Shown: one piece after another, positions 1 to 51,679 of the stretch
How positions within the stretch are numbered: the first letter of the stretch is position 1
How the letters are laid out: each line of letters begins with the position of its first letter
Source of the DNA: Verrucomicrobiia bacterium
GTDB lineage: Bacteria > Verrucomicrobiota > Verrucomicrobiia > Palsa-1439
Assembly: GCA_025056465.1 (NCBI GenBank)
Contig: JANWVU010000001.1
Location: 1-51,679 of the forward strand
Reading direction: 5' to 3'
Length of the DNA stretch: 51,679 nucleotides
Translations under genes and position numbers: made by a program
The notes under the pieces: model-generated
Seen by the model: only the letters and a program-made list of their open reading frames with translations
The model's database searches: none
What the model was told of the DNA's origin: nothing

Positions 1-74
1 GCTTTTTGTGATGGCCCGACAAGCCAACCGGCTCGCTCATCACCCCGAGACCCACTGGCAAAAACCACCGCCCC

Positions 75-815
75 CTACGCGCTGACCAACGTTTCTCCAA
101 AGCGCACGCTCAGCGCCGTAAACAAAATTTCGACAATCTGGTCGAGATTGAATCGCGAGTTGTCGATGATCAGATCGTGATGGAAGGGATGTTTCGGGTC
201 CTGGACGAAAAACGTCCGCAAAAATTTTTCGCGCTGTTGTTCCTCTTCCCGCACCTTTTTCTCAGCCGCCGCATAATCCAAACCGTGATCCGTCGCGTAC
301 CGGTGCACGCGCCATTCGAAGGGAGCCACCAATCGCACGTGCAATCCTGTTTTCAAATCTTGTGTGATCAAGTGGCTACCGCGACCAACGAGAATGGCGT
401 GTCCGTGGATCGCCAGGGCGCGAATCACCTCGGCCATTTTCCGCAACACCAACGCGTCGTCTACCCGACGGTTTAGGATTGAGTCGAACAGCTCACTCAT
501 CTCATCGCGTCGTTTGCCGCCAATGTGCTCCACAATCCCGCGATGCAGATGGAGTTCCTGCGCCACCTTGTCGAGCAATTCTCGCTCATACGCCACCCAG
601 GTGAAAAACGGCCGACAGCGCTCATTGAGTACATCCGCCAAGCGCAGGGCGACGGCGATGCCCTCACAACCAAACTCGCGCGAAATCGTTACGAAGGGAT
701 ATGTGCCGGTGGCCAGTGGTTGCCCGGCTTGTTTGGCTCGTTCCCACGCATGCACGTGCGCGGCGATGCGTGCCTCCAGATTGGCCTGCGCCCAACTGTG
801 CGATACGCGATTCAT
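75..815 (-). CDS. cytidylate kinase-like family protein (Cytidylate_kin2-type, function unknown)
   Basis: 246-aa ORF. The N-terminal 'FVTISREFGCEGIAVALRLADVL' resembles the degenerate nucleotide-binding start of the cytidylate-kinase-like family. ATG 815-813 overlaps the atpC TGA 814-812 (ATGA). Confidence 0.7.
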   Translation of the reverse strand: MNRVSHSWAQANLEARIAAHVHAWERAKQAGQPLATGTYPFVTISREFGCEGIAVALRLADVLNERCRPFFTWVAYERELLDKVAQELHLHRGIVEHIGGKRRDEMSELFDSILNRRVDDALVLRKMAEVIRALAIHGHAILVGRGSHLITQDLKTGLHVRLVAPFEWRVHRYATDHGLDYAAAEKKVREEEQQREKFLRTFFVQDPKHPFHHDLIIDNSRFNLDQIVEILFTALSVRFGETLVSA

Positions 816-1240
816 CGCGCCCCGGCAGAAGCATACTCCGCGACCTTCAGCCGGGCAAGCGCCCGCGCCAATGCCGCTTGGGCGCGCGGCACATCCACGC
901 CCTCGCTGCGCTCCGTGAGCCGTTTTTCGGCCCGCTCACGCGCTCGTTGGGCTCGCGCTACATCAATTTCTTCCGGTAGCTCCGCGCTGCGTGTCAGCAC
1001 CGAGGTCCGATCCGGTTGCACGACCAAAAACCCGCCGCCCACCGCCATGTACTGGTTGCGCTCATCCGGTAGCCGCACGTGGAGCACGCCGGGTTTGAGC
1101 GCAAACACGTACGGCGCGTGACCCACCAACACTTCAAACAACCCTTCCTGGCCGGGCGCGATGACAAACCGCACGTCACCCTGCCAAAACATCCGTTGGA
1201 GCGTCAGCACCTCCAGCCGGTATGTTCGCTCACCGGCCAT
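812..1240 (-). CDS. atpC: F1 ATP synthase epsilon subunit
   Basis: 142 aa. Typical epsilon N-terminal beta-sandwich ('LEVLTLQRMFWQGDVRFVIAPGQEGLFEVLVGHAPY') plus a C-terminal helical hairpin. Lies directly downstream of atpD. Confidence 0.9.
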   Translation of the reverse strand: MAGERTYRLEVLTLQRMFWQGDVRFVIAPGQEGLFEVLVGHAPYVFALKPGVLHVRLPDERNQYMAVGGGFLVVQPDRTSVLTRSAELPEEIDVARAQRARERAEKRLTERSEGVDVPRAQAALARALARLKVAEYASAGAR

Positions 1241-1242
1241 GA

Positions 1243-2655
<1,413 letters not shown>

Positions 2656-3534
2656 CTAAGCCATCTCCTGTTCCGCTTTCGCGAGGGCGTCAGCGCCAGA
2701 TACCACTTCCAACAACTGCTTCGTGATCGCGTCCTGTCGCATGCGGTTGTATTCCCGCGTCAGGTTCTCAATCATCTCGCTGGCGCTGTCGGTGGCAGCT
2801 TTCATAGCCACCATCCGCGCCGCTTGCTCGCTGGCCAACGATTCCACCAATGCCCGATACAAAACCACCTCGACGTATTGCGGCAGCAACGTCTCCAACA
2901 ACGCATCTCCTGCCGGCTCAAACTGGTAGGCCGCCCTCTGCCGCGGCGCACCGGCCGCCTCCGTCGGTGGCTCCAACGGCAACAAGGGGATCACCACTGG
3001 CACCGACTTGAGCACACTGATAAACTGCGCATACGCCAGCCAGACTTGGTCATACCGCCCCGACAGAAAATCGCCGATGATCCGCTTGCGAATTGCCCCC
3101 ACTTCCTCCAACCGCACATCGCGCGAAGGTTGAGGGAAGTGCTCGTCCACCGTAACACCTCGCGCCCGCAAAAAATCGCGCCCCTTTTTCCCCACGGTGA
3201 TGATGCCGGTCGGCACACGTTGTTGGGCAACAAAATGACCGGCTTCGCGCAGAATGTTGGCGTTGAATGCGCCGGCCAATCCCCGATCGGAGGTGATAAT
3301 CACCAACCCCACCCGCCGCACCTCGCGACGCTCCAGCAAGGGGTGTCGTGCCCCACCGGCCGCCGCCACGTCCGTCAGAATCTCTGTCAGCCGCTGCGCG
3401 TAGGGTCGTGCCGCCTCTGCCTTGGCCTGCGCGCGCCGCAGCCGCGCCGCTGCAATCATGTTCATTGCGCGGGTGACCTGCTTGATGTTGCGCACGCCGC
3501 GGATGCGACGTCGAATGTCTCGGGCCGAAGGCAT
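2656..3534 (-). CDS. atpG: F1 ATP synthase gamma subunit
   Basis: 292 aa. N-terminal 'IRRRIRGVRNIKQVTRAMNMIAAARLRRAQ' and C-terminal 'ITKQLLEVVSGA' are typical gamma helices. Abuts the atpD start. Confidence 0.95.
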   Translation of the reverse strand: MPSARDIRRRIRGVRNIKQVTRAMNMIAAARLRRAQAKAEAARPYAQRLTEILTDVAAAGGARHPLLERREVRRVGLVIITSDRGLAGAFNANILREAGHFVAQQRVPTGIITVGKKGRDFLRARGVTVDEHFPQPSRDVRLEEVGAIRKRIIGDFLSGRYDQVWLAYAQFISVLKSVPVVIPLLPLEPPTEAAGAPRQRAAYQFEPAGDALLETLLPQYVEVVLYRALVESLASEQAARMVAMKAATDSASEMIENLTREYNRMRQDAITKQLLEVVSGADALAKAEQEMA

Positions 3535-3549
3535 CGCGAACCGTACCGG

Positions 3550-5100
3550 CTATTTCGCCGCAAATATCCGTTTGAATTCCTCCGTCGCCTGACGCAGCCC
3601 CGAGACGATGTCGTCGGTCAGATCTTTTTTCTCGCGGATGGCCTTTCCAATATGCGGGTATTTGGTGCGCATGAACTCGTAAAACTCCGCTTCAAACTTT
3701 GAGATGGCGGAGACCGGTAGGTCATCGAGATAGCCGTTGGTGCCTACCCAGATGATCATGGTTTGTTCCTCGACCGGTAGGGGCGCATACTGCGGTTGTT
3801 TCAACAACTCAATCATTCGTTGGCCACGATCGAGTTGAGCACGCGTGGCCTTGTCCAGATCGCTCGACAACTGAGCAAACGCCGCCAGCTCCCGGTACTG
3901 CGCAAGATCCAACCGCAGCCGACCGGCAATCTTCTTCATCGCCTTGGTTTGCGCGTTGCCACCCACGCGGCTGACCGACAACCCCACCGACACCGCAGGC
4001 CGAATACCGGCATAGAACAGGTCGGCCTCCAGATAAATCTGACCGTCCGTGATCGAAATGACGTTGGTGGGAATATAGGCCGAGTAATCGCCCTCTTGGG
4101 TCTCGATGATGGGCAAGGCCGTCAGCGACCCGCCACCTTTCGGATAAATCGGGTTCAACTGCGGCGCGCGGTCGTGAAGTTTCGCCGCGCGCTCCAGCAA
4201 GCGGCTGTGCAGGTTGAAAATATCGCCCGGAAACGCCTCCCGCCCCGGTGGCCGACGCAGCAATAGCGACACCTGCCGGTAGGCCTGCGCATGTTTGGAA
4301 AGGTCATCGTAGATGACCAGCGCGTGGCGCCCGTTATCGCGGAAGTACTCGCCCATCGCGCACCCGGCAAACGGCGCGATGTACTGCATCGGTGCCGGGT
4401 CGGAAGCCGTCGCGCTGACAACGATGGTGTAATCCATCGCGCCGTACTTCTGCAACGTCTCCACCACACTGACGACCGTGGACTTTTTCTGGCCGACCGC
4501 CACATAGATGCACAGCACGTCCCCGCCTTTCTGGTTGATGATCGTGTCCACGCAAATGGCAGTCTTACCGGTTTGCCGGTCGCCGATGATCAGCTCGCGT
4601 TGACCCCGCCCGATCGGGATCATCGAGTCAATCGCCTTCAACCCCGTCTGCAGCGGCTCCTTTACCGGTTGCCGTTCGATGACACTGGGCGCCTGCCCCT
4701 CCACCGACCGCAACTCTTTCGCCGCGATGGGTCCCTTGCCGTCAATCGGTTGCCCGATGGCGTTGACAACGCGGCCCAGCAACGCCTCGCCCACCGGCAC
4801 CGACAGCAGCCGTTTCGTGCGTTTGACGAGGTCGCCCTCGCGCACCTCCGCAACGTCCCCGAAAATGATCGCGCCGACCTCGTCCTGCTCCAGGTTCAAC
4901 GCCATCCCGTAGATGCCGTTAGGGAACTCCAACATCTCTTCGGCCATGCAATTGGGCAAACCCCGTACGCGTGCGATGCCATCGCCGGTCTCAATGACCT
5001 CGCCCACCTCCTCCGCTCCCACTTCGATTTTGTAGTCGCGCACGGTGCGTTGCAGCACCTCGGCGATTTGTTTGGGATCTAGCGTCAACGTTTCCGGCAT
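3550..5100 (-). CDS. atpA: F1 ATP synthase alpha subunit
   Basis: 516 aa. Walker A 'GDRQTGKT', '[12 protein letters not shown]' and '[11 protein letters not shown]'. Confidence 0.98.
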
Positions 5101-5112
5101 GGCAATCTCCTC

Positions 5113-5655
5113 CTAATGCGACGGCGCCAACTGCTGTTGCAACTGCTGAAGTTTATACCGCAAACTGCCATCAATCACTTGCTCGCCCACCTTGATGATC
5201 GCACCACCCAACACGGACGGGTCCACCCGTTGATACAAATGCACGTTTTTGCCAAGCGCCCGCGTCAACGCCGAGGCCATCTGCTCCAACACGGTTTCCT
5301 CCAGCGGCCGCGCGGTGATCACCTCACCGGCCACCGTTTGACGCACCTCCGCCGCCAAGCGGATGAACTCCTCGATAATCGCCGGTAGGCGACCCACCCG
5401 GTCGGAATCCTGCAAGGTCAGTAACCAACCCAAAACCAACGAGTGGACCCGACCCTCAAACAACTCCGCTAATGCCTGACGTTTTCCTTCCCGTTTCAGG
5501 TTGGGATTTTTGAGGAACTCAAGCAACTGCGGGTTGGCGCGCAGCAAATCCCGCAGCCGAAACAGGTCCTGCTCAACCACGCCCACGGCATTTTCCGCCT
5601 CGGCCATGTCGAGCAACGCACGCGCGTAACCGGTCAGCACGGGGTCTCGTGGCAT
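5113..5655 (-). CDS. atpH: F1 ATP synthase delta (OSCP) subunit
   Basis: 180 aa, sits between atpF and atpA. The C-terminal 'LGGAIIKVGEQVIDGSLRYKL' is OSCP-like. Confidence 0.9.
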   Translation of the reverse strand: MPRDPVLTGYARALLDMAEAENAVGVVEQDLFRLRDLLRANPQLLEFLKNPNLKREGKRQALAELFEGRVHSLVLGWLLTLQDSDRVGRLPAIIEEFIRLAAEVRQTVAGEVITARPLEETVLEQMASALTRALGKNVHLYQRVDPSVLGGAIIKVGEQVIDGSLRYKLQQLQQQLAPSH

Positions 5656-5661
5656 GGGTCG

Positions 5662-6231
5662 CTAACTCCGACGGATCCGCGTCAGGTCGCTGATCAAACT
5701 GTTGATCAACGCGCGATGCGTGGCCTCGTTGATCTCTTTCTCCAAAATCTTACCGGCAATCTGCACCGACAACCGTGCCACGGTGTCCTGCAGCTCCTGA
5801 AGACTTTTTTCTTTCTCGCGTTGGATGTCCTCCTGCGCCTGCTGCCGGGCTGCCGCTGCTTCCGCCTGCGCCGCGGCAACAATCTCTTTGCGCAGGTTCT
5901 CACCCAAAGCCCGCGCTTCATCCATGATTTTCTTCGCTTCGTTTCGCGCCTCGGCGAGTTGTTGCTGGTACTGCTCTAACGTTTTCTTCGCTTCCGCTCG
6001 CGCGCGCTCTGCTTCCTCTAACGACGCTTTGATGGTTTGCCCGCGCCGGTCGAGCGCGTCGGCAATTGGTTTGAACGCCAGTTTGGCCAAAAGGAAAAAC
6101 ATCACCAAAAAGGTCGCCAACGTCCAAAACATCAACCCAGTGTTTTTCGGCACGACGTTGACGCCGCCTTCCGCCGCCCACGCGCCGGTGGCCAGCACGA
6201 CCGCGAGGAAGGTCAGGGCAAGTTTTCTCAC
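5662..6231 (-). CDS. atpF: Fo ATP synthase b subunit
   Basis: 189 aa. One N-terminal TM segment, then a long charged Ala/Glu/Lys-rich helix. GTG start at 6231. Confidence 0.88.
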   Translation of the reverse strand: MRKLALTFLAVVLATGAWAAEGGVNVVPKNTGLMFWTLATFLVMFFLLAKLAFKPIADALDRRGQTIKASLEEAERARAEAKKTLEQYQQQLAEARNEAKKIMDEARALGENLRKEIVAAAQAEAAAARQQAQEDIQREKEKSLQELQDTVARLSVQIAGKILEKEINEATHRALINSLISDLTRIRRS

Positions 6232-6248
6232 GACACCATCCCTCCCGT

Positions 6249-6515
6249 CTATTTGAACACCAACAGGAATGTCACCAGCAGCGCGTACAACACTTGCGCT
6301 TCAACCAGCGCAAACCCGATGAACATCAGTCGTTGCACCAACGGCAACGCTTCGGGTTGTCGCGCCGCCGATTCGATGGCTTTGCTGAAAATGCTCCCGA
6401 TGCCGATCGCGCCGCCCATCGCACCGATACCAATCGCCAACCCGCCACCCACATACGCCAGCGCCGCGTTCGTCAACGCCGCTTGGCCCACTTCCACTGC
6501 GACTTCTGCTGCCAT
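6249..6515 (-). CDS. atpE: Fo ATP synthase c subunit
   Basis: 88 aa helical hairpin with Gly-rich helix 1 ('GIGAMGGAIGIGS'), an 'ARQPE' loop and a carboxylate in 'FALVEAQ'. Confidence 0.92.
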   Translation of the reverse strand: MAAEVAVEVGQAALTNAALAYVGGGLAIGIGAMGGAIGIGSIFSKAIESAARQPEALPLVQRLMFIGFALVEAQVLYALLVTFLLVFK

Positions 6516-6537
6516 GTTTGACTCTCCTTTTGTTGTT

Positions 6538-7260
6538 CTAGTGATGTTCCTCTAGCGACTCGCTCAAATACAAAGCCGACAACAACGTGAAGATGAATGC
6601 TTGGATAAACGCCACAAATAGCTCAAAGGCCACCAAAATCACGCTCAGCCCAAACGGCAACACCGCCGCCGCCTTCGCCAGCACATGCGGCTGGTTGAGC
6701 AACCACACGCCACCCACCATCGGCGCGGTTGCAAACGTCAACAACACCATGTGTCCGGCGGTCATGTTCGCAAAAAGACGGACGCACAGTGAAAAGGGTT
6801 CCGCAAGTAAAACCAAAAACATGATCGGGATGCCGGGAAGCTTCACCCATAACGGAGCTGGTAGGAGAAACTTGCGCTTGAAATAGCCTACCGGGCCCAG
6901 CTTCACCAACCCCACCACCTGCGCAATCACAAACACCATCACCGCCAGCGTCGCCGTTACCTCAATCGCTCCGGTGGGAGAATGAAAGCCGGGAATCGGA
7001 ATCTTGCCGATGAGATTGGCGAACAGGATGAAAAAGAATAGCGACGCAAAAAAACCAAACCACTTCCGTCCGTGCTCGCCCAAAAATTCCCGCACGATGT
7101 TCTCGTCCACAAACGACACCATTGCCTCTACCAGATTCGCAAAGCGTCCCGTCGAGACCACCGCCGCGGCGATGGCGCGCGCGCCCAGAAACAAAACCAA
7201 AAACGCCGCCCCCGCCGCCAACCACAACATGATGACGTCGCCACTAATCGCCAAATTCAT
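6538..7260 (-). CDS. atpB: Fo ATP synthase a subunit
   Basis: Polytopic membrane protein with the conserved 'SLCVRLFANMTAGH' arginine motif. I chose the internal ATG at 7260 because it forms an ATGA overlap with the stop of the upstream atpI-like ORF (7259-7257). Confidence 0.9.
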   Translation of the reverse strand: MNLAISGDVIMLWLAAGAAFLVLFLGARAIAAAVVSTGRFANLVEAMVSFVDENIVREFLGEHGRKWFGFFASLFFFILFANLIGKIPIPGFHSPTGAIEVTATLAVMVFVIAQVVGLVKLGPVGYFKRKFLLPAPLWVKLPGIPIMFLVLLAEPFSLCVRLFANMTAGHMVLLTFATAPMVGGVWLLNQPHVLAKAAAVLPFGLSVILVAFELFVAFIQAFIFTLLSALYLSESLEEHH

Positions 7261-7595
7261 TGTTGCCTCTTGTCCTGCTCCGTTCGTTTCAACATCCACC
7301 GCACGCGCATCACCATCGGCACCGTGTAACAAACGATCACGGCTCCCGCCAACCACCCGCGATGCAACCGGTCGGCCGGCACCATGACCACCAACGCCAG
7401 CACCACCACCAACAACCCGATGCGCACCACCGAATCAACTGCTTGCCGGGTCCAATTCGTCGGCTCGCCGCGTTGCTGCGCCAGTTGCTGACGTCGCAGC
7501 GAGCGCAACTGCCACGCTGCATACGCGCCCCCCAGCACCCCGCCCGTCGCCAGACCCAACCATGCCGCGGAATCCATCGGTTTTGCCCACCGCAT
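7257..7595 (-). CDS. atpI: ATP synthase protein I-like small membrane protein
   Basis: About 112-aa hydrophobic protein immediately upstream of atpB. ATG 7595-7593 overlaps the atpZ stop (TGATG). Called from position and hydrophobicity only. Confidence 0.55.
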   Translation of the reverse strand: MRWAKPMDSAAWLGLATGGVLGGAYAAWQLRSLRRQQLAQQRGEPTNWTRQAVDSVVRIGLLVVVLALVVMVPADRLHRGWLAGAVIVCYTVPMVMRVRWMLKRTEQDKRQQ

Positions 7596-7804
7596 CACTG
7601 CCGATCCCGCGCCAGCTCGCGCCACACCGCCGCCATTCCGCCCAGCGCACCCAATACAAAAAAGATCACCAAAAACAACGGTTCCTTCCCCGTTCGTTGA
7701 TCCAACCAGTAGCCGATGGCGGTGATGACCGCCGTGACCACGACCATTTGCATTCCCAGCGCCATGTATGAGCCAGCGCCTCGTAACTGCGGTAGTTTTT
7801 TCAT
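7595..7804 (-). CDS. atpZ: AtpZ/ATPase_gene1-type small membrane protein
   Basis: 69 aa with two TM segments. 'MALGMQMVVVTAVITAIGYWLDQRTG' resembles the AtpZ family. First gene of the atp operon. Confidence 0.65.
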   Translation of the reverse strand: MKKLPQLRGAGSYMALGMQMVVVTAVITAIGYWLDQRTGKEPLFLVIFFVLGALGGMAAVWRELARDRQ

Positions 7805-8107
7805 GAGGCCATCTTCTCAGACACGACCGCTGAAAAGCGCGTGAAAAAAATCACAATCTCCACCCCCGCGCAAGCACTTTCTCGCCACCATACTCTCAGG
7901 GTGCCTTACGTACGCTGTGGTCGGGAGAGGTGAGGAAAAGACCCGTTTCGCAGTGGTTCAACCACGCCGCATGGGTGCCAGTTGCCTACCGGCTTTCGTG
8001 CTCAGCGGTGCGTCCCCGAGCCGGTAGACTAACCCTTTTGTTGTGTCTTCGCTTTGCCTGGCGGGTCGAGTCGCCCCACACGATCGGGGACAATCTCAGG
8101 GGAACGC

Positions 8108-8917
8108 TCAATTGCGAAGCGAAGGAATTCGCCGCACCATCCCGGCAACCATCCACACTGCCAACGCGACCAGCAAACCACTGCCAGGTTCGGGAATGCA
8201 CCGCGCACCGGCAAAATCAACCTCGAGCCCTTCGGCGCCAAAGTTACCGATTTCAGCAATCGCCAAGTAGCCGGGCGGCAACCCCGCCCCACCAAAAACG
8301 AACAGGTACGCCTGATCAATGTCATCCCCGCTGTCATCGGCCGCGAAATCCGGTCGCGCCAAAATCGCGTTACGTGTGGGGATGTTGAACCCGGTAAACA
8401 ACGGCACCGCACCCGATCCAAAATCACCGTCGGCATCCCACCACAACGCGAACGGGTCCCACCCGGCATCTTCCGCGATCAAGATGTGCGTCAGCGCGCA
8501 GTCATGTTGCATCAGGAACAGGACGGTGTTCGCGCCGAAATCGGCGTTGAGCGGTTCATCAATTGGTCCCTCGTCAATAAAATCAACATCATCCCAGCGC
8601 CCGATCTCTGCGTCGACCCGGTCGGCCAACGGTTCGCTAAAGGTTTCCCCATCGTTCAGCAAGCCGGTGTGCTGCCGATACCGAAAAGAAAATTCGATGC
8701 CCACGGAAACCGCGCCCGGTAGGGCATTGGTGCCCACGGCCAGTCCGCTGCTATTCAACGTCAATTTCACGCCCTTGGTCCCCGTGAATGTAAACGGTGC
8801 CGAAGCCGGCATGCTCGGCGAGGACCACTCAGAAAAAAGATACGCTTCCGTCACGTAAGCGGAGGCCGATGTTGCGACGCCCAACCCCACCACCAACCCT
8901 GCGAGCCAGTGTTTCAT
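8108..8917 (-). CDS. PEP-CTERM sorting-domain secreted protein, function unknown
   Basis: Signal peptide 'MKHWLAGLVVGLGVATSASA'. C-terminal 'IPEPGSGLLVALAVWMVAGMVRR' gives PEP motif + TM + basic tail. Start moved to the ATG at 8917. Confidence 0.75.
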   Translation of the reverse strand: MKHWLAGLVVGLGVATSASAYVTEAYLFSEWSSPSMPASAPFTFTGTKGVKLTLNSSGLAVGTNALPGAVSVGIEFSFRYRQHTGLLNDGETFSEPLADRVDAEIGRWDDVDFIDEGPIDEPLNADFGANTVLFLMQHDCALTHILIAEDAGWDPFALWWDADGDFGSGAVPLFTGFNIPTRNAILARPDFAADDSGDDIDQAYLFVFGGAGLPPGYLAIAEIGNFGAEGLEVDFAGARCIPEPGSGLLVALAVWMVAGMVRRIPSLRN

Positions 8918-9166
8918 GATTCCCCCCTGCGGTTGTTTCTGCAGCCGATAGCATGCAACCAATCCCCAACGATGAAGTCAAGCGATGTTTTTTATCTTGG
9001 GGCGGAACCGGCGGGATGCGCGTATGCCCCCGAACAATCCCGAAATCAACTCCTCCCCGAGCGCGTTACATGGGTGTACCGCAGGTGCGCCTGCGCGGTT
9101 TCCGTCTCATTTTTAGAATTGACGACGAGATTGGTTTTGAGCAAAAACGCTCACGGTCAATCACAG

Positions 9167-9946
9167 ATGCACAAGATCAATCACGCGTCCTTTGCCCCCG
9201 AACGGCTCGACCGGTTGCGGGCCGCACTGCGCGAACAGCACATCGTGCGCGTCGAGGAATTGTGTCGCCGGTTGGGTGTCTCACCGGCCACGGTGCGGCG
9301 CGATCTGGCGCATTTGGAGCAGTTGGGCGAGGTGCAGCGCGTGCACGGTGGGGCGGTGGGCATCGCCAGTCAAATCGAAGAGCCGCTTTTCGACGCCAAA
9401 ACTACCATCGCCCGCAAAGAGAAACAGCGCATCGCGCGGGCGGCACTGGCATTTGTCCAACCCGGTACGACGATTTACCTCGATGGGGGCAGCACGGTGT
9501 TGGAGTTGGCGCGGTTGGTGCGCGAGCACACAAACCTAACCGTGGTCACCAATTCATTGCGGGCGGCGTTGGAGTTGGCCGGGCGGGGTCCCCGCTTGAT
9601 TTTGCTGGGCGGCGAGCTGCGACGGCTCAGCCAGACGTTGGTGGGGCCATTGACGGAGCCCGTGTTGCGCGAGGTGCATCTCGACGTAGCGTTCATGGGA
9701 TCCATGGGCATCAGCGAGGAAGCGGGCTTGACTACTTCCGATCCCAATGAGGCGTTCACCAAAAAACGCGTGTTGGCGCAGGCCCGGCAGGTGGTGGTGC
9801 TGGTGGACAGCTCCAAAGAGGGCAAGGTCGCCTTCGCCGAAGCCGGTCGGTGGGACGATGTGGATGTGGTCATTACCGATCATCAGATTTCCCGCGCGTT
9901 TGCGCGGGCGCTGGCGGAACGCGAAATCAAGGTTATCAAAGCATAA
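9167..9946 (+). CDS. DeoR/GlpR family transcriptional regulator
   Basis: N-terminal wHTH 'RLDRLRAALREQHIVRVEELCRRLGVSPATVRRDLAHLEQLG', then a DeoR C-terminal sensor domain. The ORF-track extension upstream of the ATG at 9167 shows no resemblance to this family. Confidence 0.85.
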   Translation: MHKINHASFAPERLDRLRAALREQHIVRVEELCRRLGVSPATVRRDLAHLEQLGEVQRVHGGAVGIASQIEEPLFDAKTTIARKEKQRIARAALAFVQPGTTIYLDGGSTVLELARLVREHTNLTVVTNSLRAALELAGRGPRLILLGGELRRLSQTLVGPLTEPVLREVHLDVAFMGSMGISEEAGLTTSDPNEAFTKKRVLAQARQVVVLVDSSKEGKVAFAEAGRWDDVDVVITDHQISRAFARALAEREIKVIKA

Positions 9947-9961
9947 GCAAAGGAATAAAAC

Positions 9962-12292
9962 ATGGTCACAACTTCAACTTCCCCTGCTTCTTCCAAACCG
10001 TCGCCGGTACGGTTAAGCGACATGCGGCCGCGATTCGAACCGTACGTCATCGATTGCGGGGAGATACCGGCTTTCCAATTCAAGGGTCGGTTGCGTGATT
10101 TGTTGGCGGCCCGTCAGATCACAGCGGCGGAAGCGGTCGCAATCTTGGAGGATATGCTGATCATTCGCGAGTTTGAGGAGATGATCGTCAAACTGCGGTC
10201 GGGTGCCTACACGCCGTTACCGGACTTCAACTATCGGGGGCCAACACACGTTTCCATCGGCCAGGAGGGCTGTGCGGTGGGCGCGTGCGCGCCGTTGACG
10301 ATTCGCGATAAAATCACCAGCACGCACCGGGGGCACGGCGAGTCGTTGGCGAAGGGCACCGTGGCGATTCGGGCGATGACGGAAGCGCAGTTGCGACAGC
10401 GCGTGCCTCACAGTCGCGCCACGACGCGGGAGCAACTCATTGAAGAGGCGTTGGAGGAGCATTTGTACCGCACGATCTGTGAGTTGTTCGGTAAGGACGA
10501 CGGATACTGCCGGGGTCGGGGCGGCTCGATGCACATCGCGGACTTCACTGTGGGACACCTCGGTGCCAACGCGATTGTGGGTGGCGGCACGCCGATCGCG
10601 ACAGGTGCCGCGATGGCGTTGCGGTATCTGCGCGAGGATGCGGTGGTCTGTTGTTTTGCGGGTGACGGCGCGTTTTCCAACGGTGTCGCGTTGGAATCGT
10701 TGAACTGGGCGACGCAGCAGCAGTTCACCAATCACTACGCGGGAGATCACCGGTTTGGATTGCCGATTATTTTTCTGGTCATCAACAACCACTACGGCAT
10801 GACCCACCGGACCGATGACGAAGTGACCGGGATCGAGCGCATCGCGCGTCGCGCAGCGGGCTTTGCCGATAACAACATGCATGCCGAGGTGGTCAACGGC
10901 ATGGATGTGCTCGCGGTGCGCGATGCGGTGCAGCGCGCCATGCGACTGTGCAAAGCCGGGCAGGGACCGGTGTTTCTGGATGTAGATTGCTACCGGTACT
11001 TCGGTCACTCGCTGAGCGATCCACGGGTGGAGTATCGCACGAAAGAAGAGGAGGCGGCGTGGCGGGCTGTGGATCCGATTGAGACGTTCAAGGCGCAACT
11101 GCGTGAGGCCGGTGTCTTGGATGAAGCCGGTATCGCAGCCATCGAGGAGCGCGTGCGGGAGCGCAACGCGCGTGCGGCCAAACGCGCGGCGGCAGCGGCG
11201 GACCCTGCGCCGCAGGATGTGTTGAAGTTCATGTACACCGACACCCGCTGCGACACGGTGCCGGCTGAGTTCGCGAAGGTCGAAATCCTGCAGCCACTGA
11301 CGGATCTGAAACGTGTCAATGGCCAGCTCACGTACAAGGACGCGATCCGCGAGGCGTTGTACGAGGAGATGGCGCGCGACCGACGCGTGATTTTCTACGG
11401 CGAAGATGTGGCGGATTACGGCGGGGCATTCAAGGTGACGAAAGGGTTGCTGGAGGCGTTTGGGCGCGAGCGCGTGTTCAACACGCCCATCAGCGAGGCG
11501 TGTATTTGCGGCACGGCAGTTGGGGCGGCAATGGTGGGGCTGCGGCCGGTGGTCGAGTTGATGTATTTCGATTTTGCGCTGATGAGCAGCGACCAAATCA
11601 GCAATCAGGCCGCCAAATGGCATTACATGAGCGGCGCGCAAACGGAGGTGCCGTTGGTCTACCGGGTCAGCGCCGGGGCCGGTAAGGGTTATGGAGGACA
11701 GCACAGCCAGACGTTGGAAGCGATGTTTTGCCACATCCCGGGTTTGTATGTGGTGTACCCGGCCACACCGGCCGATGCGAAAGGATTGCTGAAGTCCGCC
11801 ATCCGCGACAACAACCCGGTGTTGTTCATTGAGAGTCAGGGCCTGTACGGCATGAAGGGACCGGTGCCCGAGGGGGATTATCTCGTGCCGATTGGTGTGG
11901 CCAACGTCTTGCGGGAAGGCAGCGACCTGACGTTCGTGGCCTGGGGGCCGGTAGTCCATGATTGCTTGAAAGCCGCCGAGAAGTTGAAAGCCGACCGGGG
12001 TGTGAGCTGCGAGGTGATTGATCTGCGCAGTCTGGTGCCGCTGGACCTGGAAACGGTATTGCGGTCGGTGCAAAAAACCGGTCGCTGTGTGGTTGCCAGT
12101 CAGGCCGTTCACATTGGCAGTTACACCGGTGAGATTGCCAGCGCCATACAAGAGGCGGTGTTTGACTATCTGGATGCGCCCGTCAAACGGGTCGGCGCCA
12201 AAAACGGTATCGCTCCGCAGAGCCATGTGTTGGAGGCCGCTTTCCTACCCAGCATCCAAGACCTCGTGGACGCCGCCACGGCGATTCTCTGA
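9962..12292 (+). CDS. 2-oxoacid dehydrogenase E1 component, fused alpha+beta subunits (TPP-dependent)
   Basis: 776 aa. The N-terminal half has the E1-alpha TPP motif ('FAGDGAFSNG...NNHYGM'). The C-terminal half is E1-beta-like ('FNTPISEACICGTAVGAA', transketolase C-terminal-type end). Confidence 0.9.
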   Translation: MVTTSTSPASSKPSPVRLSDMRPRFEPYVIDCGEIPAFQFKGRLRDLLAARQITAAEAVAILEDMLIIREFEEMIVKLRSGAYTPLPDFNYRGPTHVSIGQEGCAVGACAPLTIRDKITSTHRGHGESLAKGTVAIRAMTEAQLRQRVPHSRATTREQLIEEALEEHLYRTICELFGKDDGYCRGRGGSMHIADFTVGHLGANAIVGGGTPIATGAAMALRYLREDAVVCCFAGDGAFSNGVALESLNWATQQQFTNHYAGDHRFGLPIIFLVINNHYGMTHRTDDEVTGIERIARRAAGFADNNMHAEVVNGMDVLAVRDAVQRAMRLCKAGQGPVFLDVDCYRYFGHSLSDPRVEYRTKEEEAAWRAVDPIETFKAQLREAGVLDEAGIAAIEERVRERNARAAKRAAAAADPAPQDVLKFMYTDTRCDTVPAEFAKVEILQPLTDLKRVNGQLTYKDAIREALYEEMARDRRVIFYGEDVADYGGAFKVTKGLLEAFGRERVFNTPISEACICGTAVGAAMVGLRPVVELMYFDFALMSSDQISNQAAKWHYMSGAQTEVPLVYRVSAGAGKGYGGQHSQTLEAMFCHIPGLYVVYPATPADAKGLLKSAIRDNNPVLFIESQGLYGMKGPVPEGDYLVPIGVANVLREGSDLTFVAWGPVVHDCLKAAEKLKADRGVSCEVIDLRSLVPLDLETVLRSVQKTGRCVVASQAVHIGSYTGEIASAIQEAVFDYLDAPVKRVGAKNGIAPQSHVLEAAFLPSIQDLVDAATAIL

Positions 12293-12295
12293 GCC

Positions 12296-13630
12296 ATGCC
12301 AAATCCCATCATCATGCCGAAGTTTGGTCAGATGACCGAGGAAAGCGCCATTGTTGAGTGGCGCAAGAAAGAGGGTGAACGCGTCGCGAAGGGCGACGTG
12401 TTGTTCACCGTCGAAACCGACAAGTCGGTAATGGAGGCGGAAAGTTTCTTTGATGGCGTGCTGCTCAAAATCGTCGTTCCGCCCGGTGTGAATGTGCCCG
12501 TGCAAAGCGTGGTCGGTTGGATTGGCGAACCGGGTGAGGCAATCCCGGAGACACCGCCTCCGCCCCGACCGGCTGCCAAACCGGCTACGGCGACAGCGGT
12601 CGCGGGGGCTGCGGCCGCTGCCAGGGCGCCGGTAGCCGAGACACCGACGGTTATCGTACCGGCGGCGGTGACCGCCCAAACACCCAGTGCGCCGGCACGG
12701 TTCCGCATTTCTCCGCGCGCGCGTCGGCTCGCGCGAGAGTGCGGGATTGATCCGACGAAGATTACCGGCAGTGGACCGGGTGGTCGGATAACCGAGCGGG
12801 ATGTGCGCGCTTATTTGATGGCGCACGATTACGACCGTCTGCGCATCACACCGGCGGCGAAAGCGTTGGCAATTCGCGAGGGGATTGATGTCTTGTCGCT
12901 TCGGAAAGACGGGGAGCGGGTCACCGTGGCGGATGTCGAGCGCGCAATCGCCGAGAAACCGAAACCACTCAGCCGGATGCGGCAGGTGATTGCGCAGCGA
13001 TTGCTTCAGAGCAAACTGACCCAGCCGCATTTTTATGTGACCGTCAGTGTGGACATGACGGAGTTGATTGCCTACCGCAACGGTTTGAAAGCGTCGGGGC
13101 TGCCGTACACGATTACGGATTTCATTTCGATGGCTGTGGTGCGCACGTTGCAGGAGTTCCCCACGGTGAACAGCAGCACGGACGGTAAAACCGTTCGTTG
13201 GTACAGCCATGTAAATCTGGGGTTGGCGGTTTCGATTGAGGGTGGGCTGGTGGTGCCGGTGATTCATCAGGCCGAGATGTTGACGTTGCGCGAGATTTGC
13301 GACCGTTCCAAGCAGCTCGCCGAAAAAGCACGCGCCGGTAAGTTGACACCCGACGAAATGAGCGGCGGCACCTTTACCATTTCCAACATGGGGATGCTGA
13401 ACGTGGAGAACTTTGCGGCGATCATCAACCCCGGTGAGGGCGGGATTTTGGCGGTGGCCAGCACGCAAAAACAGCCGGTCGTGCGCGACGATCAAATCGT
13501 GATTCGGCAGATGATGAAGATGACGTTGAGCGTGGATCACCGGTTGGTGGACGGCGCATTGGCCGCGCAATTTCTCAATTCGATCAAACAGAAATTGGAG
13601 GATTTGGATCTGTGGAAAACTATGACCTGA
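12296..13630 (+). CDS. dihydrolipoamide acyltransferase (E2)
   Basis: Lipoyl domain with 'VETDKSVME'. E3-binding domain 'ISPRARRLARECGIDPTKITGSGPGGRIT'. Catalytic domain with 'SVDHRLVDGA'. Confidence 0.92.
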   Translation: MPNPIIMPKFGQMTEESAIVEWRKKEGERVAKGDVLFTVETDKSVMEAESFFDGVLLKIVVPPGVNVPVQSVVGWIGEPGEAIPETPPPPRPAAKPATATAVAGAAAAARAPVAETPTVIVPAAVTAQTPSAPARFRISPRARRLARECGIDPTKITGSGPGGRITERDVRAYLMAHDYDRLRITPAAKALAIREGIDVLSLRKDGERVTVADVERAIAEKPKPLSRMRQVIAQRLLQSKLTQPHFYVTVSVDMTELIAYRNGLKASGLPYTITDFISMAVVRTLQEFPTVNSSTDGKTVRWYSHVNLGLAVSIEGGLVVPVIHQAEMLTLREICDRSKQLAEKARAGKLTPDEMSGGTFTISNMGMLNVENFAAIINPGEGGILAVASTQKQPVVRDDQIVIRQMMKMTLSVDHRLVDGALAAQFLNSIKQKLEDLDLWKTMT

Positions 13631-14991
13631 TCGTTATCGGTGCCGGACCCGGTGGGTATCCCGCCGCCATTCGCGGGGCGCAGTTGGGTGCGCGGGTGGC
13701 CATCGTGGAGCGCGAACAGCTTGGCGGGACGTGTTTGAATTGGGGATGCATTCCGACGAAAGCGCTCATTCATGCCGCCAATGTGTTCGCGACGGTTCAG
13801 CACGCTGACCGGTTTGGCATCAAAGCGGTGATTCAGACCGTGGACTATGCCGGCATGATTGCGCACAAGGACAAGGTGGTTGGTCAACTTCGTGGGGGGA
13901 TTCGGCAATTGCTCGCCGCCAACGGCGTGACGCAGCTCACCGGCACCGCGCGATTTGTTGACCGCCAAACGTTGGCCGTGGGAGACCAACGAGTGCGCGC
14001 ACAAAAAATCATCATCGCTACCGGCTCAACCTCCGCAATGCCGTCGAACCTACCGGCTTCACCGCGCATCGTGGAGAGTCGCGGATTTTTGGAGCGGTCC
14101 AGTCTGCCGTCGTCGTTGCTGGTGATGGGCGGAGGTTACATCGGTTGCGAACTGGCCTGCATGGCGGCGTTGTTGGGCGTGAAGGTGACGATTGTGGAGT
14201 TGTTGGAGGATATCTTGTTGTTGCTGGATGCCGATGTGCGGCGCGAGGTCCGACAGGTTATGGAACAGCAACTGGGGATTCGCATCCTGACCGGCCAGCC
14301 GATGGAGAAAATTGTGGCCTCCGACCGCGACGTCAGCGCACAGGTTGGCAACGAAACGGTGCGCGCGGACTTGTTGTTAGTTGCAGTGGGACGAAAGCCG
14401 GTGACGGATGGTTTGGACCTGGCTGCAGCGGGGGTGAAAACCGATGACAAGGGATTTATCCCGGTAGACGAATTTGGGTGCACCAATGTGGCGACGATTT
14501 ATGCGGTGGGCGACGTTACCGGTCGGACTCAGTTAGCGCACAACGCAACCTCTCAAGGGATTCGCGCGGCGGAGAATGCATTGGGCAAAGCTCGCAGCCG
14601 GTATGAGTCGTTGGTGCCCGGTGTGATTTTTACGGTGCCAGAGGTCGCGTTGGTTGGGATGACGGAAACCGAGGCGAAAGCAAAGAATCGCGCGGTGCGG
14701 GTGGGGAAGTTCCGCTTCGGTGGTTTGGGACGTGCCATCGCGGTCGGGGAGACAATCGGATTCGTGAAGTGGATTGTGGACGAGGCCACCGATCAGTTGG
14801 TGGGCGCGGCGGCGGTCGGACCTCATGCCACGGAGTTGATCGCGGAAGCGACAGTGGCCATTCGCAGTGAGTTGACCGCGCGAGAGCTGGGACGGACAAT
14901 CCACGCTCATCCGACATTCAGCGAAGTGTGGATGGAAGCAGCCCACGCGGTGCATCACGAGTGCGTGCATGCGCCGCCGCGACGCAAATAG
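13612..14991 (+). CDS. lpdA: dihydrolipoyl dehydrogenase (E3)
   Basis: 'YDLIVIGAGPGGY', redox disulfide 'GGTCLNWGCIPTK' and C-terminal 'HAHPTFSE'. GTG start overlaps the E2 3' end by 19 nt. Confidence 0.93.
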   Translation: MENYDLIVIGAGPGGYPAAIRGAQLGARVAIVEREQLGGTCLNWGCIPTKALIHAANVFATVQHADRFGIKAVIQTVDYAGMIAHKDKVVGQLRGGIRQLLAANGVTQLTGTARFVDRQTLAVGDQRVRAQKIIIATGSTSAMPSNLPASPRIVESRGFLERSSLPSSLLVMGGGYIGCELACMAALLGVKVTIVELLEDILLLLDADVRREVRQVMEQQLGIRILTGQPMEKIVASDRDVSAQVGNETVRADLLLVAVGRKPVTDGLDLAAAGVKTDDKGFIPVDEFGCTNVATIYAVGDVTGRTQLAHNATSQGIRAAENALGKARSRYESLVPGVIFTVPEVALVGMTETEAKAKNRAVRVGKFRFGGLGRAIAVGETIGFVKWIVDEATDQLVGAAAVGPHATELIAEATVAIRSELTARELGRTIHAHPTFSEVWMEAAHAVHHECVHAPPRRK

Positions 14992-15984
<993 letters not shown>

Positions 15985-16032
15985 CCACGCGACGCCGAAG
16001 CTACGTTGGGCGGATGATGCTCGCTTGATGCA

Positions 16033-17064
16033 TCAAGGGTATTTGGCCGGTAGGGCGCGGCCTTTGCGCGCGCTTTGAACGGCGAGGTCAATGATGTGAA
16101 TGGGTCGGCGCGCCCACTCGCCGGTGATGACCAGTTTCTCGCCCTTGGTGAGATGGTTGGCGATGTTTTGGTAGAACCGCCAACCCTCGGGTTGCGGGTT
16201 GGGGTATCGCGTGGTCGTGGTGGTGTTGCCGTCACGCGTGATGAATTCGTTGGCGTGAAAATCAATGATGTAACTGCCCTTCGTGCCGGTAATCTCCAGC
16301 ATGCCACGTTTGGGGTTGGAATCGATTGTGGTGATGGTCAACGTCAGCCATTGCCCTGACCGGAATCTCACCACGGCGAACCCCTCATCCTCAATCGTGT
16401 CTTCTTTCCACTTGGTCTGCGGTGCCCAAAAGCCAGTTTTGACGAAGCCGGCAACCTCGGTAATCGGCGCCGTGATCAATTGCAGCGCGTACTCGAGTAG
16501 ATGACAGCCCCAATCGTACAACACGCCGCCGGATATAGAACGACTGGAGCGCCACCAATCACCCGGTTTGCCGTAGGCGCCCATGTGTGCTTCGATGCGG
16601 ATGGTTTCACCCCACAAACCCTCCTGTTGATGTTTGACGGCCTGCATGATCCAACCGTCCCAGTGCCGGTTATGGTAGGTGGAGATCACGACTCCGTTCT
16701 TTTTGGCCGCTGCGATCATCGCGTCGCATTCGGCCGTTGTGATCGCCATGGGTTTTTCGCACACCACGTGCCGACCGGCTTTCAGCGCCTCGAGGGCGAG
16801 TTTTGCGTGCGAGTTGTGGGGGGTGATGATCGTGACGAGGTTGACGTCTGACTTTTTCAACATCTCTGTGAGTGACCGGTAGGTCTCGATACCGGGGAAA
16901 TCTTGCTCGGCGACCTTGAGGCGCTCGGGGTCAATCTCCGCAACAGCAACCGGGGTCATACCGGCCTGTTTCATTTCATTGAGATGATGGCGGCCCATGT
17001 TGAACGCGCCACCGTATCCGACGACGCCAACTTTGATCTCGGCTGCAGAAGCAAATCGTTTCAT
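16033..17064 (-). CDS. Gfo/Idh/MocA family oxidoreductase
   Basis: Rossmann start 'IKVGVVGYGG' and 'VVCEKPMA'. Start is uncertain: either ATG 17064, or GTG 17097 forming a GTGA overlap with the trxB stop. Confidence 0.85.
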   Translation of the reverse strand: MKRFASAAEIKVGVVGYGGAFNMGRHHLNEMKQAGMTPVAVAEIDPERLKVAEQDFPGIETYRSLTEMLKKSDVNLVTIITPHNSHAKLALEALKAGRHVVCEKPMAITTAECDAMIAAAKKNGVVISTYHNRHWDGWIMQAVKHQQEGLWGETIRIEAHMGAYGKPGDWWRSSRSISGGVLYDWGCHLLEYALQLITAPITEVAGFVKTGFWAPQTKWKEDTIEDEGFAVVRFRSGQWLTLTITTIDSNPKRGMLEITGTKGSYIIDFHANEFITRDGNTTTTTRYPNPQPEGWRFYQNIANHLTKGEKLVITGEWARRPIHIIDLAVQSARKGRALPAKYP

Positions 17065-17093
17065 TTCTCCCTTTCGAATGGTTGGAATGGATG

Positions 17094-18029
17094 TCACGCA
17101 CGCTGAGCGCTCAGGTATCGCTCCGCGTCAATGGCAGCGGCGCAACCGCTGCCGGCCGCCGTGACCGCTTGCCGGTAGGTGCGGTCCACACAATCGCCCG
17201 CCGCGAACACCCCCGGCACGCTCGTCGCCGTGCTGCCGGGGCGACAAATAATGTAACCGTCCTCGGCCAAATCGATCTGACCTTTAAAAATAGTTGTATT
17301 GGGCACATGCCCGATGGCGATAAACACCCCGGCACATCCCAGCTCGCGCTCGGCACCGGTTTTCACGTTTCTCAACCGCACGCCAGTGACCTTGTCCTGT
17401 TTCACATCCAAAATCTCCGTTACCACCGAATCCCAAATCGGCTCGATTTTCGGGTTGGACAAAGCGCGTTCAGCCATGATTTTTGAGGCGCGCAACTGGT
17501 CGCGTCGGTGCACCAGGTACACACGCGACGCGAACCGTGTCAGGTAGGTGGCTTCTTCACAAGCCGAGTCACCGCCCCCGACGACCACCAACGGCTGGTT
17601 CCGAAACATCGGCAGTGCACCATCGCAGGTCGCGCAGTAGGTCACACCCTTTTTCTCCAATAACTTCTCGCTCTCCAAACCCAGATGCCGATGCGATGCA
17701 CCGGAGGCGATGATCACCGTGCGCGATTCCCACAATTGGTCATCGGCCCACACGCGAAAAGGTCGTTGCGAAAAATCTACTCGGGTCACCAACGCGCCAT
17801 ACTCTGTGCGCGCGCCAAAACGCTCGGCTTGTTTCTGCATCCGCATCATCAACTCGGTACCGTCAATGCCCTCGGGGAAACCGGGATAGTTTTCTACGAT
17901 GCTGGTGGTGGTGAGCAGCCCACCGGGTTGGGCACCGGTCAACACCACCGGTCGCAAGTTCGCGCGCGCGGTGTACAGCGCCGCGGTCCAGCCTGCACAA
18001 CCGGAACCGATGATGATTACGTTTTCCAT
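17094..18029 (-). CDS. trxB: thioredoxin-disulfide reductase
   Basis: 'VIIIGSGCAGWTAA', redox-active 'CATCDG' and 'GVFAAGDC'. ATG at 18029 preferred over the TTG at 18035. Confidence 0.93.
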   Translation of the reverse strand: MENVIIIGSGCAGWTAALYTARANLRPVVLTGAQPGGLLTTTSIVENYPGFPEGIDGTELMMRMQKQAERFGARTEYGALVTRVDFSQRPFRVWADDQLWESRTVIIASGASHRHLGLESEKLLEKKGVTYCATCDGALPMFRNQPLVVVGGGDSACEEATYLTRFASRVYLVHRRDQLRASKIMAERALSNPKIEPIWDSVVTEILDVKQDKVTGVRLRNVKTGAERELGCAGVFIAIGHVPNTTIFKGQIDLAEDGYIICRPGSTATSVPGVFAAGDCVDRTYRQAVTAAGSGCAAAIDAERYLSAQRA

Positions 18030-18208
18030 CGCCAAAACGCTACCGGGGTAAAACAGGCGCGGACACTACCGGCACCCTCCCTGAGGGTCAAGCCCCCCGT
18101 TGCGCCGTCACCTGCTGCTGGAGACAGCGACGCACCGCCCTGAATTTTTCCTTGTGCCAGATTGGGGTGAAAGGTATTGAGCGCCAGCAAAAGGAGAAGC
18201 GTTTCACC

Positions 18209-20410
18209 ATGGCAACCAATCACCGGTGGCACTTTTTTCGCGCAGGGGGATTCGATCAGGTCAATCTCCACAGCGGACTTGACCTCGCCAATCTCGATCA
18301 ACTCGACCCCAAACTTTGGGTCGCGCTCGCCTGCCCGGTGCAGGGACTGGAGTTCGACTCCCGCACGTTGCAGTTGATGGACACCGATGGCGACGGCCGG
18401 TTGCGCGTTCCCGAAATCATCGCCGCTGCCAAATGGACGTGTTCGTGCCTCAAGAATCCCGATGAGTTGTTTCGCCCCAACGGCGCGTTGCCGCTCGGTG
18501 CGATCAATGATCAGACAGAGGATGGTAAACGACTCTTGTCGTCGGCTAAACAAATCCTGCGTGATCTCGGCAAACCCAACGCCACGAGCATTACCGTGGA
18601 AGACACGGTGGACACGGTGCGCCTTTTCGCGCAGACGAAGTTCAATGGCGACGGCATCGTCATCGCGGACGCGGCGGAAGATGACTTCACGCGCTCGGTC
18701 ATTCAGGCCGTCATCGATTGTTATGGCGCGGAGACCGATCGCAGTGGCAAGCCCGGTATCAACGAGGCAAAGCTCAACCAATTTTTTGCCGACGCAAAAG
18801 CGCATCTGGAATGGTGGGCTAAAGGTGTGGGCGATCGCAATGTTCTGCCCTTAGGCGAGGCGACACCGGCGGCCGCCGCCTTGGTGCAGCAGCTACGTCC
18901 AAAAATTGACGACTATTTCGCCCGCTGCCGGTTGGCCAGTTACGACGCACGAGCTGTTGGCGTGATCAATCGCGCGGAAAGCGACTATGCTGCTTTCGCC
19001 GCGAAAGATCTCGCGTTGAACATACCGGAATTGTCGGGCTTTCCGCTCGCGCGTGTAGAGCCGGCTCGTCCGTTGCCGTTGGTCGAGGGCGTTAATCCTG
19101 CGTGGGCCGGTATGCTGCGGCAATTTCATCAAACCGTTGTGGAGCCCTTGCTCGGCAAACGCACCGCGCTCACCGAACCCGAGTGGTTGCAAATCCAAGC
19201 CAAGTTGGCGCCTTACGAACAGTGGAGCACCAGCAAGGCCGGGGGCGCGGTGGAAAAATTGGGTCGGGCACGGCTTGAGGAAATCCTCAAGAGCAACGCG
19301 CGCGAAACCATCGCCGCGCTACTGGCAAAAGACCGCGCCCTTGAGCCCGAGTTCAACGCCATCACCGCCGTGGAGCGACTGGTGCGGTACTACCGGGATT
19401 TGGTCCCGCTACTGAAAAACTTCGTATCGTTCGAGCATTTCTATGCACGTAAAACCCCGGCCATCTTCCAGGCCGGCACCCTGTACCTCGACCAACGCGC
19501 TTGCGAGTTGTGTCTGCGCGTGGACGACCCGGCCAAACACGGCGTGCTGGCGGGTTTCAGCCGCTTCTATCTGGCGTACTGCGATTGTGTGCGCAAAGGC
19601 ACCGGCGAAAAAATGACGATCGTCGCCGCGTTCACCAACGGTGATTCCGACAACCTCATCGTGGGGCGAAACGGCGTGTTTTTCGACCGCAAAGGGCGCG
19701 ATTGGGACGCCACCATCACCAAGATCGTGGACAACCCGATCAGCATTCGGCAGGCGTTCTTCGCTCCGTACAAAAAGTTCCTGCGGTTCGTCGAAGAGCA
19801 AATCGCCAAACGAGCCGCCGCTGCCGAGGCCGCCAGCGAACAAAAATTGGCTGCAGCCGCCGAAGCCACGGCCAAAGCAGACCAAACGAAAACCCCGCCC
19901 ACACCGCGCAAGATTGATGTCGGCACCGTGGCGGCCATCGGTGTGGCGGTTGGCGGTATCACGGCGGCGTTCGGTGCGTTGCTGCAAGCATTTTTCGGTT
20001 TGGGCATCTGGATGCCGCTGGGCATTCTCGCGTTGATTTTGGTGATCAGCGGCCCCTCGATGGTGATTGCGTGGCTGAAACTGCGTCAGCGCAACCTCGG
20101 TCCTTTGCTCGATGCCAACGGCTGGGCTGTCAACGCCAAGGCCAAGGTCAGTCTGCCGCTCGGGGCATGTCTGACAGGCATCGCAAAATTGCCACCCGGT
20201 GCCCATCGCGACCTCACCGACCCATACGCGGAGCGAAATACCGGCCGCAACATCGTACTGGCACTGCTGGTCGTGATCATTCTTTTGCTTGGGAGTTGGT
20301 ATTTCGGCTGGTTGCAGAAAGTGTTCCCCGTGCTACCGGCCTCGCCTCGTGCCAAGCCGGCACCGGCGGCCACGACCGATACGCCGCCCCCACCGGCTCC
20401 CCCCAATTGA
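18209..20410 (+). CDS. large hypothetical protein with an EF-hand-like Ca-binding loop and a C-terminal membrane anchor
   Basis: 733 aa from the ATG at 18209. 'DTDGDGRLRVPEI' is a DxDxDG loop. There is an Ala-rich helix and about 3 hydrophobic segments near the C-terminus ('VAAIGVAVGGITAAFGALLQAFFGLGIWMPLGILALILVISGPSMVIAWL', 'IVLALLVVIILLLGSWYFGWL'), then a Pro-rich tail. Confidence 0.7.
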   Translation: MATNHRWHFFRAGGFDQVNLHSGLDLANLDQLDPKLWVALACPVQGLEFDSRTLQLMDTDGDGRLRVPEIIAAAKWTCSCLKNPDELFRPNGALPLGAINDQTEDGKRLLSSAKQILRDLGKPNATSITVEDTVDTVRLFAQTKFNGDGIVIADAAEDDFTRSVIQAVIDCYGAETDRSGKPGINEAKLNQFFADAKAHLEWWAKGVGDRNVLPLGEATPAAAALVQQLRPKIDDYFARCRLASYDARAVGVINRAESDYAAFAAKDLALNIPELSGFPLARVEPARPLPLVEGVNPAWAGMLRQFHQTVVEPLLGKRTALTEPEWLQIQAKLAPYEQWSTSKAGGAVEKLGRARLEEILKSNARETIAALLAKDRALEPEFNAITAVERLVRYYRDLVPLLKNFVSFEHFYARKTPAIFQAGTLYLDQRACELCLRVDDPAKHGVLAGFSRFYLAYCDCVRKGTGEKMTIVAAFTNGDSDNLIVGRNGVFFDRKGRDWDATITKIVDNPISIRQAFFAPYKKFLRFVEEQIAKRAAAAEAASEQKLAAAAEATAKADQTKTPPTPRKIDVGTVAAIGVAVGGITAAFGALLQAFFGLGIWMPLGILALILVISGPSMVIAWLKLRQRNLGPLLDANGWAVNAKAKVSLPLGACLTGIAKLPPGAHRDLTDPYAERNTGRNIVLALLVVIILLLGSWYFGWLQKVFPVLPASPRAKPAPAATTDTPPPPAPPN

Positions 20411-20414
20411 TCGG

Positions 20415-20456
20415 AGAAAAAAAATCCCCCGGCTACCGCGCGGCAGCCGGGGGATT
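20415..20456. terminator. intrinsic terminator hairpin between convergent genes (mainly serving the csp gene)
   Basis: Perfect 10-bp stem TCCCCCGGCT (20425-20434) / AGCCGGGGGA (20445-20454) with a 10-nt loop. An A8 run at 20417-20424 gives a U-tract on the minus strand, just downstream of the csp stop. Confidence 0.65.
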
Positions 20457-20472
20457 GAAGCTTCGTGAGAGG

Positions 20473-20673
20473 TTACTTCACGATGACGTTTTGCGCCTTG
20501 GGTCCTTTCGGTGAGTCCACCAGCTCAAATTCAACCAGTTGACCCTCCTCGAGATTTTTGAAACCCGACCCGTTGATGTTTGAGTAATGCACAAACACGT
20601 CCGGGCCGTTCTCCTGTTGGATGAACCCGAAACCTTTCTTCGTGTCGAACCACTTCACTTTTCCTGATGCCAT
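20473..20673 (-). CDS. cold-shock protein (CspA family)
   Basis: 66 aa. '[15 protein letters not shown]' and 'DVFVHYS' are the RNP1/RNP2 motifs. The ORF-track N-terminal extension was discarded. Confidence 0.93.
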
Positions 20674-20762
20674 ACGTCCTTTCTCCTCTGTCTCAGTCCG
20701 GCTTACGAAAACGCCGCTCCGCGTCTTTCGGAACGGCGTCGCACTCCAAAGACTTCGCGCGG

Positions 20763-20790
20763 AGTATAGTTCACGCGCATTGCCTGTCAA
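20763..20790 (-). promoter_or_regulatory. sigma70-like promoter of the csp gene
   Basis: On the minus strand: TTGACA (20790-20785), 16-nt spacer, TATACT (20768-20763). Predicts a 5' UTR of roughly 85-90 nt ending in a GAGGAGAAAGG Shine-Dalgarno. Confidence 0.55.
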
Positions 20791-20826
20791 TTCTCGCTGT
20801 GCTCGCGCGTGCGGGGGAGTGTTGTG

Positions 20827-22611
20827 CTAGCGATGAACGGGCCACAGCAGCGGCAGAAACCAACTGGCCAGCAGCCAGATCAGGATGTTGAGTGGGATAC
20901 CGACGCGCAGGAAATCGCGGAATTGATACCCACCGGCACCGTACACGATCGTGTTGGTCTGGTACCCAATCGGTGTCGCAAAACTGGCGCTGGCGGCAAA
21001 CGCCACAGCGTAAATGAAGGGACGCGGATCGCAATCCAGCGCGTGCGCGCTGGCGATGGCAATCGGCGTCATGAGCGCCGCCACCGCGTTGTTCGAGACC
21101 ATTTCGGTGAGGACGGTAGCCACGAGATAGGTGCCGCTAATGGCCACCCAAGGTCCCCACTCGCCCAGCCACCGGTACAGTCCCTGCGCGAGGTAGGCGG
21201 CCCCACCGGTTTTCTCCATCGCCAATCCCAAACCCAGCGAGCCGACGATCAACGCAATGATGCTCCAGTTGATGGACTCGTACGCCTCGTTCATGTCCAG
21301 ACACCGCGTCAAAACCATCAACAACGCGCCGCCCAACGCCAGGTGCGCCACCGACCAATTGCCCATACCGGCCGCCAACATCACGCCCACCACGATCGCC
21401 AGCGCCACCCAGCGTTTGTGTCGGCGCACGGCCGGCTGGGGCATGGAGGAAAGCAACAACAATTCGCGGCTGCCTCGCAACGCGCTCAGCGCCTCCTCGG
21501 TGCCCTGCAACAACAACGTGTCGCCAAACCGCAACGGCGTTTCCTCCATCAGCTCGCGCACGTTCATCCCGTGACGGTGCAACGCCAGAATCCGCACGTT
21601 GTGTCGTCGCGCAAAATCCAATTCCCGCAACGTGCGTCCCAGCAACGGCGAATTGTTGGGCACCAACGCCTCCACCCAGGTGGTCGCTTCCGTGCCCAAC
21701 TCCTCGATGCCCAGCTCGGCATCCGGCAGCAGCGCCAATCCCCGGGTTGTCTGGACATCGCGCACGCCGCTCAGGGCCAGATTCATGATCAGACAATCAC
21801 CGGCCTCCAACACAATCGCGTCGAACGGCGGATCGAGCGGTTGCCCGTGCCGCGTCACGCCGAGAATGGTGCCGTTACGCAAATGGCGGCGTCGCACGTC
21901 GCCGAGCCGCTGTCCGATTAGCGGCGACCGGGGCAGCACCACCACTTCCGTCCGATATTCTTTGACGGGTGCGGTCGTCAGCAACGACGTCAACGTTTCG
22001 CGTCTCGGCAACAACCACCGGCCGACCGTCACCAAGTACGCAACACCAGCCAACGCCAGAATCACCCCGAGTCGTGTCTGCTCAAACATCCCTAACGCCG
22101 GTAGCTGGTGCCGCGTGACGACGTTGTTGACCACGATGTTGGTGGACGTCCCAATGAGCACGCACACGCCACCGAGCATGGACGCATAGGACAGCGGAAT
22201 CAGAAACCGGGAGGGTGCATACCCCTTTTGCGCGCACACCTGCAGCACCACCGGCAGGTAAAACATCACCACTGCAGTGTTGTTGATGAAGGCACTGGTC
22301 AACGTCGCCGCGGTCACCACTCCAAACAGCAGCAGCAACTCGCCGCGGTCAGCCAGATACAACAAACCACGTTGTACCGGTTCCAACGCACCCGTGCGGG
22401 TCAGTCCCGCGCCGAGGATGAACATCGCCGCAACCGTAATCGGAGCAGGGTTGCTAAAACACGATAGAATCTCCTCGCCCGTCAGCAACCCGGTCAGACC
22501 CAACACACACAACACCGATAACGCGAGCGCATCGGCGCGAATGCGCTCGGTGGCGAACAACACAAACGTTACGCCCGTGATCAGAAAAACCAGCGCGATC
22601 GTCGGTGTCAT
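20827..22611 (-). CDS. SLC13/DASS family permease with two internal TrkA-C domains
   Basis: Polytopic protein with two central TrkA_C-like segments ('VVVLPRSPLIGQRLGDV...', 'VEALVPNNSPLLGRTLREL...'). ATG at 22611 forms an ATGA overlap with the permease stop. Confidence 0.88.
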   Translation of the reverse strand: MTPTIALVFLITGVTFVLFATERIRADALALSVLCVLGLTGLLTGEEILSCFSNPAPITVAAMFILGAGLTRTGALEPVQRGLLYLADRGELLLLFGVVTAATLTSAFINNTAVVMFYLPVVLQVCAQKGYAPSRFLIPLSYASMLGGVCVLIGTSTNIVVNNVVTRHQLPALGMFEQTRLGVILALAGVAYLVTVGRWLLPRRETLTSLLTTAPVKEYRTEVVVLPRSPLIGQRLGDVRRRHLRNGTILGVTRHGQPLDPPFDAIVLEAGDCLIMNLALSGVRDVQTTRGLALLPDAELGIEELGTEATTWVEALVPNNSPLLGRTLRELDFARRHNVRILALHRHGMNVRELMEETPLRFGDTLLLQGTEEALSALRGSRELLLLSSMPQPAVRRHKRWVALAIVVGVMLAAGMGNWSVAHLALGGALLMVLTRCLDMNEAYESINWSIIALIVGSLGLGLAMEKTGGAAYLAQGLYRWLGEWGPWVAISGTYLVATVLTEMVSNNAVAALMTPIAIASAHALDCDPRPFIYAVAFAASASFATPIGYQTNTIVYGAGGYQFRDFLRVGIPLNILIWLLASWFLPLLWPVHR

Positions 22612-23375
22612 AACGCGCCCGTTCCCCACCGGTGATGCAACCAACGTTCTGCGCGCGCAAAAAGAAGTTTATCTGCCAACAACCCGATCGCGATGATCAC
22701 AAGCATGATACCGAGCACCGCGTCCATTGCATGCAACTCACGACCGTAATGCAACAGGTGGCCCAATCCAAAGCCGGTTAGAATCGTCACATAAATCTCC
22801 GCCGCCATGAGCGACCGCCAAGCAAAAGCCCAGCCCTGTTTCATCCCGCTCACAACGAACGGCAACGATGCCGGCAAGATCACTTTCAACCAGGTGTGCA
22901 CACCGCGCGACCCCATCGTGCGGGCCGCACGCAAGTAAATCGGCGGCACGCTTTGCACGCCGGCAGTTGTGGCCAGCAGCACCGACCACAGCGACCCCAT
23001 GATCACGATGAACAGCATCGAGCCCTCGGTCTGCCCAAACCACAACAACGCCAACGGCGCCCAGCACACGCTCGGCAAGGTTTGCAAGCCCAGCGCCACC
23101 AGACCCAACGTATCCTGACACACTGCAAACCGCGCCGTCACCAAACCCAGCGGCAACCCAACCACCAAACTCACCACATAGCCGACCACCAACCGGCGCA
23201 ACGTGACCATCGTGGCTTGGAGCAAAGTTCCGTCCTCGGCAGCGGTGATCAGATACCGGCCCACATCGAGCGGCGAGGGCACCAATACCGGCGACCAAAT
23301 CCCGCGCCGCACCAACCATTCCCACAGCGCGGTGGCGACAACAAAAAACGACACGGCCACGAGCCAGCGTTTCAT
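22608..23375 (-). CDS. ABC transporter permease (NitT/TauT, SsuC-like family)
   Basis: 255 aa, 6 TM. BPD_transp_1-type EAA loop region 'RAARTMGSRGVHTWLKVILPASLP'. Confidence 0.9.
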   Translation of the reverse strand: MKRWLVAVSFFVVATALWEWLVRRGIWSPVLVPSPLDVGRYLITAAEDGTLLQATMVTLRRLVVGYVVSLVVGLPLGLVTARFAVCQDTLGLVALGLQTLPSVCWAPLALLWFGQTEGSMLFIVIMGSLWSVLLATTAGVQSVPPIYLRAARTMGSRGVHTWLKVILPASLPFVVSGMKQGWAFAWRSLMAAEIYVTILTGFGLGHLLHYGRELHAMDAVLGIMLVIIAIGLLADKLLFARAERWLHHRWGTGAL

Positions 23376-24181
23376 GACGTGTGCTCCGGTAGGTTGGCTC
23401 GTTTCAACGCCTGGGTAATTTCGGTGGCGTACTGCGCCACGTCCACGCTGTTGATGTCGCGCGGTCGCGGCAGAGGAATCGCAAACTCTTCCCGAATCCG
23501 ACCGGGACGCGGGGAGAACAGGATCACGCGGTCACCGAGACAAACCGCTTCCCGCACGTTGTGGGTGACGAACACGATGGTCTTTTTCCGCTCCGACCAG
23601 ATGCGCTGTAGGTCGCCGTACAGTTGCTCGCGGGTCATTGCGTCCAGAGACGCAAACGGTTCGTCCATCAACAACACGCGCGGGTTCGGCGCCAGCGCGC
23701 GCGCCAGGGCCGTCCGTTGTTTCATGCCACCGGATAACTCGTGGATATTCGCATGGATGAATTTTTCCAGTCCCACAAGCTGCAGGTAAAACAGCGCCAC
23801 CTCGCGTCGTTGGGCGCTGGTCAGTTTTGGTTTCAGCTTGAGGCCGAACAACACGTTGCCGAGCACGTCCAGCCATGGGAACAACGCCGGCTCTTGAAAC
23901 ATCACCATCCGATCCCGGCCCGGTCCGCGCACCGGTTTCCCGTCGGCCAACACCTCGCCGCGATCAGGTCGTTCCAAGCCGGCCACGATGTTGAGCAGCG
24001 TGGTCTTCCCACAACCGCTGGGCCCGACCAAACAGACAAACTCCCCCTCGCGAACGTGGAGCGAAACGTTGTCCAACGCCGCCACCGGTCCGTGCGCGGT
24101 ATGAAAGGTTTTTGACACGTGGTGAACCGCCAACTTCTCCGGTGGCTCGTTGCGAAGCTCGTCTGTGAGGAGAGGGTTCAT
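23372..24181 (-). CDS. ABC transporter ATP-binding protein (SsuB/TauB-like)
   Basis: Walker A 'GPSGCGKTT', signature 'LSGGMKQR', Walker B 'LLMDEPF'. Confidence 0.93.
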   Translation of the reverse strand: MNPLLTDELRNEPPEKLAVHHVSKTFHTAHGPVAALDNVSLHVREGEFVCLVGPSGCGKTTLLNIVAGLERPDRGEVLADGKPVRGPGRDRMVMFQEPALFPWLDVLGNVLFGLKLKPKLTSAQRREVALFYLQLVGLEKFIHANIHELSGGMKQRTALARALAPNPRVLLMDEPFASLDAMTREQLYGDLQRIWSERKKTIVFVTHNVREAVCLGDRVILFSPRPGRIREEFAIPLPRPRDINSVDVAQYATEITQALKRANLPEHTS

Positions 24182-24217
24182 GGGCCGGTAGCGGCCAGTG
24201 TGCCCGGCGAAGCCGCC

Positions 24218-25237
24218 TTACTCCACCGCCGGTAGTCCTTTTTCTCGCAACACCTCGTTGAGCAGGCGCAGGTCATAAATCCGCGACAAATTTGGTTTCT
24301 CCTTCAGAAAGCCGATCCGGTGCGCATCGGCGGCCGACTTCAGCAGCGATGTCCGCACGGGGTCATGCGTCAGCGTTAGACGTGACCATGCGAGGTTGAT
24401 CACCGCTTCGGATAACGGGCGCGTCGTCAGCGCGGTCATCGTTTCGTTGAACAACTTTTTCGCTTCGTCGGGGTGGCTGTTGATCCATTCCGTCAGCTCT
24501 ATGTGAGCGGCGATCCAACGTTTCACCAAGGCCGGTTGCTCCGCTAAAAATTTCGTGCGGCTGACCAGATGGGTCGTGACATACCGGCCGTTTGGCCAGA
24601 GCGTGGCTTCGTCGAGATAGATTTGCCCGTTGGCCTCCACTTGCAGCCTCGACACCCACGGTTCCACAGTCCAAACCGCATCCAGTTCGCCAGTGCGAAA
24701 CAGCGTGAGTTGATCCGGGTTGGCAGTGGGAATGACGCGCACATCACCACCCGTCAACGTGACCCGATATCCTTTCGATTCCAGCCACGCCCGCGCGGCC
24801 ACGTCCTGCGTGTTTCCCAGTTGGGGTGTGGCGATTCGTTTGCCTCGGAAATCCGCGTCCGATTTGATTCGACCATCCCCTTGCACCACCAGCGCCGCAC
24901 CGCCGCTGCATGCGCCAGCCACAATCCGAATTTCTTCCCCACCGGTTTTCAGATGCGCGTTGATTGCCGGGTTGGGTCCCACATAGGACAGATCCAACGC
25001 GCCGGTCAAAATGGCCTCCATCGCGGAGGGTCCCGCGTTGTACACAAACCACTGAACCTTCACGTCCGCGCCCAAACGCTCTTCAAACCAACCTCGACCC
25101 GCGCGCGACAACCCGTGGGCAATGACCGCCTGTGCGTGGGTAATGTTTGGAAAATGACCAACACGAATGACAGTCGGCTCCGCCCCAAACGCCATGCGCA
25201 ATCCCAGCAGCCCGACGATGAGCAACCATCGGCTCAT
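24218..25237 (-). CDS. ABC transporter substrate-binding protein (NMT1/SsuA-like)
   Basis: Signal peptide 'MSRWLLIVGLLGLRMAFG', then a periplasmic-binding fold typical of sulfonate/nitrate/taurine binders. First transporter gene after the regulator. Confidence 0.82.
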   Translation of the reverse strand: MSRWLLIVGLLGLRMAFGAEPTVIRVGHFPNITHAQAVIAHGLSRAGRGWFEERLGADVKVQWFVYNAGPSAMEAILTGALDLSYVGPNPAINAHLKTGGEEIRIVAGACSGGAALVVQGDGRIKSDADFRGKRIATPQLGNTQDVAARAWLESKGYRVTLTGGDVRVIPTANPDQLTLFRTGELDAVWTVEPWVSRLQVEANGQIYLDEATLWPNGRYVTTHLVSRTKFLAEQPALVKRWIAAHIELTEWINSHPDEAKKLFNETMTALTTRPLSEAVINLAWSRLTLTHDPVRTSLLKSAADAHRIGFLKEKPNLSRIYDLRLLNEVLREKGLPAVE

Positions 25238-25710
25238 CGCGCGGCCTCCACGAACGGCAACGGTGCCTTGTCGCGTCGTAGCTTACGCAGCGTCACCTCG
25301 ACGGTGTCGGCCAGCGTGTAGCGGTCGAGGATGTTGGCGATCGCGTTGCGCACATCCACCATCAACAGCCGCAGCCCGCAATGCGCCTCATCAGGACAGG
25401 AACATTTTTCGTACGCGGTGACGCTGGCACACCGGATGGGCGCCAACGGTCCCTCGATGCGACGCACCACGTCACCGATTTTGATACGGTGCATGGGCTG
25501 CGCCAAAAAATAACCTCCCTGCGCGCCGCGTTTGCTGTGAAGATAACCGGCTCGTTTCAACTCCAACAAAATCGCCTCCAGAAACTTTACCGGGATGCGC
25601 TCCTGTTTTGCCAACTCGCTGCTGGATACCAACGTCTTGCCCAGCGCGTGCGCAAGACCGATGTCAATCAACGCCCGCAACGCGTACTCGCCGCGCTTGG
25701 AAAGCTTCAC
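25234..25710 (-). CDS. Rrf2 family transcriptional regulator (IscR/CymR-like, three Cys)
   Basis: 'KLSKRGEYALRALIDI' wHTH and a Cys cluster 'CASVTAYEKCSCPDEAHC'. GTG 25710 gives the canonical MKLS start; the TTG at 25719 is an alternative. The stop overlaps the SBP start (ATGA). Confidence 0.88.
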   Translation of the reverse strand: MKLSKRGEYALRALIDIGLAHALGKTLVSSSELAKQERIPVKFLEAILLELKRAGYLHSKRGAQGGYFLAQPMHRIKIGDVVRRIEGPLAPIRCASVTAYEKCSCPDEAHCGLRLLMVDVRNAIANILDRYTLADTVEVTLRKLRRDKAPLPFVEAAR

Positions 25711-25861
25711 GCATTGCAATGTCTATCATTTTGGTAGGAATTGCAAGCCGATTTCCGTCTGTCGCCGGGCGGACGGTGTAATACCCACACAAGTAGGGAA
25801 CCGAACGCGGGGTTGACGTCGTCGCGCCCGAGACGCGCGCGCAAGTGGTCTCCGCGGCGGG

Positions 25862-27334
25862 CTAATCGGGCAGGTGCAACCGGCGCCACAACTCAGCGGG
25901 GTTCTCCAAACCCACCGAGAGGCGGATTAGATACCGGGACACACCGCAGGATTCCGCCCACTCCAGCTCCCGGTAGTGCGCCAGCAACGTGAAGGGACAA
26001 GCCAGCGAGAACATGGTGCCGAGGCTTGGTCCTTTGCACACCTCCATGCGGTCGTAAATGCGTGGCGATTCTGTGTCCGCGTTGCGCGGCAGAAATGTCA
26101 CCAGCGAGCTCCAGCCCCCACCGGGCCGACGTAACGCCTCATAGGCCTCGGCCGACTCCCACTTAGGGAACCATACGCGCTCGATGGCCGGATGCGCGCG
26201 GAGCCGCTCTGCGATCCACAAACCGTTTGCATTATGCTGGCGCATGCGCTCGGGAAACGAGTGCGCTTGTTCCTCCAAAATCACCGCGTCCTCAATCCAT
26301 AACAACTCTTCATGTTCGGCCGCGATGATGGGTTTCAACTCGGCGTAAAACGGAGAGCGCGGGTTGCAGATGAGCGCGCCTCCCATCACATCACCTGTGC
26401 CGGCCACGTATTTGGTCAGGCTCGTGGCTATCAGCGCGGCGTGAGGGCTTAGGTCCACGTTGATCGGTGTGGCCACCACGTCGTCGGCGACCAGCGGCAC
26501 CCCACGGGCACGAAGCCGGGGCGTTACCGCGCGCAGGTCCGGGGTGGTCAGCAACGGATTACCGGGCACCTCGCAGAAGACCGCCGACACATCGCGCTGC
26601 GCCAGCAACCGGTCGAGTTCACTCGCCACGGTGTCGAGCCGCCAGAGCAGGTGGGTTTCGCCACCGTATTTTTGCTGAATCTTCAGCGTGTCCACGTAGG
26701 GGAAACCGAGTTGAATTGTGGCACCGGTAGGTCGGCGGGTTTTCACGGCGCGCAATGCGGCCCACATCGCAGCCATGCCGGTGGGGTGCAAAAACACATC
26801 ATCGGGCCGGCAATCGTACCAGGCGGCAAGTTGAGAGCGAAGCCGAGCACGAACGCTAGCATCATCGGAAACGCGCCGCCCGGTAAGAATCGCTTCGGCC
26901 TGCCGGGTGGAGACGATCAAGCCGGTATGTTGCCAAAACAATTTGAGATCATCGGCTTGGGCAGCGGTTGTGACGACGCCGCACAACCCGTCTCGTTCGA
27001 CGACTTGGGCCGGTGGGCCGAGATACCGGGCGGCTTGATGAGCGGCATTTCGCGAGGGGAACGGCAGGCAGGGTCGTCCCTGGCCGAGCCGGTGGGCCAG
27101 TTGCGCGACCAGCGGATGCACCACAAAGCGCGGATACCCGCTGACCAATCGGTCGAGGATGCGCGGTTCTTTCTCCTCGTAGGCCACGACGTCGTCCCAA
27201 CGCGGCAACGCCAACGACACCGCGTGGGGCGAGTCCGGTATGGGCCGCCCCACATCTTCCGCGCGCCATACAGGATGTTCGAGCAGTTGATGGAAGCTCA
27301 AGCTGACGATGTAATAGCAGCCCGACCGACACAA
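25862..27334 (-). CDS. PLP-dependent Cys/Met-metabolism enzyme (cystathionine gamma-synthase-like, N-terminally extended)
   Basis: PLP-lysine motif 'SLTKYVAGTGDVMGG'. N-terminal 'PIPDSPHAVSLALPRWDDVVAYEE' resembles the long CGS-like subgroup. There is no in-frame ATG near the 5' end (TTG at 27334 or 27301). Confidence 0.78.
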   Translation of the reverse strand: MCRSGCYYIVSLSFHQLLEHPVWRAEDVGRPIPDSPHAVSLALPRWDDVVAYEEKEPRILDRLVSGYPRFVVHPLVAQLAHRLGQGRPCLPFPSRNAAHQAARYLGPPAQVVERDGLCGVVTTAAQADDLKLFWQHTGLIVSTRQAEAILTGRRVSDDASVRARLRSQLAAWYDCRPDDVFLHPTGMAAMWAALRAVKTRRPTGATIQLGFPYVDTLKIQQKYGGETHLLWRLDTVASELDRLLAQRDVSAVFCEVPGNPLLTTPDLRAVTPRLRARGVPLVADDVVATPINVDLSPHAALIATSLTKYVAGTGDVMGGALICNPRSPFYAELKPIIAAEHEELLWIEDAVILEEQAHSFPERMRQHNANGLWIAERLRAHPAIERVWFPKWESAEAYEALRRPGGGWSSLVTFLPRNADTESPRIYDRMEVCKGPSLGTMFSLACPFTLLAHYRELEWAESCGVSRYLIRLSVGLENPAELWRRLHLPD

Positions 27335-27445
27335 TCCCAGTGAAACTGAGTGGGCCCTTTATTTCCGACATTTCTGACAGGGGATTGCCGACGTGATTGC
27401 AAGGGCGTTTGACAGGGCGCGCGGAGATTGTTAGCGTCGGGGGCC

Positions 27446-27763
27446 ATGATTACGCTGACGGCACGAGCTTTGGATTATGTTCGCCAGCTTCGGCGTGAGC
27501 AAGCGCAAGCCGGTAAGCCACTGCGCGTGTATGTGACGGCCGGCGGTTGTTCGGGGATGGAATATGGGATGGCGTTCGACGATCCCAAACCCGACGACGC
27601 CGTCATCCGGCAGGAAGACGTTGAGGTGGTGATTGACCCGATGAGCCAGAATTTTCTCAAAGGGAGCACGATTGATTACCTCGACAGCTTGCAGGGTACC
27701 GGCTTCCGCATTCACAACCCGAACGTGCACAGCACGTGCGGGTGTGGTCGTTCTTTCAACTAA
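27446..27763 (+). CDS. erpA: A-type iron-sulfur cluster carrier (ErpA/IscA/HesB family)
   Basis: 105 aa. 'GGCSGMEYGM' and a C-terminal 'CGCGRSF' give three ligand cysteines. Confidence 0.9.
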   Translation: MITLTARALDYVRQLRREQAQAGKPLRVYVTAGGCSGMEYGMAFDDPKPDDAVIRQEDVEVVIDPMSQNFLKGSTIDYLDSLQGTGFRIHNPNVHSTCGCGRSFN

Positions 27764-29461
<1,698 letters not shown>

Positions 29462-29518
29462 TCGAGCGCGGGCTTTCCTCAGCCGAACCATTTTGGCAAA
29501 AAGAGTGCGAGGTGCGTC

Positions 29519-30100
29519 ATGGAACTTGTGACGGCCGCGGACTTGAAGCGCGGGCAGGTGTTGATGTTGGACAACGTGCCGCATGCGGTTGAGGAGTTTC
29601 ACATTACCGGCACGGCGAAGACGAAACGAAAAATCCATGCGCGTCTGCGCAATTTGGTGAAAGGCGTGCATGTGGAGCGGGCATTTTGGGAAGACGAACG
29701 GCTGGCGGCCGCGGAGGTGGAGAATCGTCGTGTGCAGTTCAGCTACCGGGATGGTGACCGGTTTGTATTTTTGGATGCGGAAACGTTCGAGGAGTTGTCG
29801 TTGACGGCAGAACAGGTGGGTGAGCGGCACTGGTTTTTGCGGGAGAACGAGGAATATCGGGCGGTGTTTCTGGAAGGGAAGTTGTTGGAGATTGAGTTGC
29901 CGGACACCGTGGCGATGAAGGTGGAAAGCACGGCGGCGCCGCAGCGCGGTGGGTCGGATGCGGCATGGAAGCCGGCACGGTTGGAGGGTGGTTTGGAAAT
30001 CATGGTGCCGTTGTTCATCGCCACGGGCGATGTAGTGCGCGTCGACACGCAGACGCGCAAGTATGTCCGCAAAGAGAGCGAGACGGATAAGACACGCTAA
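29519..30100 (+). CDS. elongation factor P family protein (closer to the YeiP/EfpL type)
   Basis: 193 aa with a three-domain EF-P layout. 'RRVQFSYRDGDRFVFLD' and 'LEIELPDTVAMKVESTAAP' parallel YeiP. The tip-loop region reads 'ITGTAKTKRKIH' instead of the EF-P 'KPGKG'. Confidence 0.8.
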   Translation: MELVTAADLKRGQVLMLDNVPHAVEEFHITGTAKTKRKIHARLRNLVKGVHVERAFWEDERLAAAEVENRRVQFSYRDGDRFVFLDAETFEELSLTAEQVGERHWFLRENEEYRAVFLEGKLLEIELPDTVAMKVESTAAPQRGGSDAAWKPARLEGGLEIMVPLFIATGDVVRVDTQTRKYVRKESETDKTR

Positions 30101-30120
30101 GCGTTGGGACAGGCGGTGCG

Positions 30121-30149
30121 TTGACGTGGCCGGTAGGCTAGCGTATAAG
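30121..30149 (+). promoter_or_regulatory. sigma70-like promoter, probably giving a leaderless or near-leaderless HIT-operon mRNA
   Basis: TTGACG (30121-30126), 17-nt spacer, TATAAG (30144-30149). Only 8 nt separate the -10 from the ATG at 30158, and there is no Shine-Dalgarno. Confidence 0.4.
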
Positions 30150-30157
30150 CCGCTTCC

Positions 30158-30655
30158 ATGGATCGATTGTGGGCGCCGTGGCGCATCCAGTACATTCTAG
30201 GCCCGCGCGATGAGGGTTGTTTTTTGTGCGACCGACCGGCGCAAAATGCGGACCGAAAGAATTTGATTTTGCGTCGGGCGCGGACGTGTTTTGCGATTCT
30301 GAATGCGTACCCTTACAACCCCGGTCATTTGATGGTGGCGCCATACAAGCATACCGGTGAGCTGGACGGGTTGACGGAGCAGGAGCTGACGGAGCTGATG
30401 GTGTTGTTGCGGGAGTGTCAGGACGTGGTTCGGCGCGCGATGAATCCGGCAGGGTTCAACATCGGCATCAATCTCGGAAAGGTGGCCGGTGCGGGGGTGT
30501 TGGATCATGTGCATATTCATCTGGTGCCAAGGTGGGATGGGGATGTAAATTTTATGCCGGTTACGGGGTCAGTGCGGGTGATTCCGCAGGCGCTGGAGGA
30601 GACGTACGACCAGTTGTTGAAGCACCTGCCGGCGGCCGGTATAGTCGGCGCATGA
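30158..30655 (+). CDS. HIT family nucleotide hydrolase/phosphorylase (Ap4A-phosphorylase-like branch)
   Basis: Histidine triad 'HVHIHLVPR'. N-terminal 'LWAPWRIQYI' is typical of the GalT-like HIT branch. Confidence 0.88.
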   Translation: MDRLWAPWRIQYILGPRDEGCFLCDRPAQNADRKNLILRRARTCFAILNAYPYNPGHLMVAPYKHTGELDGLTEQELTELMVLLRECQDVVRRAMNPAGFNIGINLGKVAGAGVLDHVHIHLVPRWDGDVNFMPVTGSVRVIPQALEETYDQLLKHLPAAGIVGA

Positions 30656-31308
30656 GGATTCCCCACGAAGTGGGCATCATGGTGTTGCCCAACGCCGTGT
30701 TGTTTCCGGGCGCGGTGTTGCCGTTGTACGTGTTTGAGCCGCGGTATCGGCGGATGCTGGCGGACGCATTGGCGGGGGACCGGATGTTTGCGGTGGGGTT
30801 GGCGGACCCGCACGGGATGCCGCATCCGATCGCCGTGGTGGGACTGATTCGCGGGGCGGTCAAACGAGCGGATGGAACATCCGACGTGCTGCTTCAGGGA
30901 CTGGAGCGGGTGCGTTTGGTGGACTATGCGGCGGAATACCCCGGCAGGGGTTACCCGGCGACGCGCGTGGAGATTTTGAACAGCCACGGAACAACCACGG
31001 CAAGTGCGCGTCGGCCCGTGCTGACCCTGGTGCGCAAGTTATCGCGGGCGCGGGCGCGAACGGGTGAGCCGCTGCCGAAACCGTTGTTGCAATCCATGGC
31101 GGCGCTGGACGACGGTGGGATTTTGGCGGACGCAATTGGGCACATTTTGATTGAAAACCCGCGCCTGAAACAACTCGTGCTGGAGGAGTTGGATGTGCGC
31201 AGCCGGTTGATGCTCGTGACCGCGTTGCTGAAACGACAACTGGAGCAAGCCGAGTTGTGGAAAACGTTGCAGGGCGATCTTCCCAACGAGCATGTCGGGT
31301 TCAACTGA
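30652..31308 (+). CDS. LON N-terminal (substrate-binding) domain-only protein
   Basis: 'LPNAVLFPGAVLPLYVFEPRYRRML' is the Lon-N/PUA-like signature. There is no AAA+ or protease domain. ATGA overlap with the HIT stop. Confidence 0.8.
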   Translation: MRIPHEVGIMVLPNAVLFPGAVLPLYVFEPRYRRMLADALAGDRMFAVGLADPHGMPHPIAVVGLIRGAVKRADGTSDVLLQGLERVRLVDYAAEYPGRGYPATRVEILNSHGTTTASARRPVLTLVRKLSRARARTGEPLPKPLLQSMAALDDGGILADAIGHILIENPRLKQLVLEELDVRSRLMLVTALLKRQLEQAELWKTLQGDLPNEHVGFN

Positions 31309-32020
31309 CACGGCCGTAGTGGCCGCCGACGGTGCGCCTGCGAAGGTCAACACGGCACCGGTAATTCGCGCGGTGGATTTGATTCGGCTGGCGCAGGGAT
31401 TGTACTTCATTTTTTTCGGAGTGATGCTGGCCTCGGTGGTGGGCGCGCAGATTTTGATTTTGTTGTGGATACGGACCCTGGCCGAAGTGTTCTTGGGGAT
31501 TGGGGTTTTGGCGATTCTGGCCGGCACATGGCGGTTGCGTCAGTCGCAACTCGGCGGGGCGTGGTTGCAGCAGACGCGTCGGCTGCTGGTCTGGGCGGGG
31601 TTGACGGGATATTTCTGTGTACTTTTCTACATGTGGCGAAGAGCGCCGTTGCAACCGTATCTCCAATTCAACGCGGTGATGTTTGTTTTGTGTGGTTTGG
31701 TGTATTTGGTTTTGCTGGCCGGCACGTTGCGTGAGCTGGCGGCCTGTTTGGGACGCGAGGATTTGATGCGCGAGGCGCGGTGGTTTGGCGTGAGCGTGAC
31801 CGGGTTGATGTTGATACCATTTGGGGCGGGATTGATTTTCGTGCTTGTGCAGGCATGGCGGTTGAAGGAAAACGCGCTGTTGCAGTTTCAGGAGTTGGTG
31901 GGGCTGGTCAACACGCCGGTACTGTTGCTCGGGTTGTTGCCGTTGTCGTTGATGCTGGGGTTGCTATGGGCGACGAAAGACGCGACGCTGGCGCGGTTGC
32001 AGGCTTTGGATCGAGGTTGA
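31292..32020 (+). CDS. polytopic membrane protein, function unknown
   Basis: 242 aa with about 6-7 hydrophobic segments. Overlaps the Lon-N gene by 17 nt. I recognised no family motif. Confidence 0.6.
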   Translation: MSGSTDTAVVAADGAPAKVNTAPVIRAVDLIRLAQGLYFIFFGVMLASVVGAQILILLWIRTLAEVFLGIGVLAILAGTWRLRQSQLGGAWLQQTRRLLVWAGLTGYFCVLFYMWRRAPLQPYLQFNAVMFVLCGLVYLVLLAGTLRELAACLGREDLMREARWFGVSVTGLMLIPFGAGLIFVLVQAWRLKENALLQFQELVGLVNTPVLLLGLLPLSLMLGLLWATKDATLARLQALDRG

Positions 32021-32021
32021 G

Positions 32022-32909
32022 ATGATGAACTTGTATCGGCACCGGTTTCCGCGGTACGGCACGGTGGGGCTAGCGGTGTTGCTGGTGATGCACACGGTGA
32101 TGTTCGTGAAGCAGACGGGTATGTTCTCGCCCGAACCATGGCAACAGTTGACCCGATGGGTTACGCCCGTTTGCTGGTGGGCATATATCTTGGTGCTCGA
32201 TGCGTGGTTATTTTTGCGGCGCGGTAGCTCATGGCTAATGGATCGCCATTGGGGATTTGTGGGGCTGTGCGTGGTGTCGGTTGCGGTTTGGTGTTTGTTT
32301 GAAGCTTACAATCGCGTGCTACCGGGTTGGCAGTATCACAATCTGTATGACAATCTGGGCTTGCGATTTTTGGGATATGGGGTGGCGTTTGCCACAATCA
32401 TGCCGGGGGTGTTTCTGACGGCGCAACTCATCCAGAGCTGGGGCTGGTTTGCGCGATGTCGGGGCGGAGCGGTGCGGTGGTCAACGGCTGCCCTGAGCGC
32501 CTCGGTGGTCGTGGGCGCGGTGGCTTGCGTAGGTCCGTTGTTTGCGCCGGAATCGTGGCGGGGATACTTGTGGGCCGCAGTGTGGTTGGGTTGGGTGTTG
32601 TTGCTGGAGCCGTTCAACTATTGGCGCGGTTTGCCCAGCCTCTACCGGGATTGGGAGAATGGCGATTGGCGGCGCACGCTCGAGCTTGTGGTGGCCGGTG
32701 GGATTTGCGGGTTGCTGTGGGAGTTTTGGAACGCGTTTGCGCACACGCGGTGGACGTATGTGTTTCCGGTCCCTTTCGGTTGGGAGGCGCGATACTTCGA
32801 AATGCCGTGGATGGGCTTTCTGGGTTTTTTCCCGTTCGCGCTCGAGTTGTTTGTGATGTTTCATTTTGTAGCCGGGCTGTTCACGGATGAGGACCGGCTT
32901 GGGCTGTAA
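32022..32909 (+). CDS. Trp-rich polytopic membrane protein, function unknown
   Basis: 295 aa with about 8 hydrophobic segments and many Trp ('WEFWNAFAHTRWTYVFPVPFGW'). Starts 1 nt after the previous stop. Confidence 0.6.
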   Translation: MMNLYRHRFPRYGTVGLAVLLVMHTVMFVKQTGMFSPEPWQQLTRWVTPVCWWAYILVLDAWLFLRRGSSWLMDRHWGFVGLCVVSVAVWCLFEAYNRVLPGWQYHNLYDNLGLRFLGYGVAFATIMPGVFLTAQLIQSWGWFARCRGGAVRWSTAALSASVVVGAVACVGPLFAPESWRGYLWAAVWLGWVLLLEPFNYWRGLPSLYRDWENGDWRRTLELVVAGGICGLLWEFWNAFAHTRWTYVFPVPFGWEARYFEMPWMGFLGFFPFALELFVMFHFVAGLFTDEDRLGL

Positions 32910-32956
32910 CCGGTGCGCGATTGAATCGCTGCTCAATCGTTGGTACCGGTGACGGC

Positions 32957-33643
32957 ATGCGCGTTGGGTTGTTTATCCCGTGTTTTGTGGATCAATTGTT
33001 CCCGCAGGTGGGGATCGCAACGGTCACGGTGTTGCGTCGGTTGGGACTGCACGTGGAGTTTCCCGAATCGCAAACCTGCTGTGGCCAACCGGCGTTCAAC
33101 ACGGGTTACTGGTCGGAAGCGCGGGAGTTGGCACGGCGATGCGCGCGCGTGTTTGATGGGTACGATGTGGTGGTGGCGCCATCGGGGTCGTGTGTGGCGA
33201 TGGTCCGCAATTTTTATCCGGCACTCGGCGTGGCGCCGCCGCCGGTGTTTGAGTTGGCGGAGTTTCTGGTGCGCCGCCTTGGGGTGACGGATGTGGGTGC
33301 GCGGTTTCCGGCACGGGTGACGTATCACGATGGCTGCCACGCCCTGCGTGAACTGCGTTTGAAAGAGGAGCCGCGCACGTTGTTGCGCCACGTGCGTGAG
33401 TTGGAGCTGGTGGAGATGGACGCGGCGGAGACCTGTTGCGGTTTTGGGGGAACATTTGCGGTGAAGTTTCCGCACATCAGCGGTGCAATGGACGAGGTCA
33501 AATGCACTGCCGCCGCGCGAACTGGCGCCGAGTACGTGGTGAGTAGCGACAGCAGTTGTCTGATGCAGATTGCGACGCAGTTGCGACAACATCACCCGAC
33601 CCTGCGAACGATCTCACTGGCTGAGGTGCTGGCCAGCACATGA
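32957..33643 (+). CDS. lutA: L-lactate utilization protein LutA ((Fe-S)-binding, CCG domains)
   Basis: 'VGLFIPCFVDQLFPQVG', 'CCGQPAFNTGY' and 'CCGFGGTF' are CCG motifs. Confidence 0.88.
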   Translation: MRVGLFIPCFVDQLFPQVGIATVTVLRRLGLHVEFPESQTCCGQPAFNTGYWSEARELARRCARVFDGYDVVVAPSGSCVAMVRNFYPALGVAPPPVFELAEFLVRRLGVTDVGARFPARVTYHDGCHALRELRLKEEPRTLLRHVRELELVEMDAAETCCGFGGTFAVKFPHISGAMDEVKCTAAARTGAEYVVSSDSSCLMQIATQLRQHHPTLRTISLAEVLAST

Positions 33644-34989
33644 TGAACACGCAGCACGCAGCACAACAATTCACGCAGGCCACGCGACGGGCAGTGGCGC
33701 AAACCGAGCGCCGCGCCGTCATCCGTCGCAATATTGGGTCGTACCATCAGAAAGTGGCTGAGGGGAAACGCCGGTATGCCAACTGGGCAGCGGCACGTGA
33801 CCGAGCAGCGGCGCGTAAACAACAGGTGCTCGCGCAGTGGGACCGGTATCTCGAGGCGTTTGAGGCCAACGTTATTGCCAATGGGGGTCGCGTGCATTGG
33901 GCGGAGACAGCGGAGGAGGCGCGCCGCATTGTGTTGGCGATTGCGCGGCAGCATGGGGTGCGGTCGGTGGTGAAATCGAAATCCATGGTCACGGAGGAGA
34001 TTCACCTCAACGCCGCACTGGAACAGGCCGGGATCGAAGTGGTGGAAACGGATCTCGGCGAGTATGTGTGCCAACTGCGGGGCGAACCGCCGTTTCACAT
34101 CGTCACGCCGATCATGCATTTGTCGCGGCAAGAGGTAGCGGTGACGTTTCGGAAGAAGTTGCAAGTGGCGGCGAGCGACCGGGCGGAGGAATTGACACAG
34201 ATTGCGCGACAGCGACTGCGCGCGGCGTTTTTGCGGGCGGACATGGGGATTACCGGCGCGAATTTTCTGATCGCGGAGACCGGTCAGATTGCGATCACGG
34301 AGAATGAGGGCAACGCGCGCCTGTGTTTTTCGGGTCCGCCGGTGCACGTGGTGTTGGCCGGGATCGAAAAACTGCTGCCGACGGTGAGCGATCTGGCGTT
34401 GTTCTGGCCCTTGCTGGCCACGAGCGGTACCGGGCAGTCGTTGACCGTGTACAACTCACTGATTGCGGGGCCGCGGGCCGGTGGGGAGTTGCACGTGGTG
34501 TTGGTGGACAACGGGCGAACGCGATTGTTTGCGGCGGGTGAGCAGCGCGAGGCGTTGCGGTGCATCCGGTGTGGAGCGTGTTTGAACATTTGTCCGATTT
34601 ATCAAAACGTTGGCGGGCACAGTTACGGCACGACGTATCAGGGGCCGGTCGGGTCGGTGATTACGCCGTGGTTGCGTGACGATGATGATTGGTCGCACCT
34701 GTCGTACGCCAGCAGTTTGTGCGGGGCGTGCACCGACGTGTGCCCGGTAGGGATTCATTTGCACCATCATTTACTGGCCAACCGGCGGGATGCGGTGGCG
34801 CGCGGGCGGGACGCATGGTGGCAGCGGGTGTTGTTTCGCGGTTGGTTGTGGGTGATGCAGTCGCCCGAACGATACCGGTGGGCGGGTCGGTTGGCGACGT
34901 GGGCCGGGGCGGTTGGGTTGCGCGGACCGCGCGGGTTTCCGATGCCGGTACGCCGCACGTTTCGTGATTGGTGGAGTGGACAGCGATGA
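33640..34989 (+). CDS. lutB: L-lactate utilization iron-sulfur protein LutB
   Basis: Two 4Fe-4S motifs, 'CIRCGACLNICP' and 'CGACTDVCP', plus a LUD domain. ATGA overlap with lutA. Confidence 0.9.
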   Translation: MMNTQHAAQQFTQATRRAVAQTERRAVIRRNIGSYHQKVAEGKRRYANWAAARDRAAARKQQVLAQWDRYLEAFEANVIANGGRVHWAETAEEARRIVLAIARQHGVRSVVKSKSMVTEEIHLNAALEQAGIEVVETDLGEYVCQLRGEPPFHIVTPIMHLSRQEVAVTFRKKLQVAASDRAEELTQIARQRLRAAFLRADMGITGANFLIAETGQIAITENEGNARLCFSGPPVHVVLAGIEKLLPTVSDLALFWPLLATSGTGQSLTVYNSLIAGPRAGGELHVVLVDNGRTRLFAAGEQREALRCIRCGACLNICPIYQNVGGHSYGTTYQGPVGSVITPWLRDDDDWSHLSYASSLCGACTDVCPVGIHLHHHLLANRRDAVARGRDAWWQRVLFRGWLWVMQSPERYRWAGRLATWAGAVGLRGPRGFPMPVRRTFRDWWSGQR

Positions 34990-35576
34990 ATTTTGCGCGG
35001 GCCAATATTTTGCGTCGCATTCGCGCGGTGCGAGCGCGCGAGCGGATCGAAGCCGGGGCGGTACCGGAACGGTTGGCGGAGTGCATGTTTGCGCCCGTGA
35101 CGGATCCGGTGGCGCAGTTTGAGGCGGAGTTTGTTGCGCAACGTGGTGAGTTGGTGACGGACATCGGGGGTTTTCTGAAGGAGTTCACGCGGGTCGTGTG
35201 CGACGGGTCGGAAGCGGCCAGCGCGTTGCGCTGTCGTTGGCCGGGGTTGCAACCGGTAGGCTCCATGGCGGAGCTGGCGCGCGCGGATTTGGCGGTGACC
35301 GGTTGTGAGTGGTTGGTGGCCCAGACCGGTTCGGTGGTGGTAGCGCATCGGGCCATTTCGGTGTTGCCGCCGGTGCATCTGGTGGTGGCGCGGCGCGCGC
35401 AGGTGGTCGCGGACCTGGCGACGGTGTTCGATCGGCTGCGCGAGCGGTACGGAGGCCGGTGGCCCGATGCGGTGACGTTGATTACCGGGCCGAGTCGAAC
35501 GGCGGACATCGAGAAAATTTTGGTGATGGGAGCGCACGGACCGAAACGGTTGGCGTTGTATTGGCTGGAGGGGTGA
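34986..35576 (+). CDS. lutC: L-lactate utilization protein LutC (LUD domain)
   Basis: 196 aa following lutB with an ATGA overlap. 'LAVTGCEWLVAQTGSVVV' is typical of the LUD/YkgG fold. Confidence 0.8.
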   Translation: MNFARANILRRIRAVRARERIEAGAVPERLAECMFAPVTDPVAQFEAEFVAQRGELVTDIGGFLKEFTRVVCDGSEAASALRCRWPGLQPVGSMAELARADLAVTGCEWLVAQTGSVVVAHRAISVLPPVHLVVARRAQVVADLATVFDRLRERYGGRWPDAVTLITGPSRTADIEKILVMGAHGPKRLALYWLEG

Positions 35577-35578
35577 GG

Positions 35579-35950
35579 ATGCCGGTCAGTGCCCGAGAGT
35601 TTGAGCGGTTGGTGACGGAAGGGTTGGCGATGGTGCCCGAGGAATTCCGTCGCATGATGGAGAACGTCGCGATCGTGATTGAGGAAGAACCGGACGAGGC
35701 GACACGAGCGGAGTTGGGACTGGCCGAGGATGAGACGTTGTTTGGGCTGTACAGTGGGACGCCGTTGACAGAGCGCTCGCTCGAGCACACGGGGCTACCG
35801 GATAAAATCACGATTTATCGTCGGCCCTTTTTGGAGGAGTTTGACGACGCGGAGGAAATCCGGCGCGAGGTGGCGCGCACGGTGATTCACGAGATTGCGC
35901 ATCATTTCGGGATTGGTGAAGAACGGCTTGCGGAGCTGGGTTGGGACTAG
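35579..35950 (+). CDS. small zincin-like metallopeptidase family protein
   Basis: 123 aa with 'TVIHEIAHHFG' (HExxH). Size and layout fit the DUF1025/Zincin_1 family. Confidence 0.75.
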   Translation: MPVSAREFERLVTEGLAMVPEEFRRMMENVAIVIEEEPDEATRAELGLAEDETLFGLYSGTPLTERSLEHTGLPDKITIYRRPFLEEFDDAEEIRREVARTVIHEIAHHFGIGEERLAELGWD

Positions 35951-36016
35951 GTGCTGTCCCAAGGGCTTGCGGTAGGGTGTAAGGACAGCGTAGATTTAGC
36001 AGTGTTTGGACGAGAC

Positions 36017-36090
36017 GCTCCCGTAGCTCAGATGGATAGAGCATCGGTTTCCTAAACCGAGGGTCGCGCGTTCGAATCGCGCCGGGAGCG
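36017..36090 (+). tRNA. tRNA-Arg (anticodon CCT)
   Basis: Hand-folded cloverleaf: acceptor GCTCCCG/CGGGAGC, D stem GCTC/GAGC, anticodon stem TCGGT/ACCGA with loop TTCCTAA, T stem GCGCG/CGCGC with loop TTCGAAT. 74 nt; CCA is not encoded. Confidence 0.93.
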
Positions 36091-36130
36091 CTTGCGGCGT
36101 GGAGCTGCCGGTGGGCCGAGGAGGGCAAAC

Positions 36131-38092
36131 ATGCAGATAGTGTTCAAGGATAGCGACTGCACCAATTTGAAAACGGCGTTATCGCGCGAGTGGTTGGAGA
36201 CGAATGGGGTGGGCGGGTTTGCCAGCTCGACGATTATCGGTGCGAACACGCGGCGGCATCATGCGTTGTTGCTGGCGGCGCTGCGACCGCCAGTTGAGCG
36301 GTATGTGATGGTGTCGAAGTTCGAGGAGCGCGTGGTCGTTCAGAACAGTGAGGCATTTATCTGCACCAACTTGTATCCGGGCACGGTGTATCCACATGGG
36401 TTCAACATTCAGCGGGAGTTTCGGTTGCGACCGTGGCCGACATTTCGGTACAGCACGGCGGATTTCGATTTGGAGCGGACGGTCACGATGGTGCACGGCG
36501 AGAACACCACGATTGTGGGCTATCACAATCGTCGGTCCCGTGGGCCGGTGACGTTGCATGTGCGTCCGCTGTTGGCGTGTCGCGAGTACAACGGGATCAT
36601 TCGTCGGCATGAGCGTGTGCGCTGGGAGGTGGAGCCGACGAAGAGTGGTGTTTCCGTGCAGCCGGTCGCGGAGCTGCCGCGAATTTATTTTCATGTGGCC
36701 GGTACGACGTTGGAATGTGAGGCGAAGGGTGACTGGTACTACCGGTTCACGTACCCGGTCGAGGAAGAACGTGGGTTGGATTATGAGGAGGATTTGTTCA
36801 CGTTGTTTGAGCTGCGGTTGCGGGTGGCACCGGGCCATGCGGTGTATGTCACCGTCACGACGGATCGGAAAGCGCCACCGTCGCCCGAAGCATTGCTCGC
36901 GGAGGAGCGGGAACGACGACGACGGTTGCTGTCGGATCCAGATCCGGTACGGCAGGCGTTGGTGTTTGCGGCGGATCAGTTCATTTCGCGACGCGGACGA
37001 GATTATCAGACGGTGCTGGCGGGATACCCGTGGTTTACGGACTGGGGACGCGACACCATGATCGCGTTGCCGGGGTTGACGCTGAACACGCGGCGGTTGC
37101 CGGTGGCGCGGCAGATTCTCGCAACGTTTGCGCATTACTGTGATCGCGGCCAGATCCCAAATGTTTTTCCCGATTCGGGGGAGACGCCAGAGTACAACAC
37201 GGTGGATGCGTCGTTGTGGTTTGTGGTGGCGGTGTGGCGTTTTTGGCGGGCGGTGCAGAACGCAGAGGATGTGCGGTCGTTGCTGCCGGCGTTGCGGGAT
37301 GTGATGCGGTACTACCGGGAGGGGACCCGGTATGACATCCGGGCGGATCGGGACGGGTTGATCACAGCCGGCAGCGCAGGCAGTCAGCTCACGTGGATGG
37401 ATGTGAAAGTGGACGGGTATGTGCCGACGCCGCGACACGGCAAGCCGGTGGAGATCAATGCGCTGTGGTTGAACGCGCACCTGATGATGGCGGAGTTGGA
37501 GGAAAAGGTTGAAGGCAACATTCACGCGGCGGTGCAATTGCGGAAGGCGGCGGACCAGATTGCCGGCTCATTTCAGCGAGTGTTCTGGAATGACGCCGGT
37601 GGGTATTTGTTTGATGTGGTGCGGGAGGATTTTCGGGACCCGGCGATTCGTCCCAATCAGTTGTTTACTGTGAGTCTACCGTTTTCGCCGTTAACTGAGG
37701 CGCAACAGCGCGCGGTGCTGGAGGTGGTGACCAAACATTTGCTCACGCCGTTCGGTTTACGGACGTTGTCGCCCCAGCACGAAAAATATGTTGGGCGCTA
37801 CACCGGTAATCGTTGGCAGCGTGATTGCGCGTATCACCAGGGGACGGTGTGGCCCTGGTTGATGGGGGCGTATGGCGAGGCATACCTACGTGTGCACGGT
37901 GCCGGCAAGCCTCAAAAAGCGGAGTTGCGTTCTTTGCTGCAACCGTTGATTGATCATTTACGCGAAGCCGGTTTGGGAACCATCAGCGAGATTTTTGACG
38001 GTGATCCACCGCATCGGCCGGTCGGTTGTATCGCCCAGGCGTGGAGCGTGGCGGAAGTGTTGCGGTTGTACGATTTGACTGCGGCAAGCTGA
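36131..38092 (+). CDS. glycogen debranching enzyme (amylo-alpha-1,6-glucosidase family)
   Basis: N-terminal 'REWLETNGVGGFASSTI..NTRRHHALL' and a C-terminal (alpha/alpha)6 domain with 'GYPWFTDWGRDTMIAL' and 'AQAWSVAEVLR'. Confidence 0.88.
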   Translation: MQIVFKDSDCTNLKTALSREWLETNGVGGFASSTIIGANTRRHHALLLAALRPPVERYVMVSKFEERVVVQNSEAFICTNLYPGTVYPHGFNIQREFRLRPWPTFRYSTADFDLERTVTMVHGENTTIVGYHNRRSRGPVTLHVRPLLACREYNGIIRRHERVRWEVEPTKSGVSVQPVAELPRIYFHVAGTTLECEAKGDWYYRFTYPVEEERGLDYEEDLFTLFELRLRVAPGHAVYVTVTTDRKAPPSPEALLAEERERRRRLLSDPDPVRQALVFAADQFISRRGRDYQTVLAGYPWFTDWGRDTMIALPGLTLNTRRLPVARQILATFAHYCDRGQIPNVFPDSGETPEYNTVDASLWFVVAVWRFWRAVQNAEDVRSLLPALRDVMRYYREGTRYDIRADRDGLITAGSAGSQLTWMDVKVDGYVPTPRHGKPVEINALWLNAHLMMAELEEKVEGNIHAAVQLRKAADQIAGSFQRVFWNDAGGYLFDVVREDFRDPAIRPNQLFTVSLPFSPLTEAQQRAVLEVVTKHLLTPFGLRTLSPQHEKYVGRYTGNRWQRDCAYHQGTVWPWLMGAYGEAYLRVHGAGKPQKAELRSLLQPLIDHLREAGLGTISEIFDGDPPHRPVGCIAQAWSVAEVLRLYDLTAAS

Positions 38093-38131
38093 GCGCCCCA
38101 CATCTCGGTTGCCGGCAGAGAGTGGAAGCTT

Positions 38132-39985
38132 GTGTTGACGTGCGGTTCGCGGCATAAAAAGCACGTGCCGACGAACATCTCGGGTTCGCAAGGTTCGGTC
38201 GCCGTGGACGCGCCACCCGGTGCAGTTGAGCAAAAAACCATTCGGCGGGTCATTGTGGCGTCGTCGCTGGGGACGTTGTTCGAGTGGTACGATTTTTACC
38301 TGTACGGTAGCCTGGCGATTTTTTTCGGCAGCAAGTTCTTCCCGCCCGGTAACGAGACGGCGCAGTTGCTTGCGAGTCTGGCGACGTTCGGTGCGGGGTT
38401 TGGCGTGCGGCCGTTGGGCGCGTTGGTCTTCGGGCACATTGGGGATTTGATTGGGCGAAAACACACGTTTTTGGTGACGATGGCCACCATGGGGTTTGCC
38501 ACGGCGTTGGTGGGGTTTCTGCCGACGTATGAGCAATGGGGGTTGGCCGCGACGGTGATTTTGGTTGTGCTGCGGTTGCTGCAGGGGTTGGCGCTGGGCG
38601 GGGAATATGGCGGCGCGGCAACCTACGTGGCGGAGCACGTGCCCGACCATCGGCGAGGTTTCTACACGAGCTTTATTCAGACGACTGCCACGTTGGGATT
38701 TTTCCTTAGCATGGGCGTGATTGGGACGGTGCGGGTGCTTTGGGGCGAGCAAGCATTTCGCGACGGGGGTGGGAGCGGTTTGTTTGCGGTTGCCGGTTGG
38801 CGGATTCCGTTCTTGCTGTCGTTCGTTTTGCTGGGAATCAGTCTCTATATCCGGGTGCGGATGAGCGAGAGTCCGTTGTTTGCGAAGCTCAAACAAGGCG
38901 GGCGCGTCACGGCCAATCCGCTGAAGGAGAGCTTCACGAATCCGGTGAACTTGCGCTACGTGTTGCTGGCGTTGTTTGGCGCGACGGCGGGGCAGGGCGT
39001 GATTTGGTACACGGGTCAGTTCTATGCGTTGACGTTCATGCAAACGACGCTGAAGCTGGATTGGTTCCCGGCGTACGTGATTGTTTCCATTGCGTTGGCG
39101 TTGGGTGTGCCGCTGTTTGTGTATTTCGGACACTTGTCCGACCGGATCGGACGCAAAAAAGTCATGCTGACCGGGTGTGTGCTGGCGGCGGCCACATATG
39201 TTCCGCTGTATATGGGTATGCGACATTTCACGCCGTTGCCGGCAGCGGGACAGACGGCGGTGATGTGGGCGGATTTGAGCGTGGTGCAAGTGAGCGCGCT
39301 GGTGTTGTTGGTTTTCATTCAGGTTTTATACGTCACGATGGTGTACGGGCCGATCGCGGCGTTCTTGGTGGAGTTGTTCCCGACGAACATCCGCTACACT
39401 TCGATGTCGCTTCCCTATCACCTGGGCAATGGATGGTTCGGCGGGTTTTTGCCGTTGATCGCCACGGCGGTGGCTGCGTCACCGGCTACCGGTGAAGCGT
39501 TTGGGGAGTACGGCATTTATGCCGGATTGATTTATCCCATTGTGGTGGCGCTGATGACCGTGGTGGTGGGCGGGATTTTCATTCGCGAAACGAAAGATCA
39601 ACGGATTGACAGCGTATTGGAGGCAACCACGACGAGCACCGAACGATTCGACTGGTTTGCGGTATTGGTGGCGCTGGGCGCCGGCTGGGTGTTGCTGAGT
39701 TTGATGGGGATTGGTTTTTGGTTGGGATTGGTTGGCGCAGTGGGGATTTTCGCGCTGCCAACGATATTTTTCCGTTTGGAATGCTCGCGTTGGAAAGCGT
39801 TGGGAGCCGTTTTTGGTTGCGCGGGAATCACGGCGTTGGTGGGGTGGTTTGTTTATCCCCGTTTGGTGGCGGCCGGCGGGTTGCTTCGATTTTTTGCGTT
39901 CTCGCTCGTTCTGGGTTTTCTGGCGGTCTTGTTGGCGGGCGCCTTCTATCTGCTCCGTCCCCGGTCTCCGCGTGCTACCGGCTAA
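38132..39985 (+). CDS. MFS transporter (metabolite:H+ symporter-like) with an extra C-terminal membrane domain
   Basis: 'LFEWYDFYLYG' and 'RPLGALVFGHIGDLIGRK' are MHS-type motifs. About 125 additional C-terminal residues form roughly 4 hydrophobic segments. Start uncertain (GTG 38132; no ATG nearby). Confidence 0.82.
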   Translation: MLTCGSRHKKHVPTNISGSQGSVAVDAPPGAVEQKTIRRVIVASSLGTLFEWYDFYLYGSLAIFFGSKFFPPGNETAQLLASLATFGAGFGVRPLGALVFGHIGDLIGRKHTFLVTMATMGFATALVGFLPTYEQWGLAATVILVVLRLLQGLALGGEYGGAATYVAEHVPDHRRGFYTSFIQTTATLGFFLSMGVIGTVRVLWGEQAFRDGGGSGLFAVAGWRIPFLLSFVLLGISLYIRVRMSESPLFAKLKQGGRVTANPLKESFTNPVNLRYVLLALFGATAGQGVIWYTGQFYALTFMQTTLKLDWFPAYVIVSIALALGVPLFVYFGHLSDRIGRKKVMLTGCVLAAATYVPLYMGMRHFTPLPAAGQTAVMWADLSVVQVSALVLLVFIQVLYVTMVYGPIAAFLVELFPTNIRYTSMSLPYHLGNGWFGGFLPLIATAVAASPATGEAFGEYGIYAGLIYPIVVALMTVVVGGIFIRETKDQRIDSVLEATTTSTERFDWFAVLVALGAGWVLLSLMGIGFWLGLVGAVGIFALPTIFFRLECSRWKALGAVFGCAGITALVGWFVYPRLVAAGGLLRFFAFSLVLGFLAVLLAGAFYLLRPRSPRATG

Positions 39986-40833
39986 CGGACAACTTCCGTG
40001 CCGATTCCCTTGTCGGTGAAAATTTCCAGCAGCACCGAATGCGGGATGCGGCCGTCCACGAAATGGACGCGGCGCACGCCGGCACGCACTGCCTCGACCG
40101 CGCTGTCCACCTTCGGAATCATGCCCTGATCAATCACGCCTTGCTGCTTGAGCGCCATCACCTCGTCGATTCGCAGATGAGAAATGAGCGTACCGGGGTC
40201 TTTGGGATCGCGCAGTAAGCCGGGCACATCGCTCATGAACACCAACCGGCGCGCGCCGATGGCGATGGCGAGTTTGGCTGCGGCCACATCGGCGTTGATG
40301 TTGTAACTGTGTCCGTCTTCGCCGCGTCCGATAGGACTGATGACGGGAGTGACCTGTGCGCGGAGACAGCGACGGATGGCGTCCACTTCTACGCCGGTAA
40401 CTTCGCCTACGTATCCCAGGTCGGGATTCAATGGCCGGCAGCGAAACACCTCGCGGCCAGAAAACCCGCGTGCTTTTCCGCCCCATCGTTGGATCATTTG
40501 GACGATTTCGGGGTTGATCACGTGAGAGAGCACCGTCTCGACGCATTGCATCGTTTCCTCATCCGTCACGCGCAGGCCATTAACGAACCGTGGCTGAATG
40601 CCGGCTTTTTCCATGGCGCGGGTGATGGCTTTGCCGCCGCCGTGGACTACGATCGGGTTGATCCCGCATGCCTCCAAAAAGACCACATCGGCCGCCACAC
40701 CTGAGCGAACCTTCGGGTCCGGAGAGTCCATAAAGCTACCCCCGTACTTGATCACGAAGATGGAGCTTCGGAATCGCTGGATATAGGGCAGCGCCTCCAG
40801 CAACACGTCAGCTTTCGCGATCAGGTCTTGCAC
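39982..40833 (-). CDS. argB: acetylglutamate kinase
   Basis: 'EALPYIQRFRSSIFVIKYGGS' and 'VVHGGG'. GTG start. Confidence 0.94.
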   Translation of the reverse strand: MQDLIAKADVLLEALPYIQRFRSSIFVIKYGGSFMDSPDPKVRSGVAADVVFLEACGINPIVVHGGGKAITRAMEKAGIQPRFVNGLRVTDEETMQCVETVLSHVINPEIVQMIQRWGGKARGFSGREVFRCRPLNPDLGYVGEVTGVEVDAIRRCLRAQVTPVISPIGRGEDGHSYNINADVAAAKLAIAIGARRLVFMSDVPGLLRDPKDPGTLISHLRIDEVMALKQQGVIDQGMIPKVDSAVEAVRAGVRRVHFVDGRIPHSVLLEIFTDKGIGTEVVR

Positions 40834-40838
40834 CGGGT

Positions 40839-42035
40839 TTACTCGCCTTTGTTGAAGGTGACGTAATTCTCCGTCAGATCCGTCGTGTAAATCACGGCGC
40901 GGCCAGCGCCCTCGTGCAGGTGGACGGTGACGCGAAAGGATGGACGTGCCAACACCGCGCGCAATGAGTCAACCGGTGTGCGCGCGGCAATGCCCCGCCG
41001 CACGGCCGGCAGGTTATCGTAAAAAATTTCCACACGGAGCGGATCAAACCGCGCCCCGCTGTATCCCAGCGCGTCCATGATTCGTCCCCAATTCGGGTCT
41101 CCCCCGCACCAACTGGTCTTCACCAACACGGAGTTGGCCACCGCACGGGCGGCGCGATCGGCATCGCGGTCGGACGCGGCACCGCGCACTTCCACCGTGA
41201 CGAATTTGCTACATCCCTCTCCGTCTCGGACGATCATGTGCGCGAGCTCGAGGCATACGTGATTCAAGGCGTCTTGAAACAATGGTGCCGGGATGGACCC
41301 GGCCATCCCGTTGGCAAGGAGAATGACCGTATCGTTGGTGCTCATGTCGCCATCGACGCTAATGCGGTTGAACGATTGCTCGACCGCGCGGTGCAAGGTG
41401 CGTTGGGCCATGGCGCGGGTCAACGCGGCGTCGGTGGTGAGCAAACACAACATGGTGGCCATCTGGGGATGAATCATGCCGGCTCCTTTCGCGACCCCGC
41501 CGATGCGCATGGTGCGACCCCGGTAGGACACGTGCACGGCGATTTCTTTCGGCACGGTATCCGAGGTCATCATCGCCTCGGCCAACGCATGACCGCCGTG
41601 GGGTTGCAACGCGCCCAGCAGTTGTTTGATACCGGCCTGCACCTTGACGATGGGCAGCTTCACGCCGATGCGTCCGGTGGAGCAAACGAGCACCTGAGTT
41701 GCTGGGCACCCGATGCGCCGCGCAACGGCTTCGGTCATCGCGCGCGCATGCAACAGCCCATCCTCACCGGTGCATGCGTTGGCGTTGCCGCTATTGACAA
41801 TAACTGCGCGCCCGGTACCGTGGCGTGCATGCTCTGCGGAGACGATCACGGGGGCCGCCTTGACGCGGTTGGTGGTGAACACGGCGGCGACGGTTGCCGG
41901 TACGTCGCTGACCAATAGTCCCATGTCTTTTTTCCCATCTGGTTTGATGCCCGCAGCCAACCCCGCTGCACGGAACCCTTGCGGCGTTGTCACGGTACCT
42001 TGGGCCACCTTAGAGAAGCCCGGTAGTTTCTTCAT
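40839..42035 (-). CDS. argJ: bifunctional glutamate N-acetyltransferase / amino-acid acetyltransferase
   Basis: 'GFRAAGLAAGIK' and the autoprocessing region 'HPQMATMLCLLTTDA'. ATG 42035 overlaps the argC 3' end by 26 nt. Confidence 0.93.
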   Translation of the reverse strand: MKKLPGFSKVAQGTVTTPQGFRAAGLAAGIKPDGKKDMGLLVSDVPATVAAVFTTNRVKAAPVIVSAEHARHGTGRAVIVNSGNANACTGEDGLLHARAMTEAVARRIGCPATQVLVCSTGRIGVKLPIVKVQAGIKQLLGALQPHGGHALAEAMMTSDTVPKEIAVHVSYRGRTMRIGGVAKGAGMIHPQMATMLCLLTTDAALTRAMAQRTLHRAVEQSFNRISVDGDMSTNDTVILLANGMAGSIPAPLFQDALNHVCLELAHMIVRDGEGCSKFVTVEVRGAASDRDADRAARAVANSVLVKTSWCGGDPNWGRIMDALGYSGARFDPLRVEIFYDNLPAVRRGIAARTPVDSLRAVLARPSFRVTVHLHEGAGRAVIYTTDLTENYVTFNKGE

Positions 42036-42999
42036 AACCACACGCGAGGTTGAAGCATTGCACGGCCTGACCGGCCGCGCCTTTAGTCAAGTTGTCCAAC
42101 GCGCTCACGATCACAAGGCGACCGGTGCGCGGGTCATGGCGCACACTGATGTCGCAAAAGTTGGTCCGCTCAACGTATTTGGTGTCCGGTAAATTTTCCA
42201 AAACCCGCACGAACGGCTCGTGACGGTAGAACTCCCGGTATGCTTCGAGTGCATGGCCGGCTTGTTTTGCGGTCAGATAAATCGTGGTGAGGATACCACG
42301 ATTGAGCGGTATGAGATGCGGCGTGAACGACACGGTGACGCCGAGTTGCTCTTCAATTTCGGACAAGTGGCGATGTTTGGGGATGCCGTAGGCGCGCGCG
42401 CTTTCGTTGACTTCGCAGAACAGGTATTCCTCTGCCACCTTTCGTCCTGCGCCGCTGACGCCGCTCAGACTGCTAATGACAATCCCGGTGGGCTCGGCCA
42501 GGCCGAGGCGCAACGCCGGTAGGGCGCCGAGCAGGATACTGGTGGGATAACAACCGGGACAAGCGATCAACTCGGCAGTGCGGATTGCGTCGCGATAGAA
42601 CTCTGGTAGTCCATAGACCGATTTGGCCAACAAGTGTGGCGCGGGGTGTTCGTGCTCGTAAAACTCCCGGTAGGTGGCGGGTGACTTAAGACGGAAATCG
42701 GCTGACAGATCAATCACGCGTTTGCCGCGTGCCAACAGCGTTGCCGCATACTCGGCCGCCACGCCATGCGGCAGCGCCAGAAACACGACATCACCAGCCA
42801 CGGTTTCTGGTGAGCTTTCGACGAACTTGGCATCGGTCAGCCCACGGAACTGTGGGAACACGGAGGCCACGGCGCGACCCGAATACTGCCGGGACGTGTA
42901 ACAAACGATGTCGGCCTGCGGATGGCGGAGCAACAACCGGATCAATTCCTGACCGGAGTAGCCGCTGGCCCCAACGATTCCCACGGCGGTTTTGTTCAT
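42010..42999 (-). CDS. argC: N-acetyl-gamma-glutamyl-phosphate reductase
   Basis: 'VGIVGASGYSGQEL' and the active-site segment 'IACPGCYPTS'. Confidence 0.94.
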   Translation of the reverse strand: MNKTAVGIVGASGYSGQELIRLLLRHPQADIVCYTSRQYSGRAVASVFPQFRGLTDAKFVESSPETVAGDVVFLALPHGVAAEYAATLLARGKRVIDLSADFRLKSPATYREFYEHEHPAPHLLAKSVYGLPEFYRDAIRTAELIACPGCYPTSILLGALPALRLGLAEPTGIVISSLSGVSGAGRKVAEEYLFCEVNESARAYGIPKHRHLSEIEEQLGVTVSFTPHLIPLNRGILTTIYLTAKQAGHALEAYREFYRHEPFVRVLENLPDTKYVERTNFCDISVRHDPRTGRLVIVSALDNLTKGAAGQAVQCFNLACGYEETTGLL

Positions 43000-43063
43000 G
43001 ACGAAAATGCGACGGGCCTCGGATTGTGCAACCCGAGGCCCGCAGGCGCAAGCTTGGAAACAC

Positions 43064-43465
43064 TCAGCGCTTCGAGAATTGAAACCGACGCCGCGCGCCT
43101 CGTTGACCGTACTTCTTGCGTTCTTTCATGCGCGGGTCGCGAGTCAACATACCTTTTTCGCGCAAGGTCGGACGCATCTCGGACGAGTGCTTTGCCAGCG
43201 CGCGCGCCAACGCGAGTCGAATCGCTCCCGCTTGCCCACTCGGCCCGCCGCCAGTGACACGCACGCGCACGTCAAACCTGCCATCCTGACCGGTTGCTGC
43301 GAGCGGCTCCAGTGCGTGCACTCGTAACGTGGGCTGTTTCAGATATTCCTCAAACTCACGTTCGTTGATGACCACCTTACCTGTGCCGGGGGTCAATGCG
43401 ACGAAGGCCGTGCTCGTCTTGCGTCGGCCTACCGCAACAATTTCAGATGAATCAACCGCGACCAT
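43064..43465 (-). CDS. rpsI: 30S ribosomal protein S9
   Basis: 133 aa ending 'ERKKYGQRGARRRFQFSKR'. Confidence 0.96.
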   Translation of the reverse strand: MVAVDSSEIVAVGRRKTSTAFVALTPGTGKVVINEREFEEYLKQPTLRVHALEPLAATGQDGRFDVRVRVTGGGPSGQAGAIRLALARALAKHSSEMRPTLREKGMLTRDPRMKERKKYGQRGARRRFQFSKR

Positions 43466-43474
43466 GAAGACTCC

Positions 43475-43906
43475 TTATAGACTGACGGGAATCGGCTTTT
43501 GCGCCGTGTGCGGGTGGTCGGGCCCCGGGTAAACTTTTAATTTGGTCAGGATTTTTCGGCCGAGTCGGTTGTGCGGCACCATGCCACGCACCGCCTGTTC
43601 CACGAGCCGACCGGGGCGTGGGCCGCGACGAATCTCGCTCGCGGTTTGGATTTTCTCGTTGCCGATGTAGCCGGTGACCCGCATGTATTTTTTGCCGGTC
43701 TCCTTCCGCCCGGTCAACACGACCTCCGCTGCGTTGACCACCACCACAAAATCTCCGGTGTCCACGTGGGGCGTGAACGTGGGTTTGTTTTTCCCGCGCA
43801 AAATATTGGCGGCGGCCACGGCCACCTTGCCCAATACTTTGCCTTTGGCATCAATCAGATACCACCGGCGTTGTTGTTCTTCTTTCTTTGCAAAATACGT
43901 GCTCAT
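43475..43906 (-). CDS. rplM: 50S ribosomal protein L13
   Basis: 'RRWYLIDAKGKVLGKVAVAAANILRGKNKPTFTPHVDTGD'. Start set at the ATG at 43906; the upstream in-frame extension shows no L13 similarity. Confidence 0.95.
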   Translation of the reverse strand: MSTYFAKKEEQQRRWYLIDAKGKVLGKVAVAAANILRGKNKPTFTPHVDTGDFVVVVNAAEVVLTGRKETGKKYMRVTGYIGNEKIQTASEIRRGPRPGRLVEQAVRGMVPHNRLGRKILTKLKVYPGPDHPHTAQKPIPVSL

Positions 43907-44120
43907 GACACGATCGAAGTTCCCGCAGGGACGCGCACCGTAACTAACCCCACTGCCCAAGTCAACGCCGAAGATACCGCCCTTTGGTTGCGGAGCGGCG
44001 TGTTTGACAGCCGGTGGGACTGCGTCGCGCGCACCGGCGATCCGACGGTGCGCGATCCACGATGCTGTTGTCATCGCACGAGGAGGTGCGGCGGGAAGCC
44101 GGTACGATCGTGGTGATGAG

Positions 44121-45137
44121 TTAGAGTTGGTTTAACCAGTCGTGCCAGGCGCTCAGGAGGGCGGAGTCGGTGAGGTGCAGCGCAGCGGCGAGCATTTGCA
44201 GCATACCGGTTGTGGTCGGCTGGTGTTGCTCGTATTGAGGTTCGAATAAACCACCTGATTTGAGGAACCGTAGAAACGACTCGCGATGGGGCGGTTGCAT
44301 CAACCACCAGACGAGTGCCCAGCTTTGGGCGTAGGCGATTTCGGTATGCAGGAGGTCACGGTTGAAAAAGCCGGTCGGGTCACGGCATTCGAGAAATTCC
44401 GGTAGGGGGATAAGGAGGCCGGTATCACGGAAGTGCCGCAGCCGTGCGGCGAGGGTGGGGTGCCAGCTTCCGATGGGGGTGGGTTCGCAAAATTGGGCGA
44501 GACCCTCGGTGAGCCACGTGGGTTCGGCGCCGGTGGGAGAGAGCCAACCGTATTGCTGGAACAGTTGATGGGCGGCTTCGTGGCGGATGAGACGATCGTT
44601 CGCTTCGCGGGCGGCAGAGGTGACGGCGTGTTGCCATGAGGCGGCGAAGCCGGTGGCGTGGGCGCAGTTGTCGGGATGGGCGGCCGGTAGGCTATGGAGG
44701 CCGAGGAATTGCCGGTAGCGTTCGGTGCCTTGTTGGTTGAGGAGCACGAGGCGGTTGCGGTCGTGCCAGAAAAAGCCGGCACTGTGACAAAGATGCGGTG
44801 CGATGCGGGACACGTAAACCTGGAAGTCGTGTTGGTTGGCGAACCAATAAACGTCCACTTGCGGTGCCGGCTCGGAAGGCGGTGAGTTGGCTCCGAACAC
44901 GGCGAGGAATTCTGTTTGGATGGCGCGGAGCACTCGCGCAAGATGCGCGATGGTTTCGGGCGAGTCGTCGGAATAAATCCGGTAGGGTGGGCAGATGATA
45001 TTTTGGTGCGGAAGCGGTGGGTAGTCTGAAGTGATGTGTGCGGGCTGACTGGACGGTCGAGAGTAAGGCAACGAGAGCCACGCTGCGGCGAGCCCAAGTG
45101 CGTTGAGGAAAACGGCGGCCACCGTGATGCGTCGCAT
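44121..45137 (-). CDS. secreted DUF1570-like / peptidase-MA-like protein with an HExxH motif
   Basis: Signal-like N-terminus 'MRRITVAAVFLNALGLAAAW'. 'IRHEAAHQLF' is followed by 'WLTEGLAQFCE', giving a gluzincin-like HExxH...E arrangement. Confidence 0.65.
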   Translation of the reverse strand: MRRITVAAVFLNALGLAAAWLSLPYSRPSSQPAHITSDYPPLPHQNIICPPYRIYSDDSPETIAHLARVLRAIQTEFLAVFGANSPPSEPAPQVDVYWFANQHDFQVYVSRIAPHLCHSAGFFWHDRNRLVLLNQQGTERYRQFLGLHSLPAAHPDNCAHATGFAASWQHAVTSAAREANDRLIRHEAAHQLFQQYGWLSPTGAEPTWLTEGLAQFCEPTPIGSWHPTLAARLRHFRDTGLLIPLPEFLECRDPTGFFNRDLLHTEIAYAQSWALVWWLMQPPHRESFLRFLKSGGLFEPQYEQHQPTTTGMLQMLAAALHLTDSALLSAWHDWLNQL

Positions 45138-45184
45138 GACGGTGATTTGGTGAGCAGAAGCGGTGCCTGCGGGCGACTTTGCTA

Positions 45185-45214
45185 TTGACCGCGTCGAAGA
45201 CGGTCACGTATGTT
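45185..45214 (+). promoter_or_regulatory. candidate sigma70-like promoter of the pilus-like cluster
   Basis: TTGACC (45185-45190), 18-nt spacer, TATGTT (45209-45214). Followed by an AGGAG Shine-Dalgarno at 45241-45245. Confidence 0.35.
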
Positions 45215-45253
45215 GCAGGCGATTTCCCTCGACGGGATTAAGGAGACACTGTG

Positions 45254-45847
45254 ATGAACGGACAGCAACGCCGCGTGAGCGTGTTGGTTGGGTTGGTCAT
45301 TTTCGTCGGAGCGTGTCTCAGTTCTGCGTTGGCCCAAGACAATGTGCGGCCGGGGGATTTGACGATTCGGAAGGTGACGCAGCAATTGCGTCGGGCCCCT
45401 GATTACGGCGGCACGAGCACGGCGTTGGGAAGTCAGGTCTCGGGGGCGAATCGGCCGTGGTTGCACATCGAGGTGGAGTTTTCATCGGAGTTGGAGTGGG
45501 CGGATGAAGTGTTGCTGAAGTATTACGCGTTGGTGGGGGAAGGGCGGGAGGCGCGGTTGCTGACCGGGGATGTGGTCCATGTGAACGTGCCGAAGGGGAC
45601 GCGGCGATACTCGGCGATGTTTTTGCACCCGAACACAGTGCAGCGTTTTGGGAAGGGGAAAGTGGAAGCAATAGCGGTGCAGTTGTTTTATCGGGGGCGA
45701 CTGATGGACCAAACCAGCGAGCCACCGGCGCGAACGCGCTGGTGGGAGCAACTGACGCCAACACCTGGTTTTCTGCTACGGCCCAGTGACACCCCGTGGT
45801 CGGTGGTTGCTCACGAGCGATATGAGGCGTACAAGGCATCGCCGTGA
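45254..45847 (+). CDS. secreted hypothetical protein, positional counterpart of Amuc_1102 (pilus-like cluster gene 1)
   Basis: Signal peptide 'VSVLVGLVIFVGACLSSALAQ'. About 170-aa mature protein. The family call rests on position upstream of the PilM-like gene only. ATG 45254 (GTG 45251 is possible). Confidence 0.55.
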   Translation: MNGQQRRVSVLVGLVIFVGACLSSALAQDNVRPGDLTIRKVTQQLRRAPDYGGTSTALGSQVSGANRPWLHIEVEFSSELEWADEVLLKYYALVGEGREARLLTGDVVHVNVPKGTRRYSAMFLHPNTVQRFGKGKVEAIAVQLFYRGRLMDQTSEPPARTRWWEQLTPTPGFLLRPSDTPWSVVAHERYEAYKASP

Positions 45848-45886
45848 GAGGGCACGGCGCGTGACGGAATTGCGGTTTCTTCGAGC

Positions 45887-47638
45887 ATGCTAGGGTCAGC
45901 ACGGATTCTGGGGGTTGACATCGGGGCCTCGACGGTCAAGGTGGCGGAGTTTCAAGTGCTTCGCGGTCAGATTCTGAAGCTAACCAACTTCAACTACGCT
46001 GAGTTGGGTTTAGATCCGGAGCATGAGGAAAATCGCGGGCCGTTGTTGGTGGCGACGTTGCGGAATCTGTTAAAAGAGCGCGGGATTCGGCGGGGCAAAA
46101 CGGTGTTTAGCGTTTCGGGACAATCGGTGTTCACGCGGTTTGTGAAGTTGCCGCCGGTCGATGAGGCCAAGGTCGCGCAAATCATCCTGTACGAAGCGCA
46201 GCAAAACGTGCCCTTTCCGATTCAAGAGGTGGTGTGGGATTACCAATTGATCGGCACGAACGCGCAGGGCGAGCTGGAGGTGGTGTTGTTCGCGATTAAG
46301 GGCAACATTATCGAAGAGCTGAATCGGGGCGTCGAGTCGGTCGGGTTGGAGACGGTGCTGGTGGATGTGGCGCCGATGGCGTTGTACAACGCCTACCGGT
46401 ATAACTATGGCGAGATGGAAGGTTGCACGATGATTCTGGACATCGGCGCGCGTACCACAAACTTGTTGTTTGCCGAGCAAAACAAGATTTTCTCACGGTC
46501 GCTGCCGATTGCCGGCAACGCCATTACGCAGAACATCGCCAGCGAGTTCAACATCAAGTTTCTTGATGCCGAGACGCTGAAGAAGCGTGTGGGATTCGTG
46601 GCGTTGGGCGGGGCATACGAAGAGCCGGAAGATCAAACGCAGGCGCGCGTCAGTAAGATCATCCGCAACGTGATGACGCGGTTGCACGCCGAAGTAGCGC
46701 GCTCGGTGAATTTTTACCGCACCCAACAAGGGGGGAGCCCACCGGCGCGAGTGTTATTGGCCGGTGGGACGTCGGTGATTCCTTACACGGATCGGTTTTT
46801 CCACGAGAAGTTTCAAGTGCCGGTGGAATATCTTAACCCGTTTCGGAATTTGCAGATTGAGGACAAAATTTCGCGCGAAGAGCTGGGGAAGGTGGCGCAT
46901 TTCTTTGGCGAGGTGGTGGGACTAGGGTTGCGGCAGTTGGGTGAGTGTCCGATTGAAGTGAATCTGATGCCGGTCAGCTTGAAGCAGCGGCGGTCGGTCG
47001 AGGAAAAGCGGCCGTATTTGGCCGGGGCGGCGCTGTGTATTTTGGTGGTGCCCATGGCGGTGTGGGCATATCAAGCGAAAGTGGCGAAGATTCGGCAGGA
47101 AAGGCTGAACGACGTGCGAACGTTGGCAAACCAGTACGACCGGACGCGAAAAGAAATCGAGGCGGAAAAAGCGGCGCTGGAAGAGGTGCTGTCGAAAACG
47201 GACCGAATGGCGCAGTTGGTGGAACAACGCACGTATTGGTTGGCGGTGTTGGATGATGTGTCGCAGCGGGTGACGCGAATTCCGGATTTATGGATTACTT
47301 CCATTAGTCCAGTGCAAGCCGGCGGTGCAGAGGCTGCGCCGACTCCGGTGGGGCGTGGTCGCCGTGGTGTGATGGCCGCGCCGACTGAACCCGCAGCCTC
47401 GTCAACCGCGCCGAAATCTGCGGGCGTTTATCTGCAGATTCGAGGAGAGGGGATTCATAGTGTTAACAACCCGGCGCAGGATTTGGAGTTGGTTGAGCAA
47501 TTTGCGGAGGAACTGCGTCAATCGCCCTTTTTCGACAAGGACGATGTGGAAATCGTGGAACCGCCCCCGGCTATGACGGAGAAGGAAATTTTTCAGTTTG
47601 GGCTGCGTGCGCGGCTGAAAACCCTGCCCCCAACCTGA
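45887..47638 (+). CDS. PilM-like actin-fold ATPase fused to a TM segment and a PilN/PilO-like C-terminal region (Amuc_1101-like)
   Basis: 'ILGVDIGASTVKVAEF', 'VDVAPMALYNAY', 'ILDIGARTTNL' and 'VLLAGGTSVIP' are PilM/FtsA-type phosphate and adenosine motifs. A TM segment 'YLAGAALCILVVPMAVWAY' follows, then a coiled coil and a roughly 130-aa C-terminal domain. Confidence 0.85.
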   Translation: MLGSARILGVDIGASTVKVAEFQVLRGQILKLTNFNYAELGLDPEHEENRGPLLVATLRNLLKERGIRRGKTVFSVSGQSVFTRFVKLPPVDEAKVAQIILYEAQQNVPFPIQEVVWDYQLIGTNAQGELEVVLFAIKGNIIEELNRGVESVGLETVLVDVAPMALYNAYRYNYGEMEGCTMILDIGARTTNLLFAEQNKIFSRSLPIAGNAITQNIASEFNIKFLDAETLKKRVGFVALGGAYEEPEDQTQARVSKIIRNVMTRLHAEVARSVNFYRTQQGGSPPARVLLAGGTSVIPYTDRFFHEKFQVPVEYLNPFRNLQIEDKISREELGKVAHFFGEVVGLGLRQLGECPIEVNLMPVSLKQRRSVEEKRPYLAGAALCILVVPMAVWAYQAKVAKIRQERLNDVRTLANQYDRTRKEIEAEKAALEEVLSKTDRMAQLVEQRTYWLAVLDDVSQRVTRIPDLWITSISPVQAGGAEAAPTPVGRGRRGVMAAPTEPAASSTAPKSAGVYLQIRGEGIHSVNNPAQDLELVEQFAEELRQSPFFDKDDVEIVEPPPAMTEKEIFQFGLRARLKTLPPT

Positions 47639-47639
47639 C

Positions 47640-48578
47640 ATGAATCGCGACTGGCTAAAACGCAACGGAATTGCACTGGTTTTCCTCGTGGGGTTCGTGG
47701 TGTTTCTTGCTTACGACATCTGGAAACTTCAACAAGCCATTCGCCACCGTCGGTCGGTCGAGGAGGAGCTGGAACGCGAGGAGCAGCGGTTACAGGAACT
47801 GCTGCGTAGCGAGATTTTCCCATCGAGCGAAAATGTGCGGATTCTGCGCTCCAACCGAGAGCAATTGGAGGGCTTGTACAGTCAAATTGTCCATCGCGTG
47901 GCGCGTCCCGTGCCAGCCCCGACCCTCAACCGGGTTCAGTTCCGTGCTTTGCTGACGCAAAAGTTAAATGAACTGTCCGACACCGCCCGCGAGAAGGGCG
48001 TGGTCCTAGGGGCAAATTTTGCGTTCGGATTCGACGAATATCTCGGCACGTTGCCACCTGATAATCGGGCAGTGCTCAACGTGCTGACGAAGCAACTGTT
48101 GGTGGTGGAGCGGTTGGTGCAGTTGTTGTATGCGGCTCCCGTCGAGGAGATCCGCAAGATTGAGCGCCCGTCGGCGGAGGCGGTGGTGGCGGAGTTAGGC
48201 GCGAAGTCTGAAGATTTGTACCACCGGATGAGTTTCACCATTGAGTTCACCACCAACACGGCTGGGTTGCAGAAGTTTCTCAACGAATTGCCCCGACAAG
48301 ATTGGGTGTTGATGGTGCGTCAAATGTCCGTGGAAAAAAACAAAATGACGGTGGAGCGACCGGGAGCAAGTCTTCTGGCCGCGCCGGTAGGTTCGGCCGG
48401 TGGGTTGGACCCCGCTTTTTTGGCCCGCGCGGGCCCCGGCATGGTGCCCGGTGGCCTAGGTGTCGCACCTGCGGCGCCTGCCGCCCCCACGCAAGTCGTG
48501 AAGGAGGTTTTGGAAGTGCGTCTGACCGTGGACTTGGTTGAGGTAGCCACCCCGCAAAAACCAGCACGCCGAACTTGA
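47640..48578 (+). CDS. Amuc_1100-like pilus-associated membrane-anchored protein
   Basis: 312 aa. N-terminal TM 'IALVFLVGFVVFLAYDIW', coiled coil, Ala/Pro-rich linker. Colinear with my recollection of Amuc_1100 (317 aa), e.g. 'MSFTIEFTTNTAGLQKFLNEL' vs 'MPLEIAFQGDRESVLKAMNAI', and the C-terminal 'TQVVKEVLEVRLTVDLVEV'. Confidence 0.65.
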   Translation: MNRDWLKRNGIALVFLVGFVVFLAYDIWKLQQAIRHRRSVEEELEREEQRLQELLRSEIFPSSENVRILRSNREQLEGLYSQIVHRVARPVPAPTLNRVQFRALLTQKLNELSDTAREKGVVLGANFAFGFDEYLGTLPPDNRAVLNVLTKQLLVVERLVQLLYAAPVEEIRKIERPSAEAVVAELGAKSEDLYHRMSFTIEFTTNTAGLQKFLNELPRQDWVLMVRQMSVEKNKMTVERPGASLLAAPVGSAGGLDPAFLARAGPGMVPGGLGVAPAAPAAPTQVVKEVLEVRLTVDLVEVATPQKPARRT

Positions 48579-48583
48579 GCGTC

Positions 48584-49393
48584 ATGGACCTATTGCGCCG
48601 ACATTGGGAAAAGTTGTTGTTAACGGGGGTGCTGCTAGGGGTCATTGGGGTGACCATTTGGTTGTCGCTTCGAGTTGGTGAGTTGACGGAGGAATTGCAA
48701 CAGGGGCGGCGAAACCCACCGGCCAAAGGCAAAGAAGTGGCGGTAATCGACACCGAAGCCTACCAACGTGCCATCGCACACCTCCAATCACCCCTCCAAT
48801 GGAAGATTGCTGAGCGTGACCCATTTCAAATGCCGCAGATAGACCGTGGGCCAGTCGAGACCAATGTGCCACCAGACCGTCCTGTATCCACCTCCCTCGC
48901 GTTGTTGCGGGTCGAGCGCGTGCCATTCAAAATGAACTTCAAAGCGTACGTGGGAGAGGGACGCAACTTCCAGATTGATTTCAAATTCCGGCCCCGCACG
49001 TTCTTTGTGGAAAAAGTCGGCGATGTCATTAAGGACCGCTTCGAGGATACGGGTTATCAAGTGATAAAATTTGAGCGCAAAGCGACGAATGTCTTTCACT
49101 CGTCCTTGGGCCGTGAAGTAACTGTGGATGTATCGGAATTGACCGTGCAGCGACCGGGTGAGAAGCCGGTAGTGCTCGTACTGAATCGCGAGGCCGAAGA
49201 AGAGGAGCCAGTCGCCACACTACGTTGCAAGCCATTCATGAGCGACGCCACAACATTCCGAGTGCGGCGCGGACAGCAATTCACATGTGCGGGCAAAACC
49301 TATAAAGTCGTTGACATCACTTTTAACACCGTGATAATCGCAGATATCCTAACAGAGGAGAGGCGCACCCTTTTGTTGACGAGGGAAGGATGA
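48584..49393 (+). CDS. membrane-anchored hypothetical protein, positional counterpart of Amuc_1099
   Basis: N-terminal TM 'LLLTGVLLGVIGVTIWLSL', then a roughly 230-aa soluble domain. ATG 48584 (TTG 48575 would overlap the previous stop). Confidence 0.55.
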   Translation: MDLLRRHWEKLLLTGVLLGVIGVTIWLSLRVGELTEELQQGRRNPPAKGKEVAVIDTEAYQRAIAHLQSPLQWKIAERDPFQMPQIDRGPVETNVPPDRPVSTSLALLRVERVPFKMNFKAYVGEGRNFQIDFKFRPRTFFVEKVGDVIKDRFEDTGYQVIKFERKATNVFHSSLGREVTVDVSELTVQRPGEKPVVLVLNREAEEEEPVATLRCKPFMSDATTFRVRRGQQFTCAGKTYKVVDITFNTVIIADILTEERRTLLLTREG

Positions 49394-49495
49394 AGCAAAC
49401 CATCGGGCGGGGTAAACCGCCGCAAATCGAGAGCTTTATGGCACGAGTCGGATGCGCCCTGTCGTCGCGTCCCTGAATGGAATGGAGAAACGGAC

Positions 49496-51679
49496 ATGAA
49501 AAAGATTCTGTTGCCCATGTTGTTGGCCAGCGTGTCGGTGGCTTGGTCGGTGCACGGCGAGGACGAGCTGTTGTTGGCGGTCAATACCAATTTTCGACCT
49601 GCGCGCCCCGCTGGGGCCGCTCCTGCCGAGGAGAAGCCTGCCCGTCCCGAACGACGTCTACCAACGCCCCGCGCCGAATCCGAGCCACAAGCGGCACCCA
49701 CTCCCGTGGCTCCGGAACCCACTGCGGGAGCAACGCCTGCTCCTCCACCTGCCCCCCCTCCACCGGCCCTTGAACCGGTTGTTGACCCCGCGCGAGCGGA
49801 AGCGGAGACCATCGCGCGGGAAGAACTGGTACGACGTGAGGAGGCATTGCTGGCGGGACAACAACTTTTGCGGGAGGCGCGGGTTGCTTATGCAGACGCG
49901 AATTACCGCTTGGCAGCGGAGCGTTATGAAGCGGCGTTGAAAGCAATCCCGGTGGCCCCCGTCACGGAGAGCGATCGGGCTGCGGCGCGGGATGGCTTGG
50001 CACGGACTTACTACCGCTTGGCGGAGGCGGCCTTGGACGCCGGCGACGTCGCCAAAGCCCGCGAACATGCCGGCAAAGTTCAAGCGATTGCACCCGACAG
50101 TCGCATGGCCGCCGCGCTCAGCGCTCGCATCGAACGGGCCGTGAAGCGCAAGGAGTCGGAGGCGAAACGCCCCGAACCAGTGCCGGACCCCGCCAAGGCT
50201 CCTGAATTTCTTGCGAAGCGTGAAGAGATCAAAAAATTATTCCGCCAAGGCAAACTCTTGATGAATTCCGGTCAATTCGATGAGGCGGAACGCGCTTTTC
50301 AGCAAATTCTTCTTATCGACCCGTATAACTCGGATGCATACGTGTTGCTCGATGACCTGAATGTACAACGCCGGCAGTTCGCTCGCATCGGCACGGATCG
50401 CTCGCGAAATTATCGGCTTTGGGAGGTCGAGCAGCGCTGGTTGCCGTCGATCAGCGCGGAAGTGAAACGTGCGGCGCAAGCCGAACCCGAAGCAGCCGAT
50501 CGCGACAGCCGTGCCAAAGCGGAAATGAATCGCAAGCTGAGCTCGATCGTAATTGAACAAATTAGCTTCCGCGATGCGGTGATTACTGACGTGGTGAATT
50601 TCCTCAGCGAGGAAAGTCGCCGCAAAGATCCCACCGGGGTAAACATCGTACTGCAATTGGGTGAGATGGGTGTGGGAGCGCCCACCGCGCCCGCGCCGAC
50701 CCCGGTGCCGGGCGCACCAGAGGAAGGTTTGCCCGTCGCGCCCGCGCCGACAATCGACACCGCCGGCATTCCACGGATTACCGTCACACTTTTCAACATC
50801 CCCCTTGGCGAGGCTCTTCGCCTGATCACCCAGGCCGCTGGGTTGAAATTCCGGGTCGAGCCATACGCCGTCGTGATTTTGCCGAAGGCGGCACCCGAGG
50901 AAGATCTGATTACACGTTCGTACCCGGTGGAGGCGGGCGTGATTCGCACCTTGATTCAGCAACCTGAGCAGCAACAGCAGGAACGCGGAATCGGGGCCGA
51001 GTTCGTGGGATTGGAAGCTCGCGGTGCGAGAGCGGAATTAGCTGACGTGCGCAAGCTATTCGAAGATGCAGGCGTGCCGTTTCCTCCCGGCTCCAGTATT
51101 ATTTTCAACGAGCGGGCCAGTCGCATCATCATTCGCAACACGCCGGCTAACATTGAAATTTTTGAGGATGTGCTGGCTGGGCTGAATGTGGTGCCGACGC
51201 AGGTCGAAATTGAGGCGAAATTCATCGAGATTGCCCAAGCTGATTTGGACGAGCTGGGCTTCGATTGGAAAGTCGGCCATCGTATTTTTGGGTCCTTTGA
51301 CGCATTTGGCGGAGGCGATGTGCCTTTCGGAGACGTGCCCGATTTGGCCCAAGGGCAGGGGAACATTTCGCGTGGCTTGCGCGATAGCACAATCATTCGG
51401 GGCAATGCAATCGATGCGTTGCTCGGCTTGGGTGGTGTCGGGACGCGGGCCGATATTGGGACATTGCGAGGCGTGTTGACGAATCCACAATTTGAACTGG
51501 TCGTAAGGGCGCTGGCACAAAAGAAAGGCACCGACTTGCTGTCCGCGCCACGCATCACCACAATTAGTGGCAACGCCGCGCTCATTCGAGTAGTGCAAGA
51601 ATTCATTTACCCAACGGAGTTTGAGGCGCCGCAAGTGGCCGAGAATGTGGTGTCGCCCTTCACGCCGAGTGGTTTCAAG
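49496..51679 (+). CDS. secretin (type II/III secretion / type IV pilus outer-membrane channel family) with N-terminal TPR-like region; 3' end outside the window
   Basis: Absent from the ORF track because it has no stop; I translated it by hand and it stays open for 728 codons to the window end. Signal peptide 'MKKILLPMLLASVSVAWSVHG', a Pro/Ala linker and three TPR-like repeats. The secretin core begins 'VPTQVEIEAKFIEIAQADLDELGFDW' and continues '...GTDLLSAPRITTISGNAALIRV'. Confidence 0.85.
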   Translation, partial: MKKILLPMLLASVSVAWSVHGEDELLLAVNTNFRPARPAGAAPAEEKPARPERRLPTPRAESEPQAAPTPVAPEPTAGATPAPPPAPPPPALEPVVDPARAEAETIAREELVRREEALLAGQQLLREARVAYADANYRLAAERYEAALKAIPVAPVTESDRAAARDGLARTYYRLAEAALDAGDVAKAREHAGKVQAIAPDSRMAAALSARIERAVKRKESEAKRPEPVPDPAKAPEFLAKREEIKKLFRQGKLLMNSGQFDEAERAFQQILLIDPYNSDAYVLLDDLNVQRRQFARIGTDRSRNYRLWEVEQRWLPSISAEVKRAAQAEPEAADRDSRAKAEMNRKLSSIVIEQISFRDAVITDVVNFLSEESRRKDPTGVNIVLQLGEMGVGAPTAPAPTPVPGAPEEGLPVAPAPTIDTAGIPRITVTLFNIPLGEALRLITQAAGLKFRVEPYAVVILPKAAPEEDLITRSYPVEAGVIRTLIQQPEQQQQERGIGAEFVGLEARGARAELADVRKLFEDAGVPFPPGSSIIFNERASRIIIRNTPANIEIFEDVLAGLNVVPTQVEIEAKFIEIAQADLDELGFDWKVGHRIFGSFDAFGGGDVPFGDVPDLAQGQGNISRGLRDSTIIRGNAIDALLGLGGVGTRADIGTLRGVLTNPQFELVVRALAQKKGTDLLSAPRITTISGNAALIRVVQEFIYPTEFEAPQVAENVVSPFTPSGFK

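Follow-up and report, generated by a model that had tools for sequence, protein, structure and literature searches.

A locus of the Amuc_1102 to Amuc_1098 type has been published in Akkermansia muciniphila as MUL2, where it is reported to be required for mucin acquisition, and its synteny is reported across Akkermansiaceae and other Verrucomicrobiales (PMC13174399; bioRxiv 10.64898/2025.12.30.696933). Its secretin, Amuc_1098, has been described with an N-terminal TPR region (PMC4960237). The locus considered here carries the same five families as MUL2 plus PilQ, in the same order and orientation, with an N-terminal TPR region in both secretins. Type IVa pili offer another comparison. In classical type IVa pilus organisms, the pilMNOPQ block usually lies apart from the pilin and motor genes. 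In M. xanthus, P. aeruginosa, and T. thermophilus this block follows the order M-N-O-(P)-Q, as here, with a PilM domain, PilN motif, transmembrane helix, coiled coil, and secretin homologous to those of our locus; the PilB, PilC, and PilT-type motor genes are likewise separate from the block in both. The differences are that PilM and PilN form one polypeptide here, that there is an extra first gene (Amuc_1102 family), that a helix-anchored protein without detectable similarity to PilP takes the PilP position, and that the secretin has a TPR domain in place of the AMIN domains that proteobacterial PilQ carries.

We consider it probable, at roughly 80%, that these five genes supply a type IVa pilus-like machine with its envelope-spanning part, for alignment and for the pore, and that Verrucomicrobiota and related PVC lineages typically have the machine in this form. 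The locus belongs to a known, already published system as a divergent member and does not constitute a new one; against an Akkermansia-type locus (L068), identity is only 25% for gene 1, 36% for gene 2, and 24% for gene 3, which is very divergent.

The window, meaning the whole stretch of 51,679 nucleotides that was analysed, has a GC content of about 0.57 to 0.63 and holds the locus at positions 45185-51679. When the open reading frames were called again, we recovered the five co-directional, tightly packed genes of the first-pass annotation, all on the forward strand with gaps of 39, 1, 5, and 102 nt. That annotation had let the locus begin at 45185, a position that is not the start of gene 1 but opens a weak promoter-like site (45185..45214, forward strand, TTGACC-18-TATGTT, 9/12, a consensus match only). 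Gene 1 itself (45251..45847, forward strand, 198 aa) starts at 45251 with GTG/ATG, after an AGGAG box. Sequence beyond the window was read from contig JAVQYI010000014.1 (L001) of the Verrucomicrobiae MAG GCA_033577295.1, where the site lies at 9299-9328; window coordinates equal L001 coordinates plus 35886.

Homology to the Akkermansia cluster, as first proposed, is borne out: genes 1 to 5 match the NCBIfam models Amuc_1102, 1101, 1100, 1099, and 1098 in that order, all significantly, and all five of these equivalog scores fall below the curated NCBI cut-offs. HMM searches with NCBIfam and Pfam also gave significant similarity to PilM and Secretin, in agreement with the earlier call of a PilM-type protein and a TPR-secretin; as sequence matches, these are far outside chance. 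A check of related loci found all five genes in the same order in 51 of 71, and 15 others are interrupted by contig ends. Every locus complete enough to judge (those 51) keeps the order, across Verrucomicrobiae, Opitutales, Kiritimatiellia, and Lentisphaeria.

Gene 2 (45887..47638, forward strand, 583 aa; Amuc_1101_fam, E 3.4e-171) is a natural PilM-PilN fusion. Residues 9-350 are a cytoplasmic actin-fold PilM domain, with 172.5 bits on the pilM model TIGR01175 (cut-off 133), 1e-39 on Pfam PilM_2, and matches to the PilM structures 3JC8_Ma (2.4e-39), 2YCH (1.1e-27), and 5EOU. There follow the PilN N-terminal motif IEVNLMP at residues 356-362 (46952-46972), a transmembrane helix at residues 377-395 (47015-47071), and a long coiled-coil helix, after which the chain forms a periplasmic domain of beta-beta-alpha-beta-beta order that includes a disordered insert; an AF2 model of the C-terminus (pLDDT 80.8) has the same long helix and strand order. 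The C-terminal profile matches M. xanthus PilN (3JC8_Na, E 1.3e-10, profile positions 1-124 on PilN 2-126), the motif is kept in 49 of 64 full-length homologues, the remainder being E-L-V-P-type variants, and a precomputed Pfam match to PilN exists for one homologue (P0109). The single chain would unite a cytoplasmic actin-fold PilM with a bitopic PilN, whose I/V-N-L-L/M-P motif leads into a single membrane helix, a coiled coil, and a small alpha/beta domain in the periplasm.

The same C-terminal part is specifically related to HofN of E. coli (hhalign E 5.8e-4; other Hof proteins at least 0.78), and the N-terminal motif is common to both (INFLPWRQQRR in HofN, VNLMPVSLKQRR in gene 2). The hofMNOPQ genes share the M-N-O-P-Q order with our locus, but encode separate and much smaller proteins, and hhalign did not link genes 3 and 4 to HofO and HofP.

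The layout of gene 2 also bears on another reading of the locus, which we regard as unlikely: that it provides the envelope components of a system resembling type II secretion, with genes 2, 3, 4, and 5 as equivalents of GspL, GspM, GspC, and GspD. Folded proteins, such as glycan-degrading enzymes or the product of gene 1, would then be driven through the secretin by a short pseudopilus. GspL of type II systems has a cytoplasmic actin-like domain, a membrane helix, and a periplasmic domain in a single chain, which is the arrangement of gene 2. However, the sequence affinities of gene 2 are with PilM and PilN models and structures, and a GspL model is absent among its NCBIfam and Pfam matches.

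Gene 3 (47640..48578, forward strand, 312 aa) is an Amuc_1100-family protein of PilO/GspM-like character (Amuc_1100_fam, E 1.4e-25), and its profiles match the crystal structures of Amuc_1100 (6KNY and 6LAD), with E 4e-12 in one search and 1e-22 in another. Its N-terminal transmembrane helix spans residues 11-28 (47670-47723); there is an invariant N-F-A-F-G-F motif at residue 126, and the last strand is preceded by a proline-rich segment. Residues 188-244 weakly match the GspM model (2.7e-5, under its cut-off), and gene 3 also gives a weak match to T2SSM_b (4.9e-3), a likeness that fits a PilO-type assignment and also favours the secretion reading. [quoted passage not shown] Gene 3 would be a PilO-type partner with a topology like that of the PilN part of gene 2, with which it most likely pairs in the inner membrane. 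Amuc_1100 has been assigned to the outer membrane or to the surface of the cell in the Akkermansia literature (PMC5332112), which counts against this prediction.

Gene 4 (48584..49393, forward strand, 269 aa in the public record call) belongs to the Amuc_1099 family (1141 representatives; Amuc_1099_fam, E 1.9e-11, 44.2 bits, cut-off 50). It is a short form without the Cys4 and DxDxDG insert found in most other members of the family, a difference from the Akkermansia locus. The product is helix-anchored and not a lipoprotein: a transmembrane helix at the N-terminus (residues 11-29) is joined by a flexible linker to a C-terminal module made up entirely of beta structure (residues 104-265; 48893-49378). 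No match to the PDB, PilP, HofP, or GspC was obtained, and Foldseek returned nothing significant for either its AF2 model (pLDDT 83.6; PilP 2Y4Y_B at probability 0.63, E 0.44) or that of the gene 2 C-terminus. From its position, gene 4 most likely fills the PilP/GspC role, linking the inner-membrane ring to the secretin. Against the secretion reading, Pfam and profile searches of gene 4 found no PDZ or GspC homology-region domain. A second promoter-like site (49311..49338, forward strand, TTGACA-16-GATAAT, 11/12, a consensus match only; L001 13425-13452) lies inside gene 4 at its 3' end, 158 nt before the secretin gene begins, and is a possible internal promoter.

Gene 5 (49496..51679 in the window, forward strand) is a TPR-secretin of 878 aa in full; it runs off the window and stops 453 nt beyond its end, at window-equivalent position 52132 (L001 13610-16246). 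The protein comprises a signal peptide, a Pro/Ala-rich stretch, a TPR region at about residues 165-296, domains resembling N0/STN and Secretin_N, and, at residues 672-862 (from 51509), the secretin domain itself. Against Amuc_1098_fam the window part gives E 6.6e-114 and the full protein 2.5e-172 (575 bits, cut-off 750); the full-length Pfam matches are Secretin (4.3e-37) and TPR_2 (1.3e-10). We expect it to act as the secretin of the outer membrane, its N-terminus carrying a fused, pilotin-like TPR domain. Its affinities are GspD-like as well as PilQ-like. The GspD model scores slightly better than the PilQ model (153.5 versus 132.1 bits), a point for type II secretion, and structural matches are PilQ 6W6M (2e-22 over residues 425-861) and GspD 5ZDH (1.4e-22). 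PilQ structures, however, align from the N0 region onward, and GspD structures only from about residue 530.

The first-pass annotation saw no pilin, ATPase, or platform gene and left the energy source open. Within the window the first observation holds: PilB, PilT, PilC, and prepilin genes were not found there, Pfam searches of the other large open reading frames gave housekeeping genes only, and no frame contains a prepilin motif of the G-F-T-L-I-E type. As a trait of the system it does not, since the motor genes are missing because the window and contig edges cut the locus. The source contig stops 1.6 kb beyond the window, partway through the 3' end of a PilC/GspF gene, and the last 114 nt of the contig encode the C-terminus of this platform protein (92% identity over 38 aa to the protein of the closest relative, E 1e-18). 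All four closest relatives (L005-L008) have a T2SSF (PilC/GspF) gene at the corresponding spot, adjacent to or not far from a gene for a PilB/GspE-type ATPase; this ATPase is recognised as T2SSE plus MshEN in L005 and L008, and in L009 a GspF/PilC gene lies directly upstream of gene 1. The large ATPases and platform proteins of these relatives score about equally as GspE or PilB and as GspF or PilC, which would suit a type II system. On the other side, L008 encodes, next to the assembly ATPase, a PilT/PilU-family retraction ATPase (463.6 bits, cut-off 319), a hallmark of type IVa pili. For the type IVa pilus-like machine, we predict a motor of PilC-type platform, PilB/GspE-type assembly ATPase, and PilT-type retraction ATPase encoded convergently, past the 5'-3' exonuclease gene that directly follows the secretin, and so beyond the window and mostly beyond the contig end. 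By analogy with the proposal for Akkermansia MUL2, such a machine may extrude and retract a canonical type IV pilin fibre for attachment or substrate capture.

The search downstream and in relatives supplied platform and ATPase genes. Neither the window nor the 20-kb loci of the closest relatives showed a type IV prepilin or a prepilin peptidase; the pilins would be encoded elsewhere. It is distinctly unlikely, in our judgement, that the cargo or fibre of a pilus-derived machine is instead the Sec-exported gene 1 product, in place of a class III-signal pilin, serving glycan capture or uptake as proposed for MUL2. This idea draws on the lack of a linked prepilin gene, on the position of gene 1 at the head of the cluster in nearly all loci, on its homology to Amuc_1102 (Amuc_1102_rel, E 2.4e-14, 53.4 bits, cut-off 55; PDB 7DSZ, E 5e-7), and on reports that the Amuc_1102-like product is archaeal-pilin-like and trimeric. 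Gene 1, however, has an ordinary Sec-type signal peptide ending in ALA|QD, its homologues in 55 or more loci share the A-x-A|Q end with no conserved lipobox found, and gene 1 and its homologues alike lack the hydrophobic N-terminal helix for type IV pilin polymerisation; gene 1 is not a class III prepilin. To our knowledge, no PilB/PilC machine assembles such a subunit, and the adjoining PilB, PilC, and PilT genes of relatives fit a normal pilin cycle. Gene 1 would rather encode an accessory protein that is exported by Sec and that the classical systems lack.

A locus mainly for DNA uptake (a competence machine of HofMNOPQ/ComM-Q type), in place of a pilus for adhesion or motility, is very improbable: the gene order is that of E. 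coli hofMNOPQ, annotated as DNA utilisation genes, and the exonuclease gene directly follows the secretin in the source contig and 21 related loci, but this gene and the CoaE and Rho genes that also neighbour the locus are housekeeping genes, ComEA, ComEC, and DprA were not seen nearby, and such genetic evidence as exists for the family comes solely from Akkermansia and points to mucin acquisition (PMC13174399; PMC12928651).

The earlier view that the function of this apparatus had not been worked out is superseded, as regards its biological role, by the reported requirement of MUL2 for mucin acquisition (PMC13174399). The source here is an uncultured Verrucomicrobiae MAG, and its substrate may differ from the mucin of Akkermansia.

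The five genes lie on the forward strand at the 3' end of the window, and ORF calls bear out the tight, co-directional packing and the gaps described in the first-pass annotation. Gene 1 occupies 45251-45847 (198 aa), gene 2 45887-47638 (583 aa), gene 3 47640-48578 (312 aa), and gene 4 48584-49393 (269 aa), whereas the ORF of gene 5, the secretin, opens at 49496 and runs past the window end; the intergenic gaps are 39, 1, 5, and 102 nt. Position 45185, previously taken as the start of the cluster, is not a start codon: gene 1 begins with GTG/ATG at 45251, with AGGAG just 5', and 45185-45214 holds a weak promoter-like site upstream of it. A near-consensus sigma-70-like promoter (TTGACA-16-GATAAT) is also found at 49311-49338 (+), within the 3' end of gene 4 and upstream of the secretin gene. 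For the DNA past the window we used contig JAVQYI010000014.1 (56.9 kb) of the Verrucomicrobiae MAG GCA_033577295.1 (locus L001), located via an exact-protein match; a window coordinate equals the L001 coordinate plus 35886.

Searched against the NCBIfam Amuc models, genes 1-5 match Amuc_1102 (E 2.4e-14), Amuc_1101 (3.4e-171), Amuc_1100 (1.4e-25), Amuc_1099 (1.9e-11), and Amuc_1098 (6.6e-114 for the part in the window, 2.5e-172 at full length), in that order, as the first-pass annotation had proposed. The cluster thus shares its co-directional five-gene order with the Amuc_1098-1102/MUL2-type cluster of Akkermansia muciniphila. Every score falls below the curated equivalog cut-off (53.4/55, 571.1/650, 90.4/180, 44.2/50, and 574.9/750 bits for genes 1-5), so the five products are homologues, but not equivalogs by the NCBI criterion: clear members of a divergent branch and not near-copies. 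Identity to an Akkermansia-type locus is 24-36%.

Since 2016-2017 the literature has treated the Akkermansia genes as a type IV pili gene cluster in which Amuc_1098 is PilQ (PMC4960237, PMC5332112, PMC10688800), and the window locus is therefore a divergent member of an already known system, not a new kind. [quoted passage not shown] The cluster, now named MUL2, is reported to be needed by A. muciniphila to acquire mucin and colonise the gut (as cited in PMC13174399, PMC12928651, PMC12418764). The view that the function of the apparatus is uncharted was overstated; the role in mucin or glycan acquisition is known only from A. muciniphila genetics, as cited in PMC13174399 and PMC12928651. More generally, the earlier identification of the cluster holds, and the weight placed on missing parts and unknown function does not.

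Our preferred reading, to which we give a probability of about 0.8, is that the cluster encodes a type IVa pilus-like block, in which a PilM-PilN fusion, a PilO-like protein, a connector, and a TPR-secretin would work with a motor encoded next door.

The product of gene 2 scores 172.5 bits against pilM TIGR01175, above the 133-bit cut-off, 1e-39 against Pfam PilM_2, and 2.4e-39 and 1.1e-27 against the PilM structures of Myxococcus xanthus (3JC8) and Thermus, respectively. The N-terminal 350 residues are a bona fide PilM, the cytoplasmic actin-fold protein of type IVa pili. Past this domain come I-E-V-N-L-M-P (356-362), basic residues, one transmembrane helix (377-395), and then a long helix followed by a small domain. 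From 48 loci we built a profile of this C-terminal region, which matches M. xanthus PilN (3JC8 chain Na) with E 1.3e-10; profile positions 1-124 align to PilN residues 2-126, so the alignment opens right at the N-terminal end of PilN. The same profile aligns over the full length of Escherichia coli HofN (hhalign, E 5.8e-4), while HofM, HofO, HofP, and HofQ give E ≥ 0.78. HofN begins INFLPWRQQRR, and its counterpart in gene 2 is VNLMPVSLKQRR. Of 64 full-length gene 2 homologues, 49 have the PilN motif, and Prosthecobacter/Akkermansia-type proteins have E-I-E-L-V-P variants. A single chain of Pseudomonas aeruginosa (5EOU, deposited as "PilM, PilN") aligns to gene 2 up to residue 362, motif included. 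Pfam PilN by itself is not significant against gene 2 (E 0.13).

In the AF2 model of the C-terminus (pLDDT 80.8), a ~100-residue helix precedes a strand-strand-helix-strand-strand arrangement that contains a disordered insert; this modelled topology is the one expected of PilN and PilO periplasmic domains. Foldseek returned no significant match for this model and ranked phage neck proteins first; the search is probably driven by the long helix. The earlier description of gene 2 as PilM fused to a membrane anchor needs revising in its second half, since the PilN 3JC8_Na and HofN matches point to a full PilN in place of a mere anchor. With its counterpart of the PilN I-N-L-L-P motif, one transmembrane helix, a coiled coil, and a small alpha/beta periplasmic domain, the protein is a complete PilM-PilN fusion. 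We did not find this stated for the family in the literature consulted, and a literature search for natural PilM-PilN fusions returned nothing relevant, though such fusions may still be described elsewhere.

[quoted passage not shown] A T2SS-like secretion system is improbable in our view. Gene 3 gives weak matches over residues 187-244: GspM at 2.7e-5, just 23.9 bits vs a 60-bit cut-off, and T2SSM_b at 4.9e-3.

With its N-terminal transmembrane helix, the likeliest reading of gene 3 is as a PilO-type partner in the pilus-like block. PilO of type IVa pili is a bitopic protein with two alpha-beta-beta motifs that pairs with PilN, and the topology of gene 3 is compatible with this. Its family profiles (A2 and A6) match the Amuc_1100 structures 6KNY/6LAD in the PDB with E 4e-12 and 1e-22; these profile searches found Amuc_1100 only and no PilO, and hhalign with E. 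coli HofO was negative. Our own evidence in its favour is weak, consisting of the GspM and T2SSM_b matches and an hhalign alignment to the PilN part of gene 2 (E 2.7e-4). The likeness to PilO comes from published descriptions of the Amuc_1100 fold, namely two alpha-beta-beta motifs resembling those in T2SS and type IV pilus proteins (PMC13119276), or specifically a PilO/PilN-like fold (bioRxiv 10.64898/2025.12.30.696933). The inner-membrane topology predicted for a PilO-like Amuc_1100 family sits awkwardly with the reported surface exposure of Amuc_1100 (PMC5332112).

Gene 4 is placed where a connector would be expected. It comprises a transmembrane helix, a flexible linker, and an all-beta module at 104-265 that is modelled confidently (AF2 pLDDT 83.6). 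Neither the single sequence, its family profile (A5), nor hhalign against HofP gave a sequence match to PilP, HofP, or GspC. In a Foldseek search of the PDB the model had no significant match; small beta-barrel (KOW/Tudor) proteins came out on top, and PilP (2Y4Y_B) reached a probability of 0.63 with E 0.44. PilP of type IVa pili is a lipoprotein with a beta-sandwich that binds the secretin, whereas gene 4 has no lipobox, is helix-anchored, and agrees with PilP only in operon position and in having a beta-rich periplasmic module. From position and topology only, we infer a PilP-like role.

With the gene 4 profile as query, an exhaustive search of representatives collected 1141 members of the Amuc_1099 family at E ≤ 1e-3 and found no bridge to any named family. 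In the alignment, most members are ~100 residues longer than gene 4 and have two features that the window protein and its four closest relatives lack: a four-cysteine motif and a calcium-binding-like DxDxDG insert. We found no statement of these short and long forms in the literature consulted. One metagenomic protein of 752 aa (P0192) has the C-terminal beta module of the family fused to an unrelated N-terminal region.

Gene 5 combines a signal peptide, a Pro/Ala-rich stretch, TPR repeats, and a secretin domain (Pfam Secretin 4.3e-37), which agrees with its earlier annotation, just as the PilM matches do for gene 2. In L001 the secretin is 878 aa long and stops 453 nt beyond the window. PilQ structures (6W6M, 6VE2) align with it starting at the N0 region, and GspD structures align with its C-terminal half; we assign it as a PilQ-type outer-membrane secretin. 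Downstream of its gene, L001 has a 5'-3' exonuclease gene before the contig ends. Across related loci, genes recurring downstream of the secretin include the 5'-3' exonuclease (21 loci), dephospho-CoA kinase (CoaE; 20), and Rho (24); the linkage of CoaE to pilus genes is known in Proteobacteria too. Four Prosthecobacter/Brevifollis-type loci (L053, L058, L073, and L074) have a second secretin-like gene (~980-1060 aa) at about 300-3900 (-), on the strand opposite to the cluster and ~3.5 kb upstream of gene 1.

To follow the gene order across related genomes, one genome per species was scanned with the gene 3 family motif, giving 71 loci in which genes were called by iterated profile searches of ORFs. 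These loci come from Verrucomicrobiae, Prosthecobacter/Brevifollis, Spartobacteria-type lineages, Opitutales/Puniceicoccaceae, Kiritimatiellia, and Lentisphaeria (Victivallales, Lentisphaerales). All five genes are found on one strand and in the same order in 51 of the 71, so the synteny on which the first-pass annotation had staked its reading is conserved. Contig ends cut 15 loci, and gene 1 was missed in five, all Puniceicoccaceae/Opitutales, of which at least two have a divergent signal-peptide protein of ~200 aa in its place. The published range of the cluster is Akkermansiaceae and other Verrucomicrobiales, and more weakly Chthoniobacterales (PMC13174399). The five-gene order now extends to Opitutales, Kiritimatiellia, and Lentisphaeria, a reach that we did not find stated in the literature consulted.

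The remaining large ORFs of the window, annotated by Pfam scans, are housekeeping genes, with no PilB, PilT, PilC, or prepilin gene among them and no prepilin motif in any frame of the window. They include F1Fo ATP synthase genes (1243-7356, -), a DeoR regulator with a 2-oxoacid dehydrogenase complex of fused E1 (776 aa), E2, and E3 (8909-14991, +), malate/lactate dehydrogenase, ABC transporter genes, arg genes, LutA/LutB-like lactate-utilisation genes (32921-34989, +), and a glycogen-debranching-enzyme gene, just upstream of which is tRNA-Arg (anticodon CCT; 36017-36091, +). A TPP riboswitch (Rfam RF00059, 56.4 bits; 27779-27859, +) lies directly upstream of thiC (27866-29461). A 752-aa ORF at 18152-20410 (+), with an EF-hand-like DTDGDGRL near its N-terminus and hydrophobic helices near its C-terminus, has no Pfam match and appears to be a genuine conserved hypothetical membrane protein.

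The absence of pilin, ATPase, and platform genes that the first-pass annotation remarked on is thus literally correct for the window; as a property of the system, it probably does not hold once the contig end past the window and the relatives are considered. Part of a gene for a PilC/GspF-type platform protein occupies the last 114 nt of the L001 contig (17377-17490, -; window-equivalent 53263-53376), specifying its 38 C-terminal residues and stop codon; the fragment is 92% identical to the protein of L005, a close relative (E 1e-18). Each of the four closest relatives (L005-L008) has a T2SSF gene (PilC/GspF type) downstream of the secretin and convergent with it (about 15390-20900, -), separated from it by the 5'-3' exonuclease gene in three of the four. 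Next to it, L005 and L008 encode an MshEN-domain T2SSE ATPase (568-570 aa); L008 additionally encodes a PilT/PilU-family ATPase of 358 aa (463.6 bits vs a 319-bit cut-off) and another T2SSE ATPase. In the Victivallales locus L009, a platform gene lies directly upstream of gene 1. Given the fragment at the contig end and the motor genes in L005-L008, it is probably the contig break, not biology, that hides the motor.

In these relatives, the large ATPase scores equally as PilB and GspE, and the platform protein equally as PilC and GspF. The balance is tipped toward a retractile type IVa pilus by the PilT-family ATPase of L008. That pilC and a PilB/GspE-type ATPase gene adjoin the cluster in one lineage, with a PilT-family gene in one genome, was not found stated in the literature consulted.

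No type IV pilin with a class III signal peptide and no prepilin peptidase was found in the window or in the L005-L008 loci. In a PDB search, gene 1 finds the crystal structure of Amuc_1102 (7DSZ, E 5e-7), and with ~55 homologues it shares an ordinary signal peptide ending in A-x-A|Q; no conserved lipobox or class III prepilin signal occurs in this set. We considered a lipoprotein, given V-G-A-C in the signal peptide of gene 1, and rejected it because the cysteine is not conserved among homologues. The Amuc_1102 family is thus predicted to have a Sec-type, non-prepilin signal, a statement that we did not find in the literature consulted. Divergent from gene 1 is a DUF1570/Peptidase_MA-like gene (44121-45137, -); as this neighbour recurs in L005-L008, a link with the cluster is possible within this lineage.

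A different reading, which we consider unlikely, gives the Sec-exported, pilin-like but non-prepilin gene 1 product a central place, as fibre or exported cargo handled by the PilM-PilN fusion, a non-PilP connector (gene 4), and the TPR-secretin together. The cluster would then encode a rewired type IV pilus-derived machine for polymer capture or import across Verrucomicrobiota, Kiritimatiellia, and Lentisphaeria, and not a classical pilus. That the machine handles the Amuc_1102-like protein itself is, taken separately, very unlikely, and a competence machine seems to us highly improbable.

For the type IVa pilus-like block, the finding of pilC and a PilB/GspE-type ATPase adjoining the cluster in one lineage, and of a PilT-family ATPase in one genome, would answer the question of its energy source. 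The window locus also highlights the tension between the PilO-like topology of the Amuc_1100 family and its reported surface location. Amuc_1100 and Amuc_1098 of Akkermansia are intensively studied as host-active proteins; viewed as components of PilO and PilQ type in an ancient machine that is widely conserved in PVC lineages, their genes would provide a mechanistic frame for that work.
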